Assembly: GCA_964489425.1 (NCBI GenBank) | Contig: CAZAYP010000004.1 | Span: 24,956 to 88,955 of the forward strand | Reading direction: 5' to 3' | Origin: an uncultured Verrucomicrobiota bacterium | GTDB taxonomy: Bacteria; Verrucomicrobiota; Kiritimatiellia; RZYC01; CAZAYP01 | DNA length: 64,000 bases | Shown here: in pieces, positions 1 through 64,000 of the stretch | How the letters are laid out: each line of letters opens with the position of its first letter | How positions within the stretch are numbered: the stretch's first letter is position 1 | Notes under the pieces: generated by a model | The model's input: only the letters and a program-made list of their open reading frames with translations | What the model was told of the DNA's origin: nothing | The model's database searches: none | Position numbers and translations under genes: made by a program

Positions 1-1369
1 TAGGTTCAGACAACATTGACCAGAGCGGCTGGAGTTGGAGGGCCGGCACCAAGGGGCGCAGGCCGTGCCCGAGGCCGGCCAGGCTCGCCATCAAAAGCAG
101 CATACCCAAGGCGAACGCCGCCGCGCTCCGGCGCCAGGGCGCAGCGCCCATGACCACAAAGCCCAGCATGCAGCCGGCGGCGGCCATGACCGGCAGGCGC
201 AACCCGGCGAGCGCGCCGGGGAACGGCGCCCACGAGGCGAACAGCAACACGCCGACCGCCACCAGCAGACCGATTCCCAGCACGGCCCGGGTCCAGTTTC
301 GCTGCCAGCGCACGGCTGGCCGCCCCCACACCGGGCCCTGGGCCAGGAGCAGGAAAAACGCCGGGAACGCGGGCATGACGTAGTGCGGGAGTTGGGTGAA
401 ATAGAACGAGAAGAACAGGTAGGTTGAGGCCAGCCAGGACACCAGAAACGCGTTGCGCTCGTTCCAGTCGCGCCGCAGCGCATCCCACGCGCAGCCGGCA
501 TACGCGATCCATGGGAACAAGCTGATGAACGCGGTAATAAAGTAGTAAAACACCATGTAGCCCAGACCGGCGAAAGTTCGGATGCCGCGCTCCAACACGT
601 GCTGCTCCATGCCCACCCGCCAAAACTGGCCGTGCGTTTGCCACAGCGCCGGCACGCCCCACGCGCCGACCAGCGCCAGCATCAGCAGCAACCCCGGCAG
701 CAGGTGCAGGTTGCGCCAGGGCAGCGGCCGCCGCCAGAATACCCAGCGATAAAAGGCCGCCGTGAGCAACGGCACCAGCCAGGCCACCGGCCCCTTGGCC
801 AGAAATCCCACGGCCAGCGCGCCGTAAAGCAATATGCACCAACCCCACCCCGCCCACGCATCGCCGCGCACCGGGCGCAGCAGTTCGAACAGCGCCCATT
901 GCGCCAGCGCCACCATCACCACCATGGGCATGTCAGCCACGGCGCTGCGGCCGTGCATGACGAGTTGGAAGCAGGTGAGCAATCCCAGTGCCGCCAGGAA
1001 CCCGGTCCGGGCATTGAACCAGCGCCGGCCCATGGCATACACCACCCATCCCAGGGCCACGGCCGACATGACGGAATGGACGCGGGCGCCCAACTCGCAG
1101 ACGCCGAAGATACGGTAGCCGAGGCTCATCAGCCAGTACGTGAGGATCGGCTTGTCGAAGCGGTATTCACCATTGAAAAACGGCACGATCCAGTTGCCCG
1201 TGATCAGCATCTGGCGGGTGGCCTCGGCAAAGCGTGGCTCGTCGCGATCAATCAGCGGCAGGGCCGCGGTGCCCGGCCACAGCAAGGCCAGGGCGGCCAC
1301 GGCGAGGACCGCAAGGCCGTACCGCCGCGCCCACGCCTCCAAATGATCAGGGGAATTGTATAGCAGCAT
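1..1369 (-). CDS. PMT_2/ArnT-family membrane glycosyltransferase (GT39/GT83-like). The C-terminus runs off the window start; the ATG is at 1369.
   Basis: Hand translation of the minus strand from 1369 gives MLLYNSPDHLEAW...LIDRDEPRFAEATRQMLITGNWIVPFFNGEYRFDKPILTYWLMSLGYRIFG..., the ArnT/PMT_2 loop-1 motif (DE, KPPL-like, YW). A multi-TM hydrophobic profile follows. The frame was checked at three points (1369, about 1198, about 598, and 58 to 4) and stays open to the window edge. This is why it is missing from the ORF track, which only lists ORFs with both ends inside the window. ORFs 6..899(-) and 599..1363(+) are alternative-frame shadows. Confidence 0.6.
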   Translation of the reverse strand, partial: MLLYNSPDHLEAWARRYGLAVLAVAALALLWPGTAALPLIDRDEPRFAEATRQMLITGNWIVPFFNGEYRFDKPILTYWLMSLGYRIFGVCELGARVHSVMSAVALGWVVYAMGRRWFNARTGFLAALGLLTCFQLVMHGRSAVADMPMVVMVALAQWALFELLRPVRGDAWAGWGWCILLYGALAVGFLAKGPVAWLVPLLTAAFYRWVFWRRPLPWRNLHLLPGLLLMLALVGAWGVPALWQTHGQFWRVGMEQHVLERGIRTFAGLGYMVFYYFITAFISLFPWIAYAGCAWDALRRDWNERNAFLVSWLASTYLFFSFYFTQLPHYVMPAFPAFFLLLAQGPVWGRPAVRWQRNWTRAVLGIGLLVAVGVLLFASWAPFPGALAGLRLPVMAAAGCMLGFVVMGAAPWRRSAAAFALGMLLLMASLAGLGHGLRPLVPALQLQPLWSMLSEP

Positions 1370-1405
1370 GGAACCCGGCCGGCGGCTCACCGGCGCGCAC
1401 CGGCA

Positions 1406-2329
1406 TCACAACTCTTCGCGCACGCCGAGCAACCCCAGCAAGCGGTCCAACTCGTCCGCGGAATGGTAATCGATGGTGATCTGCCCTTTGGCCTTGCGAC
1501 CATTGGCGAGCACGGCGCTTGAGGTAATGCTGACCGCGGTTCCCAAGGTGTGCTGGAGCCGGTCCTGCAGGTAGACCAGGTGGTCTGCCGGCACGTCCGG
1601 ACGCTTTACGCGCGGCCGCCGGGGCGTCCGGCGGGCACGGGCCACGTAGGCTTCCACCTGCCGAACCGAGAGCCCATCCCGCGCCACGCGTTGCGCCAGC
1701 AGTTCCTGTTCGGCCGCGATTTCCAGCCCCAGGATCGCCTTGGCATGGCCGGTGGTAAGGCCGCCGCTCTTGAGCATGTCGCGCGCAATTTCCGGGAGCT
1801 GGAGCAGGCGCAGGGCGTTGGTGACCGAGGCGCGGCCCTTGCCCACCCGCTGGGAGATCTGCTCCTGGGTCATGCCGAAATCGCCGCCCAGGCGGCGGTA
1901 CCCCTCGGCTTCCTCGATCGGGTTGAGATCCTCGCGCTGCAAGTTTTCCACCAGCGCGATCTCCAGCGCTTCGCGATCCGACACCTTGACGACAATGACC
2001 GGCACATCCGCCAGCCCGGCGGCGCGGGCCGCGGTCAGGCGGCGCTCGCCGGCAATCAGCTCGTAGCCGCCGGCCGCCGGCCGCACCAGGAGCGGCTGCA
2101 GCACGCCCATCTCGCGGATGGATTGTACCAGCTCCTCAAGCGCCTCGGCCTGAATCTCCTGGCGGGGCTGCTGGGGGTTGCGCGCGATCTGGTCCACCGC
2201 CACCCGCAGCACACCTGGTTCCCGCGGCGGCGCCGGCGGCGGCGGCGCCGCAACGGGCCGGGGCGCGCCATCCTGGATCAACGCGTCCAACCCGCGGCCC
2301 AAACCTGCTCTTTTCGGCGCCATACGCAC
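1406..2329 (-). CDS. parB: Chromosome partitioning protein ParB/Spo0J
   Basis: N-terminal GLGRGLDALI motif, ParB box GERRLTAARAAGL, HTH region, C-terminal dimerisation region. 307 aa. Confidence 0.85.
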   Translation of the reverse strand: MRMAPKRAGLGRGLDALIQDGAPRPVAAPPPPAPPREPGVLRVAVDQIARNPQQPRQEIQAEALEELVQSIREMGVLQPLLVRPAAGGYELIAGERRLTAARAAGLADVPVIVVKVSDREALEIALVENLQREDLNPIEEAEGYRRLGGDFGMTQEQISQRVGKGRASVTNALRLLQLPEIARDMLKSGGLTTGHAKAILGLEIAAEQELLAQRVARDGLSVRQVEAYVARARRTPRRPRVKRPDVPADHLVYLQDRLQHTLGTAVSITSSAVLANGRKAKGQITIDYHSADELDRLLGLLGVREEL

Positions 2330-2491
2330 TCCTTTGCCCGGATCCCGGCCAGCGTACCGGGCTGGTTTTCACGTTTTATGCGGCTGAAACTGGAGGGCGA
2401 ATCTAGCGGATCGTGGGGCCTAAAAAAAGCTTCTTTTTCTGGCTGTCACGGGCGCGGACGGGCGCGGCCACAATTTCATCCACTTACCATC

Positions 2492-2519
2492 TTGACTTCA
2501 GCCGGGCGGTGGTATAGAA
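2492..2519 (+). promoter_or_regulatory. Putative sigma70-type promoter for pckG (TTGACT-16 nt-TATAGA)
   Basis: TTGACT at 2492-2497 and TATAGA at 2514-2519, about 135 bp upstream of the pckG start, in the divergent parB/pckG intergenic region. Pattern match only. Confidence 0.3.
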
Positions 2520-2653
2520 AGCCCCGCCAAGTTGCCGGCAGGTAAGTAAGGGCTGGAGGAATCCGTCAGCCGTGAACAGGCCGGTGCGTTGGCCCGCCCA
2601 AGGCCCCGTGCCGTTCCGCTTGCGGCACGACGTCAGTTCGACAGAGCAATCAA

Positions 2654-4477
2654 ATGGAGAACACAGCGATGACTGTTATATGCAAGAACCAGAAGCTCAT
2701 CAACTGGGTAGCCGACGTCCATGCCATGGTCAAGCCCGACCAGGTGGTATGGTGCGACGGGTCCAAGGCCGAATATGACGCCCTGATTAAGACCATGGTT
2801 GATTCCGGCATGGCGACTCCGCTCGCCAAGCGCCCGAACAGCTACCTGTTCCGCAGCCATCCCAGCGACGTGGCGCGCGTCGAGGACCGCACGTATATTG
2901 CGAGCCGCACGCAGGACGCGGCCGGGCCGACCAACAACTGGATTGATCCGGACGAACTGAAAAAAACCATGCGCGGGCTGTACGATGGCTGCATGCGCGG
3001 CCGCACCATGTACGTCATCCCCTTCAGCATGGGCCCGATCGGGTCGCCCATCTCGAAGATCGGCGTGGAGATTACCGATTCGCCGTATGTCGTGGTCAAC
3101 ATGCACATCATGACGCGCGTGGGCGACCAGGTGATCGCGGCCCTGGGAGAGAACGGTGACTTCATCCCCTGCGTCCACTCCGTGGGCGCCCCGCTGCAAC
3201 CCGGCCAACAGGACAGCACCTGGCCGTGCGCGCCGATCGAGAAGAAGTACATCGCGCACTTCCCGGAAGAGAACCTGATCTGGTCCTACGGCTCGGGCTA
3301 CGGCGGCAACGCCCTGCTGGGCAAGAAATGCCTGGCGCTACGAATCGCCTCCACCATGGCCCGCCGCGAAGGATGGATGGCCGAGCACATGCTCATCCTG
3401 CGCCTGACCAGCCCGGAAGGGAAGCGGTTTCACATCGCGGCGGCCTTTCCAAGCGCCTGCGGGAAAACCAATCTCGCCATGCTCCAGCCCACGATCCCGG
3501 GATGGAAATGCGAGTGCATCGGTGATGATATCGCCTGGATGAAGATTGCTCCAGACGGCCGCCTGCATGCGATCAATCCGGAAGCCGGCTTCTTCGGCGT
3601 GGCGCCGGGCACCAGCTTCAAGTCCAATCCCATGGCCATGGCCACGATCAAATCCAACACCATCTTCACCAACTGCGTCCTGACCGACGATGGCGACGTC
3701 TGGTGGGAAGACATGGACAACCCCTGCCTGCACGGCATTGACTGGAAAGGCAAGGAATGGACGCCCGCCATGAAGGATGCGGACGGCAAGCCCGTCAAGG
3801 GCGCGCATCCCAACGCGCGGTTCACCGCGCCGGCACGGCAATGCCCGGTGATTTGTGCGGACTGGGAGAATCCGGCCGGCGTGCCGATCGACATCTTCAT
3901 CTTCGGCGGCCGCCGGTCCGCGCTGGTGCCGTTGGTGAGCCAGGCCTACAGCTGGGATCACGGGGTCTACATGGGCGCCACGGCCGCGTCGGAGGCCACG
4001 GCGGCCGCGCTGGACGTCAAGAAGGCGATTCGGCGCGACCCGATGGCCATGCTGCCGTTCTGCGGCTACCACATCGGCGATTACTGGCAGCACTGGTTCA
4101 GCATGGGCGACAAGCTCGGCGCCAAAGCGCCCCATATCTTCTATGTGAACTGGTTCAGGAAGTCGCCAACCGGAAAATGGCTATGGCCGGGGTTCGGCGA
4201 CAACAGCCGCGTCCTGAAATGGATGTGCGAGCGCGTGGAAGGCAAGGTCGGCGCGCTGGAGACGCCCATCGGGTTAGTGCCGAACCAGGGCGACCTGGAT
4301 GTCAGCGGCCTCAACATGGACGAGGCTTCGGTATCCGAGTTGCTCCGCATCGACGTGGACGGCTGGAAAAGCGAGGTTCCGGAAATCCAGGCGTACCTCA
4401 ACTCCGCCGGTTCCCGATTGCCGGCGCGGATGAAGGAGCAGCTATCCGCGCTCAAGACGCGGCTTGGTTGTGGTTAA
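2654..4477 (+). CDS. pckG: Phosphoenolpyruvate carboxykinase (GTP)
   Basis: 607 aa. GTP-PEPCK family hallmarks across the full length (N-terminal LINWV...VWCDGS, kinase-1a type [28 protein letters not shown]-loop region, C-terminal guanine-binding region). Confidence 0.95.
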
Positions 4478-4506
4478 GCGTTCTTGTGCCCTATCCGCGG
4501 GATCTA

Positions 4507-4529
4507 CCGGCAAGCCGACGGGTTGCCGG
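4507..4529 (+). terminator. GC-rich hairpin between convergent pckG and nuclease genes (ccggcaa-9 nt-ttgccgg)
   Basis: Perfect 7-bp stem with a 9-nt loop, 30 bp after the pckG stop and 8 bp before the nuclease stop. No U-tract on either side, so it is not a canonical intrinsic terminator. Confidence 0.3.
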
Positions 4530-4536
4530 CCGTGGG

Positions 4537-5130
4537 CTACTTGGTCCGGGTGAACCCGTAAAAGCCCTTGCGCTGCTGCTGGGCCTGCACATTGACCTGG
4601 GCGTAGTGCTCTTTGCGCGGGTGGGGTTCAGGGCGGGGATACACCAAGCCATTGCGCAACAGCATTTCGCCCACGTCCTTGCCGTTACGCTCAATGTAGG
4701 CTAACAGGCGGCCGAACGAATCGTACTCCACCCGGCCGGTGGGGAAAACCAGGTCCACATTCTGTCCGACCAACCGGCCGTTGAGTTCCGTGATGACCAA
4801 CTGGCTGACCTGCATGAGGCTGCCGGCCTGAATCTTCAACATCTTGGCCTGGTCGTTAAGTTTCTTGCCTTCCTTCTTTTCCGGCGCGTCGATCCCGGCA
4901 AACCGCACTTTTTCCTTGGCGCCCTTCCACTCGACTTCGATCGTGTCCGGATCCAGGATGCGCAGGCACTTGGCGGAGATGGCCGTGCGGCCGGAAGATT
5001 TCCACTGGTGATAATAGTAGCCGCCAGCGAACCCCAGCGAGGCGCACAGGAGCGCCACAAGGACCACGACAACTACATGGCCACTGCGGCGGCAAATCAT
5101 GATGCGATCCGAACCCGTAACCGATTTCAT
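4537..5130 (-). CDS. Thermonuclease (SNase/micrococcal-nuclease-like) family protein with an N-terminal TM or signal segment
   Basis: Internal Met MKSVTGSDRIM... (ATG at 5130) followed by the hydrophobic run VVVVVLVALLCASLGF. VRFAGIDAPE matches the staphylococcal-nuclease active-site region (IRLxGIDAPE). The longer ORF start at 5427 adds an implausible low-complexity N-terminus. Confidence 0.6.
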   Translation of the reverse strand: MKSVTGSDRIMICRRSGHVVVVVLVALLCASLGFAGGYYYHQWKSSGRTAISAKCLRILDPDTIEVEWKGAKEKVRFAGIDAPEKKEGKKLNDQAKMLKIQAGSLMQVSQLVITELNGRLVGQNVDLVFPTGRVEYDSFGRLLAYIERNGKDVGEMLLRNGLVYPRPEPHPRKEHYAQVNVQAQQQRKGFYGFTRTK

Positions 5131-5242
5131 TCCATAGGAATAAATACCCTGGCCGCCGCTTCTTGTATGGAGGAATGCCGGCCATTTCCCGGATTGCGGA
5201 AAAAACTGTATTCCGCGGCCGTCCTCATTACACTGTGGCGTT

Positions 5243-6208
5243 ATGTTGAGCGTTGAACATCTGGCCGTGGCCTTTGACACCGATGACGGGCCGTTGACCG
5301 CCGTGGACGACGTGAGCTTCGCGGTGGCGCCAGGCGAGGTGGTGGGCCTGGTGGGCGAGTCCGGTTGCGGGAAAACCGTGACCGCGCTGAGCCTGGTGCG
5401 CCTGCTGCCGACGCCGCCGGGACGCATCGCGGCCGGGCGGGTGCTGTTTCACGGCGCGGACCTGCTCACCTTGCCGATCCGCAAACTAAGAGATCTGCGC
5501 GGCCGGGCCATCAGCTTCATTTTCCAGGAACCCATGACCGCGCTTTCGCCCCTGCACCGGATCGGATGGCAGATGGTGGAGACGCTGCAGTTTCACCGCC
5601 GGATCACGCGGCGGATGGCCTGGAGCCTGTCCGCGGAGTGGCTGGTGCGCGTCGGGCTCCCGGACCCCGGGCGCCAGATGTACGCGTATCCCCACCAACT
5701 CTCCGGCGGCATGCGGCAGCGCGCGATGATCGCCATGGCGCTGATGCTCGAGCCGGAGCTGGTCATCGCGGATGAGCCCACCACCGCGCTGGACGTCACC
5801 ATCCAGGCGCAGATCCTTGAGCTCATGCAGCAGATGAAAACCCGGGACATGGCCATGCTGCTGATCACCCATGACATGGGCGTGGTCCGCGAGATGTGCG
5901 ACCGCGTGGCCGTGATGTATGCCGCGGAAATCGTGGAGTCCGGCCCGGCCCGCGACCTGTTCCACCACCCCCTGCACCCGTACACCGAGGCCCTGCTCAA
6001 GTCGATCCCGCCGCTGGCCGGCCCGCGCGCCGCGCTGCCGGCCATTGCGGGCCAGGTGCCGTCGGCCCTGGCGTTGCCCGCGGGCTGCCGCTTCCATGAC
6101 CGTTGCCCCTTTGCCATGGACCAATGCCGGCGCGCGCGGCCGCCCCGGGACATCCTGGGCGATCGGGAATGCGCCTGTTTCCTGACCCGGGAGCGCCATG
6201 CCGCCTGA
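5243..6208 (+). CDS. Oligopeptide/dipeptide ABC transporter ATP-binding protein (DppD/OppD-like)
   Basis: Walker A GESGCGKT, signature LSGGMRQR, Walker B LVIADEPTTALD, C-terminal oligopeptide-ABC extension with CxFHxRCP motif. Confidence 0.9.
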   Translation: MLSVEHLAVAFDTDDGPLTAVDDVSFAVAPGEVVGLVGESGCGKTVTALSLVRLLPTPPGRIAAGRVLFHGADLLTLPIRKLRDLRGRAISFIFQEPMTALSPLHRIGWQMVETLQFHRRITRRMAWSLSAEWLVRVGLPDPGRQMYAYPHQLSGGMRQRAMIAMALMLEPELVIADEPTTALDVTIQAQILELMQQMKTRDMAMLLITHDMGVVREMCDRVAVMYAAEIVESGPARDLFHHPLHPYTEALLKSIPPLAGPRAALPAIAGQVPSALALPAGCRFHDRCPFAMDQCRRARPPRDILGDRECACFLTRERHAA

Positions 6209-7184
6209 AGCGCCGCTGCTGGAGCTCGACCGGCTGCAGACCTGGTTTCCGATCCGCCGCGGGCTGTTCAGCCGCGTCACGGGCCACGTGCGGGCCGTGG
6301 ACGGCGTGTCCCTGCGCGTGCAGCCCGGCGAGACGTTGGGGCTGGTGGGCGAATCCGGCTGCGGCAAGACCACGCTGGCGCGCACCGTCATGCTGCTGGA
6401 GCAGCCGACCGGCGGCCGGCTGCGGTTCCGGGGCGCGGACCTGCCGACGCTGGCGCCGGCCGCGCTGCGCGCCATGCGCCGCCATCTGCAGATGATATTC
6501 CAGGACCCGATGGCCGCGCTCAACCCGCGCCTGACCACCCTCGACATCGTGGCCGAAGGCCTGCTGGAGCATGGCCTGGCCACGCGCCATGACAAGGCGG
6601 ACCAGGTGATCCGGATCCTGGCCGAAGTCGGGCTGGGCGCCGACACCCTGCACCGTTACCCGCACGAATTCTCCGGCGGCCAGCGCCAGCGCATCTGCCT
6701 GGCGCGGGCGCTGGCCCTCAAGCCCGACCTGGTCCTGTGCGATGAAGCCGTGAGCGCGCTGGATGTTTCCGTGCGCGCCCAGGTGCTGAACCTGTTCGCG
6801 GACCTGCGGGCCAAGCACCGGCTGGCCTACCTTTTTATCTCCCACGACCTGAGCGTGGTCCGGCACCTGGCGGACCGCATTGCCGTCATGTACCTGGGCC
6901 GGATTGTCGAGCAAGGGCCGGCCGTGGATTTGATCGCCCAGCCCCGGCACCCCTACACGCGGGCGTTGATTTCCGCCATCCCGCGAACCGATGGCCAGGG
7001 CCGAACACGGATCATCCTGGCCGGTGACGTCCCCTCCCCGGCCCGGCCGCCGGCCGGATGCCGGTTCCATCCCCGCTGCCCGCATGCGGTGGCCATCTGC
7101 CGCGAACAGGACCCGGCGCTGGAAGACTGCCCGCAAGCTGGCGTCGGCCGCCAGGTTGCCTGCCTGCGCAAGGACGAGCTGTGA
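6198..7184 (+). CDS. Oligopeptide/dipeptide ABC transporter ATP-binding protein (DppF/OppF-like)
   Basis: Walker A GESGCGKTT, signature FSGGQRQR, Walker B LVLCDEAVSALD, C-terminal CRFHPRCP motif. Overlaps the upstream ATPase gene by 11 nt. Confidence 0.9.
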   Translation: MPPEAPLLELDRLQTWFPIRRGLFSRVTGHVRAVDGVSLRVQPGETLGLVGESGCGKTTLARTVMLLEQPTGGRLRFRGADLPTLAPAALRAMRRHLQMIFQDPMAALNPRLTTLDIVAEGLLEHGLATRHDKADQVIRILAEVGLGADTLHRYPHEFSGGQRQRICLARALALKPDLVLCDEAVSALDVSVRAQVLNLFADLRAKHRLAYLFISHDLSVVRHLADRIAVMYLGRIVEQGPAVDLIAQPRHPYTRALISAIPRTDGQGRTRIILAGDVPSPARPPAGCRFHPRCPHAVAICREQDPALEDCPQAGVGRQVACLRKDEL

Positions 7185-7195
7185 CCCTGCGCCGC

Positions 7196-7852
7196 ATGCT
7201 CAGGCGCCTGCTGCGCGCGCTGGCCGCCATGGCCGCCGCGCTCGGCCTGCTGACTGTGGCGGTGGCGATCTGGGGGGTTCCCCGGCCCGTGGTGCAGTGG
7301 TTGAGCGCGGACCGGCTCCCGGACGGCATGGCCCCGGACTACATCATCGTCCTCGGCGGCGGCGGGATTCCCAGCGAGTCCGGCCTGATCCGCTGCTACT
7401 ATGGGGCCGCGGCGGCAAACAAATACACCAACGCCGCGATCGTCGTCAGCCTGCTCTGCGATTATGATCCAGACCAGCACGGCGTGGGACACATGCGCGA
7501 TGAACTGGTGCTGCGCGGCGTGGCGGCCGGCCGCATCCAGCTCGAAACCCGGGCGCGGAACACGCATGAGCAGGCGGCCAACATCCTGGCCTTGTTGGGC
7601 GCCGCCGCCAAGGACCGACCCGTGCTGCTGGTCACCTCGCGGCTGCACTTGCGCCGCAGCCTGGGCAGCTTCCGGCGGGTGGGCTTCACGACGGTGTATG
7701 GCGTTTCCACCCGGCCCGCGCCCGACGAGGGCGACCCCGGACGGTGGACCTTCCTGCGCTATGATCTGTGGCAGCACCTGGACACGGCCGTGGAATGCGC
7801 GCGGGAGCTGTGCGCGCTGCTGTATTACAAGGCCCGCGGCTGGACGGGCTGA
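7196..7852 (+). CDS. DUF218 (YdcF/SanA/ElyC-like) domain protein
   Basis: N-terminal TM, then YIIVLGGGG and HMRDE...L motifs typical of DUF218. Start placed at the ATG right after the upstream stop; the longer ORF from 7058 overlaps the ATPase gene. Confidence 0.6.
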   Translation: MLRRLLRALAAMAAALGLLTVAVAIWGVPRPVVQWLSADRLPDGMAPDYIIVLGGGGIPSESGLIRCYYGAAAANKYTNAAIVVSLLCDYDPDQHGVGHMRDELVLRGVAAGRIQLETRARNTHEQAANILALLGAAAKDRPVLLVTSRLHLRRSLGSFRRVGFTTVYGVSTRPAPDEGDPGRWTFLRYDLWQHLDTAVECARELCALLYYKARGWTG

Positions 7853-7880
7853 TACCATCCAGATCAGTACCGATCCGCCG

Positions 7881-8786
7881 TCAGTGCGCCGGGAGCGGGC
7901 GGGTCGAGGGCGAGACCACGACCTGGCTGCCGCCGATTTTTTGCTCCAGCGAATCCCGCAGGCGGTCGATCACCACCTGGACCTCGGCCATGGAACGCGC
8001 GCCATCGAACTCGAGGAAGATCTCGATGAAGATATCACCGCCCGACCGGCGCGAGCGCACCCCGTGGAACTTGACATACTCGTCGAAAAACGCCACCAGC
8101 TCGCGCACAATGATCATCTGCAATTCTTCTTCCAGCGTCCGGTCCATCAGGTCATACACCGTGTGCGCCACGACGCTGTACACCGAGAACACCAGGAATC
8201 CGACAATCACGAACGAGGCCGCGGGATCAATGTACGCGGACCATGCGTAGCCGCGCAGGGCATGACTCAGCACCAGCGCCAGTAGCACCGTGCCATCGGA
8301 AAACGCCTTGGCCCGGAACAGGCGCCACTGCGACTCCATCACCGGCGAGTAGGCGCGGCGCGCCACCGTGCGGTTCCGGAACCACAGCCAGGTGTTGACC
8401 ACCACGCCCAGCGTCATCATGACCGAGCCCAGCCACAAGCCGCCCGGATGCAGGAACTGCGGGTGCCGCAGGCGCTCGACGGCCGTGACCAGGACAATCA
8501 GCAGGGACACCAGCATGAACCCGGCCACGATCAGGCTGCTAAGGTTCTCCAGCTTGCCAATCCCGTAGTTGTACACGTGATGCTTGTTGCGGGCGACACG
8601 CACGATGGTGAGCCAGGCAAGGAACGTCGCCAACAGTTCCGTGGCGCACTTGAGCACATCGGCCAGCAGCGTAATGGAACTGGCCATGACCGCGGCCACG
8701 ATGTCCGGCAGCAGGAGCACGAAATCCACAACCAGGCTCAGCAGGATCGAGCGGCTTTTTTCCGCGTACCCGCGGCTGGCCGGCAT
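7881..8786 (-). CDS. Cation diffusion facilitator (CDF) family metal efflux transporter
   Basis: Six predicted TM helices. C-terminal cytoplasmic domain (IFIEIFLEFDG...EVQVVIDRLRDSL) typical of the CDF family. Start set at MPASRGY (ATG at 8786), immediately after the stop of the upstream GT gene. Confidence 0.65.
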   Translation of the reverse strand: MPASRGYAEKSRSILLSLVVDFVLLLPDIVAAVMASSITLLADVLKCATELLATFLAWLTIVRVARNKHHVYNYGIGKLENLSSLIVAGFMLVSLLIVLVTAVERLRHPQFLHPGGLWLGSVMMTLGVVVNTWLWFRNRTVARRAYSPVMESQWRLFRAKAFSDGTVLLALVLSHALRGYAWSAYIDPAASFVIVGFLVFSVYSVVAHTVYDLMDRTLEEELQMIIVRELVAFFDEYVKFHGVRSRRSGGDIFIEIFLEFDGARSMAEVQVVIDRLRDSLEQKIGGSQVVVSPSTRPLPAH

Positions 8787-8820
8787 ATGTAGCGAATGGC
8801 TCACGGATGAGGCGGGTGCG

Positions 8821-10896
8821 TCATGGCCGCACTTCCACCCGCTCCACGAGGAGGGGGATGCTGGCCCGGCCCCCCATGACGTCCTGCAGGGCCACGGTAT
8901 TTTTCCCGGGGGCCAACGGCAAGGGCCCGAACGTGCCGCTGTGGCGCTGGAACGGCGGGTAATCAACCGGCGCGCCGCCGGCCACCTGCACGCGCTTGGC
9001 GCCATTGATGGCCAGGCCATGGACCACGAGCGTGGCCTGGGTCGCGCCCGGCGCCAGGTTATAGACATCCAGGGTGGCCGCCGCGGTCATGACCCGGAAG
9101 TCCGTGAAGTCGCCCTGGCGCCAGGGCTTGAAGTAGCCCCAGTCCGGACCGAACAGCACCAGGAACGGCTTGTGCTCGGCGCGCCACTTGGCAAGGATGT
9201 CTTCCAGGGTGTTGTAATAGATTGTCACGATCAGCCGGTTGGTGCTGGGGGCGTAAAAGTCGCTGCGGTTGCCGAGTCCCATGGCCCGCAACTTCAAGGC
9301 CGCGAAGTTCGTGATCCCGGCCTGGCGAGCAAAATAGGTCTGCGGCCAGTCCCATGGGCCGATCTCCGGATCGTCCACGTAGGAGAGGTTCAGGGGCAAG
9401 TACGCGGCGTCCGGGAACTTTTCAAAGAAGTCTTTGGCCGTGTCGCGCCAGCGGTTGGCGAGAAAGGTCGCGGGCGGCTCGTTGGGCACGGTGAACGTGT
9501 ACGTGACGTTGGTTGACGGGTATACGGCCAACTCGTTCCATGGCTCGAACCACCGGTCCACCAGCACCAGGCTGTTGCGCGGCATGTGTTGATCAAACCA
9601 GGCGGTGATGTCGCGGTACGGTGTGGTCTTGCCGGTCAGCCGGGTGGCCTGCCAGTCCGGGTACACCGCCAGCAGCAGCGCCACGGCCAGTAGACCGCCG
9701 GCGCCCCACGCCAGCGCGCGCGCGGCGCGCGCGCCGCCCAGGGCCGGCAGGCCGCCGATGCCCAGCGCCACGCCCGCCACCAGGACCGGCAGGTAGCCGA
9801 CCAGGTAGCGGGATTCGTAGCCAGCCCCGGTCTTGCCGCGCGAGAGCAGGAAAAACAGGAACCCGGCCACGATCAAGCCTGGCCCCAGCCAGTAGGTCCG
9901 GTCGCGCCGCGCCCTGGCCACCAGCACGACCACGGCCAGGATCACGGCCAGCAGGGAAACTCCGGCGCGGATGGGCGTGGCGCCGAACAGGAACGAGGTG
10001 CACACCTCGCGGATCATGCGGCCCAGCAGGGTCCAGTCGATGAACTGCTTCATGCTGGCCGAAATCAGGGTGTTTTCCGAACCCGGCGTGGTGCCCAGGA
10101 TCTGCTTGAGGCCCCAGGGATAGATCAGCAACGGCAGGCTGACCAGCACGTAACCCGCGGCCAGCACCACCAGATTGAGCAGGCCGGATTGTTTCCTGCG
10201 CCACAGCAGCAGCTCGCAGATCATGACTGTCACGGCGCAAAACAGGGCGATGGACCAGATGGTTACCTGGCCGTACAACACCAACCCCGTGCCGAGCACC
10301 TGGGTGGCCACGTAGCCGATAGTGAACCGCTCCCCGCGCCGGACCCGCTGCACGGCCCACAGCGCCCCCAGGTAAACCAGCGCCGCGCCGAGCACGCCCG
10401 GAGGGTAATAGTAGGCCTCGCGCGTGACCAGGATATGGAACGTGTTGAACGCCATGAGCGCCGCGGCCACCAGGCCCACCCGCCGGCCGCCCAAGCGCAC
10501 GCCGATGGCATACAGCACCGGCACCGTGGCGATGCCCCACAGCGCGGCCGGCAGGCGTATGGTGACATGATTGAGGGGCAGGTGCAGCACCGTGATGAAC
10601 AGCTTGGTGAAGGCCAGCGGCGTGGGCATCTGACCGCCACCCACGAGGTTCATCCACTGCGTGCAGATGGCGCCCGGCGACAGCGGCTGCTGGCACACGG
10701 TCAGGAACAGGATCGTGTCCGCTCGCAGCGCAGACAGCCCCAGGTGCGCCAGCCGGAAATAGGCCGCCGCCGCCAGCACCAGGCCCAGCAACGCCAAGGC
10801 CATCTTGCGCGCCGGCCAATCCGGCAACGCGACCACCACGGGCGGGGGCGGGGGTGCGACGGATGCCGTCGGCGGGGTCCGCTTTTTCCGGCTCAC
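8821..10896 (-). CDS. PMT_2/ArnT-like polytopic membrane glycosyltransferase with a large C-terminal extracytoplasmic domain
   Basis: 691 aa. About 11 TM segments in the first 420 aa. LMAFNTFHILVTREAYYYP resembles the conserved PMT_2 region. Soluble C-terminal domain of about 270 aa. Its start overlaps the rmlC stop by 4 nt. Confidence 0.5.
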   Translation of the reverse strand: MSRKKRTPPTASVAPPPPPVVVALPDWPARKMALALLGLVLAAAAYFRLAHLGLSALRADTILFLTVCQQPLSPGAICTQWMNLVGGGQMPTPLAFTKLFITVLHLPLNHVTIRLPAALWGIATVPVLYAIGVRLGGRRVGLVAAALMAFNTFHILVTREAYYYPPGVLGAALVYLGALWAVQRVRRGERFTIGYVATQVLGTGLVLYGQVTIWSIALFCAVTVMICELLLWRRKQSGLLNLVVLAAGYVLVSLPLLIYPWGLKQILGTTPGSENTLISASMKQFIDWTLLGRMIREVCTSFLFGATPIRAGVSLLAVILAVVVLVARARRDRTYWLGPGLIVAGFLFFLLSRGKTGAGYESRYLVGYLPVLVAGVALGIGGLPALGGARAARALAWGAGGLLAVALLLAVYPDWQATRLTGKTTPYRDITAWFDQHMPRNSLVLVDRWFEPWNELAVYPSTNVTYTFTVPNEPPATFLANRWRDTAKDFFEKFPDAAYLPLNLSYVDDPEIGPWDWPQTYFARQAGITNFAALKLRAMGLGNRSDFYAPSTNRLIVTIYYNTLEDILAKWRAEHKPFLVLFGPDWGYFKPWRQGDFTDFRVMTAAATLDVYNLAPGATQATLVVHGLAINGAKRVQVAGGAPVDYPPFQRHSGTFGPLPLAPGKNTVALQDVMGGRASIPLLVERVEVRP

Positions 10897-11417
10897 GACG
10901 GGGCCCCCGGGGAAGACGCGTTGCGATCGCGCGGCGACAAGATGGGATCCTTGAGCGGCCAGGGAATGTTCAGCCCGGGATCGTCCCAGGCAATGGTTGT
11001 CTGCCGGCGCAGATCATAGTCCTCGGACTGCTTGTAATGCAGCATGGCCTTGTCGCTCAGAACCTGGAACCCCACGCCAAATCCGGGTGGGATCAGGAGC
11101 AGGCGGTGGTTATCGCCGGAAAGGATGAGGCCTTCCCACTGCCGGTACTGAGCCGCACCGGGGATGTTGTTGACCGCCACGACATACATGCGGCCGTGCA
11201 GGCAGGTGATCAGCTTCCATGCGCGGCTGTCGCAATGGATGCCCCGCACCACGCGGTGGCACGAGATGGACAGGTCGTCCTGGACGAACCGCACCTCGAC
11301 CCCGGATTTATGGAACAGGGTCTCGTTGTAGGTTTCCAGGAACTCGCCGCGGAAATCCTCGAACACCATGGGGCGGATGGACCAGACCCCGTCCAGCTTT
11401 GTTTTCTCAAAATGCAT
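10893..11417 (-). CDS. rfbC: dTDP-4-dehydrorhamnose 3,5-epimerase
   Basis: 174 aa, full-length cupin. RmlC motifs (FEDFRGEFLETY, VQDDLSIS...GIHCD, KLITCLHGRMYVVAVN). Confidence 0.85.
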   Translation of the reverse strand: MHFEKTKLDGVWSIRPMVFEDFRGEFLETYNETLFHKSGVEVRFVQDDLSISCHRVVRGIHCDSRAWKLITCLHGRMYVVAVNNIPGAAQYRQWEGLILSGDNHRLLLIPPGFGVGFQVLSDKAMLHYKQSEDYDLRRQTTIAWDDPGLNIPWPLKDPILSPRDRNASSPGAPS

Positions 11418-11525
11418 GCCTGTTCTCCCGTGCCGGCCGGGGGCGGCCGGACTCCATTAGTGCCTCATTATATACGCCGCCCTCCTTGAAGCAAACTCCG
11501 CCCGGATATTTTTGCGCGTAAGAAG

Positions 11526-12287
11526 GTGGACAAGTTCCCGGCCAGCCTCTATTTTTCCGGCATGACTGCTGTGCGGCAATCGCCGGCGCCGGTTGACTAC
11601 GAGGAACTCTGGAGCGGTGGCTGGAACGACGCCACCCGCTACGGACCCGCCTGCCGCCACCGGCGGCGGATTGTCGGCCACCTGGTCCGCGGACTGGGCG
11701 GCCGCCGCGTCTGCGACCTGGGCTGCGGCGACGGCATGCTCCTGGCCGAGCTGGCCGCCCACACGCCGGCCGAGTACTGGGGCTACGACATCTCGCCGGC
11801 CGCCATCCAGGCTGCCCAACGCCGCCTGCCGGCGGCCCATTTCGCGGCCATGGACCTGGCCGACTTCAAGCCGGAACAACGCTTTGACGTGGTGATCCTG
11901 TCCGAGGTGCTGGAGCACCTCGAGGATGACGCCGCCCTGCTCGCTCGCGTGGCGCCCCATGCGCGCCACGTCGTGGTTTCCGTGCCCGGCGGGCCGGCCG
12001 ACCAGGTGGACCGGCGCTTCGGTCACCTGCGCAACTACCATGGCCGCACGCTGCCTGATCTGCTGGAACGGAGCGGCTTCGAGTGTGTGTTTTTTCGGCG
12101 CTGGGGATGGCCGTTCCACGAAGCCTTGCAGGCCCTGATGCGCGGCGGGGACCAACCCGTGACCTCTGGCGCCTTCAGCCCAGCCAAACGCGCCGTGTCC
12201 CAGCTGCTGTACGGGCTGTTTTTCCTCAACGTGTTGCCGAGCGGTTCCCAGGTTTTTGCCGTGGGGAAAAGCCGCGTGGCCGGCTGA
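11526..12287 (+). CDS. Class I SAM-dependent methyltransferase
   Basis: Motif I VCDLGCGDGML, motif II-like DVVILSEVLEHL. The true start may be the internal Met at 11562. Confidence 0.7.
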   Translation: MDKFPASLYFSGMTAVRQSPAPVDYEELWSGGWNDATRYGPACRHRRRIVGHLVRGLGGRRVCDLGCGDGMLLAELAAHTPAEYWGYDISPAAIQAAQRRLPAAHFAAMDLADFKPEQRFDVVILSEVLEHLEDDAALLARVAPHARHVVVSVPGGPADQVDRRFGHLRNYHGRTLPDLLERSGFECVFFRRWGWPFHEALQALMRGGDQPVTSGAFSPAKRAVSQLLYGLFFLNVLPSGSQVFAVGKSRVAG

Positions 12288-12293
12288 ATCGTC

Positions 12294-13442
12294 ATGCGTA
12301 TTCTCCTGGTTTCCAACTACCAACCGCCGCACATGGGCGGGATCGAATACGCGGTCCAATCCTTGAAGAACTGCTGGCAGCGCGACGGGCACGAAGTCAC
12401 ATGGCTGACCACGGACCTGCCGCGCGGCGGCCGGAGTTCGACGCCCGACAACATCCGCGTGCCGGCCTGGAACATCCTGGAATCGCGCTGGCAGATCAAC
12501 TCGCCCCTGCCCTGCCCGGCGGCCTGGCCGGTGCTCCGCCACGAAATCGCGCGCGCGGACGTGATCAACCCGCACAGCCTCGCGCCGGGCCTGGCGGCGC
12601 TGGCGCTGCACCTGGCCTTGCGCCGGCACCGGCCGGTGGTCGCCACCCAGCACGTCGGCATCATCAACTTCAAGAATCCGCTGCTGGACATGGCCCAGAA
12701 ACAATTCATCTGCCGCATGGCGCGCTGGGGCATTCACCACGGAATGATCCTCACCTTTGTCGGACTGGCAGTGAAGGATTGGTTCCTGGAACACGCCCGC
12801 CTGCCGCCGGATCGCGTGGCCTGGACCCCGGTGGGCGTGGACCAGCAGGACTTCCACTTTGTGGACGACGGCGAACGCCGCCACTACCGCGAAAAGTGGG
12901 GGTGTGGCGGGCCGGGTCTGAACGTCTTGTTCGTGGGCCGGTTTTACGAGAAAAAAGGGCTGCCCCTGCTCCGCGACGTGGCGACGCAATGCCCGGGGAT
13001 CCGGTTCACGCTGTTGGGCGGCGGGCCGCTGGATCCGGCGGGCTGGGGATTGCCCAACATTCGAATCATTGCGCACGTGTCGACGGCGGAGCTGCGCGAG
13101 TTGTACGGCGCCCACGACCTGTTCATCATGCCCTCGTACGGCGAAGGCTGGCCCGCGGTGGTGTGCCAGGCCATGGCCTGCGGCCTGCCGTGCCTGGTGT
13201 CCGAGGAGGCGTTCAGCGGGCACCGCCGCGACGCCGGCCGGTTCCTCGTGTGCCGGCGGGAAGCCGCGGTGATCACACCTCTGCTGCAGGCCGCCGCGGC
13301 CGGCCAGGTCCCACTGCTGGCGCAACGCCAGGCCACGGCCGCCTACGCCGCGGTGGAGTGGGACTGGATGCGCACGGCGCGCACCTACGCCAAGCTGTTT
13401 GAGCAGGCCATGCGCGAGCGGCAGGGAATCTCAGCGCGGTAG
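12294..13442 (+). CDS. Glycosyltransferase family 4 (GT4, GT-B fold)
   Basis: N-terminal MRILLVSNY...GG(I/V)E; C-terminal EGWPAVVCQAMACGLPCL is the E-X7-E region of retaining GT4 enzymes. Confidence 0.8.
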   Translation: MRILLVSNYQPPHMGGIEYAVQSLKNCWQRDGHEVTWLTTDLPRGGRSSTPDNIRVPAWNILESRWQINSPLPCPAAWPVLRHEIARADVINPHSLAPGLAALALHLALRRHRPVVATQHVGIINFKNPLLDMAQKQFICRMARWGIHHGMILTFVGLAVKDWFLEHARLPPDRVAWTPVGVDQQDFHFVDDGERRHYREKWGCGGPGLNVLFVGRFYEKKGLPLLRDVATQCPGIRFTLLGGGPLDPAGWGLPNIRIIAHVSTAELRELYGAHDLFIMPSYGEGWPAVVCQAMACGLPCLVSEEAFSGHRRDAGRFLVCRREAAVITPLLQAAAAGQVPLLAQRQATAAYAAVEWDWMRTARTYAKLFEQAMRERQGISAR

Positions 13443-14063
13443 CGCCCGCAGGGTGCGGCCCAGCTTGCGGCCCAAAGCCTGCGCGCCGGTGAAGTACGAG
13501 TCTGGATTGGTTTTGCCATAGCCGACCCCGCCGGCGAACAGCGATCCCTCCAGCTTGGCGTTCAGAAAGCACGGCAGGTTGCCACGCATGAACCGGGTGG
13601 CATCGTCACAAAAAAAGCGCAACCAAACCGGCACCAGGCCGGCGCTGAGCAGCAGGATCGCCGCTTTTTTCCGGGGGTTACGCGGGCGCGGGCACCCCTT
13701 GAGCGGCCACCGGGCAGTGGGGGAACTCAAGACCCAGGTGATCCGCTCGATAAACACCTTCAGGATCCCGGTCATCGAACCATCAAACACGGGGCAGCCG
13801 AAAATATAGCCATCGGCCGCGTCCAGCTGCGGGTAAATCGCCTGCATGTCATCATCCACCGGGCAGCGGGCGATCCGCTTGGCCGGGTCGTCCCGAAAGC
13901 AGGTGAGGCAGGAAGTGCAGTAGCGGATGTTACGTTCCACCAGGTTGATCGTGTCCACCTGCACGTCCGGGATTTCCGCCCGCAAGCCGGCGGCTGCCTG
14001 CTCGATCAGCCGGTTGGTGGTCATGCCGATGCGGTAGCTGCCGCTGATGGCCACGACCTTCAT
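13431..14063 (-). CDS. NADPH-dependent FMN reductase-family flavoprotein (iron-sulfur-flavoprotein-like)
   Basis: MKVVAISGSYR flavodoxin-like start. Compact Cys cluster CTSCLTC...C reminiscent of the Isf family. Confidence 0.5.
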   Translation of the reverse strand: MKVVAISGSYRIGMTTNRLIEQAAAGLRAEIPDVQVDTINLVERNIRYCTSCLTCFRDDPAKRIARCPVDDDMQAIYPQLDAADGYIFGCPVFDGSMTGILKVFIERITWVLSSPTARWPLKGCPRPRNPRKKAAILLLSAGLVPVWLRFFCDDATRFMRGNLPCFLNAKLEGSLFAGGVGYGKTNPDSYFTGAQALGRKLGRTLRALPR

Positions 14064-15376
14064 TGCGCCCTCCGCTGCCATTTTTTCATTTTTTTCATCA
14101 TCTTGCGCGCCTGATCAAAGGTGCGCAGAAGCTGGTTGACGTCGCTGACATCCGTACCGCTGCCTGCCGCGATCCGCCGTTTGCGGCTGGCATTGATCAG
14201 GTCCGGCCGGCGGCGCTCTTTGGCCGTCATGCTGAGGATGATCGCCTCGACCTTTTTCATTTCGTCGCCCGAGCCCGCGGCCATCTGCTCGCGCGCGGCG
14301 GCCGGGATCTGGCCGGCGCCGGGGATCATGTCCATCAACCGCTCCAGGGGCCCCAGCTTCTTGAGCTGCCGCATCTGGGCCAGGAAATCCTCGAGGCTGA
14401 AGTTGTCCTTCAGCAGGCGCTCCTGCATGTCCACCATGTCATCCGTGGCCATGGCCGCCTGGGCTTTTTCCACGAAGCTGACCACATCGCCCATGCCGAG
14501 GATGCGCGCCGCCATGCGGTCGGGATAAAACGGCTCCAGGTCGGCCAGGCGTTCACCGCTGCCGACCATGAGGATCGGGCACCCGGTGACGGCCTGCACC
14601 GACAACGCCGCGCCGCCGCGGGCGTCGCCGTCCAGCTTGGTCAGGACCAGCCCGGTCAGCCCGACCTCCTTGTGGAAAGTTTCCGCCACGCGCACGGCTT
14701 CCTGGCCGATGGCCGCATCCAGCACCAGCAGGACATTGCGCGGCTTGACCGCCGCGCGCAAATCCTTGAGTTCCTGGACCAGTTCGGCGTCCACCTGGAA
14801 CCGCCCGCCGGTATCGTAGATGATGGTGTCCAGGTTGCGTGCGGCCGCCTCTTCGAGCGCGCGCCGGCCAAGGGCAGGCACGGTTTCGCCGGCCGCTGGC
14901 GCGAGCAGTTCGACGCCCACCTGGCCGGCAAGGATCCGCAACTGGTCCACGGCCGCGGGCCGGCGGATATCGCACGCGGCCAGCAGCACCCTCCGCCCGC
15001 CCTGCTTGAGGCGTTGGGCCAGCTTGGCGCTGGTGGTGGTTTTGCCGGCGCCATGCAAGCCGAGCATCAGGACCTGGGCCGGCGGATGAGACAAGTCCAG
15101 GTCGCGGTGCGTGCCGCCGAGCAGGTTGACCAACTCGTCGTGCACCCGCTTGATGACTTGCTGGCCCGGGGTGACGCTGTGCAGCACTTCCTCGCCCAGG
15201 CACTGCTCGCGCACGCGCTGGATAAAATCCTTGGCCACCTGGAAATTGACGTCCGCCTCCAGCAGCGCCAGCCGCACTTCGCGCAGGGCGTCCTGGATGT
15301 TCTTGTCCGTCAGCGCGCCATAGCCCCGCAGGTTGCGGAACACTTTTTGCAGGCCTTGGGTCAGGGTATCAAACAT
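14060..15376 (-). CDS. ffh: Signal recognition particle protein Ffh
   Basis: N domain, G domain (GLHGAGKTTT, DTGGR, TKLDGDARGG), Met-rich M domain. Start at MFDTLTQ (ATG at 15376); the longer ORF start looks spurious. Confidence 0.95.
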   Translation of the reverse strand: MFDTLTQGLQKVFRNLRGYGALTDKNIQDALREVRLALLEADVNFQVAKDFIQRVREQCLGEEVLHSVTPGQQVIKRVHDELVNLLGGTHRDLDLSHPPAQVLMLGLHGAGKTTTSAKLAQRLKQGGRRVLLAACDIRRPAAVDQLRILAGQVGVELLAPAAGETVPALGRRALEEAAARNLDTIIYDTGGRFQVDAELVQELKDLRAAVKPRNVLLVLDAAIGQEAVRVAETFHKEVGLTGLVLTKLDGDARGGAALSVQAVTGCPILMVGSGERLADLEPFYPDRMAARILGMGDVVSFVEKAQAAMATDDMVDMQERLLKDNFSLEDFLAQMRQLKKLGPLERLMDMIPGAGQIPAAAREQMAAGSGDEMKKVEAIILSMTAKERRRPDLINASRKRRIAAGSGTDVSDVNQLLRTFDQARKMMKKMKKWQRRAQ

Positions 15377-15471
15377 GGTCGCGGCTCCCGTTTCATCGCG
15401 CTCAAGATACGCGAGGCAGCCACGCCAGTTCAACCACTTTCCGGCCCGGGCGCACGGGCCCGGAAAATGGG

Positions 15472-18066
15472 TTGAGGCAGGCGCCGGTCTGGGGCATAGT
15501 CCGGCGCATGCGCAGACTGTGGCATAACCGGGTTTGGCTAGCGCTGGCCATCACGCTGGGGGTATGGGTTTGGTTCGCCTGGCCCCTGCCCCGCCATGCC
15601 GCGACCGCCATCCCTTTTGGCGCCACCAAGTTTTCCGCGGCTGGGCGTAATGAGCGCATGGTGCCGGGCGATCACCTGCAACTCCTGTACCACCTCTGGC
15701 TGGGACAGGACATGGTTTTCGGCCGCACGCCGCTGTTTTACAACCTGTACGAATTCAATACCGGCGACGATGAGGCGCGCCGGGCGCCCAGCTCGTACTA
15801 TGTTCCGTTTTCGCTCCTGTTCGCCCTGGGCTTCCACGCGGGCGGCATGGCGCTGGGCTGGAACCTGGCCGGGTTGCTGGCCTTGTGGGGCACGTATTAC
15901 TTCACCTGGCGGCTGGTGCGGCGCTACAACCGCGACGAGATCTGCGCGGCCCTGGCCGCGCTGCCGGCGATCACCCTGCCGGTGCTGTGGATCAACCTCG
16001 GCGGCGGCAGCCCGGCCGGGTTTGCCATGATGTGGCTGCCGGCGCTGCTCTGGGGCCTGGACCTGGCGCTGCGCGAGGACCGCGTCGGTGGCGGCCTCCT
16101 AGCCGGTGGGGCCATCCTGGGGGCCTCGTTCTGCGACATGCACGTCTTCTTTTTCGGCGCCCTGCTGCTGCCCGGTTGGGGCTTGGTGGCGATCCTGCAG
16201 CGGCCGGGATTCTGGCGCCGGCCATGGGCCGCGTGGCGGCGCACGGGCGCGGCCCTGGCGCCGCTGGCCGCGGGCTTGGCGCTGGCCGTCGGCATATCGC
16301 AGTTGATCGTGGCGCAGCGCACCCAGCAGACCGGCGGCGGCAACGCCGACCGGCTGGTGCCGGAAGTGGCCCTGTTCACCCCCACGCCAGCCGGGCTCTT
16401 TTCCTGGCAGACGCACGGCGTGCAAGACCACATTTACCTGGGCTATGCCATCCTGCTCCTGCTCGCGCTGGGCGCCGCCGCAGCCCTGGCGCTGCGCCGC
16501 CGGCTCGACTGGCGGCTCGCGGTCACCGGCGCGCTCCTGCTGGCCGGCATCACCGGCGTGATCCTACTGGCGTTCGGGCCGCTGGGACCAGCCGACGGCC
16601 TGCTGTTCAACGCCCTGCGCAAGCTCGCGCCACCCTTCCGCATGGTCCGCCAGCCGGCCAAGATATTCTGCCTCATGCCGGTCCTGCTGTCCGCAGCCGC
16701 TGCCGTATCCTTTGGGTTGATGGCTGGCTGGTGGACCCGACCGTGGGCCCGCCGCCTGGCCATGGCGGGCCTGGCCGCCCTGGTGGTGCTGGATTACCGG
16801 CTGCAAACCCGGGTGCTGCTCTGCGGCCTGGATCCCGGCCAAGGCGCGTACCAGGCCGTGTCCGCATCGGCCGGGGAATCCGGATCGCCGCTGGCGCTGG
16901 TCATCCCGTTGTGGCCCGGCGACACGCATTTCTCGGCCATTTACCAGTATTATGCCATGCTCTACCACATCCGCCTGGTCAACGGATACAAGCCCACCCT
17001 GCGCAAGGCGTATGTCGAGGAGATCTACGCGCCGCTGGAAAGCATCAACTGGGGCGTGCTGACCGAAGCCCAGGCAGACAACCTGCAGCGCCGGGGCGTA
17101 GGCTACCTGATCCTGCACGAGGACCTGTTCCCGGAGAAAGTCAGCCCCCTGCCCGCAGGCCATACGCTGCAGCAGTTCCTGCGAAACCCGCGCCTGCGCC
17201 TGATCGCGCAGGATGGCCCAGTGTGGGCTTTTGCGCTGGTCCCGGCCGACGCACCCGCCGCCGATCCCACGTCCGTTCTGCCGGAATGGCCGTACGCGTT
17301 CACCCACCGCCACCTGCAACTCGAATACCCGGCCCATTCCAACGGTGTGGTCATGGCGGACACAGACGCCGGCGCCGGGCAGTTCCGCCGCCTGCAGGCC
17401 GGCGACGTCGTAACCCTCGGCCCCGGGTTGGGATTGATGACCAACCAGCTCCGCTGGCTGGTCCGCCTGCGCGGGCATGCCACGCTGGCCACGGTTTCCA
17501 CAACGGACAACTCCGGCACAACCCCCGACACGGCCGACATCCAAGCCGACGCATGGACATGGCAGGCGTGGCCCGCCCCAGCCGCCCAGGCACCGGTCCA
17601 GGCCACGCTGGTGATTTCCAACATCACCGGCACGGTGGATCTCGACATGGCCATCCTGGCCCACGGGCCATGGCCCGCCACATGGCAGCGCGGCGAACGC
17701 ATGACGCTGCCCGCGGCCGGCTTTTTCCACGCCGGGCACACGGACCCCAGCGATGGCGCCGTGGTGTTGACCGCAGATCGCGACCGGCGTGGGGCCGTGT
17801 TTTATGGCCCCAAGATGCCGCTGCCCGCCGGCCGCTACCGCGCGGACCTGGCCTTCAGCACGCCGGCAGCCCCGAACACCGTGTTGGGATTCTGGGCGGC
17901 ATTCAGCCCGCCAGGGAATGAGTCAGGCCGCGCAGACATTGTGGCTGGCCAGCCAGCGACTTTGGAATGGTTGCAGAGCGGCAACCTGCCGTTCTCGCTG
18001 GTGGTTGACTTTGCCGGCGCGGCCGACCTGCGCCTGCTGGCGGTCACGGTCGAGCGGGTGGACTGA
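15472..18066 (+). CDS. Large polytopic membrane protein of unknown function. About 480 aa with 10-12 TM segments, plus a C-terminal soluble domain of about 380 aa.
   Basis: 864-aa ORF; hydrophobicity pattern only. No catalytic motif recognised. The architecture resembles lipid-linked glycosyltransferase/polymerase-type proteins. Confidence 0.4.
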   Translation: MRQAPVWGIVRRMRRLWHNRVWLALAITLGVWVWFAWPLPRHAATAIPFGATKFSAAGRNERMVPGDHLQLLYHLWLGQDMVFGRTPLFYNLYEFNTGDDEARRAPSSYYVPFSLLFALGFHAGGMALGWNLAGLLALWGTYYFTWRLVRRYNRDEICAALAALPAITLPVLWINLGGGSPAGFAMMWLPALLWGLDLALREDRVGGGLLAGGAILGASFCDMHVFFFGALLLPGWGLVAILQRPGFWRRPWAAWRRTGAALAPLAAGLALAVGISQLIVAQRTQQTGGGNADRLVPEVALFTPTPAGLFSWQTHGVQDHIYLGYAILLLLALGAAAALALRRRLDWRLAVTGALLLAGITGVILLAFGPLGPADGLLFNALRKLAPPFRMVRQPAKIFCLMPVLLSAAAAVSFGLMAGWWTRPWARRLAMAGLAALVVLDYRLQTRVLLCGLDPGQGAYQAVSASAGESGSPLALVIPLWPGDTHFSAIYQYYAMLYHIRLVNGYKPTLRKAYVEEIYAPLESINWGVLTEAQADNLQRRGVGYLILHEDLFPEKVSPLPAGHTLQQFLRNPRLRLIAQDGPVWAFALVPADAPAADPTSVLPEWPYAFTHRHLQLEYPAHSNGVVMADTDAGAGQFRRLQAGDVVTLGPGLGLMTNQLRWLVRLRGHATLATVSTTDNSGTTPDTADIQADAWTWQAWPAPAAQAPVQATLVISNITGTVDLDMAILAHGPWPATWQRGERMTLPAAGFFHAGHTDPSDGAVVLTADRDRRGAVFYGPKMPLPAGRYRADLAFSTPAAPNTVLGFWAAFSPPGNESGRADIVAGQPATLEWLQSGNLPFSLVVDFAGAADLRLLAVTVERVD

Positions 18067-18145
18067 GAGTCACCGCGCTGACGCTCAGCGTTTCCCCAAA
18101 CCGCACTCACCGCGCCGGGAAACCGATTGCAGCCGTGACCAGATT

Positions 18146-18160
18146 ATCATATTATATGAT
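18146..18160 (+). promoter_or_regulatory. 15-bp palindrome ATCATATTATATGAT upstream of the TA operon (probable antitoxin operator) with ATTAT direct repeats
   Basis: Palindrome ends 24 bp upstream of the antitoxin TTG start, in a local AT-rich stretch. GGGAGGG RBS at 18172-18178. Confidence 0.4.
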
Positions 18161-18183
18161 TATTAGAACCAGGGAGGGCGCCA

Positions 18184-18465
18184 TTGAATGCCAAGATTCT
18201 GACGGTTACTGAGGCGGTAAGGCACTTCTCCGACTATGTCAGTCGGGTCGCCTATCGTCATGAGACGTTCGTGTTATGCAAGGGGAAGAAACCCGTGGCG
18301 GAGCTTCGCCCATTGCCCAGCGGGATGCGGCTAGGTGAGTTGCCCGCCATGCTGCGCTCGCTGCCCCACCTGTCTCCATCGGATGCCGCCACCTTTGGCA
18401 AGGACCTCGAGGCGGCGCGGGCTACCCTCGGAGCCAGCGATCTGAGGGATCCATGGGCATCCTGA
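18184..18465 (+). CDS. Type II antitoxin, Phd/YefM family
   Basis: 93 aa starting at TTG. The N-terminal pattern KILTVTEAVRHFSDYVSRVAYRHETFVLCKGKKPVAELRPL is typical of Phd/YefM. Overlaps the downstream PIN gene. Confidence 0.7.
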   Translation: MNAKILTVTEAVRHFSDYVSRVAYRHETFVLCKGKKPVAELRPLPSGMRLGELPAMLRSLPHLSPSDAATFGKDLEAARATLGASDLRDPWAS

Positions 18466-18857
18466 TCGATAGCAGCGTTTTAATCGACATCGAGAGATCC
18501 GGCGCGGATATATCCAAGTACATTCGGGGCCACGAAGAAGAAGATACGTTTCTCTCCGTTGTTTCCGCCAGTGAGTTGCTCCATGGAGTACACCGGGCAA
18601 CAGATGCCAAAACCAAAGCGAAGCGGCTGGCTTTCGTCGAGGGCGTGCTGGCGGCCATTCCCGTCCTCGCGATTGATTTGGCTACCGCGCGATCTCACGC
18701 GCGGTTGTGGGCCGCACTGGCCAGGCAAGGCAAGATGATCGGCGTTCACGATTCATGGTTGGCCGCGACTTGCATTGCGCATGGGCTGCGGCTCGCCACG
18801 AGCAACCTCCGAGAGTTCAAGCGAGTGCCAGGCCTGGACCTGGAGCAGTGGCAGTAG
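18453..18857 (+). CDS. vapC: Type II toxin, PIN-domain ribonuclease (VapC-like)
   Basis: 134 aa. N-terminal ILIDSSVLID (first acidic residue), conserved later acidic positions, about 130 aa length, 13-nt overlap with the antitoxin gene. Confidence 0.75.
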   Translation: MGILIDSSVLIDIERSGADISKYIRGHEEEDTFLSVVSASELLHGVHRATDAKTKAKRLAFVEGVLAAIPVLAIDLATARSHARLWAALARQGKMIGVHDSWLAATCIAHGLRLATSNLREFKRVPGLDLEQWQ

Positions 18858-18933
18858 ACGGCGCCACCCTACCCGTCTTGCGTTGGGACACCACGGTAGC
18901 CGGCTGGGCGGCTACACGCCTGGTTCATCGGCG

Positions 18934-20385
18934 CTAACGCCCGATCTCGCGCAGCGGTTTTCCGGCCAGCAAATTGGCTTCGATCTTCTCGAGCGACACG
19001 CCCTTGGTCTCCGGCGCGAACTTGATGAAGAAGACGATGAAGGCCACCTCGATCAGCCCGTACAGCAGGAAGGTGTTGCCGTGGCCGAAACCTTCCAGCA
19101 ACGACAGGAAGGTCACGCCGACAATGCCGTTCACGATCCAGTTGGTGCAGGTGGAGACGGTAACGCCCAGGTCACGGCCGGACAGGGGATAGATTTCCGA
19201 GCACATCACCCAGATAATCGGGCCGGCGCTGGCCGCGAAACCCACGATGAAAAGCAACAAGGCCGCAATCGCCACGAACGACAAGCTGGCCAGTTGCGGG
19301 GAGACATCGTTCGGGTCCGGAGTCAGGGCGGCATGATGTTCCAGACCGGCGTAGAAGCACAGCGCCACCGAGACCATGGCCAGGCCCATGACCACGAACC
19401 CGCCGTACATGATCGGCTTGCGTCCGACCCGGTCCACGAAGGCGATGGCGATGAAGGTTGCCAGGACATTGATGCAGCCTACCAGGACCGTGCCCCACAT
19501 CTGCTCGGCATGGGTGCCGAAGCCGGCAATCTCGAAGATCTTGGGCGCGTAATACATCACCACGTTGATGCCCGTGAGCTGCTGGATCACCTGCAAGGCA
19601 ATGCCCAGGAAAATGGCGTGACGGAAGAACTTGTTCTGCCGGAAGAGCTGGATGCCGTTTTGCTTCATGGCCAGGCTCTGCTCGATCTCGGCCACTTCCT
19701 CGGCGATTTCCTGCTCCGTGTTGCGCACGGTCTTCAGCACGTCGCCGGCCCGTTGCTTGAACCCCTTGAGGATCAGCCAGCGCGGGCTTTCGGGCAGGAA
19801 ATAGATGGCGATGAACATGACGGTGGCCGGCACCACCAGGACGCCGAGCATCAGGCGCCAGTGGCCGCCGAGGACCTGGTTGATCCGGCAGTAGGTCGAG
19901 AAATACGTGTCGCTCAGGAACGCCATGACGATGCCGATGGTGATCAGCAACTGGTACATGCTGATCAGCATGCCGCGCACTGATTTCGGGGCGATTTCGG
20001 AGAGATAAAGCGGCGCAGTGAACGATGCCATGCCCACCGCCACGCCCAGGACCAGCCGCAGGGCGATGAGGATGCTGGGATTGGGCGCGATGGCGCAACC
20101 CAGCGACCCGCCGGCGAAAATGATCGCCGAGATCAGCATGGTCCGCCGCCGGCCAAGGTAGTTGGTGAAGAAGCCGCTGACCAGCGCGCCCAGGGTCGCG
20201 CCCCACAGCAGGGCCGCCACGATTTCCTCGCGCACCACCGTGCCTACCGCGAAGTCGTCCCCAATAAACGGCAGGGCTCCGGAAATGACGCCGATATCCA
20301 GCCCGAACAGCAAACCCGCCAGGGCGGCGGTCATGCCAACGATATAAACCATGGGTTTGTGCCTGCCGACGGATTCTGCCTGCAT
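18934..20385 (-). CDS. MFS sugar porter family transporter (sugar:H+ symporter)
   Basis: 12 TM. Sugar-porter signatures (GRRRTMLISA, PESPRWL, PETKGVSLEKIE). Start at MQAESVG (ATG at 20385). Confidence 0.85.
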   Translation of the reverse strand: MQAESVGRHKPMVYIVGMTAALAGLLFGLDIGVISGALPFIGDDFAVGTVVREEIVAALLWGATLGALVSGFFTNYLGRRRTMLISAIIFAGGSLGCAIAPNPSILIALRLVLGVAVGMASFTAPLYLSEIAPKSVRGMLISMYQLLITIGIVMAFLSDTYFSTYCRINQVLGGHWRLMLGVLVVPATVMFIAIYFLPESPRWLILKGFKQRAGDVLKTVRNTEQEIAEEVAEIEQSLAMKQNGIQLFRQNKFFRHAIFLGIALQVIQQLTGINVVMYYAPKIFEIAGFGTHAEQMWGTVLVGCINVLATFIAIAFVDRVGRKPIMYGGFVVMGLAMVSVALCFYAGLEHHAALTPDPNDVSPQLASLSFVAIAALLLFIVGFAASAGPIIWVMCSEIYPLSGRDLGVTVSTCTNWIVNGIVGVTFLSLLEGFGHGNTFLLYGLIEVAFIVFFIKFAPETKGVSLEKIEANLLAGKPLREIGR

Positions 20386-20437
20386 GCCAACAGCTCCTTT
20401 TTGACGGTTTATCTTGCCACACGCCACACAGGAAATG

Positions 20438-21340
20438 TCACCATAGCGGCGACGGGTACTGCCTGTCCAGCACCATGTCACGGATGCCGGCCATGACGGC
20501 GGCCTTGTCTTCCGGATAGGTCACGCCCAGCCACTTCGCACTTGTGGCCAGGACCCGCACCCGCGCCGCGCCACATCGAATGGCCGCAGCCACGACCGAT
20601 GGCAATTGGAACTCGGCCTTGAGATGGTTCCCGGACCCGGCCAGAAAGCCCTTGAATTCTTGTTCCAGCACCGGGAACAGGGTTGGGGTGAAACCCCAGC
20701 AGTTCATGGATACCGGCGTATCCGCCGGCAGTTCCAGGACGCGCCCCTCCTCCACACACCGGGCCCCGCCCCCGCTCTTCTCGACCTGCTGCCGCTCCAC
20801 AATGGCGTCCAGGCTGCCGTCCGCGGCCATGTGGCATACGCCCCGCGAAACCTGTCCGTTGTCCGACAAGGTATTGGCGATGCGGAACCCGACCATGCAG
20901 TAGTCGGTAGCGGTGGCGGACAACCCAGCCAGATGGCCGGCCAGCGCCCGGAACGATTCAGCGCCGTAGAAGTCGTCCGCATTAATCACCGCGAACGGCT
21001 CGTGCACCGCGGTGCGCGCCGCGTAGACGGCATGGGCCGTGCCCCACGGTTTGGCGCGCTCCGCCGGCACGGCATACCCGGCCGGAACATCCGCGAGTTG
21101 CTGGAACACGCATTGCCATCCAGCGGCCCGCGCTGCCCAGCGCGCGGCGACCGACGCCGTGAACGCATCGGCAAAATCCTTCCGGATCACGAACACCACC
21201 TTGCCAAACCCCGCCCGCAGCGCATCAAAAATGGAGTAATCCATCACGATTTCGCCGGCCGGCCCCACCGGCTCCACCTGCTTCAGGCCACCATACCGGC
21301 TGCCCATGCCCGCGGCCATGATGACTAGGGTGGGCTTCAT
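20438..21340 (-). CDS. Sugar-phosphate nucleotidyltransferase (NTP_transferase family)
   Basis: MKPTLVIMAAGMGSRYGG... is the G-x-G-x-R nucleotidyltransferase N-terminal motif. Start at the internal Met (ATG at 21340). Confidence 0.65.
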   Translation of the reverse strand: MKPTLVIMAAGMGSRYGGLKQVEPVGPAGEIVMDYSIFDALRAGFGKVVFVIRKDFADAFTASVAARWAARAAGWQCVFQQLADVPAGYAVPAERAKPWGTAHAVYAARTAVHEPFAVINADDFYGAESFRALAGHLAGLSATATDYCMVGFRIANTLSDNGQVSRGVCHMAADGSLDAIVERQQVEKSGGGARCVEEGRVLELPADTPVSMNCWGFTPTLFPVLEQEFKGFLAGSGNHLKAEFQLPSVVAAAIRCGAARVRVLATSAKWLGVTYPEDKAAVMAGIRDMVLDRQYPSPLW

Positions 21341-21401
21341 CCGGGGAAGCTCCGGCCGGGCAGGCAGCGCGCGGGATGGTCGTGGCGGGTCATGACAAAT
21401 C

Positions 21402-24400
21402 TCAGACGGGTGCCGGTTCGGGCACCGCCTGAGCCACGGGCGCCGCCATGGCGGCCGGTTCCGGCGGCGGAGATTTCGCCCGGCTTTCATGGTCGGAGAA
21501 CTTCACGGAGACGATCTTCGACACCCCATGCTTCTCCATGGTCACGCCGTAGAGCACGTCGGCCGCGCTGATCGTCTGGCGGTTGTGGGTGATGACGATG
21601 AACTGCGAGCTGGCCAGGAAATCCTTCACCGACTGGACAAAGCGCCCGATGTTGGACTCGTCCAAGGCGGCATCCAGCTCGTCCAGCAAACAGAACGGGC
21701 TGGGCTTGACCTGGTACAGCGAAAACAGCAGCGCCACGGCGGTCAGCGTCCGTTCGCCGCCGGAGAGCAGCGACACGGACTGCAGCTTCTTGCCCGGGGG
21801 CCGGGCAATGATCTCGATGCCGGTTTCCAGCACATCCTCCTCGTCCACCAGCACCAGCTTGGCCGATCCCCCGCCGAAGAGCTTCTTGAACATCTCCTGG
21901 AAGTTGTCGTTCACCTTGCGGAAGGTCTCGGAAAAGAGCTCCGTGGTGGTGCGGTTGATTTTCTTGATCATCTCCATGAGCTGGTTCTTGGCCCTGACCA
22001 GGTCATCCTGCTGCTGGGTGAGGAAAGCGTAACGCTCCTCGAGTTCCTTGTACTCCTCGATCGCCACGAGGTTGACCGGGCCCATGGACTCCAGCTTGGC
22101 GCGCAGTTCGGCAATCAGCGTGTCCAGGGTTTCGCGGTCCGGCCGGGCCTCGGCCTCCCAGGCGGGCTCCGGCTCGCGGGCCACCTGCTCGATCGTGATT
22201 TTGTAATCACCGGTGACGCGCTCGACCAGCGTCTGGCGCCGCATGCGATGCTCGGCCACGCTGATCTCCAGCTCTGACTTCCGCGTGCGGACCTGCTCCA
22301 GCGCCGCGCGTTTCTGGCGCAGCACGCCTTCCCGGGCCGTGAGATCGCGGGCCTGGGTTTCGCGGGCCTGGTGCCCGGCGTCCACCTCGGCCTGGCGTTC
22401 GGTCACGTTGTGCTCCAACGGCGCCACGCGCGCCGCGGCCTCCGTGTTCGCCTGCTCCAGCGCGGCAATGCGCTGGGCATAGGACGAGAGGCCTTTCTGG
22501 CGCTCCTGGATCTGCTGCTGCAGGGATGTCATCTGGGCCACCAGGGGCTCGCGGGTCGCCGTCAAATGGGCCAGGGCCTGGCGGCACTCCGAATCCCGGA
22601 TCCGGCAGTCGGTCAGCTCGTTTTGCAGCCGGCTGCGCTGCCGCTCCATGACGGCCAGTTCGTCGTTCTGGCGCTGGCTCAAGGTGCGCACCTCGGCCTG
22701 GCGGTCGCGCGCCGCGTCCAGCGTGGCAATGATTTCATGGCGCCGGCGCTCGCCGGACCCGGCCTGCGACGCCAGCTCCTGGAGCTCCCACTCCACGGTT
22801 TCGCACCGTTCGCGCGCCTGGCGCGCTTCCTGGGCGATGACCCGGCACTCGCCTTCGTGGATCGCCAACGCCTGCTGTTTTTCGGCCTGCACAGCCTGGG
22901 CAGCGGCCACCTCCTGCTCACAGCGCTGCCCGGTTTCGCGGAGGCGGTTGACCTCTTCCTGGCATTGCTGCGCCCGGGCCTCCAGGGCATCCCACTCGTG
23001 CTGCTGGGCCGCGATCAGGTGCTTGCGCGACAGCGGATTGGCGTCCTGCGCCCCCCCCGCCCAGATCTCGGCCGCGCCATGGGCGTGCCAGACCGCGCCA
23101 TCCTGCGAGACCACGGTCCATCCGGCCGGCACGGCCTCGGGCAGGTCGGCCACTGCCGCCACTACGCGCGTGCAGCCAAGAACCCGGGCCATGAGCGGCC
23201 GCAAGTCGTCGGCGCAGGTCACGTGGTCCAGCAGGGCCGCGCCCACCGCGCACTGGCTTTGCGGTTCGGCCGCCGCCGGACAGGTCTCCGCCAGCAGGCG
23301 GGCGGCGCCGGCTTGCCGGCTTTGCAGCAGGGCCAGGGCCTGGCGCGCCGCCGCCGGGTCCTTGACAATCACGGCATCCAGCCAGGACCGCAGGGCGGCT
23401 TCCAGCGCCAGCTGGTAGCCGGGCGCGGCCTCGATCCGGTCGGCCAGCGCGCCGCGCACGGCATCCGCCGGCAAGTCCGCGCCGGCCGCCCCGCGCAGCA
23501 GGAACCGGGCGCCGCCGGGGAACGGATCCTCTTCCGCCTGCTGCTGCTTCAACAGATCGATCTGGCCGCGCTTGGCCGCGGACTTGTTTTGCGCCTCGAC
23601 CTGCCGCCGCACGGCCGCGGCCTGCGCCTCGGCGCTGGCCCGCAAGGCCTGGCGCGCGGCGTCCACGGCCGCGGCGGCGGCGGCGGCCGCCGCCTTGAGG
23701 TCGGCCTGGCGCGCCGCAGACTCTTCCTGGCGGCTGGTGAACGCATCCACCATGCGCTTGAGCTCGCCCTGTTCGGCCAGCAGCTTCTCGCGCTTGACGA
23801 TGGCGCTGCGCTCGCGGTTTTCAAGTTCGGCAAGTTCCGTCTGTTGATGGGCGCGGCGGTTGTCGAGCTCGAACAGCTCGGTGCGCAGCGCTTCCAGGGC
23901 CGTGCGGGCCTGGTCCACGGTTTTCTCATAGTCGGCCGCCGCCGCGGCCTTGGTCTTCAACGCCTGGTCCGCGGACTCCCGGGCATCGCGGGCGGCGACC
24001 AGCTTGGCATCCAGCGCGGTGAGGTTGGCGCGGTGCTCCTCCACGCGCGTTTCCATGGCGCTGGCGTCGCGCGAGTCGCGCTCGGAAAATGAATGCTGCT
24101 CGGCGATGCGCTCCTGGTTCACCTTCAACGTCTGGCGCGTGCGCTCCAGCTCGGCGCGCGCCTCGTTGACCGCCTGGCGCACCGCCTCCATCTGCTGGTC
24201 CAGGCCGGCCAGGCTTTCGCGGGCGGCGGCGATGCCCTGTTCATCCTGGGCGATGTCGGCGTGCAGCGCCTCGTGCTGCTCGTTGACCCCGGCCAGCTGG
24301 GTGTCCAGTTGGCGGATGTGCTCATCCATATCCCCCAGGCGCTCGCGCGAGCAGTACAAGTCCAGCGCGCGCAGCCGCGTCTGGATTTCCTGGTAGCGCT

Positions 24401-25037
24401 TGGCTTTGCCGGCCTGGCGCTGGAGGGAGATGATCTGGCGCTTCACCTCGCGGATGATATCGTCCAGCCGCAGCAGGTTGGCCTCGGTGTGCTCCAGCTT
24501 GCGGATGGCTTCTTTCTTGTCCGCCTTGAACTTGGTGATGCCGCTGGCTTCTTCAAACACTTCGCGCCGGTCCTCGGGCCGCGAGCTCAGGATGCGGTCG
24601 ATCTTCCCCTGCTCCATCACCGAGTAGGAATCCGTGCCAATGCCGGTGTCCATGAACAAGCGCTGGATATCTTTCAGCCGGCACGGCGTGCGGTTGATGA
24701 AATACTGGCCCTCGCCGGAGCGGAACACGCGGCGCGTCACCGTGACCTCGTGATAGTCCGTGCCCAGCGCCGCCTCGCAGTCCGCCATCGTCAGGCTGAC
24801 CTCGGCGAGCCCCATGGGCTTGGTGTCGTCGGTGCCGTTGAAAATGCAGTCCGTCATGCTGCCGCCGCGCAACGCCTTGGAACTTTGCTCGCCCAGCACC
24901 CAGCGGATGGCGTCCGATATATTGCTTTTGCCGCACCCGTTGGGGCCGACAATAGCGGTCATGCCAGGCTCAAAATCCAAGCGGGTTTTGTTGGCAAAAC
25001 TCTTGAAACCGACCAGTTCCAAATGTTTCAGATACAC
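21402..25037 (-). CDS. smc: Chromosome segregation protein SMC
   Basis: 1211 aa. N-terminal Walker A GPNGCGKSN, long coiled coils, hinge, C-terminal signature LSGGE and Walker B DE. Confidence 0.95.
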   Translation of the reverse strand: MYLKHLELVGFKSFANKTRLDFEPGMTAIVGPNGCGKSNISDAIRWVLGEQSSKALRGGSMTDCIFNGTDDTKPMGLAEVSLTMADCEAALGTDYHEVTVTRRVFRSGEGQYFINRTPCRLKDIQRLFMDTGIGTDSYSVMEQGKIDRILSSRPEDRREVFEEASGITKFKADKKEAIRKLEHTEANLLRLDDIIREVKRQIISLQRQAGKAKRYQEIQTRLRALDLYCSRERLGDMDEHIRQLDTQLAGVNEQHEALHADIAQDEQGIAAARESLAGLDQQMEAVRQAVNEARAELERTRQTLKVNQERIAEQHSFSERDSRDASAMETRVEEHRANLTALDAKLVAARDARESADQALKTKAAAAADYEKTVDQARTALEALRTELFELDNRRAHQQTELAELENRERSAIVKREKLLAEQGELKRMVDAFTSRQEESAARQADLKAAAAAAAAAVDAARQALRASAEAQAAAVRRQVEAQNKSAAKRGQIDLLKQQQAEEDPFPGGARFLLRGAAGADLPADAVRGALADRIEAAPGYQLALEAALRSWLDAVIVKDPAAARQALALLQSRQAGAARLLAETCPAAAEPQSQCAVGAALLDHVTCADDLRPLMARVLGCTRVVAAVADLPEAVPAGWTVVSQDGAVWHAHGAAEIWAGGAQDANPLSRKHLIAAQQHEWDALEARAQQCQEEVNRLRETGQRCEQEVAAAQAVQAEKQQALAIHEGECRVIAQEARQARERCETVEWELQELASQAGSGERRRHEIIATLDAARDRQAEVRTLSQRQNDELAVMERQRSRLQNELTDCRIRDSECRQALAHLTATREPLVAQMTSLQQQIQERQKGLSSYAQRIAALEQANTEAAARVAPLEHNVTERQAEVDAGHQARETQARDLTAREGVLRQKRAALEQVRTRKSELEISVAEHRMRRQTLVERVTGDYKITIEQVAREPEPAWEAEARPDRETLDTLIAELRAKLESMGPVNLVAIEEYKELEERYAFLTQQQDDLVRAKNQLMEMIKKINRTTTELFSETFRKVNDNFQEMFKKLFGGGSAKLVLVDEEDVLETGIEIIARPPGKKLQSVSLLSGGERTLTAVALLFSLYQVKPSPFCLLDELDAALDESNIGRFVQSVKDFLASSQFIVITHNRQTISAADVLYGVTMEKHGVSKIVSVKFSDHESRAKSPPPEPAAMAAPVAQAVPEPAPV

Positions 25038-25211
25038 CCTAAGGTCCTCCTAATTTTCAAGTTTTTCACTATATCCAGTAGCGGCGCCAGGAGGCAAACA
25101 CAATATGTAGTTTTTTGCAAAAAATGGTTGGGGCGCTGTTTTTCATGTCGATCTCCCGGCTCGGACGTGGTAATCATGATAGATGGAACTTTATAGGATG
25201 CAGGATGTTAA

Positions 25212-26177
25212 ATGACTGAAAGCAAGCTGGTCTCCATCGTGGTCCCGTTCCTGAACGAGGAAGCCAATCTCCCGCTCTTGTACGACCGCCTCGTCGCGGC
25301 CCTGGGCCATGGTCCCGAGCGCCTGGAAATGCTTTTCGTGGACGATGGCAGCAGTGACGGATCCGTGCCGTGGCTCAAGGCGCGCGCGGCCGAGGATCCC
25401 CGGGTCAAGCTGCTGCGGCTGTCGCGGAACTTTGGCCACCAACTGGCGATCACGGCCGGGTTGGATTACGCCGGCGGCGACGCGGTAATCATCATGGACG
25501 CGGACCTGCAGGATCCGCCCGAGGTCACGCCTGAACTGCTGGCCCAGTGGCGCAACGGCTTCGAGATCGTTTACGCCGTGCGCCGGTCGCGCGAAGGCGA
25601 GACGTGGATCAAAAAAATGCTGGCCGCCGGCTTCTACCGGATCTTCCACCGGATCACCAAGGTCAACATGCCCATGAACGCCGGCGATTTCCGCCTGCTG
25701 GACCGGCGCGTGGTGCGGGCCATGCGCCAGGTGCGCGAGACGCACCGCTTCATGCGCGGCCTGACCTGCTGGACCGGGTTCGCGCAAACCGCAGTGCACT
25801 ATGACCGGGCCGCCCGGCACAGCGGGGTCACCAAGTACCCCACGTGGAAGTCCGCCCAGCTCGCCTGGGACGCGATCACTTCATTTTCCGGAACCCCGCT
25901 GCGTTGGGTCACGGGCCTGGGCATCCTCATCGCCTTGCTGGGCGTGGCCAAGGCGGTGGAGATCGTGGTGCAAAAGATTGTCAACCCGGACGGCTTCGTG
26001 GCCGGCTGGACCACCACGGTATGTTTTGTCCTGGTGATCGGCGGCCTGCAACTCCTGTGCCTCGGCCTGATCGGCCAGTACGTCAGCCGGGTTTTCGAGG
26101 AAACCAAGAAACGGCCGCTGTATTTTGTGCGCGAAACCGTTGGGGAGTTGAACGGTCCGCCGGATACGGGCTGGTAA
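25212..26177 (+). CDS. GT2 polyprenol-phosphate glycosyltransferase (ArnC/GtrB/dolichol-phosphate-mannose-synthase-like)
   Basis: VSIVVPFLNEE, DDGSSDGS, DADLQDPPE (DXD) motifs and two C-terminal TM helices, the usual GtrB/ArnC topology. Confidence 0.85.
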   Translation: MTESKLVSIVVPFLNEEANLPLLYDRLVAALGHGPERLEMLFVDDGSSDGSVPWLKARAAEDPRVKLLRLSRNFGHQLAITAGLDYAGGDAVIIMDADLQDPPEVTPELLAQWRNGFEIVYAVRRSREGETWIKKMLAAGFYRIFHRITKVNMPMNAGDFRLLDRRVVRAMRQVRETHRFMRGLTCWTGFAQTAVHYDRAARHSGVTKYPTWKSAQLAWDAITSFSGTPLRWVTGLGILIALLGVAKAVEIVVQKIVNPDGFVAGWTTTVCFVLVIGGLQLLCLGLIGQYVSRVFEETKKRPLYFVRETVGELNGPPDTGW

Positions 26178-26224
26178 GGCCCGCGAAACACAAGCGCTCG
26201 ACTCAGAGCCAACAGGAGATGCCC

Positions 26225-27451
26225 ATGAAGCGCGGGTTGATGACGTGGGGGTTGTGCAGCTTGGCCGCGCTGCCGTTGCGCGCGCAGGATACCAACGTGG
26301 CGGTGTTGCCCAACGCCGTGGCCGCGGAGACGCAGGTGAGCGAGTCGCTGCAGCGCGAGGCGCTGGCGGCGGTGGACCGGGGCATCGCCTGGCTGATCGC
26401 CAAGCAGGACCCGGCGGGATACTGGTCCAACGCCGAGTTCCCGGCCTTGACCGCCCTGCCCCTCTGGGCGCTGCTCAAGGCCCATGCCGGCGACAGCAAC
26501 CGCATCCAGCAAGCCGTGGGCGTGCTCCTGTCCTGTGCGCACACCAACGGCGCCATCTTCCGCGAGCCCACCGCGGCCCGCAAGGGCGGCGGCTTGCCCA
26601 ACTACAACACGGCGGTATGCATGGTGGCGCTGAACGCCACGGGCGACCCGGCGCTTGCGCCCGTGATCCGCGCCGCGCGCGCGTACCTGGCGCGCAGCCA
26701 GCTCATCAGCGATACCGTATACAGCGGCGGCATGGGGTATGACCCCGAGACCGGCCGCGACTACACGGACCTCTCCAACTCCTACATGGCGTATGAAGCC
26801 ATGCGCCTGACCGGCAACGTGGACCAGGATCAACCCGCCGCGGAGCGCCATGACCTTAATTGGGAAGCCGCCCGCGGCTTTATCCAGCGCACGCAGAATG
26901 ACCCGGACTTCAACAAACAGGCCTGGGTATCCGACGACCCCGCCGAGAAGGGCGGCTTCGTGTACCACCCCGAGCAGACCCGGTCCGGCGCCTACACCAA
27001 TGCGGACGGGGTGGTCAAGTTTCGCTCCATGCGCGGCATGACCTATGCCGGGCTGCTCAGCTACATTTACGCCGAGGTCCAGCGGGATGACCCGCGCATT
27101 CAGGCCACGATCCGGTGGATCGTGGATCACTGGACCCTGGACGCCAACAACCGCGCCGGCGCCGACTCCATGACCGCGGACGACAAGGAAGGCCTGTACT
27201 ACCTCTATAACGTCATGGCCAAGGGCATGGCCGCCTACGGCCAGGACGTGTTCACCGCGCGCGACGGCCGCGCGTTCAACTGGCGCGTGGAACTGATCGA
27301 ACGGTTGCTGGCGTTGCAGAAAATCGACGATCAGGGCCGCGGTTACTGGGTGAACGAGGTCAGCCGTTACTGGGAAGGCGACCCTGTGCTGGTCACGGCC
27401 TATTCCCTCCTGGCGCTGGAAGTGGCGCTGCAGGACACGCCGTCACGGTAG
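26225..27451 (+). CDS. Secreted prenyltransferase/squalene-oxidase-repeat (terpenoid-cyclase-like alpha/alpha toroid) protein
   Basis: Signal peptide MKRGLMTWGLCSLAALPLRA. Repeated QW-like aromatic motifs (GYW, GGF, GYWVN). The ORF-track start at 25844 adds an implausible N-terminus. Confidence 0.5.
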   Translation: MKRGLMTWGLCSLAALPLRAQDTNVAVLPNAVAAETQVSESLQREALAAVDRGIAWLIAKQDPAGYWSNAEFPALTALPLWALLKAHAGDSNRIQQAVGVLLSCAHTNGAIFREPTAARKGGGLPNYNTAVCMVALNATGDPALAPVIRAARAYLARSQLISDTVYSGGMGYDPETGRDYTDLSNSYMAYEAMRLTGNVDQDQPAAERHDLNWEAARGFIQRTQNDPDFNKQAWVSDDPAEKGGFVYHPEQTRSGAYTNADGVVKFRSMRGMTYAGLLSYIYAEVQRDDPRIQATIRWIVDHWTLDANNRAGADSMTADDKEGLYYLYNVMAKGMAAYGQDVFTARDGRAFNWRVELIERLLALQKIDDQGRGYWVNEVSRYWEGDPVLVTAYSLLALEVALQDTPSR

Positions 27452-27465
27452 GGTGTCGCGCGCGC

Positions 27466-28269
27466 TCACGGTTTGCGGGCAATGAACATGGCCTGGATCA
27501 GGGCGCCGCGGTTGGCCAGGTGCCGCAAGAACTGCATCTCGTAAAGAAAATTGCGCCACGCCTCGGCGTCCTGGCCCAGGATGTCCAGCGCATCCGCCGA
27601 CACTTGCAGGGCCAGCAAGTTATAGTACAAATCCATGAACGGCGACAGCCGCCCCGTGTCCGTGGCCAGGATCACATCGCAGCCCCGCTGTTCCAGTTCC
27701 TCGCAGTAGACCGCCACGTCCGGGACCACCGGATAATTCATGAACACGCACAGGCGGCGCGCTTCCAGCGGCTCCAGTTCCACGCGGCCCAGCACCCAGT
27801 CCGTGAACGCCACCACGCCGCCCGGCCGGATCACGCGCAGCGCCTCGCGCACCACGGCCACATGGCTGGCTGCACGGCCCCAGGCATCCTCGCCCCAGAC
27901 AAAATCCGCCCCGCCATCCGGCAGCGTGGTGGCGGTCATGTCCGCCGGAACCAGGCGGACCCGGTCTTCCAGGCCTGCCTGCCGGCACGCCGCCTCGCCG
28001 CGCTCCACGACCCCGACCGAGCAATCCACCCCGGTCATGGTGGCAGCGCCGCGACACCGCACCAGGTACCGCATGCTTTCGCCCAGGCCGCACCCAAGGT
28101 CCACGCCATGCAACCCCGGCCGGAGATTCGCCTCGTCGGCCAACTCCTCGGTGGCGACCTGGCCACCGAGATGCGTCATGCTACCCATCACCAGTTCCCA
28201 CAAGCGGCCCACGGCGGGATCCGGCGAATCGGCGGGTGGCAGGACGGGTTGTGAGGTCGCATCCATGGT
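27466..28269 (-). CDS. Class I SAM-dependent methyltransferase
   Basis: Motif I VDLGCGLGESMRYL, post-I acidic residue, motif II/III region. Confidence 0.6.
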   Translation of the reverse strand, partial: TMDATSQPVLPPADSPDPAVGRLWELVMGSMTHLGGQVATEELADEANLRPGLHGVDLGCGLGESMRYLVRCRGAATMTGVDCSVGVVERGEAACRQAGLEDRVRLVPADMTATTLPDGGADFVWGEDAWGRAASHVAVVREALRVIRPGGVVAFTDWVLGRVELEPLEARRLCVFMNYPVVPDVAVYCEELEQRGCDVILATDTGRLSPFMDLYYNLLALQVSADALDILGQDAEAWRNFLYEMQFLRHLANRGALIQAMFIARKP

Positions 28270-28394
28270 TGCTGGTAGCCCGCGTTTATAAGGGGCCGGC
28301 GGACACCTGTCAAGGACCGGATTTGACCTTGGCAACGCCGGCCCGGCCATGCTCTAATCGGGTCCATGCAACCGGTTGCTCCAAGGAGGCTGCC

Positions 28395-29246
28395 ATGTGG
28401 GATTATACGGATAAGGTCCGCGACCATTTTCTGAACCCGCGCAACGTGGGCGCCATGGACCATGCCGACGGGGTCGGCGAGGAAGGGTCCATGGCTTGCG
28501 GCGACGCGCTCAAGCTGATGTTCCGGGTGGATGACCAGGGACGCATCGCGGACGTCAAGTTCCAGACCTTCGGCTGCGCCAGCGCCATTGCCTCGGCCTC
28601 GGCGCTCACCGAGATGGTCAAGGGCAAAACCCTGGCCGAGGCGGAAAAGGTCACCAACCGTGACATCGCCGCCTATCTCGGCGGGCTGCCGGCGCAGAAA
28701 ATGCACTGCTCCGTGCTGGGCCAGGAAGCCCTGGCCGCGGCGATCCGCAACTACCGCCAGAAAACCGGGCAGACGCCCCCGCCCCCGCCGGCGCCGGAAG
28801 ACCGCATCGTCTGCAACTGCTTCGGCGTGACGGAAAAGGAAATCCGCCGCGTGGCCCGCGAGAACAACCTGAAAACCGTGGACGACGTGACCCATTACAC
28901 CAAGGCCGGCGGCGGCTGCGGGTCATGCCGCGACGACATCCAGGCCATCCTCAACGACCTGCTCGGCGCCCAGCCCGCGCCCATCAAGCCGCCCAAACCG
29001 CGCTTGACCACCCTGGAAAAGATCAAGCGGATCGAGGAAACCCTGGCCCAGGAAATCCGCCCCGCCCTGCAGCAGGATGGCGGCGACATCAAGCTCGTGG
29101 ACGTGGACGGCAACCGGGTGCTGATCTCGTTCCTGGCCGCGTGCGCCGGGTGCCCGGTGGCGGCCTTCACCAAGAAAGAGATCGTGGAAGCCAAGCTGCG
29201 CGAGTTCGTGTCCGACGACCTGGTGGTGGAAGAGGTGAAGCCATGA
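28395..29246 (+). CDS. nifU: Three-domain NifU Fe-S cluster scaffold (IscU-like N domain, central ferredoxin-like domain, C-terminal Nfu domain)
   Basis: N domain GSMACGDALKL...FGCASAIASASALTEM. Central domain CNCFGVTE...GGGCGSCR. C-terminal CAGCP motif. AGGAGG RBS upstream. Confidence 0.9.
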   Translation: MWDYTDKVRDHFLNPRNVGAMDHADGVGEEGSMACGDALKLMFRVDDQGRIADVKFQTFGCASAIASASALTEMVKGKTLAEAEKVTNRDIAAYLGGLPAQKMHCSVLGQEALAAAIRNYRQKTGQTPPPPPAPEDRIVCNCFGVTEKEIRRVARENNLKTVDDVTHYTKAGGGCGSCRDDIQAILNDLLGAQPAPIKPPKPRLTTLEKIKRIEETLAQEIRPALQQDGGDIKLVDVDGNRVLISFLAACAGCPVAAFTKKEIVEAKLREFVSDDLVVEEVKP

Positions 29247-30400
29247 AGGTCATCTACCTGGACAACAACGCCACGACGCAGGTGGCGCCTGAAGTCATCG
29301 AGGCCATGCTCCCGTTTTTCCGCGATTACTGGGGCAACCCCTCGAGCATGCACACGTTCGGCGGGCAGGTTAAAAAGCACGTGGAGCGCGCCCGGGACCA
29401 GGTGGCAGCGCTGATCGGCGCGGACCCCGCGGAGATCATTTTCACCAGCTGCGGATCGGAGAGCGACAACATGGCCATCCGCGGCGTGGTGGACACGCTC
29501 GGCGGGCGCACCCACCTGGTCACCACCTGCGTCGAGCACCCCGCGGTCCTGTCCGTGTGCCATTACCTCGAAACCATGGGCTGCCGCCTGACCGTGCTGC
29601 CGGTGGACGCGGGCGGCCACCTGGACATGGACCAGCTCCGCGCCGCCCTGGCGCGCGACACGTCGCTGGTCAGCATCATGTGGGCCAACAACGAGACCGG
29701 CGTGATTTTCCCCATCGACCAGATCGCGCCGCTGGTGAAGAACGCGGGCAAGATCATGCACACCGACGCCGTGCAGGTGGTGGGCAAGCTGCCGGTGGAC
29801 GTGCGCCGCACGCCGGTGGACATGCTGGCGCTCTCGGGGCACAAGCTGCACGCGCCCAAGGGCGTCGGCGCCCTGTACATCCGGCGCGGCACGCGGGTCA
29901 ACCCGCTGATTGTCGGCGGCCACCAGGAAGGCGGCAAGCGCGCCGGCACGGAAAACGTGCCTTACATTGTCGGCCTGGGCGTGGCCTGCGAATTGGCCCA
30001 GCGCCACCTGGCCGAGGAGCAGACCCGCGTGGCGGCCTTGCGCGACCGGCTCGAGGCGGGCGTTCTGGCCTCCTGCAAGGATGTGCGCGTCAACGGCGAC
30101 CCGCGCGCGCGGCTGCCCAACACCACCAACGTCAGCTTCGAGTTCATCGAGGGCGAGGCCATCCTGCTGCTGCTCGACCAGTTTGGGATCGCGGCGTCGT
30201 CCGGATCAGCCTGCACGTCCGGCTCGCTGGAGCCGTCGCATGTCATCCGCGCCATGGGCGTGCCGTTCACGGCCGCGCACGGGTCCATCCGCTTCAGCTT
30301 GAGCCGCTACAATACGGACGCCGAGATCGACCACACCCTGAAGCATCTGCCGGGCGTGATCGAAACGCTGCGGAAGATCTCGCCGTTCGTGGCGGCGTAG
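29243..30400 (+). CDS. nifS: Cysteine desulfurase NifS (class I)
   Basis: MKVIYLDNNATT..., PLP-lysine region SGHKLHAPKGVGALY, active-site SSGSACTS. 4-nt overlap with nifU. Confidence 0.9.
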   Translation: MKVIYLDNNATTQVAPEVIEAMLPFFRDYWGNPSSMHTFGGQVKKHVERARDQVAALIGADPAEIIFTSCGSESDNMAIRGVVDTLGGRTHLVTTCVEHPAVLSVCHYLETMGCRLTVLPVDAGGHLDMDQLRAALARDTSLVSIMWANNETGVIFPIDQIAPLVKNAGKIMHTDAVQVVGKLPVDVRRTPVDMLALSGHKLHAPKGVGALYIRRGTRVNPLIVGGHQEGGKRAGTENVPYIVGLGVACELAQRHLAEEQTRVAALRDRLEAGVLASCKDVRVNGDPRARLPNTTNVSFEFIEGEAILLLLDQFGIAASSGSACTSGSLEPSHVIRAMGVPFTAAHGSIRFSLSRYNTDAEIDHTLKHLPGVIETLRKISPFVAA

Positions 30401-30594
30401 CTGCGCAAGCAGGGATGCGCCATGCGTGGCGCGGGGCGCCTGTCCCGTGCGCACGCAGAAGACTCTCGCAGCAGGACCAAGGCCACGGCCCGGGAGGGCC
30501 GTGCCACGGTCAGGCGCAGAGGCACGGTCAGCCGAACACCCGCGGGCCGACAGGTCATCTACAATGCAACGCGGATCGCGGCTGACGGCGCCGG

Positions 30595-33500
30595 CTACTT
30601 GGCCGGGACCAGTTCCCGTTCGCGGACCCGGAAGAACATGGCCGGCACCGCTTCGTCCACCAGGATCGTCAGGGACATGGGCCCATCCTGGCCTTGGATG
30701 TACTGGGCGTCGGGATGCACGCGCCACGGTCCGGTCACGGCTTCGGCCACATGAATGGAGAACTCCTTGCCTGCGCTGCCATCCCAGCTGACCGTGATGC
30801 CCACGGTTCCTTCCGCCCCGACCTGGCCCTTGGGTAACGCCGCGCTATCGCGGGCCCCGATGCCCAGGCCCGTGATGACCGGCGACGCCAAACGGGACTC
30901 GGGCGCCAGCACCACCAAGTTGACCGCCGGGCTCCAGTAGCTCAGGTTGGTGGTCGCCATATCCCAGACCCGCACCCGGATGGACACGTCGTTGTACCAC
31001 GTGTTGGTGACCACGGCATTGGTCAACCCGTCCTCCGTGACCCAGTCATAGCCGGGCACCGTGATGTCCTTGCTTTGGTACTCAAAGACGTAGGGCCCCG
31101 TGCCGCCAACCGGGGTCGCGGTGACGACCACGGGGTTGCCAAACGAGACCTGGTTGGTGTTGAGCGCCAGCGAAACACTCACCGGAGGATCCAGCACGCT
31201 GAGCACGGCGACCGCACTCCACTCGCTGATCACGCTGTTGGCATCGATCACCCGGGCGCGATACTCCACGCCCGACAACCATTGATTGGTCGTAACCGCA
31301 CTGACAATCGGCGAAGAACTCCAGGCGACCGCGCCCGTGGCGCGCGTCTCGAATTGGAACACGTAAGGCTCGACCGTATTGGAGACGGTTGCGCTCAACA
31401 CGCTGCTGGCGCCATACACAACCTGGGTTGGGCTGAACGCCAGGCTTACCGCAGGCTGGAGCACGGTCAGGGTTGCGGCCGCCCAGGCGCTGGTCGCGTT
31501 GAAACTGTCCACCACGCGCACGCGGTATTCCAGGTTCGAGCGCCACGCATACGTCGTCACCGGCGATGTGACGCCCGCCACTACCCAGCTGCCCGCGCCG
31601 CCCCAACGATATTCATAGCTGTACCGGTACGGAGCCGTGCCGTTCGTGGCCGTGGCGGTCATCACAGAATTCGACCCGCGGATGACCGTGGTCGGATTGA
31701 ACTCCAGCGTGGCCGAAATCGCCGAGGGCATCACGGTCAACGTGGCCGCGGCGCTCCAATCGCTGGTGATGGTGTTCGCGTCCACGCTGCGGGCCCGGTA
31801 CTGCACCGTGGCCGGCCACACGTTCGTGAGGGCATCGCCGGACCCAACCACGTTGGTCCACCCGGTCAGCAGGTTGGTCGTCAGATTCTGCTGCCACTGG
31901 AAGGTCACCGGCAGGGTCACGTTCGTGGCCAGGGCGCTCACCACGCTGGACTGGCTTTGGGTTATCACGCTGGGAGCGAAAGCCACCGACACCGCCGGCT
32001 GCAGCACCGTCAACGTAGCCGCGGCCCACGCGCTGGTCGCATTGAAGCTGTCCACGGCCCGCACCCGGTATTCCAAGTTCGAGTACCATGCGTAGGTCGT
32101 CACCGCCGAGGTGATACTCGCCGAGTTCCAAGTGCCGGTGCCGCCCCAACGGTACTGATAGCTGTACCGGTATGGCGCGGTGCCGCTCGTGGCTGACGCC
32201 GTCATCACCGTGTTGGATCCCCGGATGATCGTGGTTGGGTTGAACTCCAGGCTGGCCGCAATCTCCGAAGGCAGCACGGTCAGGGTCGCGGCATCGCTCC
32301 AGCCGCTCGTCAGGCTGTTGGCGTCCACGCTGCGCGCGCGGTACTGGATCGTGGCCGGCCAGACGTTGGTGATGGCCGACCCACTGTCGGCCACGTTGGC
32401 CCACCCGCTCCCCGAGTTCTGCTGCCACTCGAAGGTCACCGGCTCGATCGTGTTCGTCGCGGTCGCGCTGACCACGCTGGACCGGCTCTGCGCCACCGAG
32501 GCCGGGCTGAACGCCACGGTCACCGACGGTTGCCGGACCACGAGCGCGGCCGTGGCCCACGCGCTAGCGCCGAAACTGTCCATGACCTGTACACGGTACT
32601 CCACGTTGGACGCCCAGGCGTTCGTGGTCACCGCGGCAGTCATGCCGGCCGCCTCGGTCCAGCCTTCCGAGTCATAACGGTACTCGTAGCTGAAGGTGTA
32701 GGGCGCCATGCCGTTGGTGGCCGTCGCCGTCAGCACGCAGTTTGAACCCCGGTTGACACTCAGCGGGTTGAAGGTGAGCGTGGCGGAAATCGCCGACGGC
32801 AAGATCGTCAGGTTGGCGGCCGCGCTCCACTCGCTGGTCACGCTGTTGGCGTCAATCGTGCGCGCCCGGCACGCCACGTTGGTGGGCCAGATGTTGGTGA
32901 TGGTGGACCCGCTGCCGCTGACATCGGTCCACCCGGGCCCGTAGTTCTGCTGCCACTCGTAGTTCACGGGCAGGGTCGCGTTGGTCACCACCGCGCTGGC
33001 CACGCTCGAGTAGCACTGGGTCACCGCGACCGGGCTGAACGAGACCGTCACCAGCGGCTGGCGCACCATCACCCCGACCGAGCTCCAGGCGCTGGTGGCG
33101 TTGAAGGTGTCCACCGCCTGCACGCGCAACTCCACGTTGGACGTCCAGGCGTTGGTGTTGATCTGCCCGCCCATCCACGCCGCCGTGGCCCACTCGCCGC
33201 CCTCGTGGCGGTACTCGTAATTGTAGGTGTAAGGCGCCATGCCGTTGGTGGCCGAGGCGGTCGAGACGCTGTTGGAGGTTCCCCGGACATAGTTGGTGGG
33301 GTTGCGGGTCAGGGCCACGGAGATGATCGACGGCATGACCGTCAGGGTCGCGGCCGCGCTCCACTCGCTGGTGATGCTGTTGGCGTCAATCGTGCGCGCC
33401 CGGTAATCCACGGTGTTGGGCCAGAAGTTGGTGATCTGCCGGGCGCTGCTGGCCACGTTGCTCCAGCCGCCGCCGCTGTCCTCCTGCCACTCGTAGGTCG

Positions 33501-36500
33501 CCGGCAAGGTGGCGTTGGTCAGCACCGCGCTGACTACGCTGACCCGACTCTGGGTCACCACCGACGGGCTGAACGAGACCGTCACCAACGGCTGGCGTAC
33601 CATCACGCCCACCGCGGTCCAGGCGCTGGTCGCGTTGAAGGTGTCCACCGCCTGCACGCGCAGCTCCACGTTGGACGTCCAGGCGTTGGTGTTGATCTGC
33701 CCGCTCATCCATGGCGCCGAGGTCCAGGATCCGCCCTCGTAGCGGTACTCGTAACTGTAGGTATAAGGCGCCATGCCGTTGGTGGCCGAGGCCGTCGAGA
33801 CACTGTTGGAAGCCCCGCGGATGTAGTTGGTGGGATTGCGGGTCAGGGCCACGGAGATGATCGACGGCATGACCGTCAGGGTCGCGGCCGCGCTCCACTC
33901 GCTGGTGATGCTGTTGGCGTCAATCGTGCGCGCCCGGTAATCCACGGTGTTGGGCCAGAAGTTGGTGATCTGCCGGGCGCTGCTGGCCACGTTGCTCCAG
34001 CCGCCGCCGCTGTCCTCCTGCCACTCGTAGGTCACCGGCGCGGTGGTGTTGGTCGCGTTCGCGCTGACCACGCTGACCCGGCTCTGGGTCACCACCGACG
34101 GGCTGAACGAGACCGTCAGCACGGGCTGGCGTGTGACCGTGGACGCCACGGTCCAGGCGCTGGTGGCGTTGAAACTGTCGACCACCTTCACCCGCAGCAT
34201 TACGTTGGAGAGCCAGGCGTTGGTGTGGATCCGGTCGTTCATCCCCGCCGCCGATGTCCAGGTATCGGTCCCATAGGTGTACTCGTAGTTGTAGGTGTAT
34301 GGCGCCATGCCTTTCGAGGCGGTGGCGGTCGAAATGCAGCTCACCCCGCGGACCGTGCTGGTGGAACTGAAAGCCAGGGCCACGGAGATGACCGAGGGCA
34401 TGACCGGCAGGGTCGCCACGGCGCTCCACTCGCTGGTGATGCTGTTGGCATCAATCGTGCGCGCCCGGTAGTCCACAGTGTTGGGCCAGAAGTTGGTGAT
34501 CTGCCGGGCGCTGCTGGCCACGTTGCTCCACCCGCCGCCGCTGTTCTCCTGCCACACGTAGGTCACAGGCAGGGAGGCATTGGTCACCACCGCGCTTGCC
34601 ACGCTGACCTGGCTCTGGGTCACGATCGATGGGCTGAAGGTGACCGTCACCAGCGGCTGGCGCACCTGCACGCCCACCGCGGTCCAGGCGCTGGTGGCGT
34701 TGAAGCTGTCCACCGCCTGCACGCGCAGTTCCACGTTGGACGGCCATGCGTTGGTGATGACCTGCCCGCTCATCCACGCCGCCGGGCTCCAAGATCCGCC
34801 CTCGTAGCGGTACTCGTAACTGTAGTTAAAAGGCGCCATGCCGTTGGTGGCCGAGGCGGTCGAGACGCTGTTGGAGGTTCCCCGGACATAGTTGGTGGGG
34901 TTGCGGGTCAGGGCCACGGAGATGATCGACGGCATGACCGTCAGGGTCGCGGCCGCGCTCCACTCGCTGGTGATGCTGTTGCCATCCACGGTGCGCGCCC
35001 GGTAATCTACTGAAGCCGGCCAGAAGTTGGTGATCTGCCGGCCGCTGTCCACCACGTTGGTCCAGCCGCCGCCCTCGTCCTTCTGCCACTCATACGTCAA
35101 CGGCGCCGTGGTATTTGACACCACCGCGCTGAGCACGCTGACCCGGCTCTGGGTCACCACCGACGGGCTGAACGCCACGATCACCCGCGGCTGGCGGATG
35201 CCCAGGGACGCCACGGTCCAGGCGCTGGTCGCGTTGAAACTGTCCACCACCTGTACGCGCAGTTCCGTGTTGGAGGCCCAGGCGTTGGTATGCACCCGGT
35301 CGGACATCCACGACGCCGAGGTCCAGGTGTCGGTTCCGTAACGATACGCATAACTGTAAGAATACGGCGCCATGCCGCTGCTGGCGGTGGCGGTCGAGAC
35401 GCTGTTGGAACCCCGCATCGTGTTGGTGGGGCTGAACACCAGGGCCACCGCAATCGCCGACGGCATAACGGTCAGCGTCGATGCGGCGCTCCATTCGCTG
35501 GTCACGTTGTTGGCGTCCACGCTGCGCGCCCGGTAGTCCACGGTGTTGGGCCAGAAATTGGTGATTTGCCGGGCGCTGCTGGCCACGTTGCTCCACCCGC
35601 CGCCGCTGTTCTCCTGCCACACGTAGGTCACCGGCAGGCTGGCGTTGGACACCACCGCGCTGACCACGCTCACCTGACTCTGGGTCACCACCGCCGGGCT
35701 GAACGAGACCGTCACCGCGGGCTGGATCACCGCCACCGCGGCCGTGGCCCAGGCGCTGGTCGAGCTGAAACTGTCCACCACCTGCACGCGGAGATCAACG
35801 TTGGAAGGCCAGGCGTTGGTTTGCACCCTGCCGCTCATCCAGGACGCCGCGGTCCACTCGCCGGCCCCATAGCGGTATTGGTAAACATAGGTGTACGGTG
35901 CGGTTCCGTTGGTCGCGGTGGCGGTCGAGACGCTGTTGGAGCCCCGCAGCATGTTGGTGGGGCTCGCCACGAGGGTGGCCGCGATTTCCGAGGGCATCAC
36001 CATCAGGGTGGCAGCCGTGCTCCAGTCGCTCGTGACGCGGTTGGCGTCCAGGCTGCGCGCCCGATATTGCACCGTGGCCGCCCAGGCATTCGAATAGGTC
36101 GCAACGCCTATGCCGGGCACCGCGGTCCACCCGCTCAGGGGGTTGGTGGTCGTGTTTTGCTGCCACTCGTACACCACCGGGGCCGTGACGTTCGCCACGC
36201 TGGCGCTGACCACGCTGTACTGGCTCTGGGTCACCACCGTCGGGCTGAAGGCCACGGTCACTTCCGGTTGGCGCACGGCCAGGAAAGCCGTGGCCCAAGC
36301 GCTGGTCGAGTTAAAGCTGTCGGCCACCCGTACGCGGTATTCCATGTTGGACCACACCACGAGCGTGTTCACCGCCGAGGTACTGCTCGCCGCGATCCAG
36401 CTGCCTTCGCCGCCCCAGCGATACTCGTAGCTGTAACGATACGGCGCGGTCCCGTTCGTGGGCGACGCCGTCAGTGTGCTGGAGGCGCCCCGCACTATGC

Positions 36501-38247
36501 TGGTTGGATTAAACACCAGGCTGGCGGCAATCTCGGAAGGCATCACGGTCAGGGTCGCCGCCGCGCTCCAGTCGCTGGTGATGCTGTTGGCATCGATGGT
36601 CCGCGCCCGGTAATCCACCGTGGCGGGCCACACGTTGGTCAGCGCCGACCCGGTCCCAGCCACGCTTGTCCACCCACTGCCCGTGTTCTGTTGCCATTGG
36701 TAGGTCACGGGCAAGGTAGCATTCGACACCACCGCGCTCGCCACGCTGGACTGGCTCTGCGTCACGACCGACGGGCTGAACGCCACAGTTACCTCGGGTT
36801 GCCGAACGGTCAAGAACGCCATGGTCCAGGCGCTCGTCGCATTGAAACTGTCCGTTACCCGCACACGGTATTCCAAGTTGGAATACCAGGCATAGGTGGT
36901 CACCGCCGACGTCATGCTCGCCAAGCGCCACGTCCCCTCCCCGCCCCAGCGGTATTCATAGCGGTAGCGATACGGCGCCGTCCCGTTGGTGGGCACCGCG
37001 GTCATTGTGCTGGCCACCCCGCGCACCATGTTGCTGGGATTGAACGTCAGGGTCGCAGCGATCTCAGACGGCATCACCGTAAGCGTTGCCGCCGCGCTCC
37101 AGTCGCTCGTCACGCTGTTGGCGTCAATACTGCGCGCGCGTACGTCCACCGTGGATGCCCATGCGCTCGTGACGGCCGAGCCGCTGCCGGCTACCGTGGT
37201 CCATCCGCTGCCCGTATTCTGCTGCCACTGGAAGGCCACGGGCAAGGTGGCGTTGGAAACGGTCGCGCTGACCACGCTGAACTGGCTTTGGGTCACAACC
37301 TCCGGGCTGACCGCCACGGCCACCCCGGGTTGGCTCACTCTCAGGAACGCCGCTACCCACTGGCTGGTGGCCCCAAAAGTGTCGGTCACGCGCACCCGGT
37401 ATTCCAGATTAGACCACCAGGGATACGTCTTCACCGCCGTGGTAAAGCCCGCCGTGGTCCAGGTCCCGGTGCCATTCCATCGGTACGCATAACTGTACGT
37501 ATACGGCGGGGTTCCATTGGTCGCCACCGTGGTCAGCGAACTGGCCACCCCCCGCACCACGTTGCTCGGGATGAACTCCAGGGTCGCCGCGATCTCCGTG
37601 GGCAGCACGGTCAGGGTCGCCGCGGTGCTCCAACCGCTGGTCACGCTGTTCGCATCCACGCTGCGCGCACGCACATTCACCGTGACCGGCCACACGTTGG
37701 TGATATCCGACCCGCTCCCGACCACATTGGTCCACCCGACCGACGGGTTCGTCGTTGTGTTCTGTTGCCACTGGTAGGTCACCGGCAAGGTCACGTTCGT
37801 GGCCAGGGCGCTTGCCACGCTGGACTGGCCCTGCGTCACCACCGACGGGCTGAGCGTGACCGCCGCCCCCGGCTGGCGGACAATCAGGGTTGCCGCAGCG
37901 CTCCAGACGCTGGTCGCGCGGGCGCTGTCCACCACCCGCGCCCGGTATTGCCGGCTGGCTGGCCAGGCAAAGATATTGGTGGGACTGGTCATGCCGGAGG
38001 CGCCCCAGTTGGTTGCACCGGCGAGACGCGTCTGGTACTGGTACGTGTACGGAGCGGCGCCTCCGGACGGCACGGCAGTCAGCACCGTATTTGAACCGTT
38101 GATGATGATCAACGGATTGAAGCTAAGGGACACCGTTACGGCGGACACGGTGGTAGCCCACAGCGCAGATCCACAACACAGCGCCATGAGCACGGAGATG
38201 CTCCGTTGTGGACGCTTATTCACTGTGGAAACAATGTGCTTTTTCAT
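30595..38247 (-). CDS. Giant secreted repetitive protein. About 13 tandem copies of a roughly 178-aa unit made of two alternating roughly 90-aa beta-rich modules; probable surface adhesin or fibre.
   Basis: 2550 aa from the ATG at 38247, which has an AAGGAG RBS 8 nt upstream. Signal peptide present. See findings for the repeat consensus and the non-repetitive C-terminal domain. Confidence 0.85.
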   Translation of the reverse strand: MKKHIVSTVNKRPQRSISVLMALCCGSALWATTVSAVTVSLSFNPLIIINGSNTVLTAVPSGGAAPYTYQYQTRLAGATNWGASGMTSPTNIFAWPASRQYRARVVDSARATSVWSAAATLIVRQPGAAVTLSPSVVTQGQSSVASALATNVTLPVTYQWQQNTTTNPSVGWTNVVGSGSDITNVWPVTVNVRARSVDANSVTSGWSTAATLTVLPTEIAATLEFIPSNVVRGVASSLTTVATNGTPPYTYSYAYRWNGTGTWTTAGFTTAVKTYPWWSNLEYRVRVTDTFGATSQWVAAFLRVSQPGVAVAVSPEVVTQSQFSVVSATVSNATLPVAFQWQQNTGSGWTTVAGSGSAVTSAWASTVDVRARSIDANSVTSDWSAAATLTVMPSEIAATLTFNPSNMVRGVASTMTAVPTNGTAPYRYRYEYRWGGEGTWRLASMTSAVTTYAWYSNLEYRVRVTDSFNATSAWTMAFLTVRQPEVTVAFSPSVVTQSQSSVASAVVSNATLPVTYQWQQNTGSGWTSVAGTGSALTNVWPATVDYRARTIDANSITSDWSAAATLTVMPSEIAASLVFNPTSIVRGASSTLTASPTNGTAPYRYSYEYRWGGEGSWIAASSTSAVNTLVVWSNMEYRVRVADSFNSTSAWATAFLAVRQPEVTVAFSPTVVTQSQYSVVSASVANVTAPVVYEWQQNTTTNPLSGWTAVPGIGVATYSNAWAATVQYRARSLDANRVTSDWSTAATLMVMPSEIAATLVASPTNMLRGSNSVSTATATNGTAPYTYVYQYRYGAGEWTAASWMSGRVQTNAWPSNVDLRVQVVDSFSSTSAWATAAVAVIQPAVTVSFSPAVVTQSQVSVVSAVVSNASLPVTYVWQENSGGGWSNVASSARQITNFWPNTVDYRARSVDANNVTSEWSAASTLTVMPSAIAVALVFSPTNTMRGSNSVSTATASSGMAPYSYSYAYRYGTDTWTSASWMSDRVHTNAWASNTELRVQVVDSFNATSAWTVASLGIRQPRVIVAFSPSVVTQSRVSVLSAVVSNTTAPLTYEWQKDEGGGWTNVVDSGRQITNFWPASVDYRARTVDGNSITSEWSAAATLTVMPSIISVALTRNPTNYVRGTSNSVSTASATNGMAPFNYSYEYRYEGGSWSPAAWMSGQVITNAWPSNVELRVQAVDSFNATSAWTAVGVQVRQPLVTVTFSPSIVTQSQVSVASAVVTNASLPVTYVWQENSGGGWSNVASSARQITNFWPNTVDYRARTIDANSITSEWSAVATLPVMPSVISVALAFSSTSTVRGVSCISTATASKGMAPYTYNYEYTYGTDTWTSAAGMNDRIHTNAWLSNVMLRVKVVDSFNATSAWTVASTVTRQPVLTVSFSPSVVTQSRVSVVSANATNTTAPVTYEWQEDSGGGWSNVASSARQITNFWPNTVDYRARTIDANSITSEWSAAATLTVMPSIISVALTRNPTNYIRGASNSVSTASATNGMAPYTYSYEYRYEGGSWTSAPWMSGQINTNAWTSNVELRVQAVDTFNATSAWTAVGVMVRQPLVTVSFSPSVVTQSRVSVVSAVLTNATLPATYEWQEDSGGGWSNVASSARQITNFWPNTVDYRARTIDANSITSEWSAAATLTVMPSIISVALTRNPTNYVRGTSNSVSTASATNGMAPYTYNYEYRHEGGEWATAAWMGGQINTNAWTSNVELRVQAVDTFNATSAWSSVGVMVRQPLVTVSFSPVAVTQCYSSVASAVVTNATLPVNYEWQQNYGPGWTDVSGSGSTITNIWPTNVACRARTIDANSVTSEWSAAANLTILPSAISATLTFNPLSVNRGSNCVLTATATNGMAPYTFSYEYRYDSEGWTEAAGMTAAVTTNAWASNVEYRVQVMDSFGASAWATAALVVRQPSVTVAFSPASVAQSRSSVVSATATNTIEPVTFEWQQNSGSGWANVADSGSAITNVWPATIQYRARSVDANSLTSGWSDAATLTVLPSEIAASLEFNPTTIIRGSNTVMTASATSGTAPYRYSYQYRWGGTGTWNSASITSAVTTYAWYSNLEYRVRAVDSFNATSAWAAATLTVLQPAVSVAFAPSVITQSQSSVVSALATNVTLPVTFQWQQNLTTNLLTGWTNVVGSGDALTNVWPATVQYRARSVDANTITSDWSAAATLTVMPSAISATLEFNPTTVIRGSNSVMTATATNGTAPYRYSYEYRWGGAGSWVVAGVTSPVTTYAWRSNLEYRVRVVDSFNATSAWAAATLTVLQPAVSLAFSPTQVVYGASSVLSATVSNTVEPYVFQFETRATGAVAWSSSPIVSAVTTNQWLSGVEYRARVIDANSVISEWSAVAVLSVLDPPVSVSLALNTNQVSFGNPVVVTATPVGGTGPYVFEYQSKDITVPGYDWVTEDGLTNAVVTNTWYNDVSIRVRVWDMATTNLSYWSPAVNLVVLAPESRLASPVITGLGIGARDSAALPKGQVGAEGTVGITVSWDGSAGKEFSIHVAEAVTGPWRVHPDAQYIQGQDGPMSLTILVDEAVPAMFFRVRERELVPAK
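30900..38100 (-). repeat. Intragenic tandem repeat array with a period of about 534 bp; central copies near-identical
   Basis: Alternative-frame ORFs 32852..33364, 33386..33898 and 33920..34429 (each offset by exactly 534 bp) encode almost identical peptides. Copies 34451.. and 35090.. are slightly diverged. Confidence 0.8.
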
Positions 38248-38591
38248 GCCCCGCTCCTTGCTAAACACCACGTTGCGTACTGCTTAAAATCGATATGCTG
38301 CTCAAGATGATCAATATACCCAAAAGGGAGGCTAAAGTTAAAATTGCAGGACCACTTTTTCATGAGATCAATACTACTCTTAAAATCGGCCAAAACTCAG
38401 CTAAATCAAGTAATTCGCCGATCTATAGACTAAAAGGTGCTTGTTCCCTGTATTTCTCACGACCAACCATCGCCATCAGCATAGCCGGCGGCCCGGGGGA
38501 AAAATGCCCCAAAGTCGTTATTTTGAAATATCTTATTTAACTGTTCAACAACAGGTTGTGGAACGGCATCTGCACTTTCGCTTCAACCGAC

Positions 38592-40208
38592 TCAGTGCCT
38601 GAAGTGACGGGTGCCGATGAAGGCCATGGCGATCCCGAACTTGTCGCAAGCGGCAATAACCTCCTCGTCCCGCTTGGACCCGCCCGGCTGGACAATGTAT
38701 CGAATGCCGGCTTGCGCAGCGCCCTCGATATTGTCGGCAAACGGGAAAAAAGCGTCTGAGACCAGCACACTCTCGCCCAGCAGACGGGCGGCAAACTCTA
38801 CAGGCGTCACCCCGTATTCCGTCTTGTAGAGCGCCTCGATGTTTTCGCGCGCCTTGGCCAACGCGAGCCGCTTGACCGAATCCACCCGGTTGGGTTGCCC
38901 GGCACCCATACCCAGCAAGGCGAAGCAGCTCGGTTTGTATTCGCGCACGATCGCTATCGCATTGGACTTGATGTGCTTACAAGCTTTGACACCAAACTCA
39001 GCGAGGGCTTTTTTCCCCTCAGGGAACACCGCCGCCGTGGGGGATATCCATTGCTCCATCAAGGTAAGGTCCCGGTCTTGAACCAGCCACCCGCCGTGGA
39101 TCGGCCGGATTTCATCACGCGACCGCGCCGGCAGGAACGGACACCGCAGCTTGAGCAGGCGGATATCCTTGCTTTTTGCCTTCAGGAATTCGAGCGCATC
39201 AGGCAGAAAATCCGGGGCGATCAGCGCTTCGACAAAGCGGCCTTTCATCAGGCAAGCGGTAGCAAGATCAACGGGGACAGTTACCGCGATCACGCTGCCA
39301 AAGGCGGATACCGGATCGCCCTGCCACGCGGCCTCGAACGCGGCGGCCAGCGTATCACCCATGGCAAACCCGCAAGGATTGGAATGTTTGACGATGGCCA
39401 CGCCCGGCGACCCGACCAGTTCGCGCACCGACTCCACGGCTGCGTCGCCGTCAAGATAGTTGTTGTAGGACATTTCCTTGCCATGCAGCAGTTCGGCATC
39501 TGCAATGCAGGCCTCGTCGATGACCGGGTCCAGGTGCAGGCGGCCGGCCTGGTGCGGGTTTTCGCCGTAACGCAGAGGGATTGCGGGTTGTGCGGAAATG
39601 ACGAGCGGCACCTCTGCCTTATCCCCGGACCAGCCAGCCAAATGCCGGGCAATGGCGGCATCATACAGCGCGGTGCGCGCAAATGCCTTTTGGGCCAGTT
39701 CCAGGCGCAACTCCGGGCCAACTTGTCCGTTGCCGGCGCGCAGGGCATCCAGGACCTGCAGGTAGTCGGCCGGGTCGCAGACCACGACCACATCCGCGTG
39801 GTTTTTGGCTGCCGCGCGCAGCAGGGCCGGCCCGCCAACGTCAATGTTTTCGACGATTTCCTGGCGCGCAGCGCCCGCTTGGGCCGCCACGCGCTCAAAG
39901 GGGTACAGGTTGACGCATACGAGGTCGATCGGTGCGCAGTCGAGCTCACGGACTTGCTCCCGATGCCGTGGGTCGGCGCGCCGGAACAGCAGGCCGGCGT
40001 AGATTTTCGGGTGCAGGGTTTTAACACGGCCATCCAGGATTTCCGGGAACCCGGTCAGGTCGGACACCTCGCGCACGGCCAGCCCCGCGGCGCGCAGGGC
40101 GGCCGCGGTGCCACCGGTGGAAATCAGCTCAAAGCCCAGGCCGGCGAGACCGCGGGCAAAGTCCGTTACGCCGGCCTTGTCCCAAACACTGAGGAGCGCG
40201 CGCATCAT
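38592..40208 (-). CDS. purH: Bifunctional AICAR transformylase / IMP cyclohydrolase
   Basis: 538 aa. N-terminal MGS-like IMP cyclohydrolase domain (ALLSVWDKAG), C-terminal AICARFT domain. 1-nt overlap (TAATG) with tyrS. Confidence 0.95.
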   Translation of the reverse strand: MMRALLSVWDKAGVTDFARGLAGLGFELISTGGTAAALRAAGLAVREVSDLTGFPEILDGRVKTLHPKIYAGLLFRRADPRHREQVRELDCAPIDLVCVNLYPFERVAAQAGAARQEIVENIDVGGPALLRAAAKNHADVVVVCDPADYLQVLDALRAGNGQVGPELRLELAQKAFARTALYDAAIARHLAGWSGDKAEVPLVISAQPAIPLRYGENPHQAGRLHLDPVIDEACIADAELLHGKEMSYNNYLDGDAAVESVRELVGSPGVAIVKHSNPCGFAMGDTLAAAFEAAWQGDPVSAFGSVIAVTVPVDLATACLMKGRFVEALIAPDFLPDALEFLKAKSKDIRLLKLRCPFLPARSRDEIRPIHGGWLVQDRDLTLMEQWISPTAAVFPEGKKALAEFGVKACKHIKSNAIAIVREYKPSCFALLGMGAGQPNRVDSVKRLALAKARENIEALYKTEYGVTPVEFAARLLGESVLVSDAFFPFADNIEGAAQAGIRYIVQPGGSKRDEEVIAACDKFGIAMAFIGTRHFRH

Positions 40209-41434
40209 TACTCCAGCTTGACGCGCGCAAACCCGCGCTTGCCCACGCGCAGGATCTGTGGCTGGTCCAAGATGACCATGGCTTGGGGATCAATGATTTT
40301 TTCCTCGGCCAACCGCACCCCGCCCTGCTGCACGAGGCGCCGGGCCGCGGCGTTGCTTTCGGCCAGGCCCGCCGCCATGATCAGCTTGACGATGTTGACC
40401 CGGCCGTCCACAAGCTGCGCGCGGGGCACAGCGCAGTCCGGCACGTTGTCCGGCAACTGGTCCTTGGAAAAGATCCGTGCGAACTCCTCGACCGCGGCGG
40501 CGGCAGCGGGCTCGTCATGGAACATGGCCACGACGCGCCGGGCCAGGTCTTCCTTCACCGCGCGCGGGTGGCGGGCGCCGGCAACGACTTCCTGGCGCAA
40601 GGCTTGGATCTGGGCGTCCGGCCAGCGCAGGATCAGCGAGAAATAGCGCCACATCAGGTCGTCACTGACCGACATGGCCTTGCCGAAAATCTCGCGGGCC
40701 GGCTCGCTGACGCCGATGTAGTTGCCCAGGCTCTTGCTCATCTTGTGGACCCCGTCCAGGCCCTCGAGCAGCGGCAGGGTCATCACGATCTGGGGCGGTT
40801 GGCCCATGACTTTCTGGAGTTCGCGGCCCAGCAGCAGGTTGAACAACTGGTCCGTGCCGCCCAGTTCCACGTCGGCCTGGATCATGACCGAGTCATAGGC
40901 TTGGATCAACGGGTAGAGAAACTCCACCAGCGAGATCGGCTGGTTGGCAGCGTAGCGCTTGGCGAAGTCGTCGCGCGCCAGCATCTGGGCCACGGTGACG
41001 TGGGCGGCCAGGCGGATGACGTCCCGGAAATGCAGGGGCGAACACCACTCGGAATTGAAACGCACCTCGGTCTGTTCGCGTTTCAGGATCTTGAACACCT
41101 GGTCCTGGTAGCTGCGCGCGTTTTCCTGCACTTTTTCGGGCGAGAGCGCCGGCCGGGTCTGGGACCGGCCGGACGGATCGCCGATCATGCCGGTGAAATC
41201 GCCGATAATGAACACGACGGTGTGGCCGAACTCCTGGAACTCGCGCAGCTTGTTGAGGCCCACGACATGGCCCAAGTGGATGTCCGGGGCAGAGGGATCC
41301 GCCCCGTACTTCACGCGCAGCGGCCGGTTTTCCCTGGCCGCCTGCTCCAACCGCGCCGCCAGTTCCGCACGCGTGTGCAAGTCCACCACGCGGGCTGTCA
41401 GACATTCCAGTTGCTGCTCTAGTTTCGCATTCAT
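40208..41434 (-). CDS. tyrS: Tyrosine--tRNA ligase
   Basis: HIGH motif (PDIHLGHVVGL), KMSKS, C-terminal S4 domain. Start at MNAKLEQQ. Confidence 0.9.
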   Translation of the reverse strand: MNAKLEQQLECLTARVVDLHTRAELAARLEQAARENRPLRVKYGADPSAPDIHLGHVVGLNKLREFQEFGHTVVFIIGDFTGMIGDPSGRSQTRPALSPEKVQENARSYQDQVFKILKREQTEVRFNSEWCSPLHFRDVIRLAAHVTVAQMLARDDFAKRYAANQPISLVEFLYPLIQAYDSVMIQADVELGGTDQLFNLLLGRELQKVMGQPPQIVMTLPLLEGLDGVHKMSKSLGNYIGVSEPAREIFGKAMSVSDDLMWRYFSLILRWPDAQIQALRQEVVAGARHPRAVKEDLARRVVAMFHDEPAAAAAVEEFARIFSKDQLPDNVPDCAVPRAQLVDGRVNIVKLIMAAGLAESNAAARRLVQQGGVRLAEEKIIDPQAMVILDQPQILRVGKRGFARVKLE

Positions 41435-41529
41435 TTCCTGCACCTTTCGCCGTTCAATGTTCACATGGCAAGGCGCTGAGCAGGCTTCCGCCCGTCAGCG
41501 CCTCGCGCCATAGCCACCGGCGTCGCCGG

Positions 41530-43293
41530 TTAACCGCCGGGATGCCATTCCTCCTGGGGTTTCTTCTCCACGCCCGTGCTCATGGCCTGATCAAAGGCGC
41601 CGGCCAGGTCGATGAGCGACTCGCCGGGCTGCAGGCCGGTAAGCATGTCTTCGCTGACCTTGAACTCTTCTTCCGTCATGGTGGCCGCCTTCATGCTCAG
41701 GCCGATCCGCCGCTCCACGGGATCGATTTTCACGATCCGGGCCTCGACGTCCTGGCCCACGGCGAGCTTATCGCGCACGTTCTGCACGCGCTCGTCGCTG
41801 ATCTGGCTGATGTGCACCAAGCCGTCCACGCCCTGTTCCAGTTCCACGAACGCGCCAAAGGACGTCAGCTTGTTGACCTTGCCCTTGACGACCTGGCCCA
41901 CATGGAACTTGGCCACAATGCCGGCCCAGGGATCCTGCTGCGCCTGCTTGAGGCCCAGGCTGATCCGCTGGTTCTGAGCATCCACTTCCAAGACCACGCA
42001 CTCGACCTCGTCGCTCTTCTTGAGGATCTCGGAGGGGTGATTGACCTTGGTGGTCCAGGACAGGTCGGAAATGTGGATCATGCCATCCACGCCTTCCTGC
42101 AGTTCCACGAACGCGCCATAGGACGTGAAGTTCCGCACGCGGCCCTTGATCCGCGAGCCAATGGGGTAATGGTCCGCCACCAGGCTCCAGGGATTGACCT
42201 CGGTCTGCCGGATGCCGAGGGAGATTTTGCGCTCTTCCTCGTTGATGTTGAGCACCACGGCGTCGATGGTTTCGCCCACGGTCAGCACATCCGAGGCCTT
42301 GGCAATCCGCTTGGTCCAGGAAATCTCGGAGACATGCACCAGGCCTTCCACGCCTTCCTCGATCTCCACGAAGGCGCCGTACGGCATCAGGTTCACCACC
42401 CGGCCATGCACGCGGCTGCCAATGGGATACTTCTCGGAGATGTTCTCCCAGGGATTGCTGGACTTCTGCTTCAGGCCCAGCGAAATGCGCTCTTTTTCAA
42501 GGTTCACATCGAGGATGACCACGTCGAGCTCCTGGCCGACGCTGACCATCTCGGACGGATGATTGATCCGGCCCCAGCTCATATCGGTGATATGCAGCAG
42601 GCCGTCCATGCCGTTCAAGTCGATGAACGCGCCAAAGTCGGTGATGTTCTTCACGTAGCCGTGACGAATCTGGCCGACCTGGATTTCGGTTAGCAGGGCT
42701 TTCTTCTGCTCGCGGCGCTGGTCTTCCAGCATCTCGCGGCGCGACAACACGATGTTTTTGCGCTCTTTGTTGATCTTGAGGATCTTGAATTGCAGCTTGG
42801 TGTTCAGGAAGTCATCGATGTTCTTGACCGGGACGACGTCGAGCTGCGATCCGGGCAGGAACGCATCCACGCCGACATCCACGATCAGGCCGCCTTTGAC
42901 CTTCATTTTGACCAGGCCTTCGATCACGCCGCCCTCGGTGAACTGGCTGAGGACGTTATCCCAATTGCGTTGTTCCTCGGCCTTGACCTTGCTGAGGATG
43001 ACCATGCCTTCGTCATCTTCCAGTTTTTCGAGGAGGATTTCGACGACATCGCCGGGCTTGACCGACTCGATATCCTTGAATTCCTCGGCCGGAATCAGGC
43101 CTTCGGATTTGTAGCCAATATCTACCAGCACGGCAGCGGGCCGCACTTCCAATACCTTGCCCTGGATGATGGAACCCTCGTTGAAATCCTTGAGGGTGTT
43201 CTCATACATGGCGGCCATGGCAGCCTGTTCGTTGCTTTCGGTGACCGGCTTTTTCGCTTCGCCGCGCTCTTTCTTCTTCTTCTGTTGTTCCAT
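41530..43293 (-). CDS. rpsA: 30S ribosomal protein S1
   Basis: 587 aa with six S1 repeats (GxV....GaFV....g..GlvHiSe). Confidence 0.95.
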   Translation of the reverse strand: MEQQKKKKERGEAKKPVTESNEQAAMAAMYENTLKDFNEGSIIQGKVLEVRPAAVLVDIGYKSEGLIPAEEFKDIESVKPGDVVEILLEKLEDDEGMVILSKVKAEEQRNWDNVLSQFTEGGVIEGLVKMKVKGGLIVDVGVDAFLPGSQLDVVPVKNIDDFLNTKLQFKILKINKERKNIVLSRREMLEDQRREQKKALLTEIQVGQIRHGYVKNITDFGAFIDLNGMDGLLHITDMSWGRINHPSEMVSVGQELDVVILDVNLEKERISLGLKQKSSNPWENISEKYPIGSRVHGRVVNLMPYGAFVEIEEGVEGLVHVSEISWTKRIAKASDVLTVGETIDAVVLNINEEERKISLGIRQTEVNPWSLVADHYPIGSRIKGRVRNFTSYGAFVELQEGVDGMIHISDLSWTTKVNHPSEILKKSDEVECVVLEVDAQNQRISLGLKQAQQDPWAGIVAKFHVGQVVKGKVNKLTSFGAFVELEQGVDGLVHISQISDERVQNVRDKLAVGQDVEARIVKIDPVERRIGLSMKAATMTEEEFKVSEDMLTGLQPGESLIDLAGAFDQAMSTGVEKKPQEEWHPGG

Positions 43294-43548
43294 GATCTAT
43301 CTGCTATCGGTTACGGGCATTTTATTTCTTGGCCACCCAGGATGGGTCAGCCTTCCACCGGAAGCAGCCCCCTCGCTTCCGGTAAAAGGCCATACGTTTA
43401 GCAGAGCGACCCGGCGGTTACAATGACAATCCGCATTTTTTGCGTCTTTTTTGCATTTGGCTTGATTTCATCCGGCGAAACAACTAAGCGGCTATGCCGT
43501 AGGCGATTGATTTTAAAGAATCATGGCTTGGACCATGGGAGATACACG

Positions 43549-44769
43549 ATGAATTATTTCGTCCACGCGAGCTGGCTGCTGTTGGCCGGAGTTCTTTCCG
43601 CCGCCGGGGTCACCATTCAATACAACTATGACATGGCCGGCCGCCTGGTCGAAGCGCGCTATGACCAGCTGAAAACCATCAGCTACCAGTACGATGCCGC
43701 GGGCAACCTGCTGGAACGCCGGGTCGACACCCCAGCGACGAACTATTATACCATCACCACCTTGACCAACGGCCCCGGGACGATCGTGCCCGGCAACCCC
43801 CAGGTCATGGAGAATGCGGACCAGACCCTGGTTATGACCCCTGCGGCGGGCTACCGCGTGGAGGATGTGCTGGTCAATGGACAATCGGTGGGCATGGTGA
43901 CGTCGTACACGTTTTACGCGGTCGCCAGCAATCAAACCCTGGCCGCCTATTTCGGCGCCGAGCCCGTGGGGTGCAACTACCCACTGGAACCGTCGTCAGC
44001 CATCTTTGGCGCTGATGGCGGAACAGGAACCGTCACGCTGATGACCGGTGAATCGTGCGCCTGGGCGATCACGAATGCCAACCCCTGGATAGCCATCACG
44101 TCGGATAGCAGCGGCACCGGCCCAACCCATATCCGCTACCTGGTGGCCTCGAACAGCGCGGCGGAAAGCCGGACGGGGCTGGTCTACGTGGCCACGAACC
44201 GGTTCCAGCTATCCCAATCCGGCACCGCCCCGGTCCAGCCAGGGCAGGTATCCTGCGTGTTGTACCCGCCCGGCGCGCGCACCGATGGAGCCCTGTGGCG
44301 CATGACCACGGGCGTTGACACCAACTGGCAAGCCAGCGGGGCCGTGGTGTCCAACGTGGCGCCGGGCGTCACGGTTGTGGCGTTCAACAGCCCGGCCGGC
44401 TGGCAGGCGCCCGCGAACCAGTCGGTCACGGTGATAAGCGGCCAGCAGACCAACCTGGCGGCCACCTACACTTGCCAGGTTACGCTCGCCGCCCCCTCGG
44501 CCGAGTATGCTTACATCTCCGCCACCGGACAGGTGAGCGTCATCGCGGGCACCGAATGCGCGTGGACGGCCCAAGTGACGTCCGGCGACGATTGGATCAC
44601 CCTGCTGGGCGTGGGCGGCGGGAAAGTCAACTTTGCGATCACGGAAAACGCCGGCCTGGGCACCAGGATGGGCACGATTGCCGTGGAAGCCAACGTGTTC
44701 ACGGTGCGCCAGCGCGCGCAACGCGACGTGAACGTTGTTCCCTACAGCTTCCTGCTGCTCATGGATTGA
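43549..44769 (+). CDS. Secreted protein with N-terminal YD repeats, an InlB-type B-repeat-like module and BACON-like domains
   Basis: Start at MNYFVHASWLLLAG (signal). YNYDMAGRLVEARYD and YQYDAAGNLLERR are YD-repeat motifs. GCNYPLEPSSAIFGADGGTGTVTL...CAWAITNANPWIAIT matches the BACON pattern (C..W spacing). Confidence 0.5.
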   Translation: MNYFVHASWLLLAGVLSAAGVTIQYNYDMAGRLVEARYDQLKTISYQYDAAGNLLERRVDTPATNYYTITTLTNGPGTIVPGNPQVMENADQTLVMTPAAGYRVEDVLVNGQSVGMVTSYTFYAVASNQTLAAYFGAEPVGCNYPLEPSSAIFGADGGTGTVTLMTGESCAWAITNANPWIAITSDSSGTGPTHIRYLVASNSAAESRTGLVYVATNRFQLSQSGTAPVQPGQVSCVLYPPGARTDGALWRMTTGVDTNWQASGAVVSNVAPGVTVVAFNSPAGWQAPANQSVTVISGQQTNLAATYTCQVTLAAPSAEYAYISATGQVSVIAGTECAWTAQVTSGDDWITLLGVGGGKVNFAITENAGLGTRMGTIAVEANVFTVRQRAQRDVNVVPYSFLLLMD

Positions 44770-44817
44770 CGCCCCTTGGCCGGGGCGCCCGAACACCCGC
44801 GACCTTGGCGCGTTGAA

Positions 44818-46518
44818 TCAACCCGGCTCTTCGGGCCGGGTGGTATCGATGGCGTAGAGATAACGCTTGATCTTGGCCGTGGAGGTTTTCTCGAATTCCT
44901 CAAAGCGCACCTGGATGCGCCGTGGCCACTTGTAATCCGAGAGCTGCTTGCACTGGCGCTTCACCTCTTTGCGGACCAGATCTTCGATGTCGCGGTCGGC
45001 CAGCTTGAGGTGGTGCTGGCGGGCATGCTGATCAATGGCCTCCTGGTTGGGCACCACGATGACCCCGACCCGCTCCCCCACCCGTTCGCCCGGCGCACGG
45101 TACCCCAGCACCAGTGATTCGAGGATGAACGGGCTCTTGGACAGCTGGTATTCGACCTCCTCGGGATAAATATTCTTCCCCTCGCGGTTGACGATCAGGC
45201 TCTTGCAGCGGCCGCTGATGGTCACAAAGCCATCAGCGTCGATGGCGGCCAGGTCACCGGTATGCAGCCAGCCGTCACGGATGACCTCGGCGGTGGCGTC
45301 CGGATTGTTGTAATAGCCCAGCATGACGTTGGGACCGCGCACCAGCAACTCGCCCACCCCCAGCTCGTTGGGATTAGCAATTTTCAGCTCCACATCCGGC
45401 AGCGCCTTGCCCACCGCCCCCGGCTTGTTGAGTTCCATGGGGTTCAGGCACACCACGGGCGAGGCCTCGGTCAACCCATACCCTTCGCGGACCGGAATGC
45501 CGAATTTTTCCCACCCATGAATGATTGCCGGGTCGCACGGCGCGCCGCCGCTGACCATCAACCGCAGGCGGCCGCCCAATTTTTTTAGCAACCCGCGCCC
45601 CACGACGCGCGCGCCGCCGCACTTGACCAGCGCGAACGCCAGGGGCTTTTTCTTCAGCCCGGCCATGATCTTGTAATACATTTTTTCGAGCAGCAACGGC
45701 ACCACCATCATCACGCTGGGCTGGACCTCGGCCATGTTTTCGCCGATGGTTTTCAGGCTCTCCACCAGGGCAATCTCGGCGCCCACCCGCATGGGCACCA
45801 GCAGGGTCGAGGTGAACGCGAACGAGTGGTGCAGCGGCAGGATGAGCAGGAACCGGTCTTCCGCCGTGAGGATCGGCATGGCTTTCAGGGCGCTATCCAC
45901 GTTGGCGATAAAGTTGCCGTGCGAGATCATGGCACCCTTCTGGCGGCCCGTGGTCCCGGAGGTGTAGATCAGGGAGGCGATGTCATGGTCGGCCGGGGTG
46001 TGCCGGTCGTAGGCGCGGCCGGGCCGGTTGATGGCGGCAGCCTGGGCGGCCAGGGAGCTTTCATAATCAAAGTATTGGATGCGCCGGCGGCCGGCCACGG
46101 GCGCCGGAGCCTGCCCGCCGATCAGGAAAATGTACTCCAATTTCTTGAGCGGATCTTCGATGTAGCTCAGCAGCGGATAGCTGGCCACTCCGGCAAACAG
46201 GGCGCGGGCGCCGGAATCCGCGAGGATATGGGCCACCTCCTGCTCCTTGAGCTTGGCATCGATCGGCACGGCCACGGCGCCGAACGCGACCATGCCGTAA
46301 TAGATTTCGGGCCATTCCGGCGAATTTTCGCGGAACAGGGCCACGCGGTCGCCCGGCCGGACACCATGGGCGTGAAGCAACTCGGCCACCTGGGCGGCGC
46401 GATCCTGCAGTTCGCGGTAGGTGCGGGTAAGCCACGCACCCTGCGACTTGAACCGCAACGCGATTGACTCGCTCCGCCTGGCCACGGTTTCGGCCAGCGC
46501 CGTCTTGATGTTCATCAA
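44818..46518 (-). CDS. Long-chain-fatty-acid--CoA ligase (AMP-dependent synthetase/ligase)
   Basis: AMP-binding motif IYTSGTTGRQKG, core YGLTE, A8/A10 regions. 566 aa. Confidence 0.9.
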   Translation of the reverse strand: MMNIKTALAETVARRSESIALRFKSQGAWLTRTYRELQDRAAQVAELLHAHGVRPGDRVALFRENSPEWPEIYYGMVAFGAVAVPIDAKLKEQEVAHILADSGARALFAGVASYPLLSYIEDPLKKLEYIFLIGGQAPAPVAGRRRIQYFDYESSLAAQAAAINRPGRAYDRHTPADHDIASLIYTSGTTGRQKGAMISHGNFIANVDSALKAMPILTAEDRFLLILPLHHSFAFTSTLLVPMRVGAEIALVESLKTIGENMAEVQPSVMMVVPLLLEKMYYKIMAGLKKKPLAFALVKCGGARVVGRGLLKKLGGRLRLMVSGGAPCDPAIIHGWEKFGIPVREGYGLTEASPVVCLNPMELNKPGAVGKALPDVELKIANPNELGVGELLVRGPNVMLGYYNNPDATAEVIRDGWLHTGDLAAIDADGFVTISGRCKSLIVNREGKNIYPEEVEYQLSKSPFILESLVLGYRAPGERVGERVGVIVVPNQEAIDQHARQHHLKLADRDIEDLVRKEVKRQCKQLSDYKWPRRIQVRFEEFEKTSTAKIKRYLYAIDTTRPEEPG

Positions 46519-46667
46519 TCAGCTCCCAACAGTTCGGCGGCACCCGCCCGCCGGGTATTTACGAAACCCGTCTTTGAAGGTATTATTATTACTTGATGAT
46601 CAGAGATCAAGAGCAGGCTATGAGGGAGTCGTAATACGGCCATAAGCCGTGCACCAAGGATACGCCG

Positions 46668-48806
46668 ATGAACAAGCTATTTGCCGTGGCTATGGTTGTG
46701 TCGATGCTCGCCGCAGTTGCCGTTGCCGCGCCGCAACCTTTGCTGAAGTTTGAGGCTGATGACACCCTGGAAGAACTGCAATTCAAAATTGCCATGAACG
46801 GGTTTGACTTCGAGGTCGCCCACAACAAGATTTTCGACATGCCCGCGGATCAGAAAGCGCTGTTCCTGTCGCGCCGGGCGCCCAGCGTCCCGGCCGCGGA
46901 CACGGACCAGGCCTACGACATCGGCCCGCTGGCCGATTACCTGGGCCGCAAGATGCTGCCCACCGCGTTCTGCTGGACCAACGTCAGTGGGCACACGTAT
47001 ATCGGGCCGGTCCGTGACCAGGGCGGCTGCGGGTCATGCTACTCGTTCGGCGCCAACGCCGCGGCGGAAGGCACCTACAACTATGCCATGGGCTTGTACG
47101 ACGGGAACTGCGTGGATTTCTCCGAGTCCTTCATTATCTGGTGCCTGGGCAGCATCGCGCCCTACTCCAGCCACTTTTCCGGGTGCGACGGCGCGGACTA
47201 TGACTATGCCGAGCTGGACGCTCTCTGCGAAACCGGTGTGTGCTACGAGTCCAGCTTCCCTTACGTGGAAACCGATCCCGGCGCCTGCACCCACTGGGGC
47301 GATCCCAAGGTAAAAATGAGCGCCTGGTACCGGGTGCCCTGCGGCGACATCGAGGCCATCAAGACCGCCATCATGACCTACGGCGTGGTGGACGCCGCCG
47401 TCAACGTGGATTCCGGGTTTGAGGCGTATTCCAGCGGCATCTATAACAATACGGCAACCAACTGCGACGCGTCACCGTGTTATTACAAGCCCACCAACCA
47501 TGCCATTTCGCTGATCGGCTGGAACGATAATGGCGGTAACGGGTACTGGATCCTGCGCAACAGTTGGGGCGACACCTGGGGCGAAGACGGCTACATGCGC
47601 ATCAGCTACCGCGCGGCCGTGGTATCCTGCGAGGTGTGCTACTTCGTCTACACCCCCGCGACCACCCTGAACGCGCCCACCGGGCTGAGCGTCACGGCGG
47701 TCTCCGGCACCGGGTTCACCGCCAACTGGCACCAGGTGACCAACGCCACCGGGTACCAACTGGATGTGGCCACCAACAGCGCGTTCAGCGAGGGTGCGGG
47801 GGGCACCATCCTAACGGAAGACTTTGCCCTGTTTACACGTTCCAACAGCAGCACGGACGTCAGCGCCAGTCTTGATTCCTACACGCATACATCCGGGTGG
47901 ACTGGCGCCAAGATTTACGAAAACGTGGGCACGGCCAAGATGGGATCCTCATCGGCCCAGGGATATATCACCACCCCCACAGTCAACCTCTCGGCGCAGG
48001 GCGGGGCGGCCACGCTGCAGTTTGACTTGGGGAAATACGGTACGGATGCCAACCTGGTGCAGGTAATGCATGCTGCGGACGGCAGCACCTTCGTACAAGT
48101 TGGCGAGGATCTGACCCCTCCAGCGTCTATGGCGCAGCAAACGCTTGCGATCACGAACGGCACCGCGGCCTCCAAGGTGCGCGTTCAGGCCAAAGGCACT
48201 TCCAGCAACCGGTTCTACCTGGACAATTTCACGCTGAGCCAGGCAACCAGCGGCGACGCCTACGTGCCCGGATACCGCAGCCGCAGCGTCGGCGGCAGCG
48301 CCACGATCACTTGCGCGGTAACGGGCCTGACTTACCAAACCGCCTACTACTTCCGCGTGCGCGCCACCAACGTAACGCAGGTCAGTTCCAATTCCGTGGT
48401 CACCAATGCCACCACCAGCGCCAGCGGCACCATCCCCACGGATTGGACGGTCCACTACTTCGGCACTACCAACAACCCCTCGGCCGCGCCGACCAATGAT
48501 CCGGACCATGACGGCCTGCCGAATATCGACGAGTATGTCATGGACACGGATCCGACCAACCTCAGCGTGGCCACGCCCCATTTCCAAGTGGGCAGCGGGC
48601 CGGCGGCCAATGCCTACGACATCTCGTTCCTCGCCTCCACGGCCCGGTATTACACGATCCAATACCGGACCAACCTGGTCTGGGACGCCTGGCACGATCT
48701 GCTGGCCAACGTGCGCGGCACCAACAACACCGTCACCATGGTGGACACGAACTACCCGCGGGAACTGGAACGCTACTACCGCATCCGCATCCGCGCGGAC
48801 CCATAA
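46668..48806 (+). CDS. Secreted papain-family (C1A) cysteine peptidase with I29-like propeptide, FN3-like and C-terminal beta domains
   Basis: Signal peptide. Cathepsin-propeptide-like helix region. Catalytic Cys motif QGGCGSCYSFGA, His in NHAISLIGW, NSWG. Downstream GLSVTAVSGTGFTANWHQVTNATGYQLD is FN3-like. Confidence 0.85.
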   Translation: MNKLFAVAMVVSMLAAVAVAAPQPLLKFEADDTLEELQFKIAMNGFDFEVAHNKIFDMPADQKALFLSRRAPSVPAADTDQAYDIGPLADYLGRKMLPTAFCWTNVSGHTYIGPVRDQGGCGSCYSFGANAAAEGTYNYAMGLYDGNCVDFSESFIIWCLGSIAPYSSHFSGCDGADYDYAELDALCETGVCYESSFPYVETDPGACTHWGDPKVKMSAWYRVPCGDIEAIKTAIMTYGVVDAAVNVDSGFEAYSSGIYNNTATNCDASPCYYKPTNHAISLIGWNDNGGNGYWILRNSWGDTWGEDGYMRISYRAAVVSCEVCYFVYTPATTLNAPTGLSVTAVSGTGFTANWHQVTNATGYQLDVATNSAFSEGAGGTILTEDFALFTRSNSSTDVSASLDSYTHTSGWTGAKIYENVGTAKMGSSSAQGYITTPTVNLSAQGGAATLQFDLGKYGTDANLVQVMHAADGSTFVQVGEDLTPPASMAQQTLAITNGTAASKVRVQAKGTSSNRFYLDNFTLSQATSGDAYVPGYRSRSVGGSATITCAVTGLTYQTAYYFRVRATNVTQVSSNSVVTNATTSASGTIPTDWTVHYFGTTNNPSAAPTNDPDHDGLPNIDEYVMDTDPTNLSVATPHFQVGSGPAANAYDISFLASTARYYTIQYRTNLVWDAWHDLLANVRGTNNTVTMVDTNYPRELERYYRIRIRADP

Positions 48807-48947
48807 TCCTTCCGCCGCCGGCGGCAAAGCCCCTGCTGTCTGGCGGCTTTGGGTTCTGGGCCGTTATGCGCCCCAAATGCAACCAATGCCCTGAGATGTA
48901 GATGAATGTGGGGCCTGCGCTATTTGTCGCCAGATCGTTTTAGTGGA

Positions 48948-50084
48948 TCAGGGTAACGCAGTGCGTGCTATCCTAAAACCAATAAAGTTTTCAGAAAAGT
49001 ACGGCAGGGCGTAGTACTCGTCGTTGCGATCAGCGACACGGCAGTAAAACGCGCCCCTATTCCAATCACCGCCGCGGAGTGCGCGCCTGTCACCTGTTGT
49101 AGGTCCGTGGGGATCCGACCATGGCGAAATGCCATAGAAATCATCATCATGCCAATCCCAACACCATTCCCGCACATTTCCCGCCATGTCATACAGACCA
49201 TAGCCATAGGCTTCAAATGAGCCTACCGGACTTGTGTAGGGCACCTCACCAACTGAGTAGAGCGGGTGATAGCCTGAACTCAAATCATAGCTGTATGTTT
49301 CGCTATAACCCCTATAGTTCGCCTTTGCGTGGGCAATTTTGTTGGTAAAGTCGAGCCATGGAAATCGAGCTTCTGCCACACCGCCTCGGGCCGCCTTTTC
49401 CCATTCTGCCTCTGTCGGCATTCGGTAGCCGTTCGCCATCCAGTTGCAGTCGGGAATGCTATTCCCAGTCCGGTACACCCCGCCATTGGTAGTATAACAG
49501 GGAGACAATCCTTCTTTCTGACTGAGTGCGTTGCACCATTTTGCCGCATCATACCAGTTCACCATTTGAACTGGATGATTCGTCGATTTGCCTGCACCTT
49601 GATTAAACCAATATCCATTAGCCAATGCCCACATACGCACTTCATCCCACTTTGCTTTGGTCACCTCATATTTACCCAAGTAAAAAGGGCTAAGATAGTT
49701 CGTATGCCTAGGCCACTCGTTTGCATCTCCCTCTCCGAATGTGTCGCCCATCACAAACTCACCGGAGGGAATCAACACCATGCTTTCGGGTGATGGGATA
49801 GTATTAGAAATAGTCGCGACCACACGGTACAGCATAGGAACTGTGCAGGTGATCATGCCTCCACTGTATCCCGAAATATTGTCCAGATTTATGGCGGCTT
49901 CCATAAAGTTGGTCCACGGGCCCATTGGCATGCGGGCCCATTCGATGCGATACCCCCTTGCGTTCGATACGGTGTTGAAAACAATTTGCCCGGGTCGGTC
50001 GAAAGAACTGATAACCACGTCATCTGCTAGAGCAGCCAACGTGAGAGCCATAATCATCCACATCCGTTGCATTAAAGCCTTCAT
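48948..50084 (-). CDS. Secreted formylglycine-generating-enzyme (FGE/SUMF1) domain protein
   Basis: Signal peptide, then the FGE-sulfatase domain (MVLIPSGEFVMGD, HPVQMVNWYDAAKWC, RLPTEAEWEKAARGG, GNVREWCWDW, RGGDW). Low-GC gene. Confidence 0.85.
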   Translation of the reverse strand: MKALMQRMWMIMALTLAALADDVVISSFDRPGQIVFNTVSNARGYRIEWARMPMGPWTNFMEAAINLDNISGYSGGMITCTVPMLYRVVATISNTIPSPESMVLIPSGEFVMGDTFGEGDANEWPRHTNYLSPFYLGKYEVTKAKWDEVRMWALANGYWFNQGAGKSTNHPVQMVNWYDAAKWCNALSQKEGLSPCYTTNGGVYRTGNSIPDCNWMANGYRMPTEAEWEKAARGGVAEARFPWLDFTNKIAHAKANYRGYSETYSYDLSSGYHPLYSVGEVPYTSPVGSFEAYGYGLYDMAGNVREWCWDWHDDDFYGISPWSDPHGPTTGDRRALRGGDWNRGAFYCRVADRNDEYYALPYFSENFIGFRIARTALP

Positions 50085-50141
50085 AAAACCTTCTCAATCT
50101 TTCTTAAAATAGTCAGTGTAATATTACAGCACCGGTGGCAA

Positions 50142-50537
50142 TCAGTCCAGGTCGCGCAGTTGCAGGTCGCCTTCGTCCAGGCCCAGGTAGTGGCCCATCT
50201 CGTGGAGCAGCGTGGTGCGGACTTCCTCGCGGAACCGTTGGGGATCGCCCTCGGACTCGTCCCACAAGTTGCCGATGAACAGGATGATTTGTGCCGGCAA
50301 CGGGTCCAGGAGTTCCGCCCCATACTCCGCGCCCACGAACAGGCCCAGGGTGTCCGGCGCCACGCCATCGGCCACCAGGCCATCGGACGGCCAGATCTCG
50401 TGGGTGATGGGAATGCCTTCGATCTCGCGCCGGAATTCCGGGGGCAGTTGACGGAGCAGGCGCGTGCCTTCCTGTTCCGCCATGAGCAGGGGCTCGGCCC
50501 ACGGCGACCCCGGCCTGGTTATCCGCACCCGCGCCAT
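50142..50537 (-). CDS. Small zincin-like metallopeptidase-family protein (HExxH)
   Basis: 131 aa with HEMGHYLG (HExxH) and an acidic C-terminus. 1-bp gap from the upstream beta-propeller gene. Confidence 0.55.
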   Translation of the reverse strand: MARVRITRPGSPWAEPLLMAEQEGTRLLRQLPPEFRREIEGIPITHEIWPSDGLVADGVAPDTLGLFVGAEYGAELLDPLPAQIILFIGNLWDESEGDPQRFREEVRTTLLHEMGHYLGLDEGDLQLRDLD

Positions 50538-50538
50538 G

Positions 50539-53500
50539 CTATTCGCTGAGCAGCATCATCCAGGGGATGCCGCGCGGTTCGCCGGCGGCCTGGCGGATGG
50601 TGACCATCTGGTCCGCGACGGAAACCGTGCCAGTGCGGCCGTACAGGTCGGAATTGGCGGCCACGGCCAGGGATACCGTACCGGTCCCCTGCCCCGCGCC
50701 CAACCCTTGCACCGTAATCCAGGCGGCCGACGGCGTGCCGCAGTTCCAGTAACAGGCGGGACTGCCGGGCGTCACAGTGACCGCGGCCATTGCGCCGGTG
50801 CTGGGAACCATGAAATCCTGCGGCGCCACTTGATAGGAACAGGCCGTGTAGCGGCCGGTGACGACCGTGACCTGGCCCGAAACGACCAGCACGGACTGGG
50901 TCCCCGGCGCCATGTATCCGGGCAGGGTTTGGCGGAATCCGACCGTGTAGGTGCCGGCCGGCAAGCTATCGCGCACTTCGCCGTTGGTGAGGGCCGTGTA
51001 CACCCACGGATACACCGACCACGTGGTGACGGCCGCGATATTGGTTGGTTCCAGCCACGCCTGGATGGCGCCCACGCTGGAACCGGCGCCGTCCTGGACA
51101 GCGGTGAACACCTCGTTGGCCACGTACAGCAGGCCGGTGCGCGGCCCGGCGCCGGGCCAGTTGGGCGCCGCGAGGTACTGCACGGTGCCCGTGCCGATCC
51201 CGGTGGCATTGGTCATCACCGTCAGCCACGCGCCCAGGCCGGCGTCACGCGCGCTCCAGGCGCAACCCGCGGCCGCGCCCACCTCGAACGTGCCGTCGCC
51301 GCCCTCGAAGGGGATGGTCACCGCGAACGGGGCCAGGGAATACTGGCAACCGGCGAACCGCACATCCGCCGTGCTATTGGCGGTGATATTGCTCCACGAA
51401 AACACAAAGCGATCCCAACCAATGGCTGCCGGCACGGGTTGGCCATTGGCCAGCAGGCGATCGATGTAGTAGTTGGTTTCCGCAGTGATGACCCACGACA
51501 GGGTGCCGCCGTGCGTCACCGGCGTCAGGCCGGCCGGCGCGATGCTGCCATGCGCCCCGGCCTGCGCCAGGACAAAGTGCTGGGTGCTCACGCCCGAGTA
51601 GGCAAAAGCGTTGGACTTGACCGTCTCGCCCATGCTGGCGGAGAAGACCCGCACATCCCCGGTGCACGCGGAATAGGACCCGCCGGCCAGCACTTCGACC
51701 ATGCCCGCCCGCTGGGTAACAATCGTGGCCATGATGCTACACAACGTCACGTTGGTGATGTCCGTGCCATTGCCGAGGTTCAAGCCGCTCAGGATCACCG
51801 GCGTACCGCCCACCATGGGCGCAAAATCCGGGACCACCTGGTCCAACCGCCCCAGGCTGTGCACGACGCCCAGGCCATACGCGGCGGCCGGGCCCAACTT
51901 GAACAGGTCGCCGCCCACAAACTGGTTGTAGCCGTTGTCCTGGACCGCCCGGACTTCCCAATCCGTGGAATAGATCCAGCCACTGTCCAGCACGCCGGAG
52001 GACGTCTGGACGCGGCCGATGTTGGAGACCGCCACCCCGCCCACCGCGTAAAAACCGCCACCGATGTACACCACCGGGCCGCGCGGGAGAATGGCAGCGA
52101 CCGGTCCGTCCGGGCTGGGCGCCCAGTTGAGGTCCACGGCCCCGGTATTCAAGTCCAGGCGCAGCAGGTTGGTCGGTCCTGTGACCGGTTCAAAGTACCC
52201 GCCCAGGTACAGATGCCCTTCTCCGGCGGCCATGTCCATAAGCATGGGGAACACGTACCCCGCGCCGTTCGTCCAACTTGGATCCAGCACGCCAGTCTGC
52301 AGGTCCAGCCGCCCCACCATGTCGGCCAACCCGCCGCCAATCTCTGAAAATAAGCCCGCGGCATACAGGAATCCGTTGGTGACCACCAGGCTTTGCAGCA
52401 CACCATCGCAGCCGTTGGTCCACCCGGCGCGCGGGGCACCGGAATACCGGTCCACGCATCCAATGGCGGCGAACGCTGCCTGCCCGAGGTTGGTGAAGTC
52501 CCCGGCCACGTACAGGTTGGTCTGCCAAATCGCCAGATCCGCGATGCTCCCATCGGTATCGTTGGACCAAGCCGGGTCTACCGCGCCGTCCGGCAGGCGC
52601 ATCTTGGCCAGGCCGAACCGGGTCAGGTTGCCCGCCGCATAAAACTGCCCGCCGACAAACACATCGGTTCCTTCAGCCGCGAGGCAGGTCACCGGCCCGT
52701 TGACGCTGTTGCTCCACACCGTGTTCACGGTCCCGTCCTCTTCCAGCAGCGCCAGGTTATGTTGCCAGAAGCCATTGATGACATCAAACTCGCCGCCGGC
52801 GATCACTTGCCCGCCGGGCAGGGTCAGCAGGGTCGAAACCACTCCCCCGGCCATGGCGCGGGCAGTATATCCGGGAACCACGCCGCCCGTGGCCCCCACG
52901 ACCAGGCCGCACCCATACCGCGGCCGATCGCCGCCCAGCAGGAAGTTGCCCGCCATCCAGACATTGCTGCCCTGCATTTCCATATCGTAGGGCGTGCCGT
53001 AGATGTTCCACCCACCCTCGCTCAACCTGGCCCCGGTCTGCAGATCGAAGCGCACCAGGTGGCCATCCGCGGCATACAACGCCTGGTCATCCGCGGCGAG
53101 CGCGTAAGGGGCATTGAAGTTATTGGTCCAGGCCGGATCCGCCGCGCCATTGGCCGGCAGCAAGCGCGCCAGGCCCTGGCGCGGCGCGCCACCCACGGTG
53201 GCGAACTCGCCGCCGATGAACAGGCCGGCACTGGTAGGCAGGATGACATTGACGCCACCATCCGCGCCATTGGTCCAGTTGTTGTCCAAGGCCCCCGTGG
53301 CGCCATCAAAACAGGCGATAAACTGCCGCAGCGACCCGTTCACGTTGGTGAACCGGCCGCCCGCGTACAGCCGGCCGTTGTCCCAGGCCAGCGCACGGAC
53401 CGACCCACCGGAAATGCGATTGGTCCAGGCCGGATCGGCTGCTCCGGTGGCCAGGCTGAATCGCGCGAGGCTGGCGAAGGTCATGCCATTGGTCTGCTCA

Positions 53501-53970
53501 AAGGTGCCACCCACGTACAGGTTGGTACCATCCGTGGCCAGGGCATTCACCTCGCCATCGATCAGGTTGGTCCAGGCCGGGGTCAACTGGCCGGTGGTGA
53601 TGTCCAGCCGCCCCAGGCCAACACAAGGCTGGCCGCCCACGGCATGGAAGCTGCCGCCGATATACAGGTGGGTCCCGGCCACCAGGGCCGCCATGACCGA
53701 TCCGTCGCACCCCTGGGTCCAGGCCGTGTCCAGCGACCCGTCCGGGTTGAGCCGCGCCAGGTTTTCGCGCGGCTGGCCGTTGACCAGGTTGAACCAGCCG
53801 CCAATCACCCGGTCGCCGTCCGGGAGCAGTGCGCCGGCCCACACCACGCTGGGCCGCTCCAGGGTCAAGCCGCTGGCGTAGCCAGCCCAGGCCTGGTCCC
53901 AGCCGCCCCACGGGACCATAAGGAACAAGGCCAGAATCGTCGCGATGCATACATGATGGGATCTCTGCAT
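50539..53970 (-). CDS. Large secreted beta-propeller-repeat protein with IPT/TIG-like, InlB-B-repeat-like and BACON-like C-terminal domains
   Basis: Signal peptide after MQRSHHV. More than 15 repeats of the pattern ...G..Y.GG.F..V.G..R..LARL...G..D..W... Late region GCQYSLAPFAV...CAWSA matches BACON. Confidence 0.7.
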   Translation of the reverse strand: MQRSHHVCIATILALFLMVPWGGWDQAWAGYASGLTLERPSVVWAGALLPDGDRVIGGWFNLVNGQPRENLARLNPDGSLDTAWTQGCDGSVMAALVAGTHLYIGGSFHAVGGQPCVGLGRLDITTGQLTPAWTNLIDGEVNALATDGTNLYVGGTFEQTNGMTFASLARFSLATGAADPAWTNRISGGSVRALAWDNGRLYAGGRFTNVNGSLRQFIACFDGATGALDNNWTNGADGGVNVILPTSAGLFIGGEFATVGGAPRQGLARLLPANGAADPAWTNNFNAPYALAADDQALYAADGHLVRFDLQTGARLSEGGWNIYGTPYDMEMQGSNVWMAGNFLLGGDRPRYGCGLVVGATGGVVPGYTARAMAGGVVSTLLTLPGGQVIAGGEFDVINGFWQHNLALLEEDGTVNTVWSNSVNGPVTCLAAEGTDVFVGGQFYAAGNLTRFGLAKMRLPDGAVDPAWSNDTDGSIADLAIWQTNLYVAGDFTNLGQAAFAAIGCVDRYSGAPRAGWTNGCDGVLQSLVVTNGFLYAAGLFSEIGGGLADMVGRLDLQTGVLDPSWTNGAGYVFPMLMDMAAGEGHLYLGGYFEPVTGPTNLLRLDLNTGAVDLNWAPSPDGPVAAILPRGPVVYIGGGFYAVGGVAVSNIGRVQTSSGVLDSGWIYSTDWEVRAVQDNGYNQFVGGDLFKLGPAAAYGLGVVHSLGRLDQVVPDFAPMVGGTPVILSGLNLGNGTDITNVTLCSIMATIVTQRAGMVEVLAGGSYSACTGDVRVFSASMGETVKSNAFAYSGVSTQHFVLAQAGAHGSIAPAGLTPVTHGGTLSWVITAETNYYIDRLLANGQPVPAAIGWDRFVFSWSNITANSTADVRFAGCQYSLAPFAVTIPFEGGDGTFEVGAAAGCAWSARDAGLGAWLTVMTNATGIGTGTVQYLAAPNWPGAGPRTGLLYVANEVFTAVQDGAGSSVGAIQAWLEPTNIAAVTTWSVYPWVYTALTNGEVRDSLPAGTYTVGFRQTLPGYMAPGTQSVLVVSGQVTVVTGRYTACSYQVAPQDFMVPSTGAMAAVTVTPGSPACYWNCGTPSAAWITVQGLGAGQGTGTVSLAVAANSDLYGRTGTVSVADQMVTIRQAAGEPRGIPWMMLLSE

Positions 53971-54146
53971 GGTTTTCTCCTGTCGGTTAGACGATGGCTC
54001 GCACATGGATTCGGCAAAAAATGGCAGCAATAAAAGTTCCGGGCCGGATTGATGTTGGTGTCTTGTAACATCGGATGATAGTATTCCCTCTGTTTGAATA
54101 AGTACAGGCTGAGGCGGGCACGAATCAATCTAAATATTGAGGGATC

Positions 54147-54926
54147 ATGGTCGTTGGTTTGTTTGTCAACGTGGCGGTGCAGGCGATCCTGCTGAGCGCC
54201 CTGCTATATTTGCTGGCGCGGCACGAAGCGGACTTTGACTATCTCAAGACCTTTTACGTAGTGCTGGGCATCGTGCTGATCAACGGCGTGATATTCATGG
54301 TGATCAGCGGCAAGGTGCTGGACGGTGAACTCAGCCCCCTGTTCCTGCTGGCCCTGCCGCTGCTGTCGTTCCTGGTCGTGGTCCTGCTGATCCAGAAGTT
54401 TTGCTGGGTGCCGTGGGGCAAGGCCTTGCTGGTGGCGGCGCTGTTCGTCGGTATTATGACCGCGTTCGATTATGCCAAGGGTTACGTAGCCCGCCGCGTG
54501 TTCGGGGAAATGAGCGCGGAGACACTTGAAGATCATAACATGGCTGCGCTGGACGCGATTTCGAACGAGTTGGCGCAGGCGGAGGTTGTGGTGCCAGCAC
54601 CCGCGCGGCCCGCGCCCCAGCCCACCACACCGCCGCGGCAGTCCAAGCCATCGCATCAGCCCACGCCGCCGCCACCAGTCGCGGCCGCTCCCGGCGCACC
54701 GTCGACCGCCTATAGCCCGGAAGCCTGGCAACAGGCCCGCCAGGCATTGAAAATCTCCGGGGTGGTGGCCGGCAACGGACAAAACAACGTGGCCTTCATC
54801 AACAATGCCACGGTCCGGCCCGGCGACGTTGTGGCCATCCAGCACCAGGGTCAACGGTACGAGTGGACCCTGATGGCCATTGAAAAGGAAGGCCTGCGCC
54901 TGCAGCCGCGGCCGCCGGCGAAATAG
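54147..54926 (+). CDS. Hypothetical membrane protein with Pro-rich linker and C-terminal beta domain
   Basis: Four N-terminal TM segments, a PAPARPAPQPTTPP linker, and a C-terminal roughly 70-aa domain. Confidence 0.5.
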   Translation: MVVGLFVNVAVQAILLSALLYLLARHEADFDYLKTFYVVLGIVLINGVIFMVISGKVLDGELSPLFLLALPLLSFLVVVLLIQKFCWVPWGKALLVAALFVGIMTAFDYAKGYVARRVFGEMSAETLEDHNMAALDAISNELAQAEVVVPAPARPAPQPTTPPRQSKPSHQPTPPPPVAAAPGAPSTAYSPEAWQQARQALKISGVVAGNGQNNVAFINNATVRPGDVVAIQHQGQRYEWTLMAIEKEGLRLQPRPPAK

Positions 54927-55970
54927 TCAGCCGCCGGACGCATAGCCCGGGCCGGGTCGGATCCAGCCGGCGTCCACGTACGCCCGCGCGGTCTGCGCCA
55001 GGCCGGTCTCATTCGTGTACCGGGTCTTGTACCCCAGCACCTCGCGCAGCTTGCGGGTGTCGAACGCGCGATCCTTGGTAAAGAAAGCCACCCGCCGCCG
55101 GTACAGCGGCGGCGCAATGCGCAACGGCCGGCAGACCGCCTCGCAGATCGCTGCGGCCACAAAAAACGGCGTCACGGGCAAATGCAGGGGGCGGAACGGA
55201 TACCCCAGCACGCTGGCGATCTGGCGCCCGATCTCCTCCAGCGTCAGGGCGCGCTCGTTCCCGCAGATAAACACTTCGCCGGCCGCCGCCGGATGCGTGG
55301 CCGCCAGCATCATGATGTCCGTGAGATCCTCGACATGCACCAGGTGGTACAGGTTGCCGGCCCCGAGGATCACAAAAAACGGCCGCGTCGCCATCTTGAA
55401 CAGCTTGAGCAGGCGGCGGTCGCCCGGCCCCAGGATCGCGGCCGGACGCAACACCACGTAAGGCAACCCGGTGTCCGCGCCGAAATTGCGAATCCAGTTT
55501 TCGGCTTCCGCCTTGGTCACTTGATAAATGTCGCCCGGATCAAACCGGTAGCGCTCATCGGCAGGCGGGTGCTCCACGTGGCCATGCACCCCCACGGTGG
55601 ACACATGCACGAACCGCTTGAAGCCGGGATGGGACCGGGCCGCCTGCGCCAGCAGCTGGGTGCTGGCCACGTGCACCTGCCGGTACACGTCATCCGCAAG
55701 CCCGGCTTCGCGGTACGCCGCGGCCACGTGGAAAATATAGTCTGCGCCGGCCGCCGCGCGCCGGACGGTGGCCTCGTCAAACACCTCGCCGCGAATCCAT
55801 TCGACGGGCACCCCGGCCAGCGGCTCGAGGTGGGATGATGGACGGGCAATCGCCGCCACCCGGGCGCCCTGCGCTGCCAGTTTGCGCGCCAGCAAGCTGC
55901 CGGTGAACCCGGTCGCGCCGGTCACCAGGACCCGCGCGCCAGCCAAAGGTTGGTCATCCGTGGTTTTCAT
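54927..55970 (-). CDS. NAD-dependent epimerase/dehydratase (extended SDR)
   Basis: VLVTGATGFTGS Rossmann motif, catalytic YxxxK (YQVTK). Start at MKTTDDQ, overlapping the upstream methyltransferase stop by 4 nt. Confidence 0.8.
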   Translation of the reverse strand: MKTTDDQPLAGARVLVTGATGFTGSLLARKLAAQGARVAAIARPSSHLEPLAGVPVEWIRGEVFDEATVRRAAAGADYIFHVAAAYREAGLADDVYRQVHVASTQLLAQAARSHPGFKRFVHVSTVGVHGHVEHPPADERYRFDPGDIYQVTKAEAENWIRNFGADTGLPYVVLRPAAILGPGDRRLLKLFKMATRPFFVILGAGNLYHLVHVEDLTDIMMLAATHPAAAGEVFICGNERALTLEEIGRQIASVLGYPFRPLHLPVTPFFVAAAICEAVCRPLRIAPPLYRRRVAFFTKDRAFDTRKLREVLGYKTRYTNETGLAQTARAYVDAGWIRPGPGYASGG

Positions 55971-56767
55971 GTGTTTGATTTCCCGGTGGGTTGGGCGGGT
56001 GGCGGACAGCGCGCCATGTGGGCGATCACGGGCGAGCCCCAGCGGCGCGTCCATCCCGCCAGCGAGCAGACCCATTCCAGCCCCGCGGACAAGGGCGCGC
56101 AGCGCAGCGTGCGGTGCAGCACCATGGGCAGGAAGAATTGCGGCTGCCGGGCCACGCATTGGAATCCATGACGCTGGAACTCATCCACCACCTCCGCGTG
56201 GCGGAACAAGGTGTACGGCCGGGTGTTGCCCTCGATGCGCTTCTTGAGGCCAAACAGTTTTTCTGAAAACGCGTTGAGGCTCTGCGAGGTGGGATAATCC
56301 ACGATCACCGAGACCCGCGCCACGCGGCACAGGTCCGCCACCAGCCGGGGCCATTCCGGGCTATGCGGCAGAAGCCGCAGGCACACCAGATGGTCGAACG
56401 CGCCCGAGGTAAACGGCAACTCCACCACGCTGCCCACCACGAACTTCAGGCGGCCGGCCGCGACCTCCTCCGCCAGGCGGACACCGCAGACCGACGCGCT
56501 GCCCAGGACGGTCACGTCGTAGCCGGCGCGCGCCAGGGGGATGGCCACCTGGCCATGTCCGCCGCCCACATCCAGCAGGCGGCCGGCCGGCGCCGGGATC
56601 ATGGACCTGACGATCCGTTCCTGGACCCGCAGCATCCAGGCGCCGGTGCGCCCGGCAAACCGTGCCGCGTAGCCGGCGGAAGAAGTTTCTATATCCGCGG
56701 GCTCCGGCGCGGCGGATCGACGTGCTCCAGGCATTTTTTCAGCGCTCATCCTCTTGGCATCCATCAT
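55967..56767 (-). CDS. Class I SAM-dependent methyltransferase
   Basis: LLDVGGGHGQVAIPLARAGYDVTVL motif I and post-I region. Confidence 0.7.
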   Translation of the reverse strand: MMDAKRMSAEKMPGARRSAAPEPADIETSSAGYAARFAGRTGAWMLRVQERIVRSMIPAPAGRLLDVGGGHGQVAIPLARAGYDVTVLGSASVCGVRLAEEVAAGRLKFVVGSVVELPFTSGAFDHLVCLRLLPHSPEWPRLVADLCRVARVSVIVDYPTSQSLNAFSEKLFGLKKRIEGNTRPYTLFRHAEVVDEFQRHGFQCVARQPQFFLPMVLHRTLRCAPLSAGLEWVCSLAGWTRRWGSPVIAHMARCPPPAQPTGKSNT

Positions 56768-56895
56768 GTTTCAAGCCTTTGCTTCCCCGGCCGATAGCCA
56801 TCCAACCAGGATCGCGGGCTCACGGCATGCACCATGCTAACACAAGCCAGGCGACTCGTTAAGCACGACCATGGTATTTTAAAGACGAGGTTAGT

Positions 56896-57690
56896 ATGGC
56901 GATCACGGAAGCTTTGAGCGCGGCGACGGCCACCTCCCCCGAGGCCAACGGGGTCGAAGTCGGCAAGCCCGGCGGCGAACTGGGCAAGAACGAATTCCTC
57001 AACCTGCTGGTGGCCCAGATGCAGCATCAGGACCCCCTGGACCCGGTAGACAACAAGGAAATGATCGCCCAGTTGGCGCAGTTCAGCGCCTTGGAACAGA
57101 TGCAGAACCTTAACACCCAGACGGAGAAGCTGCGTCAATCGCAAGCATTCAACCTCTACGCCGATATGTTCGGCAACTTCACGGCCTTGGTGCTCAAGAG
57201 CGGCGAGGTCGTGGAAGGCACCCCGGCGGGCATCAACTGGCGCGACGGCGAGGCGTATATCCAGATGGATTCAGCCACCGAAGTACCCCTCTCCGAGGTG
57301 GTCAAATTTGCCATGGTGACCCAGGAAGAGTTGGCCGCGGCCATCGCGGCCCAAAACCCGGCTTCGCGCGAGAGCGGCACCGGGGCGGAGTCAGCCCCGG
57401 CGGCCAAAACGGCGGCCGTGGCCAGCCGTGGCGGCTTTGGCAACCCGGCCGAGCAGAACGCCGCGCAACGCATGGGCGGCTCGATCGTGCGCTCCTCGGA
57501 CGGCCACGCGGTGGCCGGCAACCTGGGCGGCACCATCAACGGCCAGCATCGCAACGACCTGATATTGAACTGGAACTTCGTGGAATACACGGAGAACGGC
57601 CAACTCCACAAGATTCCCATCACGCGCGACCTGAATGTGGTCATGGACAACCGCAACGCCCAGGCGGCCGTGGACCGGTCCCGGCACTGA
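56896..57690 (+). CDS. flgD: Flagellar hook capping/assembly protein FlgD-like
   Basis: N-terminal LGKNEFLNLLVAQMQHQDPLDPVDNKEMIAQLAQFSALEQMQNLN is the conserved FlgD N-domain; a beta domain follows. No other flagellar genes in the window. Confidence 0.65.
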   Translation: MAITEALSAATATSPEANGVEVGKPGGELGKNEFLNLLVAQMQHQDPLDPVDNKEMIAQLAQFSALEQMQNLNTQTEKLRQSQAFNLYADMFGNFTALVLKSGEVVEGTPAGINWRDGEAYIQMDSATEVPLSEVVKFAMVTQEELAAAIAAQNPASRESGTGAESAPAAKTAAVASRGGFGNPAEQNAAQRMGGSIVRSSDGHAVAGNLGGTINGQHRNDLILNWNFVEYTENGQLHKIPITRDLNVVMDNRNAQAAVDRSRH

Positions 57691-57701
57691 GCCGACCGCC
57701 C

Positions 57702-58313
57702 TCAAATCCATCCGAGCCAGCGCAGGCCGACCACGCCCAGGCCGAAGAACCCACCGCCGATGCACGTGCCCTCGATGCACTGGGACAGCGTGTGCCGTTG
57801 CTGGTGGATGCGGGCCCAGGCAGTCAGCACGAGGGCCAGCGTAGCGGCCGCGCCCCAAGCCGGGAAGAATGCCCAGGTGGTCGCACATAACGCGCCCAGG
57901 GCCGTGCAATGGGCGCTGACCTTGGTGAACAGCGTCCGGACCGTGATGGCGGCAAAGCTCAGGACGTAGCAGAACATCAGCACAATCAGGATCCGCGGCC
58001 CCGGCAGCAAGGCCAGCAGCACCTCGGAAATCACGCCGCAAGCCAGGCACAGGGCAAAATACAGGGGCCGCTCGGCGCGGCGGTCGATGTGCAGGTCGCT
58101 GATGTCCCCGCGCCGCATCATCAGGAGCGCCATGATAAACGGCAACACATTGGTGCCCAGCAGCAGGATCCCGAGCACCACCGGGCGTTGCCGGGGCGCG
58201 GTCAGCACGGTGCCCAGCGGGACGAACAGGGCCGGACCGCTGAAAAACGGGGCGCACACCACCGAGAAAAACTGGGCCACCCCGTCGCGCCACCTGGAAA
58301 TAATCCGGCTCAC
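57702..58313 (-). CDS. Hypothetical integral membrane protein (about 6 TM)
   Basis: 203-aa ORF with a consistently hydrophobic profile. No recognisable motif. Confidence 0.4.
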   Translation of the reverse strand: MSRIISRWRDGVAQFFSVVCAPFFSGPALFVPLGTVLTAPRQRPVVLGILLLGTNVLPFIMALLMMRRGDISDLHIDRRAERPLYFALCLACGVISEVLLALLPGPRILIVLMFCYVLSFAAITVRTLFTKVSAHCTALGALCATTWAFFPAWGAAATLALVLTAWARIHQQRHTLSQCIEGTCIGGGFFGLGVVGLRWLGWI

Positions 58314-58385
58314 AGCGGCCGTCTGTTTCCTGTTGCATGCATAAAGCCATCATGTATGAATTGATGGAAACAACAAGGTGAAAAA

Positions 58386-59552
58386 TTGACGACCCGATCT
58401 CTCCCGGGCGTGAACCAGGCCATGGCGTGGTTCGGCCACATGGTGGAGCATTGCCTGGACACCGCCCGGCAGGCCAGCGCCGCCGGACAGCCCATCGTGG
58501 GGATCATGTGCGAATACACCCCGCGCGAGATCATCATGGCCGGCGGCGGCGTGCCGGTGTGCCTGTGCGGCGGATCGGCGCGCATGGCGGCGGCCGCCGA
58601 GGGCATCCTGCCGCCGGCGCTGTGCCCCGTGATCAAGGCCACTTTTGGCTACCACCTGCAAAAAGCCAACCCGTTCCTGGAAATGGCCGACCTGATCGTG
58701 GCCGAAACCACGTGCGACGGAAAAAAGAAAATGTTCGAACTGCTGGCCGGGGATCGCGCCGTACGCGTGCTGGAACTGCCCCAGAAAGCCGGGGACGCCG
58801 ACGCGCTCTTCCACTGGCGCCGGGAACTTGAAAAGCTGATCGAGTTTCTCGAAGCGCGGTGGCGGGTGAGCATCACCGCGGATGCGTTGCGCGCGGCCAT
58901 CCGCGCCATGAACCGCGACCGGGACCTGCGGCGCCGCCTCGCCGGGCTCATGCGCCAGGCCGATCCGCCCCTGACCGGCCGCCAACTCCTGGAGCTGAAA
59001 AGCCTGATTGCCTGCCAGCCGGACGACTGGCAGGTGTATGCACAGGTGCTTGCCGCCGGCGCGGCCGGCACGGATGAGGTGGCGGCCCCCGGCCGCCGGG
59101 TGCGCGTCCTCTTGACCGGCGTGCCCCTGCCCCACGGCGCGGAACGGGTCATGGACCTGGTCGAGGCGCAAGACGCCCTGGTGGTAGCCCAGGAGAACTG
59201 CACCGGCCTGAAACCACTGGAAGAAGACATTGATCCCGAAGCCCAGGACCTCCTGGGCGCCATCGCCGAAAAATACTTCCACCTGCCCTGCTCCGTGATG
59301 ACCCGCAACGACCGCCGGCTGGAAAATCTGGCGCGCCTGGCGCAAGACTATCGCGTGGAATGCATCGTGGAACTGGTCTGGCAGGGCTGTCACACCTATG
59401 CTGTTGAAGCGCGCCAGGTCCAGGCCCTGGCCGACCACCTCAAGCTGCCTTATCTGCGGATCGAAACCGACTATGCGCCGGCGGATTCCGCCCGCATCGT
59501 CACCCGGCTCGAAGCGTTGTTCGAAACCGTCCGCGCCCGGCGCCCAAAATGA
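58386..59552 (+). CDS. 2-hydroxyacyl-CoA dehydratase-family protein (HGD-D component family, YjiM-like)
   Basis: 388 aa. N-terminal IVGIMCEYTPREIIMAGGGVPVCLCGG matches the HgdA/HgdB/BcrB family. Conserved Cys residues (C.EY, TTCDG, ENCTG). TTG start at 58386; an alternative ATG lies at about 58422. Confidence 0.7.
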   Translation: MTTRSLPGVNQAMAWFGHMVEHCLDTARQASAAGQPIVGIMCEYTPREIIMAGGGVPVCLCGGSARMAAAAEGILPPALCPVIKATFGYHLQKANPFLEMADLIVAETTCDGKKKMFELLAGDRAVRVLELPQKAGDADALFHWRRELEKLIEFLEARWRVSITADALRAAIRAMNRDRDLRRRLAGLMRQADPPLTGRQLLELKSLIACQPDDWQVYAQVLAAGAAGTDEVAAPGRRVRVLLTGVPLPHGAERVMDLVEAQDALVVAQENCTGLKPLEEDIDPEAQDLLGAIAEKYFHLPCSVMTRNDRRLENLARLAQDYRVECIVELVWQGCHTYAVEARQVQALADHLKLPYLRIETDYAPADSARIVTRLEALFETVRARRPK

Positions 59553-60328
59553 TCAGCCTTGGAGTGGATGTCGGGTCCCGCGCGATCAAGGTTGCCATCC
59601 TTGACCCGGAGCGGCGCACGGCCCCGTACTTCGCGGCCTGCGACCAGGAACCCGACCCGGTCGCCGCCACCGGGCGGCTGCTGGAGCAAGCCCTGCGGGA
59701 CTGCCGCCGCGCCTGGGCGGACGTGGGCCGCGTCTGGGCCACGGGGTACGGGCGGCGCCAAGTCACGCGCGCGCACCAATGCGTGTCGGAGATCACGGCC
59801 CACGCCCGCGGCGTGGCCCACGTGTGCCCGGGCACGCGCACCGTGCTGGATGTGGGCGGCCAGGACTGCAAGGCCATCCTGCTGGCCCCGGACAGCGGGG
59901 TGGCCGACTTCCAGATGAACGACCGCTGCGCGGCCGGCACCGGCCGGTTTTTTGAGGTCATCGCGCCACGCCTGGGCGTGCCGGTGGATGGGCTGGGCCG
60001 CCTGGCTGCCGCGCGGACGGCGCCTTGCGCCATCTCCAGCATGTGCGCCGTGTTCGCCGAAACCGAGGTGGTTGGCCTGCTGGCAGCCGGGCGGCCACCG
60101 GCCGACATCGCCGCCGGGATCCTGGAAGCCGCGGCGCAGCGCATTGCGCTGCTGGCCGGGCCCCGGCCGCTGGCGCCCGTGGTTGTGACAGGCGGAGGCG
60201 CGCTGGTGCCCGGCCTGCCCGAGGCGCTCGCGGCCGCGCTGAAGATGCCGGTTCACGCCGCGCCCGGCGCGCGCTTTACGGGTGCGCTGGGCGCCGCCTT
60301 GCTGGCCGCGGGCGATGGCGCCACCTGA
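59549..60328 (+). CDS. CoA-substrate-specific enzyme activase (BadF/BadG/BcrA/BcrD ATPase; HgdC/YjiL-like)
   Basis: ISLGVDVGSRAIKVAIL (acetate/sugar-kinase fold phosphate-1), conserved MNDRCAAGTGRFFE cluster-binding motif, C-terminal VVTGGGA. ATGA overlap with the upstream gene. Confidence 0.8.
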   Translation: MISLGVDVGSRAIKVAILDPERRTAPYFAACDQEPDPVAATGRLLEQALRDCRRAWADVGRVWATGYGRRQVTRAHQCVSEITAHARGVAHVCPGTRTVLDVGGQDCKAILLAPDSGVADFQMNDRCAAGTGRFFEVIAPRLGVPVDGLGRLAAARTAPCAISSMCAVFAETEVVGLLAAGRPPADIAAGILEAAAQRIALLAGPRPLAPVVVTGGGALVPGLPEALAAALKMPVHAAPGARFTGALGAALLAAGDGAT

Positions 60329-60394
60329 TCCGCCGCGGCCGGCGGCGCCACGATTCTATTGGATTTCCTGCGCGAAAAATCTTACTGCTGGTGC

Positions 60395-61759
60395 ATGGCG
60401 ACCCTGCACACAGAACCCAGCAGCCAAATCACGAGCGGTCCCCTGCCCCGCGCGATTCTTGGCCTGGCCACGCCCATGCTGGTCGCCGCGCTGTTGCAGA
60501 ACCTGCAAAGCCTCATTGACCTGTTCTGGGTCGGCCGGCTGGGCCCGCGGGCCGTGGCCGCGGTGGCTGTCAGCGGCACCATTGTCATGCTGCTGTATCC
60601 GATGCTGATGGGCCTTGGCACCGGCACGGTGGCGCTCGTCGCGCGCGCGGTGGGCGCCCGCGATTATGCCGGCGCCGGCAACGCGGCGGGGCAGTCGCTC
60701 ATGCTGGCCGTGGTGCTGGGGGCCGCGGGCGGGCTGCTGGGCTGGTGGCTGACGGATGATTTGCTGCGGCTGCTCGGGACGCCGGCCGACGTGTTGCAGG
60801 ATGGTCACGACTACCTGCGGATCATCCTGCTGGGCAGCATCTCGGTGTTCGTGCTGCTCATGGGCAATGCCGCGCTCCAGGGCGCGGGCGACACCATCAC
60901 CCCCATGTACATCATGGGCGCGTCCAACCTGCTGAACATCGTGCTCGATCCGCTGCTGATCTTCGGGCCGGGTCCGTTCCCGGCGCTGGGCGTTTCCGGC
61001 GCGGCCGTGGCCACGGTGCTGGCCCAGGGGCTCGCCGGCGCGGTGGGCATCACGATCCTGCTGACCGGGCGCACCCGCCTGCGCCTGCACTGGCGCCAAC
61101 TGCGGCCGGACTGGAGCATGGCCTGGAGGATCCTGCGCATCGGCCTGCCGGGCTCGGGCCAGATGCTCTCGCGCAGCCTGATGAGCGCAGTGCTCATGCG
61201 CATCGTGGCCGGCCTGGGCACCGCCGCCGTGGCGGCGTACGGCACCGGGTTGCGCTTCCACATGATCATCCTGATGCCGGCGTTTGCCCTCGGCGGCGCC
61301 GCGGCCACCATGGTGGGCCAGAATCTCGGCGCAGGGCAACCGGAGCGCGCGCGGCGGGGAGCCTGGCTGGCCACGGGCATGGACATGGCGTTCATGGCCC
61401 TGGCCGCGGTGCTCATGATGGGGTTTGCCAAAGAGCTGACCGGCCTGTTCAATAAAGATCCGGAAGTGGTCCGGCTGGGCGCCCGCTACCTGGTTATCGT
61501 GTCGCCGTTCTACGTGGCCGCGGCCCTGGGGATCGTGCTGGGCCGCGCGCTGAACGGCGCGGGCGACAGCCTGGCGCCCATGATATGCACCGTGGTCAGC
61601 CTCTGGGGATTGCAGGTGCCCCTGGCCTTATACCTGCCCCGAATCTGGTCACCGCCCATCGAGGGCGTCTGGTGGGCCGTGGGCGCAGCCATGACGCTGC
61701 ATGGCTTGCTGATTGCCGGCTGGTTTGCAACCGGACGCTGGCGCCACAAGAACATATGA
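60395..61759 (+). CDS. MATE family efflux transporter
   Basis: 12 TM. N-terminal ILGLATPMLVAALLQNLQSLIDLFWVGRLG and the duplicated 6-TM architecture typical of NorM-like MATE. Confidence 0.85.
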   Translation: MATLHTEPSSQITSGPLPRAILGLATPMLVAALLQNLQSLIDLFWVGRLGPRAVAAVAVSGTIVMLLYPMLMGLGTGTVALVARAVGARDYAGAGNAAGQSLMLAVVLGAAGGLLGWWLTDDLLRLLGTPADVLQDGHDYLRIILLGSISVFVLLMGNAALQGAGDTITPMYIMGASNLLNIVLDPLLIFGPGPFPALGVSGAAVATVLAQGLAGAVGITILLTGRTRLRLHWRQLRPDWSMAWRILRIGLPGSGQMLSRSLMSAVLMRIVAGLGTAAVAAYGTGLRFHMIILMPAFALGGAAATMVGQNLGAGQPERARRGAWLATGMDMAFMALAAVLMMGFAKELTGLFNKDPEVVRLGARYLVIVSPFYVAAALGIVLGRALNGAGDSLAPMICTVVSLWGLQVPLALYLPRIWSPPIEGVWWAVGAAMTLHGLLIAGWFATGRWRHKNI

Positions 61760-61850
61760 GCAAAATGGATGAGCGACAAAAGATGAGATTGGATAGCACT
61801 AACAAAACCCTCAGGATCATGATACCACTTACGCATGAGAACAAGCATAC

Positions 61851-61990
61851 GAGCTCCCCTCCGTTGCAAGGAGGGGTGGCCGCAGGCCGGGGTGGTTATG
61901 GATGGTCCGCGCCCCGATATCACGGTGGGTGGAACCCGGAACAACCGCCCCACCCTGCGGGTCCCCCCCGCCTTGCAAAGGCGGGGAGCC
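61851..61990 (+). repeat. Composite inverted-repeat structured element: two about 40-bp arms, each containing a C-rich hairpin with a TTGCAA loop, flanking an about 50-bp core
   Basis: Hairpin A cccctcc-gttgcaa-ggagggg (61856-61876). Hairpin B ccccgcc-ttgcaaa-ggcgggg (61966-61986). The arms are mutually reverse-complementary (ccgcaggccggggtgg / ccaccctgcgg). Lies in an AT-rich gap after the MATE gene. Confidence 0.5.
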
Positions 61991-62012
61991 CAGATAAATA
62001 CCGATCCTCATG

Positions 62013-62469
62013 CAAAAGTGATATGAGGCATGCCATGTGGATTGTTGATCGTTCCTGGTTCTTGGGTTTCTTCCTCACCCTATTCATAACCACGCAAGGG
62101 CTGGCCGACCTGGCAGCCGACATCCGCGCCTGGCAACTGGACGACGGCACCCGGCTTGAAGCCCGCTACGTCGGAATGGTCAACCAGGTGGTCCGTTTGC
62201 AGGAAACCAACGGCCTGGTGCGCGCGGTGTGGTTCGGGCAGCTCAGCGAGGCGGACCGCAACCACTTGTTTCCGGAGCTTGCGGAAGATCAGCAGGCCGC
62301 GGTGCGTGCGCTGGTGCCGGCCCTGCAAACCACGGCCGAATCCGCCCGCCGGGCTGCCGTGCGCCAGCGCCTGGACGCCATGCGCAGCGCGGGCCGGATC
62401 AGCGCCGAGGAGTATAACGCCGCCCTGGGCGAGATGTACGAGGCCCGGCCGGCGGAACCTGAGAAGTAG
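62013..62469 (+). CDS. Small secreted hypothetical protein with C-terminal SHOCT-like motif
   Basis: 152 aa from the ATG at 62013. Signal/TM segment WFLGFFLTLFITTQGLA. C-terminal GRISAEEYNAALGEMYEAR resembles a SHOCT domain. Confidence 0.45.
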
Positions 62470-62519
62470 CGCAGCGCCACCGGCGCGCTCAACTGCGGCA
62501 GAAGAAACAGCCACCCGCG

Positions 62520-63779
62520 CTACGGCGCTGCCGCGAGGTGCTTCATCAAGTCAGGCAGGCTGACTTCCTCCTGGGTGCTGGCGGTCATGTTTTTCAGGAG
62601 GAACACGCCGGCATCCAGTTCGCGGTCGCCCCGGATGACCACCCACTGGGCGCCGGACCGGTCCGCGCCGCGCATTTGCGCCTTGAGGCTGCGGCCGGAG
62701 AGGTCCATCTCCACGAACAGGTTCCGCTCGCGCAGCATCATGGCCAGGATCAAGTTCTCCCTGAACGCGCGTGGGCCTTGCGCCACCAGGACCGCCCGCG
62801 GCTTGGGCGCCAGCGATTCCGGCTTGCATCCGCCGTTGATCAGGGCCAGCACCAACCGCTCCATGCCCATGGCAAAGCCCACGCCCGTCACCGGATGGTC
62901 GTCCAAATCCAACTGGTACCGGCCGCCGCCGGCCAGGGCATCCTGCGCACCCAGTTCCGGGCACGTGATCTCCCAGACCGTGTGCTGGTAATAGTCCAAG
63001 CCCCGCACCAGGCGCGGGTTGATGCGCACCTCGAGGTTCAGCAGGCGCAGGTAGTCGCACACCTGCTGGAAATAATCCCGGGCCGGGGCGCCCATGAAAT
63101 CGGTGACCGGCGGCAGGCGGTCCAGGATGCCGGCACATGCCGCCTGCTTGCAGTCGAGCACGCGCAAGATGTTTTCCTCGAAACGCCGCTGGCAGTCCGG
63201 GCACAGCGCCGCGCGGTGGTCGGCCAGCGCAGCCCGCAAGCCCGCGGCCACGGGCGCCCGATCTTCGGGCAAGCCGCGCGTGTTGAGGTGGATGGTAAAC
63301 TTGGTCAGCCCCAGGGCTACCAGGAGGTGCCGCTGCATCGCCAGGCATTCGGCATCCGCGGCCGGATTGGGCGGGCCCATGATCTCGGCGCCGACCTGGT
63401 GGAACTGGCGCTTTCGCCCGGCCTGGGGCCGTTCCGCGCGGAACATCGGCCCGAGGTAGAAAACGCGGGCCCGCTCGCGGTCCGCGCCGCCCGTGGCCAT
63501 GAACCGCATGACGCCGGCCGTGCCCTCGGGGCGCAGGCACAATTCCCGCCCCCCGCGGTCGATCAACGTGTACATTTCTTTTTGCACCACCTCGGTGGTG
63601 TCGCCGAGCGACCGGACAAACAATTCCTTTTTTTCCAGCAAGGGGGTGCGGATTTCCTGGCAACCGTACAGCGCCAGAATGTTGCGCGAGCGATCCTCCA
63701 CCATCTGCCACAAAGCGACGTCCGGCATGCACAAATCGGCCATGCCTTGGATGGGTTGGAAATCCGGTGCTGACATCAA
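62520..63779 (-). CDS. hisS: Histidine--tRNA ligase
   Basis: Class II aaRS motifs (YGCQEIRTPLLE, FRAERPQAGRKRQFHQVGAE, GGGRYQLD), C-terminal anticodon-binding domain. Confidence 0.9.
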   Translation of the reverse strand: MMSAPDFQPIQGMADLCMPDVALWQMVEDRSRNILALYGCQEIRTPLLEKKELFVRSLGDTTEVVQKEMYTLIDRGGRELCLRPEGTAGVMRFMATGGADRERARVFYLGPMFRAERPQAGRKRQFHQVGAEIMGPPNPAADAECLAMQRHLLVALGLTKFTIHLNTRGLPEDRAPVAAGLRAALADHRAALCPDCQRRFEENILRVLDCKQAACAGILDRLPPVTDFMGAPARDYFQQVCDYLRLLNLEVRINPRLVRGLDYYQHTVWEITCPELGAQDALAGGGRYQLDLDDHPVTGVGFAMGMERLVLALINGGCKPESLAPKPRAVLVAQGPRAFRENLILAMMLRERNLFVEMDLSGRSLKAQMRGADRSGAQWVVIRGDRELDAGVFLLKNMTASTQEEVSLPDLMKHLAAAP

Positions 63780-63825
63780 GGGTCTTTTATTTTCGGCGCC
63801 GGCGGGCGCCGGCAGCGGAACCGGC

Positions 63826-64000
63826 CTAGGTGGTCGCCGGGGGCGGCGTGACCGGCCGTTCGCTGAGCTTGATCTTCATCACCTTGCCGGCCTTGAACTT
63901 GACGACGTTGCGCGGCGGAATATGCACCGTGTCCTGGGGGCGGTTGGGATTGCGTCCCACGCGCGCCTTGCGGCGCTGGACTTCAAACACCCCGAAATTG
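63826..64000 (-). CDS. HU/IHF-family DNA-binding protein (partial; N-terminus beyond window end)
   Basis: Hand translation of the minus strand gives ...FGVFEVQRRKARVGRNPNRPQDTVHIPPRNVVKFKAGKVMKIKL..., the conserved HU arm and C-terminal region, with the stop at 63826-63828. Confidence 0.7.
   Translation of the reverse strand, partial: NFGVFEVQRRKARVGRNPNRPQDTVHIPPRNVVKFKAGKVMKIKLSERPVTPPPATT

What the first reader, a model, noticed from the sequence alone, without database searches (positions are those of the whole stretch)
8821..13442. Clustered and dispersed protein/lipid glycosylation toolkit: PMT/ArnT-type membrane GTs, rmlC, methyltransferase, GT4, plus an ArnC-like GT2 elsewhere
Within about 13 kb there are two PMT_2/ArnT-family polytopic glycosyltransferases (1-1369 with the canonical RDEPRFAE...KPxLxYW loop, and 8821-10896). 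One is translationally coupled to rmlC (10893-11417), followed by a SAM methyltransferase and a GT4. Elsewhere the window has an ArnC/GtrB-like GT2 (25212-26177) that would make the polyprenol-phosphate sugar donor such enzymes use, a nucleotidyltransferase (20438-21340), an SDR epimerase plus methyltransferase operon (54927-56767), and a further large polytopic protein (15472-18066). PMT-family enzymes O-glycosylate Ser/Thr-rich secreted proteins in Actinobacteria, and ArnT homologues modify lipid A. The same window encodes several very Ser/Thr-rich secreted proteins (the 2,550-aa repeat protein, the C1 peptidase tail, the beta-propeller protein). A methylated-deoxyhexose protein O-glycosylation pathway is therefore a reasonable but unproven hypothesis. 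rmlC is present without rmlA, rmlB or rmlD in the window.
Basis: partly seen in the sequence, partly recalled or inferred. Interest (0 to 1): 0.55.

Follow-up and report, generated by a model that had tools for sequence, protein, structure and literature searches.

The report
Uncharacterised membrane glycosyltransferase locus, PVC bacterium
A Kiritimatiellota-like bacterium carries a compact four-gene sugar-modification locus built around a membrane glycosyltransferase of a small, unstudied family, which probably adds lipid-carried sugars to a cell-envelope glycan in the periplasm rather than O-glycosylating proteins.

Summary
The genes are at the stated coordinates. On the minus strand, an RmlC-like epimerase (10893-11417) overlaps by 4 bp a 691-aa polytopic protein (8821-10896). 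On the plus strand lie a SAM methyltransferase and a GT4. The 691-aa protein is not a PMT or ArnT member: PMT_2 scores 18 bits, below the cutoff. A confident AlphaFold model shows a GT-C(A) fold about equally distant from ALG, PMT, PglB and ArnT. It also has a highly conserved periplasmic alpha/beta domain with no PDB match and a C-terminal CBM6/35/36-like beta-sandwich. The family is small (about 320 clusters at 50% identity) and nearly confined to Kiritimatiellia, Verrucomicrobiota and Lentisphaerota MAGs. In 75 related loci it is linked to orthologues of the window's GtrB-type GT2 (25212-26177; 22 loci), to the GT4, to methyltransferases (33 of 72 loci), and to variable NDP-deoxyhexose or heptose genes. 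Best reading: a Gtr/Arn-like periplasmic glycosylation module that uses a polyprenyl-phosphate sugar, with a glycan acceptor favoured. Protein O-glycosylation is unsupported but not excluded. Most of the "dispersed toolkit" is unrelated. Moderate interest.

The parts
8821..10896 (-). 691-aa GT-C(A)-fold membrane glycosyltransferase of an uncharacterised family restricted to the PVC superphylum (Planctomycetota-Verrucomicrobiota-Chlamydiota group)
9643..10809 (-). Transmembrane GT-C core (residues 30-418). Invariant R48 and D60 (first extracytoplasmic loop, EL1, 'ALRADT'; D60 codon 10717-10719). Nearly invariant E160 with invariant Y162 and Y164 ('SREAYFY').
   Evidence: Invariant columns of alignment A1. 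Helix map of the model. 32% mean identity to homologues.
9172..9639 (-). Periplasmic alpha/beta domain (residues 420-575). It is the most conserved part of the family and holds the motif VDRWFEPWNE (residues 446-455, nt 9532-9561). It has no solved structural relative.
8824..9159 (-). C-terminal CBM6/35/36-like beta-sandwich (residues about 580-691)
10893..11417 (-). RmlC-like NDP-4-keto-6-deoxy-sugar 3,5-epimerase (174 aa). Its stop overlaps the GT-C GTG start (GTGA).
   Evidence: PF00908 164 bits. TIGR01221 157.1 against cutoff 155.75. 1EP0 135 bits, with the RGIH, WKLI and HYK residues aligned. Campylobacter GDP-heptose epimerases score about 100 bits. Sequence read.
11418..11525 (.). 108-bp divergent intergenic region between rmlC and the methyltransferase; presumed bidirectional promoter region (inferred)
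   Evidence: Gene coordinates. The consensus promoter scan was not above shuffles.
11526..12287 (+). Class I SAM-dependent methyltransferase (253 aa)
   Evidence: Methyltransf_23 69.9 bits. Orthologues at 49-55% identity lie between the GT4 and the GT-C in L028, L042 and L044.
12294..13442 (+). GT4 (GT-B fold) glycosyltransferase (382 aa), 7 nt after the methyltransferase
   Evidence: Glyco_transf_4 61.8 bits and Glyco_trans_1_4 64.3 bits. Orthologues at 51-61% identity in 10 related loci, a median 1.7 kb from the GT-C.
25212..26177 (+). GtrB/PgfS/ArnC-type polyprenyl-phosphate glycosyltransferase (GT2, 321 aa); inferred donor-making partner, 14 kb from the GT-C in this window
   Evidence: 290 bits to Synechocystis GtrB 5EKP; ArnC 150-164 bits. 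PgfS model 268 bits, below cutoff. Orthologues at 57-68% identity lie a median 2.4 kb from the GT-C in 22 of 75 loci.
20438..21340 (-). Nucleotidyltransferase-fold protein (300 aa) of the 3PNN family; a possible accessory on weak evidence
   Evidence: 307 bits to 3PNN; weak GalU and AglF-like hits. Orthologues at 54-55% identity lie directly after the GT2 in L007 and L008 only.

Best explanation
The segment 8821-13442 is a compact, divergently transcribed envelope-glycan locus of a Kiritimatiellota-like (PVC, diderm) bacterium.

Its core is a GT-C(A)-fold integral-membrane glycosyltransferase of an uncharacterised family almost restricted to the PVC superphylum.

Proposed mechanism:
1. The GtrB-type GT2 (25212-26177) loads a hexose from a nucleotide sugar onto polyprenyl (undecaprenyl) phosphate at the cytoplasmic face.
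2. The lipid-linked sugar is flipped. The flippase has not been identified in the window.
3. The GT-C uses its periplasm-facing EL1 Asp60 and Glu160 site to transfer the sugar to an acceptor. The acceptor is held by the conserved periplasmic alpha/beta domain and the CBM-like beta-sandwich.
4. The acceptor is most likely a cell-envelope glycan (LPS O-chain or core, capsule or lipoglycan). The adjacent cytoplasmic GT4 helps to build it from NDP-sugars tailored by the RmlC-like epimerase and the SAM methyltransferase.

Shown here:
- gene content and coordinates;
- the GT-C fold;
- the domain architecture;
- the family's distribution;
- conserved linkage of the GT-C with the GT2, the GT4 and methyltransferases.

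Inferred:
- the donor lipid;
- the identity of the sugar;
- the catalytic residues;
- the class of acceptor;
- that all these genes serve one product.
For: Fold and architecture:
- AF2 model with pLDDT 91.7.
- An invariant Asp60 follows TM1, and the nearly invariant Glu160 and invariant Tyr162/Tyr164 lie in the next outward loop.

Partner GT2:
- 290 bits to GtrB 5EKP.
- Orthologues at 57-68% identity lie within a median 2.4 kb of GT-C relatives in 22 of 75 loci. By contrast, the GT-C relatives themselves are only 27-44% identical to the window protein.
- Repeated GT-C + GT2 pairs occur in L043, L049, L070, L075 and L076.

Other linked genes:
- GT4 orthologues in at least 10 loci, in the same divergent arrangement.
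- A methyltransferase immediately upstream of the GT-C in 22 of 64 loci.
- Neighbourhoods rich in polysaccharide genes: SDRs, NTP-transferases, GHMP/SIS/HAD heptose-type genes, C-methyltransferases, UDP-glucose/GDP-mannose dehydrogenase-family genes (UDPG_MGDP_dh), extra GT2/GT4/GT10, and SGNH esterases.

Host: Ffh is closest to Kiritimatiellia MAGs.
Against: - No GtrA, SMR or Wzx-type flippase lies near the locus. The candidate 430-aa polytopic protein seen in relatives is absent from the window.
- In this window the GT2 is 14 kb from the GT-C, with housekeeping genes (ffh, smc) in between.
- rmlC is linked to the GT-C only in this genome, and no dehydratase or reductase partner is in the window.
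- The periplasmic alpha/beta domain is far more conserved (56% identity) than the TM core (32%), while neighbouring sugar genes vary. This pattern fits a conserved acceptor better than a variable O-antigen.
- The CBM-like fold is a common jelly-roll, and sugar binding is untested.
- There is no biochemical or genetic evidence for any family member.
Confidence: 0.5

Rival explanations
1. One reading: the GT-C O-glycosylates Ser/Thr-rich secreted proteins with a methylated deoxyhexose, taken from a polyprenyl-phosphate sugar made by the GT2.
For: - There is a precedent for GtrB-type GT2 plus GT-C protein O-glycosylation of Ser/Thr-rich regions in streptococci (PMC12041528).
- The only profile hit of the family among solved-structure sequences is the protein O-mannosyltransferase TMEM260, and it is marginal (E 2.9e-4, 22.6 bits).
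- The strongly conserved periplasmic domain could recognise a protein feature.
- LamG-type secreted proteins occur in a few related loci.
Against: - PMT_2 scores below its cutoff. There is no DE motif and no MIR domain.
- The C-terminal CBM-like domain and the polysaccharide-type neighbourhoods point to glycans.
- The window's candidate substrates have only 13-25% S+T, in folded repeats rather than disordered S/T tracts. They are 20-40 kb away.
- No substrate-like gene is conserved next to the family.
Confidence: 0.15
2. OST- or ligase-like en bloc transfer. The GT2 starts a glycan on polyprenyl phosphate. The GT4 and other cytoplasmic GTs extend it, and methyltransferases or oxidoreductases tailor it, as AglJ, AglG and AglP do in archaea. 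After flipping, the GT-C transfers the whole oligosaccharide to a conserved acceptor recognised by the alpha/beta domain.
For: - The best Foldseek hits are STT3 and AglB (E about 1e-7). There is a weak archaeal STT3 hit.
- A constant quartet of GT2, GT4, a modifier and the GT-C recurs, with variable sugar-pathway genes around it.
- The acceptor-side domain is the most conserved part.
- A Trp- and acid-rich invariant motif lies about 30 residues after the last TM, positioned like WWDYG. This is an analogy only.
- A 12-14 TM protein is fused to a GT2 in L043 and lies adjacent to the GT-C in about 10 loci. It is a possible oligosaccharide flippase.
Against: - There is no WWDxG motif and no DxD or ExD in EL1.
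- Polyprenyl-monophosphate-linked oligosaccharides are not established in bacteria (own knowledge).
- Tandem GT-C + GT2 pairs look like single-sugar modules.
Confidence: 0.15
3. ArnT-like modification of lipid A or the LPS core by the 691-aa GT-C, with the ArnC-like GT2 as donor synthase.
For: - The GT2 matches ArnC at 150-177 bits.
- A conserved acceptor would explain the conserved periplasmic domain.
- The host is a diderm.
Against: - The ArnT equivalog gives no hit for this protein.
- No arnA, arnB or arnD-like genes are present. The GT2 is closer to GtrB and PgfS than to ArnC.
- Several paralogues per genome and tandem pairs are unlike arnT.
- The separate ArnT-like gene at 2-1369 is a better candidate for such a role.
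Confidence: 0.08
4. There is no common pathway. rmlC, the GT-C, the methyltransferase and the GT4 are neighbours by genome shuffling and act in different processes.
For: - rmlC linkage is unique to this genome.
- The GT2 and the nucleotidyltransferase are separated from the locus by ffh, smc and other housekeeping genes.
- The operon may also include an unrelated CDF transporter 35 nt downstream.
Against: - The GT4, modifier and GT-C arrangement recurs, as does GT2 proximity, across phylogenetically distant MAGs.
- rmlC and the GT-C overlap by 4 bp.
Confidence: 0.1

Closest known systems
Gtr-type three-component periplasmic glycosylation (GtrA/GtrB/Gtr* of Shigella and Salmonella; reviewed in PMC11127046)
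   Same: A GtrB-type GT2 (290 bits to GtrB 5EKP) is genetically linked to a GT-C-fold enzyme with a periplasmic site. Repeated GT2 + GT-C pairs occur in relatives.
   Different: - The GT-C is unrelated in sequence to Gtr* enzymes.
- It carries a large conserved alpha/beta domain plus a CBM-like C-terminus.
- No GtrA flippase was found.
- The locus is chromosomal, not prophage-borne.
- It is tightly associated with methyltransferases and a GT4.
GT136 ORF12 system of Citrobacter youngae O1/O2 (PMC11127046), and the mycobacterial EmbA-C and AftD
   Same: A GT-C(A) core fused to a carbohydrate-binding-module-like periplasmic domain. A polyprenyl-phosphate sugar donor. A polysaccharide acceptor.
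   Different: - There is no sequence similarity.
- The donor synthase here is a GtrB-type hexosyltransferase, not a PRPP-dependent phosphoribosyltransferase.
- The extra alpha/beta domain has no counterpart.
Streptococcal GtrB/PgtC2 and PgfS/PgfM1 protein O-glycosylation (PMC12041528)
   Same: A PgfS/GtrB-like GT2 (268 bits to the PgfS model) plus a GT-C transferase acting outside the cytoplasm.
   Different: - Those GT-Cs are of the YfhO family; this one is not.
- The PgfS score is below the equivalog cutoff of 500.
- No Ser/Thr-tract substrates were identified.
- The host is a diderm.
ArnC/ArnT lipid A aminoarabinose pathway (GT83)
   Different: There is no ArnT family hit for 8821-10896 and no arnABD genes. 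The GT2 is closer to GtrB.
PMT / GT39 protein O-mannosyltransferases and TMEM260
   Same: A GT-C(A) fold. A weak PMT_2 hit and a weak TMEM260 profile hit.
   Different: The Pfam score is below the cutoff. There is no DE motif, MIR domain or TPR domain. The C-terminal architecture is different.
Archaeal Agl pathway (AglJ GT2, AglG/I/E GTs, AglP methyltransferase, AglB oligosaccharyltransferase)
   Same: The gene-set logic is the same: a polyprenyl-P GT2, soluble GTs, a methyltransferase and a GT-C. There are weak AglJ, AglF and archaeal STT3 hits.
   Different: All the hits are far below their cutoffs. There is no WWDYG motif. The setting is bacterial. The resemblance is in logic only.

Membership tests
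PMT / GT39 (Pfam PMT, PMT_2) | Score at or above the Pfam gathering threshold | tested here: not met
   8821-10896 scores 18.3 bits on PMT_2 against a cutoff of 26.1. By contrast, 2-1369 scores 62 bits.
PMT / GT39 | Asp-Glu (DE) motif in the first luminal loop, and a MIR domain in a luminal loop (own knowledge of the family) | tested here: not met
   EL1 has 'ALRADT' with a single invariant Asp60. There is no DxD, ExD or DxE in the first 120 residues. No MIR-like beta-trefoil appears in the model or the Pfam hits.
PMT / GT39 | Transfers mannose to Ser/Thr of proteins | not testable with these tools
   Needs glycoproteomics or an enzyme assay.
ArnT / GT83 | Match to the ArnT equivalog model (NF009784) | tested here: not met
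   There is no hit for 8821-10896. The protein at 2-1369 scores 110.5 bits against a cutoff of 567.
ArnT / GT83 | Genomic context with arnA, arnB, arnC and arnD | tested here: not met
   No such genes are in the window or in the 75 related loci. The GT2 is closer to GtrB (290 bits) than to ArnC (150-164 bits).
GT-C(A) structural class | Polytopic core with EL1 juxtamembrane helices, structurally similar to solved GT-C(A) enzymes | tested here: met
Three-component periplasmic glycosylation (GtrB-like synthase + flippase + GT-C) | A polyprenyl-phosphate glycosyltransferase that is present and linked | tested here: met
   GT2 at 25212-26177, with 290 bits to GtrB. Orthologues lie next to the GT-C in 22 of 75 loci.
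Three-component periplasmic glycosylation | A dedicated flippase (GtrA, SMR or MATE) | tested here: inconclusive
   None lies near the locus. A MatE gene is 50 kb away. Relatives have an unclassified 430-aa protein with 11-14 TMs next to the GT-C, fused to a GT2 in L043. That protein is absent from the window.
Three-component periplasmic glycosylation | Transfer of a single sugar from polyprenyl-P-sugar to a pre-formed glycan | not testable with these tools
   Needs lipid analysis and in vitro transfer assays.
Oligosaccharyltransferase (STT3/PglB/AglB, GT66) | WWDxG motif in the periplasmic domain and an acidic DxD/ExD motif in EL1 (own knowledge) | tested here: not met
   There is no WWD anywhere and no DxD or ExD in EL1. 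The STT3 model TIGR04154 scores 18 bits against a cutoff of 450.
RmlC (dTDP-4-dehydrorhamnose 3,5-epimerase) | Equivalog model score, and catalytic His/Lys/Tyr | tested here: met
   TIGR01221 scores 157.1 against a cutoff of 155.75, a marginal pass. In the alignment to 1EP0, the His of RGIH, the Lys of WKLI and the Tyr of HYK are conserved.
RmlC (dTDP-L-rhamnose pathway) | Pathway context with rmlA, rmlB and rmlD | tested here: not met
   None of these is in the 64-kb window. The closest homologues (54% identity) lie with small NTP-transferases, SDRs and GHMP kinases, or in flagellin-glycosylation loci. The rest of the genome was not available.
GT4 (GT-B retaining glycosyltransferases) | Glyco_transf_4 N-domain plus Glycos_transf_1 C-domain, both above cutoff | tested here: met
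   61.8, 64.3 and 50 bits.

The most novel reading that the evidence does not exclude
The family could be a new class of bacterial periplasmic "glycan ligase". It would transfer en bloc a methylated oligosaccharide assembled on polyprenyl monophosphate to a conserved envelope or protein acceptor. The GtrB-like GT2 would start the oligosaccharide, and the GT4 and methyltransferases would extend and tailor it. The acceptor would be recognised by the previously unseen VDRWFEPWNE alpha/beta domain. This would be a bacterial counterpart of archaeal dolichyl-phosphate-based Agl glycosylation.
Probability: 0.13. Interest if true: 0.75.

Novelty: new variant of a known kind. Interest (0 to 1): 0.38.

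Why it matters
Kiritimatiellota and their PVC relatives are abundant polysaccharide degraders whose own envelope glycans are essentially unstudied. If the proposal holds, this small family would found a new GT-C (CAZy) family with a new periplasmic acceptor-side domain. It would also give a recognisable genetic signature: GtrB-like GT2 + GT4 + methyltransferase + GT-C. That signature could be used to predict methylated surface glycans in these phyla. For the specific question raised, the work removes a tempting but unsupported annotation ("PMT-type protein O-mannosyltransferase"). It also shows which of the scattered "glycosylation" genes in the window really belong together.

Tried and rejected
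- The promoter and terminator scan of 7700-14200 gave nothing above shuffles.
- A literature search for Kiritimatiellota glycosylation found nothing relevant.
- A search for a GtrA-like small flippase around the GT-C in 75 loci found no recurrent small polytopic family.
- The 864-aa polytopic protein (15472-18066) was tested as a second GT-C or YfhO. It has no Pfam or NCBIfam hit and no homologue in any related locus. It is not included in the system.
- The terpene-cyclase-like gene after the GT2, FMN reductase, the MFS sugar transporter, the SDR plus methyltransferase at 54.9-56.8 kb and PAP2 show no orthologue-level linkage to the family in relatives. The SDR and that methyltransferase gave only low-identity family-level hits. 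They are not included.
- The SDR as RmlB or RmlD is rejected. Its best match is HpnA/OleD-like.
- My first length-based gene call mis-called the methyltransferase/GT4 region. I replaced it with a conservation-weighted call.

Full report
**Observation**

The window has about 65% G+C, so I called genes by GC3 and later by conservation. The reported genes are real.

- 2-1369(-) is the N-terminal 456 aa of an ArnT/PMT_2-like protein. PMT_2 scores 62 bits. The ArnT model scores 110 bits against a cutoff of 567. The motifs IDRDEPRFAE and FDKPILTYWL are present.
- 8821-10896(-) encodes a 691-aa polytopic protein.
- 10893-11417(-) is an RmlC-type cupin epimerase (PF00908 164 bits; TIGR01221 157.1 against a cutoff of 155.75).
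- 11526-12287(+) is a class I SAM methyltransferase.
- 12294-13442(+) is a GT4.

The rmlC stop and the GTG start of the membrane protein overlap as GTGA. A downstream ATG at residue 32 cannot be excluded. The methyltransferase and GT4 are divergent from rmlC and the GT-C, not downstream of them.

Flanking genes are housekeeping or unrelated. They include ParB, PEPCK, oligopeptide ABC ATPases, DUF218, a CDF transporter, FMN reductase, Ffh, a PIN toxin pair, a sugar MFS transporter and SMC.

**What the 691-aa protein is**

It is not a recognisable PMT or ArnT. PMT_2 scores 18.3 bits, below the cutoff of 26.1. The only NCBIfam hit is an 18-bit match to an archaeal STT3 model.

With an alignment of 40 homologues, AlphaFold2 gives a confident model (pLDDT 91.7, pTM 0.90).

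- Foldseek agrees: STT3, AglB, EmbC, AftD, PglB and ArnT at E 1e-7 to 1e-4, with TM-scores of only 0.35-0.46.
- A family profile searched against PDB sequences finds only TMEM260, marginally (E 2.9e-4).

The family-invariant residues sit where GT-C active sites lie. R48 and D60 are in "ALRADT" just after TM1. The nearly invariant E160 and the invariant Y162/Y164 are in "SREAYFY" in the next outward loop.

After the last TM come two periplasmic domains.

There is no WWDxG motif and no DxD or ExD in EL1.

**Distribution**

Only 42 homologues (30-44% identical) were found by the word-indexed search. An exhaustive profile search finds 320 clusters at 50% identity with E<=1e-30 among 1.84 billion representatives. 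It then merges into the general GT-C background: 7,894 clusters at 1e-10 and 35,809 at 1e-3.

Seventy-three genome loci carry relatives. Nearly all are Kiritimatiellia, Verrucomicrobiota or Lentisphaerota MAGs, with a few Sumerlaeota, Planctomycetaceae and Gemmatimonadales. Some genomes have two or three paralogues. The window's Ffh is 65-72% identical to Kiritimatiellia-type MAG proteins. The host is therefore a PVC diderm.

**Comparative context**

I called and clustered genes in 75 related loci and annotated cluster representatives.

- *GT2.* The strongest association is with a GtrB-like GT2. Orthologues of the window's GT2 at 25212-26177 (57-68% identical) lie a median 2.4 kb from the GT-C in 22 of 75 loci. 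That GT2 scores 290 bits against Synechocystis GtrB (5EKP), 150-164 bits against ArnC, and 268 bits on the PgfS model. In five loci, GT-C + GT2 pairs are repeated in tandem.
- *GT4.* Orthologues of the window's GT4 (51-61% identical) occur in at least 10 loci. They are usually arranged as GT2> <GT4 <modifier GT-C>, where the modifier is a methyltransferase or a GFO/IDH/MocA oxidoreductase.
- *Methyltransferases.* A class I SAM methyltransferase from nine non-orthologous clusters is the immediate upstream neighbour of the GT-C in 22 of 64 loci. One lies within three genes in 33 of 72 loci.
- *Variable genes.* The rest is typical polysaccharide-locus content: SDR epimerases and dehydratases (33 loci), NTP-transferases (20), TylC3-like C-methyltransferases (20), GHMP kinase/SIS/HAD genes of a GDP-heptose-type pathway, UDP-glucose/GDP-mannose dehydrogenase-family genes (UDPG_MGDP_dh), B12-radical-SAM enzymes, DegT aminotransferases, further GT2/GT4/GT10 genes, SGNH esterases, and a YfhO-like 830-aa protein followed by another GT2 (13 loci).
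- *rmlC.* Its linkage to the GT-C is unique to this window. Its nearest relatives (54% identity, a short form of about 170 aa) lie with small nucleotidyltransferases, SDRs and GHMP kinases, or in flagellin-glycosylation loci. They are not in rmlBDAC operons. Campylobacter GDP-heptose epimerases score almost as well as true RmlCs. The nucleotide and the sugar remain open.

**Mechanism**

The evidence fits the widespread scheme of periplasmic glycosylation from a polyprenyl-phosphate sugar, defined for Gtr systems, ArnC/ArnT, CsbB/YfhO, GacI/GacL and the GT136 system (PMC11127046).

1. A GtrB-type GT2 charges undecaprenyl phosphate.
2. The lipid-sugar is flipped.
3. A GT-C transfers the sugar outside the cytoplasm.

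The fold, the periplasmic conserved acidic residues and the GT2 linkage are shown here. The donor lipid, the sugar and the catalytic roles are inferred.

For the acceptor, I favour a glycan for two reasons. First, the enzyme ends in a CBM-like module, as do EmbC, AftD and GT136 ORF12, whose CBMs bind polysaccharide acceptors. Second, the neighbourhoods are polysaccharide-type. The adjacent GT4, the methyltransferase and the RmlC-like epimerase would then supply or assemble methylated deoxy-sugar parts of the same product.

There are weaknesses.

- No flippase gene is near the locus. In relatives an unclassified protein of about 430 aa with 11-14 TMs lies next to the GT-C and is fused to a GT2 in L043. 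It is absent from the window.
- In this genome the GT2 is 14 kb from the GT-C.
- The acceptor-side alpha/beta domain is much more conserved than the catalytic core, while the sugar genes vary. That pattern would suit a conserved acceptor, with an en bloc or ligase-like mechanism, at least as well.

The donor-synthase idea and the methyl-sugar theme gain comparative support. The assignment to PMT/ArnT families and the protein acceptor do not.

- The PMT defining features are absent: a score above threshold, the DE motif and the MIR domain.
- The proposed substrates are folded repeat proteins with 13-25% S+T. None has a 50-residue window above 38%. They are 20-40 kb away and are not conserved near the family.
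- Much of the "dispersed toolkit" is unrelated. The SDR at 54.9 kb is HpnA/OleD-like. The 864-aa polytopic protein has no detectable relatives in any related locus. None of these other genes has an orthologue next to the family in relatives.

Protein O-glycosylation by a GtrB-plus-GT-C pair does have a precedent in streptococci (PMC12041528). It stays a live rival at about 15%.

**Verdict**

This is a genuine, coherent glycan locus centred on an uncharacterised, PVC-restricted GT-C family with a new periplasmic domain. It works most like a Gtr/Arn-type periplasmic glycosylation module. It is a new variant of a known kind and is of moderate interest. The acceptor and the sugar need experiments.

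Noticed in passing
window 15472-18066 (+): An 864-aa protein with an N-terminal polytopic half (at least 8 hydrophobic segments) and a C-terminal soluble half of about 440 aa. It has no Pfam or NCBIfam hit and no homologue in any of the 75 related loci. It could be another orphan membrane glycosyltransferase-like protein.
   Followed up: partly
L043:10027-12054; also L010:12031-13323, L012:11964-13334, L036, L055, L059, L075: An unclassified protein of about 430 aa with 11-14 TMs (no Pfam hit) lies directly next to the GT-C in about 10 related loci. In L043 it is fused to a GT2 domain (675 aa). It is a candidate lipid-linked-sugar flippase. It is absent from the window.
   Followed up: partly
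e.g. L011:12012-15517; 13 related loci: A YfhO-like polytopic protein of about 830 aa, followed by a second membrane-anchored GT2, lies immediately downstream of the GT-C. It looks like a second synthase/GT-C pair in the same locus. Six loci instead have an unknown polytopic protein of about 540 aa after the GT-C.
   Followed up: partly
window 30595-38271 (-): A 2558-aa secreted-looking protein made of tandem repeats of about 100 aa (S+T 25%). It has no Pfam family above cutoff; the only hit is a sub-threshold DUF6878 match.
   Followed up: no
window 26219-27451 (+): A signal-peptide protein with weak squalene-hopene-cyclase/prenyltransferase-repeat similarity lies directly after the GtrB-like GT2. 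It is not conserved next to the GT-C or the GT2 in relatives.
   Followed up: partly
window 18184-18857 (+): A small two-gene pair: a 93-aa protein plus a 134-aa PIN-domain protein (Pfam PF01850 on the identical Logan contig). It is a likely toxin-antitoxin module lying between the 864-aa protein and the MFS transporter.
   Followed up: no
L079:450-7510 (Terasakiella sp. A23): The closest named relative of the window's RmlC-like epimerase lies in a flagellin, Maf, GT41 and FlaF locus, beside a small nucleotidyltransferase. This short RmlC subgroup may serve flagellin or surface-glycan deoxy-sugar pathways rather than dTDP-rhamnose.
   Followed up: partly
window 56863-57690 (+) and 58365-60328 (+): A lone flgD-like gene lies between a methyltransferase/SDR pair and a PAP2 phosphatase. 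It is followed by a 2-hydroxyacyl-CoA dehydratase D-component and its BcrAD/BadFG-type activator ATPase.
   Followed up: no
L010 + L037 (CAZMXS01); L029, L054 and L068 (JAAZAB01); tandem copies in L043, L049, L070, L075 and L076: Several MAGs carry two or three paralogues of the GT-C family, sometimes in tandem and each with its own GT2. This suggests diversification of donor or acceptor specificity.
   Followed up: partly
window 7881-8786 (-): A CDF cation-efflux gene starts 35 nt after the GT-C stop on the same strand. It may be co-transcribed with rmlC and the GT-C although it is functionally unrelated.
   Followed up: no

Follow-up and report, generated by a model that had tools for sequence, protein, structure and literature searches.

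According to classical unequal-crossover and gene-conversion models, the concerted evolution of a tandem array leaves diverged repeats at its edges. The array described here, which lies in a 64,000-nucleotide stretch of DNA from an uncultured Verrucomicrobiota bacterium ("the window"), is like such arrays in that its centre is homogenised and its ends are diverged, with units that group by lineage and not by position, and unlike them in that the homogenisation is incomplete, taking in 6 of the 13 units. Since the array is protein-coding, all recombination events within it must also stay in frame.

The closest described proteins include the "Periscope Proteins", among them SasG/Aap (E-G5), Rib, Sgo_0707 (SHIRT), CdrA and the intimin/invasin BIg arrays (Whelan et al. 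2021, PMC8201768; review PMC9704523), for which the class criterion is an identity of at least 80% between tandem repeats as determined by T-REKS (PMC8201768). Like these proteins, the product of the window gene appears to be a secreted single chain whose stalk is made of tandem folded domains of more than 50 residues, its DNA-similar repeats are in-frame substrates for intragenic recombination, and repeat number varies among the members of its family (10-18 units); it shares with SasG/Aap a repeat unit in which two types of domain alternate. Unlike those of the Periscope Proteins, its adjacent units are 53-78% identical in protein, with patchy similarity, and so fall below the 80% level (a threshold set by T-REKS). 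The Periscope criterion of repeat-number variation is set among close strains, in protein clusters of at least 90% identity, whereas the closest relatives found for the window protein are about 52% identical to it. The window protein is also without a recognisable adhesive head or anchor, and its host is an uncultured environmental Verrucomicrobiota and not a pathogen. Immediately adjacent domains of the protein are 26-44% identical, and therefore the "adjacent-domain divergence rule", which is broken by Periscope Proteins, is kept here.

A second point of comparison is provided by fibrillar adhesins and giant Ig-like repeat surface proteins such as SiiE and GhpA of Aureispira (Monzon et al. 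2021, PMC8286594). The window protein is like these in being very long, in bearing a predicted signal peptide and in consisting almost wholly of tandem Ig-like stalk domains, and unlike them in having neither a known adhesive domain nor a stalk-domain match in Pfam/NCBIfam, and no known anchor or secretion domain (T1SS, T5SS, T9SS, sortase or PEP-CTERM). Its modelled fold is that of the Pfam families Ig_7 (PF19081) and Ig_3 (PF13927) of giant Bacteroidota-type surface proteins; unlike the proteins of those families, it reaches no Pfam threshold.

We consider it probable (roughly 0.7) that the array evolves by intragenic homologous recombination, through block duplication and patchy exchange, in a giant Sec-exported Ig-repeat protein. 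Overall this is ordinary tandem-repeat evolution in another giant, putatively surface-located Ig-repeat protein. Its biological value is modest: one more family, uncharacterised and from Verrucomicrobiota, joins the many giant Ig-repeat surface proteins whose evolution proceeds through intragenic recombination, and no long-standing question is opened. It also illustrates how, with a unit of two alternating domains, neighbours can stay dissimilar while domains two positions apart are highly alike.

Architecture of the gene and its product

The giant gene occupies 30595-38247 on the minus strand and comprises 2550 codons followed by a stop codon at 30595-30597, as read from the ORF and its translation, which is identical to a database protein of 2550 amino acids (P0001). 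The reading can be extended to a GTG at 38271, giving a 2558-aa version; the ATG at 38247 has an AAGGAG upstream of it, at 38254-38259. The GC content is 0.877 at codon position 3 (0.52 at position 1 and 0.57 at position 2), which together with the protein homologues confirms the coding frame. Consensus scanning alone picked out a candidate promoter-like site, TTAACT-17 nt-TATATT (38313-38341, minus strand), within the 320-bp intergenic gap on the upstream side of the gene. Residues 1-36 (38140-38247, minus strand), judged from the translation, form a predicted Sec signal peptide, which ends ...TTVSA and is followed by VTVSLSF; the homologues have equivalent N-termini, in which an A-x-A end is followed by QTVSLSF. 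Housekeeping genes surround the gene in the window (purH, tyrS, rpsA, an IscS-like desulfurase and smc), and the neighbours of the homologue P0002 are FG-GAP/Ig-like proteins and sugar-biosynthesis genes, so that there is no synteny between the two loci. Neither neighbourhood offers a clue to function, and Rfam and tRNA scans of the 64-kb window were empty.

A tandem array runs from 31201 to 38136 inside this ORF with a period of 528-546 bp (mostly 531 or 534), in agreement with the 534-bp periodicity reported in an earlier note on this DNA. It consists of 13 units of 176-182 aa, each containing two Ig-like domains of about 88 aa, with boundaries taken from the repeat analysis and confirmed with a unit HMM. 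All units are on the minus strand. The outer N-terminal units U1-U4 (35998-38136) lie at 37606-38136, 37075-37605, 36544-37074 and 35998-36543; the central units U5-U10 (32803-35997), set apart as partly homogenised by their DNA identity, at 35467-35997, 34936-35466, 34402-34935, 33871-34401, 33337-33870 and 32803-33336; and the outer C-terminal units U11-U13 (31201-32802) at 32275-32802, 31732-32274 and 31201-31731. Tandem Repeats Finder reported nothing in the window, because its longest period is 500.

The array is followed, still on the minus strand, by an extra single Ig-like domain, an A-type half unit at 30904-31200 identified by the unit HMM (match at 30880-31182, model positions 5-101) and by AlphaFold2; by a low-confidence linker at about 30820-30903 (residues 199-226 of the last 300 aa, pLDDT below 50 in AlphaFold2); and by a C-terminal beta-sandwich domain at 30598-30819 (pLDDT 60-76), which ends ...FFRVRE and is conserved across 7 homologues, including the pattern W..G....I..A....W...P....FR..E. 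No anchor motif was recognised in the C-terminal region of the protein.

The earlier note had drawn on "antisense" shadow ORFs at 32852, 33386, 33920, 34451 and 35090. These ORFs are present, and the first three are spaced by exactly 534 bp, but they lie in frame +2 of the same (minus) strand as the gene, and their 170-aa peptides, described as almost identical, are 69%, 69% and 52% identical when measured. The motifs that it quoted as examples of divergence, PYTYQYQTRL and APYRYSYEYRWGG, are both found in the translation.

By hhalign the A and B half-units are homologues of one another (probability 99.8%, E 1.9e-28), and YRAR..DAN..TS.WS and similar motifs recur in all units. An AlphaFold2 model of U9 (pLDDT 94.6) has 14 strands in two beta-sandwiches, and a model of the last 300 aa has a beta-sandwich at the extra A-type domain. 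Foldseek with the U9 model found tandem Ig/FN3 pairs (many at probability 1.00), GhpA, SiiE, intimin and phage Hoc, and weak sequence-profile matches of the unit were to the Ig domains of phage decoration proteins. Searches of Pfam and NCBIfam with the whole protein and with its C-terminus found no family at E <= 1 save two sub-threshold matches at chance level, and no Ig family in Pfam matched the 2558-aa protein at E <= 1. The unit profile retrieves 3571 representative proteins at E <= 1e-3, and the four distant matches sampled contain many Ig_7, Ig_3 and PKD domains; the kinship with Ig_7/Ig_3 is seen solely via these matches, and the giant protein itself is below the Pfam gathering threshold. 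The protein is predicted to be a chain of about 28 Ig-like beta-sandwiches, composed of 13 A-B didomain units (about 177 aa), the extra A domain, the linker and the C-terminal domain, and it may well be located at the cell surface, where it would act as a spacer or adhesin.

Distribution of identity within the array

The repeats had been called near-identical, which is an overstatement. In the register of the protein domains, whole-unit DNA identity among U5-U10 is 72-90%, and the best-register adjacent 534-bp pair (33031-33564 and 33565-34098) is 92.5% identical. The highest whole-unit value is that of U7-U9 (90%), the pairs U8-U9, U9-U10 and U7-U10 are each at 84%, and U5 and U6 share 72-79% with the rest of the central units. 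At the level of domains the values are 90-91% for A7/A9/A10, 95% for B8/B9 and 86-90% for B5/B7/B8/B9. In protein, the best adjacent whole units are U9-U10 (78%) and U8-U9 (75%), and identities above 80% are confined to the non-adjacent pair U7-U9 (87%) and to half-units, including B8-B9 (92%) and A9-A10 (88%). The central units are more alike than the outer ones, as had been noted from the divergence of the copies near the gene ends: the DNA identity of U1-U4 to other units is 56-73%, with pS at about 50-60%.

The identity is patchy, with exact tracts of 198, 152, 81, 65 and 53 bp set in a background of about 75%. The longest is a direct repeat with copies at 33302-33499 (the end of U9 and the start of U10) and 33836-34033 (the end of U8 and the start of U9), offset by 534 bp; the 152-bp repeat lies at the U9/U10 junction (33231-33382) and the U6/U7 junction (34830-34981), an offset of 1599 bp or three units; and the 65-bp repeat at 35567-35631 has its partner at 34502-34566, an offset of 1065 bp. 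Segments with a partner of at least 90% identity over 100 nt are confined to 33027-35716. The gene contains 27 exact direct repeats of at least 25 nt, 25 of them in 32800-35720, a number far above chance; the rest of the 64-kb window contains none. The offsets of all 27 are divisible by 3, so that recombination between the repeats would gain or lose whole units in frame, and the long exact matches are all in register, their offsets being multiples of the unit length as well.

Probable recombination and competing explanations

The gradient from centre to edge is present at synonymous sites and therefore reflects recent DNA exchange or duplication, not protein constraint. The pS of central units is 5-25% (U8-U9 have 5% in their B halves; in the A halves, U7-U10 have 11% and U7-U9 20%) as against 50-60% in outer units and 50-65% for outer pairs, and it falls to 0-5% within shared tracts. 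Concordant runs of polymorphic sites reach 64 in U8-U9, 50 in U7-U10, 31 in U5-U7 and 25 in U7-U8, lengths attained in 0 of 5000 permutations; this significant mosaicism of the central units is indicative of gene conversion or unequal crossing-over. Along U9 the nearest neighbour shifts, from U7/U10 in the first half to U8 in the last approximately 160 nt, which are identical; the first 90 nt of U10 are 100% identical to U7. There is also a two-unit periodicity, in which [U6 U7] resembles [U8 U9] at an offset of 1065 bp. The patchiness, together with the differing nearest neighbours of the two halves of a unit, argues for gene conversion and an older block duplication rather than simple whole-unit expansion. 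The earlier proposal of a recent expansion by crossing-over stands in part: the synonymous-site gradient, the mosaic tracts and the in-frame offsets agree with it, as do the differing unit numbers of the homologues and a block duplication in one of them, while the patchy identity speaks against its simplest form, the expansion of whole units.

On the reading that we prefer, an older block duplication would have given rise to the resemblance of [U6 U7] to [U8 U9], and later patchy gene-conversion or unequal-crossover events among U5-U10 would have left the exact tracts, the longest of them 198 bp. Units at the edges would have escaped exchange and diverged, and in-register recombination could gain or lose whole units in frame, changing the length of a rod-like protein. 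The mechanism is presumably recombination of the RecA type, and the array may be polymorphic in copy number at present.

The competing explanation that survives best, which we nevertheless regard as unlikely, is that assembler path switching or consensus smoothing made the mosaic, so that the true number, order or sequence of the units is different. The window sequence probably derives from short reads (the sequence is contained in the short-read runs SRR12261224 and SRR12261227), so that any exact tract exceeding the read length could be partly a consensus or path artefact; the 198- and 152-bp repeats equal or exceed typical short-read and k-mer lengths, and short reads cannot reliably resolve repeats of this kind (PMC9704523; PMC8201768). 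Two independent Logan contigs (L007 and L008), from different runs, match the window at 100% as far as 35602, where both stop, 30 nt inside the core's first exact repeat (the 65-bp repeat), which implies that the assembly graph branches at this point and bears out the short-read assembly risk that had been raised. Queries with the cysteine desulfurase, begun at either of two starts, with the methyltransferase and with a presumed partial product of 305 aa found no short-read contig on record that enters the gene from the 3' side. Two independent short-read assemblies break off precisely at the core's edge. The unit number and the junctions at about 33.0-35.7 kb are doubtful and call for long reads or read-pair checks before they are relied upon, and in comparisons across MAGs the length of the giant gene is provisional. 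Against an artefact as the source of the pattern, the 7.65-kb ORF is uninterrupted and free of frameshifts, with regular units of 528-546 bp; the units differ overall by 10-28%, which is normally resolvable; the gradient reaches well past the exact tracts, to U5 and U6 at 72-79%; the flanking 5.6-7.0 kb are matched at 100% by independent assemblies; and homologues assembled elsewhere show a similar block duplication. An artefact could alter copy number or junctions, but the pattern in its entirety would not arise from one.

Tandem duplication of whole 534-bp units followed by point mutation alone, with no gene conversion, is improbable. The offsets of 534, 1065 and 1599 bp and the periodicity of [U6 U7] and [U8 U9] do fit unequal crossing-over, but divergence is strongly non-uniform along the units (U8 and U9 are 100% identical over the last approximately 160 nt and 61-77% identical over the first half), and the closest relatives differ between the two halves of a unit; given the permutation result (P < 2e-4), uniform divergence after duplication cannot yield the pattern. 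Purifying selection on the protein, keeping the central units alike with no recent exchange of DNA, is very improbable and is rejected on pS. The presence of motifs such as YRAR..DAN..TS.WS in every unit is what such selection would produce, but the contrast in pS between shared tracts and outer units is not, the 198-nt exact identity takes in every third position, and outer units share the same GC3, which argues against codon usage alone as the source of a pS below 10%. Programmed hypervariation of the Ig-like domains by a diversity-generating retroelement (DGR) or by cassette-type antigenic variation, systems which often target surface Ig-like or lectin domains and would accord with the patchy differences between copies, is scarcely credible, since the substitution spectrum between near-identical units, on which a DGR-type mechanism is rejected, has no adenine bias (three of the pairs compared gave 12 vs 12, 21 vs 18 and 16 vs 15), and outside the gene the window contains neither silent cassettes, as judged with the unit HMM, nor repeated 25-mers.

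Homologues and probable turnover of units

The homologues come, as far as their source genomes are named, from uncultured Verrucomicrobiota and have 18, 15, 15, 15, 10 and 10 units, compared with 13 in the window protein. About 8 full-length proteins share the fixed A-B didomain period of 177 aa and the ...GFFRI.E C-terminal domain and make up the subfamily; those of its members with a named source genome belong to Verrucomicrobiota MAGs. Protein, genome and metagenome collections contained no relative closer than about 52% protein identity; the scan of genome contigs found two homologous loci (44% identity), and that of metagenome contigs likewise two (49-56%). A tentative suggestion, which we hold to be possible though doubtful, is that this Pfam-invisible family of about 8 proteins is an environmental counterpart of the Periscope Proteins, a variable-length surface rod whose array is now polymorphic in unit number within its population. 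If this were true, the A-B didomain design would permit homogenisation at the 534-bp period and the gain and loss of units, while neighbouring domains would stay below about 45% identity, so that misfolding is avoided.

In a tree of 106 units from the window protein and its homologues, the units of the homologues group by position across species. Of the window units, W1-W12 fall into a single clade, inside which W5-W10 form a subclade; the larger clade could represent either an old array that has been homogenised or the independent expansion of a few ancestral units. U13 is placed beside the terminal units of the homologues and apart from the other window units. The homologue P0002 contains a three-unit block duplication of its own, in which b8-10 resemble b11-13 at 74-82% DNA identity.

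The giant gene and its product

The interval 32300-35650, for which near-identical 534-bp DNA repeats had been claimed, is the interior of a single long minus-strand open reading frame (30595-38271), in which GC content is 0.877 at third codon positions, compared with 0.52 at the first and 0.57 at the second. The mechanical start of this frame is a GTG at 38271, 8 codons 5' of an ATG at 38247. The translated product is identical to a database protein (P0001), and because that protein has 2550 aa, the ATG at 38247 is taken as the likely true start of the giant gene; an AAGGAG ribosome-binding site is located 6 nt upstream of it (38254-38259). A sigma-70-like pair, TTAACT/TATATT, is found further upstream, at 38313-38341. 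The N-terminus, as read from the translation, is signal-peptide-like (MKKHIV...ALWATTVSA, followed by VTVSLSF), and the rest of the protein is nearly all repetitive. The long plus-strand frames which lie opposite the gene at 33205-35013 (602 aa), 35290-38094 (934 aa) and 31075-32196 (373 aa) are most simply explained as shadow ORFs caused by the 88% GC at third codon positions.

On the basis of motif anchors and a unit HMM, the array consists of 13 tandem units, 176-182 aa (528-546 bp) long and each composed of two halves, A and B, which run from U1 (37606-38136, minus strand) at the N-terminal end to U13 (31201-31731, minus strand). The giant protein was assigned to no family by Pfam or NCBIfam. 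An AlphaFold2 model of U9, generated from an alignment of 40 units, contains two consecutive beta-sandwiches (mean pLDDT 94.6), and the matches obtained with Foldseek against the PDB are tandem Ig/FN3 pairs, fragments of the Aureispira grappling-hook protein GhpA, Salmonella SiiE, intimin D00-D0 and phage Hoc; the Ig domains of phage decoration proteins were also matched weakly by sequence profile. Since the A and B halves are mutually homologous (hhalign probability 99.8%), the protein is predicted to be a chain of approximately 28 Ig-like domains in which A and B alternate. A profile search of 1.84 billion representatives yielded 3571 proteins at E <= 1e-3, and the four distant matches that were scanned are giant multi-repeat proteins with Pfam Ig_7, Ig_3 and PKD domains, so that the unit domain is a divergent representative of an Ig-like class that is very common. 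The family proper, defined by the 177-aa didomain period together with the C-terminus, is tiny, comprising seven other proteins of 2008-3424 aa with about 52% identity; two related loci derive from MAGs labelled uncultured Verrucomicrobiota.

Beyond the array come a further half unit, then a linker, and finally a conserved domain of about 75 aa at the C-terminus, which ends in FFRVRE; the final 300 residues model as more beta-sandwiches, between which lies a linker of some 28 residues modelled with low confidence. The C-terminal beta-sandwich (window 30598-30819; about 75 aa, ending ...GFFRI(R)E), with a low-complexity linker before it, is common to the family, including the seven homologues P0002-P0008. 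Neither Pfam nor NCBIfam recognises this domain, and it lacks any known anchor motif; it could represent a type of attachment or sorting domain that has yet to be characterised.

Repeat identity and assembly of the core

The 534-bp periodicity reported in the earlier note is real, and all of the ORFs that it listed (at 32852, 33386, 33920, 34451 and 35090) exist, but their strand is that of the giant gene, in frame +2, rather than the antisense one, and the shadow-ORF peptides described as almost identical are in fact 69%, 69% and 52% identical. Whole central units (U5-U10) are 72-90% identical at the DNA level, with U7-U9 at 90% and U8-U9, U9-U10 and U7-U10 at 84%, while pairs that include the outer units (U1-U4, U11-U13) are 56-73% identical. 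If the register is slid, one adjacent 534-bp pair, 33031-33564 and 33565-34098, reaches 92.5%. Near-identity occurs in patches: an exact tract of 198 bp (33302-33499 = 33836-34033), another of 152 bp shared by non-adjacent units at an offset of 1599 bp (33231-33382 = 34830-34981), and shorter tracts of 81, 65 and 53 bp. Segments with a partner at least 90% identical over 100 nt occur only in 33027-35716, and 25 of the 27 exact direct repeats of at least 25 nt in the gene fall in 32800-35720, with every one of the 27 offsets divisible by 3; no exact direct repeats of this length were found elsewhere in the 64-kb window. The original observation is thus confirmed in part: a homogenised core does exist and is not due to chance, but the 534-bp copies of the array are not near-identical.

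The caution that a short-read assembly might misrepresent this region was well founded. PurH of the window is likewise carried by two Logan short-read contigs, which come from different runs (SRR12261224 and SRR12261227). Over 6979 bp (L007, 1-6979) and 5603 bp (L008, 1-5603), a stretch that extends from purH/tyrS into the giant gene, the contigs match the window at 100% identity, so that the first 2.6 kb of the gene, at its 5' end, have independent confirmation. Both contigs stop at the same base, window 35602, which is 30 nt into a 65-bp exact repeat (35567-35631 / 34502-34566), and this shows that the assembly graph of short reads is tangled in the core; such an end is expected from a k=31 graph at a branching repeat, where the value of k is inferred from the 30-nt overhang. 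The exact tracts of 198 and 152 bp are at least as long as a typical read, and for this reason the number of units and the order of the junctions across approximately 33.0-35.7 kb depend on read-pair information. That the repeat pattern as a whole is purely an assembly artefact is nevertheless argued against by the intact ORF across the gene, by the regular sizes of the units, by a gradient of divergence that reaches past the exact tracts, and by the similar behaviour of homologues from other assemblies. It also follows from the two contigs, which have no SNP relative to the window over 5.6-7 kb, that the organism is represented in two or more public runs.

Probable recombination history of the array

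The proportion of differing synonymous sites (pS) is 50-65% between outer units and lower in the centre, where the B halves of U8-U9 give 5%, the A halves of U7-U10 11%, and other central pairs 20-25%. The similarity of the central units is therefore recent and at the DNA level, rather than imposed by protein constraint. The closest relative of each unit shifts along its length: the A half of U9 resembles U7 and U10 (90-91%) while its last ~160 nt are identical to U8, the first ~90 nt of U10 are identical to U7 while its B half is unlike all central units, and U6 and U8 have their A halves in common. Runs of concordant polymorphic sites (64 for U8-U9, 50 for U7-U10, 31 for U5-U7 and 25 for U7-U8) were matched by none of 5000 column permutations. 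An earlier duplication of a two-unit block, [U6 U7] and [U8 U9], with gene-conversion-like patches superimposed on it, is suggested by the many matches at an offset of 1065 bp. A DGR-like process was excluded, as the substitutions have no adenine bias. Among U5-U10 (32803-35997), differences between units are nearly even over codon positions (for example, 30/27/29 for U8-U9) and pN/pS is high, at ~0.3-0.75; relaxed or diversifying selection on the central surface domains is suggested.

Eight proteins contributed 106 units to a neighbour-joining tree, in which the units of the seven homologues group by position across species, whereas units 1-12 of the window protein form a single clade, with units 5-10 as a subclade, and only the terminal unit 13 joins the homologues' terminal units. 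Such lineage-specific clustering would be produced either by homogenisation of the array or by its independent expansion in this lineage. The window protein has 13 units, against 18, 15, 15, 15, 10 and 10 in other family members; L004 also has 18. The homologue P0002 (18 units; L001, 10001-20275) and its close relative P0004 (15 units) are a three-unit block apart, and units 8-10 of P0002 have 74-82% DNA identity to units 11-13, with a 71-bp exact match at an offset of 1596; the difference between these two proteins directly documents the duplication of a block in this family. The longest exact repeat in the P0002 gene is this length of 71 bp, and the window gene is therefore judged to be the more recently homogenised of the two genes compared at the DNA level. 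The proposal of recent expansion by unequal crossing-over is reasonable, but it has been demonstrated only in part. The sequence comparisons indicate an array which is undergoing, or recently underwent, intragenic recombination, a real but ordinary feature.

Known surface proteins and genomic setting

Of known concepts, Periscope Proteins come closest to the giant protein. They are surface proteins of a single chain in which the high similarity of the DNA repeats permits intragenic recombination and variation in length (PMC8201768; PMC9704523), and the class is defined by length variation at the level of strains. The giant protein resembles them in its architecture and its in-frame recombination substrates, but its adjacent units are 53-78% identical, below the published criterion of at least 80% repeat identity. 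Periscope Proteins are also said to break the adjacent-domain divergence rule (PMC8201768), whereas in the giant protein (array 31201-38136) physically adjacent domains are only 26-44% identical, and the rule is therefore kept, even where same-type domains one unit apart reach 88-92%. By alternating A and B domains, the protein may be able to undergo DNA homogenisation and still avoid misfolding of adjacent domains. The stalk is like that of fibrillar adhesins (PMC8286594), although, unlike them, the giant protein has no recognisable adhesive or anchor domain.

The gene's neighbours in the window are purH, tyrS, rpsA, a class-V aminotransferase (IscS-like), a methyltransferase and smc, and the P0002 gene is surrounded by FG-GAP/Ig-like proteins and sugar-biosynthesis genes; the neighbourhood is uninformative as to function. 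The whole 64-kb window was devoid of tRNA genes, and no Rfam family reached the gathering threshold in it. An ORF at 25844-27451 (plus strand, 535 aa) has a weak match, below the Pfam cut-off, to the squalene-hopene cyclase C-terminal repeat (E 3.4e-05); it is overlapped by a 443-aa minus-strand ORF, and either of the two may be the real one.

Follow-up and report, generated by a model that had tools for sequence, protein, structure and literature searches.

The largest class of targets of diversity-generating retroelements (DGRs) consists of FGE-sulfatase/CLec1 proteins; one of them, TvpA in Treponema denticola (PDB 2Y3C), is targeted by a DGR and lacks FGE activity (PMC5758913). A TvpA-like protein is encoded in the window, that is, the whole 64-kb stretch of DNA analysed here. 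Both appear to be exported stand-alone lectin domains with an FGE fold, the C-terminal scaffold RGGxW...A..C....R...GFR is common to them, and a functional FGE cysteine pair is found in neither (PMC5758913). They differ in that TvpA is a lipoprotein while the window protein has no lipobox, and in that the window protein has an extra conserved N-terminal domain of about 75 residues. The TvpA genome carries a cognate template repeat (TR) and reverse transcriptase (RT), whereas none was found within 64 kb here, and the window gene constitutes a compositionally foreign islet.

Three DGR cassettes from metagenomes and a viral contig (L013 and L017, and L091, respectively) encode proteins with 45-53% identity to the window protein over the lectin domain. 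The constant residues encoded by their templates are shared by the window protein at all but three positions, and the tail is of the same type as in L091 (GFRVARSSVP versus GFRIARTALP). Features of these cassettes that are absent here are a TR 0.4-1.8 kb downstream, an RT with the motifs [IL]GxxxSQ and YMDD, and variable codons that are essentially all NNC.

The gene is the last of three on the minus strand (48,948-53,970) with gaps of 1 bp and 57 bp, an arrangement that the initial annotation had described correctly, and it faces a convergent peptidase gene (Table 1).

Table 1. Features of the locus, with positions in the window
Feature	Position	Strand	Basis
Beta-propeller protein (delta-60/DUF5122 repeats; TIG and BACON domains), 1143 aa	50539..53970	-	ORF and Pfam
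Zincin_1 (PF06262) protein, 131 aa, HEMGH motif	50142..50537	-	ORF and Pfam, E 1.2e-12
Spacer, 57 bp, AT-rich, upstream of the FGE-fold gene	50085..50141	-	Sequence
FGE-fold C-type-lectin protein, TvpA-like, 378 aa	48948..50084	-	ORF, Pfam, NCBIfam
Variable-region-equivalent segment, residues 337-371, RGGDWNRGAFYCRVADRNDEYYALPYFSENFIGFR	48972..49076	-	Entropy, template repeats of relatives
Low-GC islet, 1,255 bp, one gene	48875..50129	.	Change-point fit
Papain-family (C1) peptidase, secreted, 712 aa, C-terminal extension	46668..48806	+	Convergent neighbour, ORF and domains

The mechanical call of the propeller ORF covers 50539-54030 and reaches back to a TTG at 54030, while the form on record starts at the ATG at 53970 according to both NCBI and Logan. 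The product matches DUF5122, the Rax2 propeller, TIG (731-799) and BACON (1067-1148) in Pfam and delta_60_rpt in NCBIfam. An InlB-B-repeat-like domain, which had also been proposed earlier, was not detected. The translation begins with a hydrophobic signal sequence, MQRSHHVCIATILALFLMVPWGGWDQAWA, and the homologue search found no homologue of the propeller protein above 38% identity. The zincin gene, which starts 1 bp past the propeller stop codon, was rightly described as encoding a zincin-like HEMGH protein. Direct reading of its translation gave no signal peptide and no hydrophobic N-terminal stretch, and the description of all three products as secreted therefore fits the propeller and FGE-fold proteins, which look secreted, but not the zincin. 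The long zincin start is supported by a relative in a Verrucomicrobiota MAG (L002, 51% identity) because the alignment begins at residue 11. The C1 peptidase gene has the normal host composition (GC3 0.82), and its product is weakly similar to a T9SS-dependent nuclease family in NCBIfam. In Logan, the FGE-fold gene was seen only on 10-kb contigs.

It had also been suggested that the three genes form a functional unit. A conserved functional operon is not supported, because a relative of the zincin or of the propeller protein accompanies the FGE-fold homologue at none of 160 homologue loci. The nearest zincin relative, in L002, sits among unrelated genes (a DtxR-type repressor and two-component genes) with neither a propeller nor an FGE gene beside it. 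A conserved partner gene for the FGE-fold family was ruled out by the heterogeneous contexts of the homologues, which are unrelated and often mobile, with RHS/immunity genes, integrases, toxin-antitoxin pairs, IS66 and R-M systems. From its surroundings, the FGE-fold gene appears to be a stand-alone cargo gene. Co-transcription by read-through from the propeller and zincin genes is plausible, since the three genes have a common strand and short gaps and no terminator-like site was found on the minus strand between or just past them. Near the islet, terminator-like sites were confined to two places: downstream of the convergent peptidase gene (48833-48847), where a weak hairpin lies on the plus strand, and within the FGE-fold gene on the opposite strand (49317-49334). 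The 57-bp spacer has a purine-rich GAGAAGG five bases 5' of the ATG; no promoter-like or terminator-like site was found in it, nor any promoter-like site near the islet.

The FGE-fold protein begins with a signal peptide (residues 1-20, cleavage between ALA and DD) followed by a conserved N-terminal domain of unknown fold (approximately residues 21-95) and a match to the FGE-sulfatase domain PF03781 (residues 100-374, E 2.7e-49). The Foldseek probability against FGE structures is 1.0, the AF2 model has moderate confidence (pLDDT 70) and the best sequence match in PDB is TvpA (2y3c, E 1.2e-29). TvpA also comes first in the fold search (E 2.2e-15), tied with the S. coelicolor FGE 2q17 (30% identity) and with other FGE structures close behind. 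Because the fold search cannot separate TvpA from true FGEs, the decision on enzymatic function rests on residues and on the repeats of the relatives.

The catalytic Cu(I)-binding cysteines are Cys272/Cys277 in the S. coelicolor FGE and Cys336/Cys341 in its human counterpart. When the window protein is aligned by HMMER to the S. coelicolor and T. curvata FGE structures (2q17/6muj and 6s07), the alignments place Arg343 at the first of these positions and C348 at the second. Among 28 homologues with the same architecture both columns are among the most variable of the protein, with an entropy of 3.05 bits at column 343 and 2.41 bits at column 348, and Cys occurs at column 348 in only 8 of them. 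The catalytic pair, the conservation of which the initial annotation had proposed to check, is consequently lost, and of the signal-peptide-bearing FGE/SUMF1-domain protein described there the signal peptide and the domain stand but not the enzyme. Genuine FGEs (SUMF1 and bacterial; 2Q17, 6MUJ, 6S07 and 1Y1E) have the Pfam domain and the overall fold in common with the window protein at 23-30% identity, but their active-site region corresponds to the hypervariable part of its family and no sulfatase is linked to it in the window. The absence of sulfatases noted earlier holds for all 42 genes scanned in the 64 kb, and CxPxR-type motifs occur there in non-coding frames only. Judged from its residues, the FGE-fold protein is non-catalytic and not a formylglycine-generating enzyme or sulfatase maturase, and its gene is placed in the TvpA-like, non-catalytic branch of PF03781 that includes DGR variable proteins.

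Pairs of TR and variable region (VR) were detected in relatives by an adenine-bias self-comparison, in which relaxed blastn scoring found pairs that stringent scoring did not. They are located at the 3' ends of four homologues and the mismatches fall mainly on TR adenines: 19 of 20 in L013 (45% identity to the window protein, with the same architecture of signal peptide and N-terminal domain), 20 of 21 in L017 (48% identity), 23 of 27 in L091 (53% identity) and 21 of 21 and 17 of 18 in L038 (39% identity). L091 has an RT in addition to the TR, L017 has an adjoining RT with the motifs IGNLTSQ and YMDD, and the RT adjoining L038 is 45% identical to that of L017. L013, L017 and L091 as well as the more distant L038 are proven DGR targets. 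When the variable region was left out of the tree, the DGR-verified members surrounded the clade of the window protein. The linkage is not uniform across the family, since a DGR lies within 8-10 kb in only 5 of 160 homologue loci and is lacking from all six of the accessible loci that are closest to the clade. For the closest homologues, P0022 and P0024, no DNA sequence was on record.

The segment equivalent to the variable region is predicted to form the tip with which the lectin fold binds its ligand. Invariant scaffold residues (R337, G338, G339, W341, A345, R349, A351, R353, P361, G369, F370 and R371) alternate here with columns of 2.5-3.5 bits entropy, and the variable columns coincide with Asn (AAC) codons of the template repeats in L013, L017, L038 and L091. 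The window protein agrees with the L091 template at the constant (non-Asn) positions, including the tail GFR[IV]AR..[VL]P, except for S340D and, past the conserved Pro, a change of Ser to Tyr and one of Thr to Ser. Most of the Asn-coded positions carry a different residue in the window protein, and a three-residue insertion separates the two sequences. At the nucleotide level the mismatches to the L091 template comprise 18 of 33 TR-adenine positions and 26 of 81 other positions, a weak bias (p = 0.022), and no significant adenine bias was found against the other two templates. The variable codons are almost purely NNC in verified VRs, whereas here 4 of 20 end in a purine (AGG, GAG, CTG and GAA) and seven end in T instead of C, a pattern consistent with drift of the copy in the absence of retrohoming.

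The two-boundary change-point fit gives the islet 49.6% GC compared with 64.9% for the remainder (log-likelihood gain 45). The FGE-fold gene, with 50.7% GC against a window mean of 65.1%, is the lowest-GC 1.1-kb stretch of the window. Its GC3 is 0.536 compared with 0.836 +/- 0.040 in the 41 other genes (z = -7.5) and its Karlin codon bias is 0.656 compared with 0.231 +/- 0.066 (z = +6.4), so the compositional anomaly noted earlier is that of a strong outlier. Both boundaries of the islet are sharp. The upstream one (~50129) falls inside the 57-bp spacer, 12 bp past the zincin stop codon, the other junction lies ~70 bp before the end of the convergent peptidase gene, and the islet corresponds to exactly one ORF oriented like its upstream genes. 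Low GC was ruled out as a family trait because the genes of the relatives match their own flanks: the difference between gene and flank GC is at most 0.05 in all but two of 21 homologue loci compared and never exceeds 0.078, whereas it is 0.145 in the window. Horizontal acquisition, as suspected in the initial annotation, is the best explanation for the combination of GC3, codon bias, sharp boundaries and relatives that match their flanks, and the gene is almost certainly of foreign origin. No tRNA, integrase or transposase was found near the islet, direct or inverted repeats flanking it were only short matches at chance level, and the 64-kb window has no tRNA or Rfam families. No close relative for synteny comparison was present in the searched collections; a scan of genome contigs with the zincin matched only two loci, both distant, of which the nearer one (L002) is non-syntenic.

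An artefact of assembly or binning, in which a foreign fragment has been joined into a high-GC contig, would also give a low-GC stretch. The source is indeed a metagenome-derived assembly, and a relative close enough for a synteny check was lacking, but Logan contig L001 (run SRR12261227) is identical to positions 42585-53013 of the window at 10,429 of 10,429 positions and spans both junctions. The junctions around exactly one ORF are clean and short, a chimera would not normally revert to host sequence after 1.25 kb, and this explanation is extremely improbable. It is just as hard to believe that the gene encodes a genuine FGE acting as maturase for sulfatases whose genes lie elsewhere in the genome. 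The strong PF03781 match, the bacterial FGE structures that score nearly as high as TvpA and the sulfatases found within 10 kb of some homologues in the genomes of relatives speak for such an enzyme. Against it stand the replacement of the first catalytic cysteine by Arg343, the free variation of both cysteine columns across the family, the lack of a sulfatase in the window and the hypermutation of close relatives exactly at the would-be active site; furthermore, one contig can carry several paralogous homologues, and tandem arrays are found as well, which is unlike a housekeeping maturase. Other branches of PF03781 comprise PorK/GldK- or GldJ-like components of secretion or gliding and PvdO-like periplasmic maturation factors, which likewise are exported FGE-fold proteins without catalysis or with a different function. 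GldK (100 bits) and PvdO (82.7 bits) are the top, partial NCBIfam matches of the window protein, structures of PorK and PvdO appear in the fold search, and the similarity of the neighbouring peptidase to a T9SS-dependent family could point in the same direction. That the protein belongs to one of these branches is nevertheless very unlikely, given scores 3-6 fold under the curated cut-offs (350 bits for GldK and 500 bits for PvdO; EgtB and SenA also score far under theirs), a different length and architecture, a signal peptide that on direct reading has no lipobox cysteine, and the absence of PorL/M/N, gliding and pyoverdine genes as partners in the window and in the homologue contexts.

As a further alternative, a DGR in another part of the genome, with its template repeat outside the 64-kb window, would actively target the gene from a distance and continually rewrite its C-terminal 105 bp in trans. 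For non-phage DGRs, distances of more than 100 kb between RT and target have been described, and TvpA has seven scattered paralogous targets (PMC5758913). Nearly the whole scaffold is kept by the window protein and 16 of 20 variable codons are NNY compared with 55% gene-wide. Remote targeting within the family is also suggested by the homologue L087, in which an IMH-like CCCCCAGGTCAG end is followed downstream by a hairpin and no TR lies within 10 kb. The window itself argues against this alternative: low-stringency blastn of the gene matched only the gene itself, the adenine-bias self-comparison against the window gave no TR, tblastn with the L017 RT found no match, the sole YxDD match has no RT context, and RVT or Avd domains occur in 0 of the 42 genes scanned. 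The GC-rich CCCCCAGGTCAG end common to L013, L017 and L087 is absent from the window gene. Its tail resembles the L091 type at the protein level but matches it at only 21 of 33 nucleotides, an IMH being judgeable only against the gene's own TR, and neither L171 nor L091 shows nucleotide conservation with the 3' tail. The presence of GAG, GAA and AGG at variable positions also speaks against an active target, as does the requirement that the recipient of a recently transferred gene possess a TR that matches it. Remote targeting is regarded as rather unlikely.

The gene probably encodes a horizontally acquired, secreted and non-enzymatic ligand-binding protein with a C-type-lectin fold, belonging to the TvpA/DGR variable-protein family. 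According to this preferred reading, the islet would have arrived as a single gene by horizontal transfer from a donor with ~50% GC and been inserted 12 bp past the stop codon of the resident zincin gene, where it is probably transcribed by read-through from the propeller and zincin genes. The Sec signal peptide would export the protein, whose lectin domain follows a small conserved N-terminal domain. The C-terminal ~45 residues of the protein would provide a fixed scaffold (R-G-G-x-W-xxx-A-xx-C-R-V-A-x-R ... P ... I-G-F-R) on which ~17 variable side chains make up a surface that may allow the protein to bind a ligand. In the relatives, this stretch is rewritten by mutagenic retrohoming, during which the RT copies the nearby template repeat with random substitution at adenines and the cDNA replaces the variable region.

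The FGE-fold gene is a member of a known family of secreted lectin-like proteins and reveals no new mechanism or system. It is a clear example of one foreign gene that has landed 3' of two resident genes, and the finding corrects a likely mis-annotation. This concerns the routine labelling of the large PF03781 expansions in Verrucomicrobiota-like and related genomes; in the clade of the window protein the catalytic residues are missing, and its relatives include hypermutated binding proteins. This raises the question of whether DGR-type variable lectins work or diversify after transfer without the retroelement. A tentative suggestion, considered unlikely at present, is that the FGE-fold variable-lectin genes of this clade pass from one PVC-type genome to another singly, as cassettes without promoter, RT or template. 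If so, the copy in the window would be either a "frozen" specificity captured by transfer or a remote target diversified in trans after its arrival, and binding specificities generated by DGRs would be shared horizontally as stand-alone genes.

The PF03781 gene in the window was first read as encoding a formylglycine-generating enzyme (FGE), which the sequence does not support. In HMMER alignments to the enzymes of S. coelicolor (2q17/6muj) and T. curvata (6s07), the window protein has Arg343 where the first cysteine ligand of Cu(I) lies, and only the second position (C348) holds a cysteine, so the catalytic pair is not kept. Both columns are among the most variable of the protein (3.05 and 2.41 bits in 28 homologues of the same architecture), and 8 of the 28 have cysteine in the second column. 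The protein falls several-fold under the cut-off of each of the NCBIfam equivalogs GldK, PvdO, EgtB, SenA and GldJ. No sulfatase was found among the 42 window genes scanned, in agreement with the initial annotation, and CxPxR-type motifs in the window are confined to non-coding frames. Among solved structures the best sequence match is TvpA of Treponema denticola (2y3c, E 1.2e-29), which also ranks first in a fold search with an AlphaFold model of the window protein (moderate confidence, pLDDT 70), at an E-value of 2.2e-15 equal to that of S. coelicolor FGE 2q17. TvpA is a variable protein of a diversity-generating retroelement (DGR) with the FGE-type C-type-lectin fold but without FGE activity (PMC5758913). 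The largest class of DGR targets consists of proteins whose FGE-sulfatase domain contains a CLec1 variable region, and some of these proteins bear N-terminal extensions of unknown function (PMC5758913). Judged from its sequence, the window protein is not an FGE and appears to be a TvpA-like variable lectin that is secreted and non-catalytic.

When 160 loci with genes for relatives (80 metagenomic, 80 viral) were compared with themselves for near-repeats that mismatch at the adenines of one copy, classical pairs of template repeat (TR) and variable repeat (VR) emerged precisely at the 3' terminus of the homologous gene. Mismatches fall at TR adenines in 19 of 20 cases in locus L013, 20 of 21 in L017, 21 of 21 and 17 of 18 for the two targets in L038 and 23 of 27 in L091, with 45%, 48%, 39% and 53% identity to the window protein, respectively. 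A reverse transcriptase (RT) adjoins the homologue in L017, L038 and L091, the RTs of L017 and L091 having the DGR hallmarks [IL]GxxxSQ and YMDD, and a fifth DGR locus (L070) has its RT at the contig edge. The L013 product has a signal peptide, an N-terminal domain and a lectin domain, as does the window protein, and the C-terminal end is GFRVARSSVP in L091 and GFRIARTALP in the window protein.

The relatives' templates encode R-G-G-S-W-NNN-A-NN-C-R-V-A-N-R-NNNN-P-x-N-x-NNN-I-G-F-R, and the equivalent in the window protein is R-G-G-D-W-NRG-A-FY-C-R-V-A-D-R-NDEY(YAL)-P-YFSENF-I-G-F-R, with a three-residue insertion. Nearly all constant template positions are retained and the differences are mostly at Asn-coded positions, the other changes being S340D and, after the conserved Pro, Ser to Tyr and Thr to Ser. 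The variable-region scaffold is present in the window protein. Family-wide, positions of 2.5-3.5 bits, which coincide with the template Asn codons, are interspersed among invariant scaffold residues. In a neighbour-joining tree with the variable segment excluded, the window's clade has DGR-verified members on several sides. Proteins of ~640 aa with two tandem lectin domains are common in the family (e.g. P0002, P0009, P0017), and four paralogues (P0022, P0023, P0036 and P0065) are found on a single 184-kb NCBI contig.

The window lectin gene is detached from any retroelement visible in 64 kb, and the copy is either an orphan of fixed specificity or a remote DGR target, the orphan being more likely. 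This assessment builds on several observations. Neither a TR nor an RT lies in the 64-kb window. Variable codons in verified VRs are almost exclusively NNC, whereas the window gene has 9 NNC, 7 NNT and 4 purine-ending ones (including GAG, GAA and AGG). Such a mix would fit drift of the copy in the absence of retrohoming, or else a template of other codon composition. The adenine bias is weak, with mismatches to the L091 template at 18/33 adenine positions and 26/81 others (p = 0.022) and no significant bias for the other two templates compared. Linkage is sparse as well, with a DGR within 8-10 kb in only 5 of the 160 relative loci and in none of the six loci closest to the window's clade that were accessible. 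Remote targeting is nevertheless suggested in the family by homologue P0067 (GCA_964610105.1) in L087, one of these six loci. It has an IMH-like end (IMH being the sequence at the VR 3' end), GTTCTGTCCGGCCCCCAGGTCAG, common to verified DGR targets, followed by a 12-bp inverted repeat (GTGTCCGTTCAG ... CTGAACGGACAC). Because no TR was found within 10 kb, this homologue is a candidate remote target.

The compositional anomaly described initially is strong. No 1.1-kb stretch of the 64 kb is lower in GC than the PF03781 gene (50.7%, window 65.1%), and a two-boundary likelihood fit (log-likelihood gain 45) defines an islet of 49.6% versus 64.9% GC, which comprises the ORF, 73 bp of downstream and 45 bp of upstream sequence and begins 12 bp past the zincin stop codon. 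The gene is an outlier against the 41 other window genes in GC3 (0.536 versus 0.836 +/- 0.040, z = -7.5) and in Karlin codon bias (0.656 versus 0.231 +/- 0.066, z = +6.4). A chimeric assembly join is unlikely because an independent Logan assembly of sequencing run SRR12261227 matches window 42585-53013 at 10,429 of 10,429 bases, both islet junctions included. Low GC as a family trait was rejected since homologues in 21 loci mostly track the GC of their own flanks (within 0.05 for 19, largest deviation 0.078 compared with 0.145 in the window). No tRNA or integrase and no meaningful flanking repeats were found by the islet. Composition, codon usage and the homologues' flank-matched GC thus support the proposed horizontal acquisition, and the best reading is a donor of ~50% GC. 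Homologues with lower GC than their neighbours in two other genomes (L004 and L026) hint that the family has repeatedly been transferred as a single gene.

The islet is surrounded by ordinary chromosomal genes (parB, pckG, ffh, smc, nifU/nifS, purH, tyrS, rpsA, hisS), and several window proteins have nearest relatives labelled Verrucomicrobiota or Kiritimatiellia; the host lineage is poorly sampled. A PIN-domain gene ranks second in the window for deviant codon usage, which fits a mobile toxin-antitoxin module. A giant ORF with many tandem repeats of ~100 residues (motifs e.g. TYQWQQNT... and ...RARSVDANSVTS.WS) probably encodes a large repetitive surface protein.

Coordinates and characteristics of features in the window and in homologue loci
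Feature	Location	Position	Strand	Remarks
Propeller gene	window	50539-54030 (ORF)	minus	recorded start ATG at 53970, 1143 aa
Zincin gene	window	50142-50537	minus	131 aa; Zincin_1 by Pfam; HEMGH seen in translation
PF03781 gene	window	48948-50084	minus	378 aa; FGE-sulfatase by Pfam, E 2.7e-49, residues 100-374
Low-GC islet	window	48875-50129
PIN-domain gene	window	18453-18857	plus	GC3 0.70, bias 0.50
Giant ORF	window	30595-38271	minus	2558 aa; signal peptide; host-like GC3 0.88; sole Pfam match faint DUF6878
Low-GC patch	window	38.0-39.0 kb		53.5% GC; overlaps intergenic region upstream of giant ORF
RHS-repeat plus BACON protein	window	43423-44769	plus	secreted
Papain-family C1 peptidase	window	46668-48806	plus	secreted; C-terminal half weakly matches T9SS-dependent surface nuclease and Amuc_1099 pilus-like families
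FlgD (flagellar hook capping) gene	window	56896-57690	plus	alone amid unrelated genes
Homologue	L004	4592-5737		GC3 0.67, neighbours 0.83-0.88
Homologue	L026	9420-10277		50.7% GC, neighbours 58.5%
IMH-like end and hairpin	L087	11080-11320
Tandem array	L093	5124-8846		three adjacent family copies on one viral contig
Homologue context	L172	2-4572		homologue between 1001-aa sensor histidine kinase and response regulator

ORF calling confirms three head-to-tail minus-strand genes with gaps of 1 bp (propeller-zincin) and 57 bp (zincin-PF03781). The large protein has DUF5122/delta-60 beta-propeller repeats, a Rax2-type propeller, a TIG domain and BACON domains by Pfam; the InlB-B-repeat-like domain of the initial annotation was undetected. 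Direct reading of the translations gives classic signal peptides at the N-termini of the propeller and PF03781 proteins and none in the zincin, so that "secreted three-gene operon" is an overstatement. Two more secreted proteins, the RHS-repeat plus BACON protein and the C1 peptidase, are encoded on the flanks of the locus, and large exported proteins are abundant in the region.

A functional operon is also unsupported. No zincin or propeller relatives were found in the first 80 homologue loci, and the annotated surroundings of the closest homologues vary widely and are in many cases mobile. L004 carries RHS/DUF6531 and immunity-like genes, L006 integrases plus ParE and IS66, L089 an integrase, L171 HicA and an R-M system, L172 two-component genes and L087 housekeeping genes. 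The nearest zincin relative adjoins a DtxR-type repressor and a two-component system. These unrelated neighbourhoods argue that the three genes are neighbours by insertion and form no conserved unit. Read-through from the propeller-zincin pair into the PF03781 gene is plausible because the genes share a strand, with no terminator-like site on it between the three or just after and no promoter-like site in the 57-bp spacer. The L172 homologue lies 18 bp upstream of the response regulator gene and may represent a variable lectin integrated in a signalling operon. TvpA-like variable lectins are an already known type of gene, to which the window copy adds another member.
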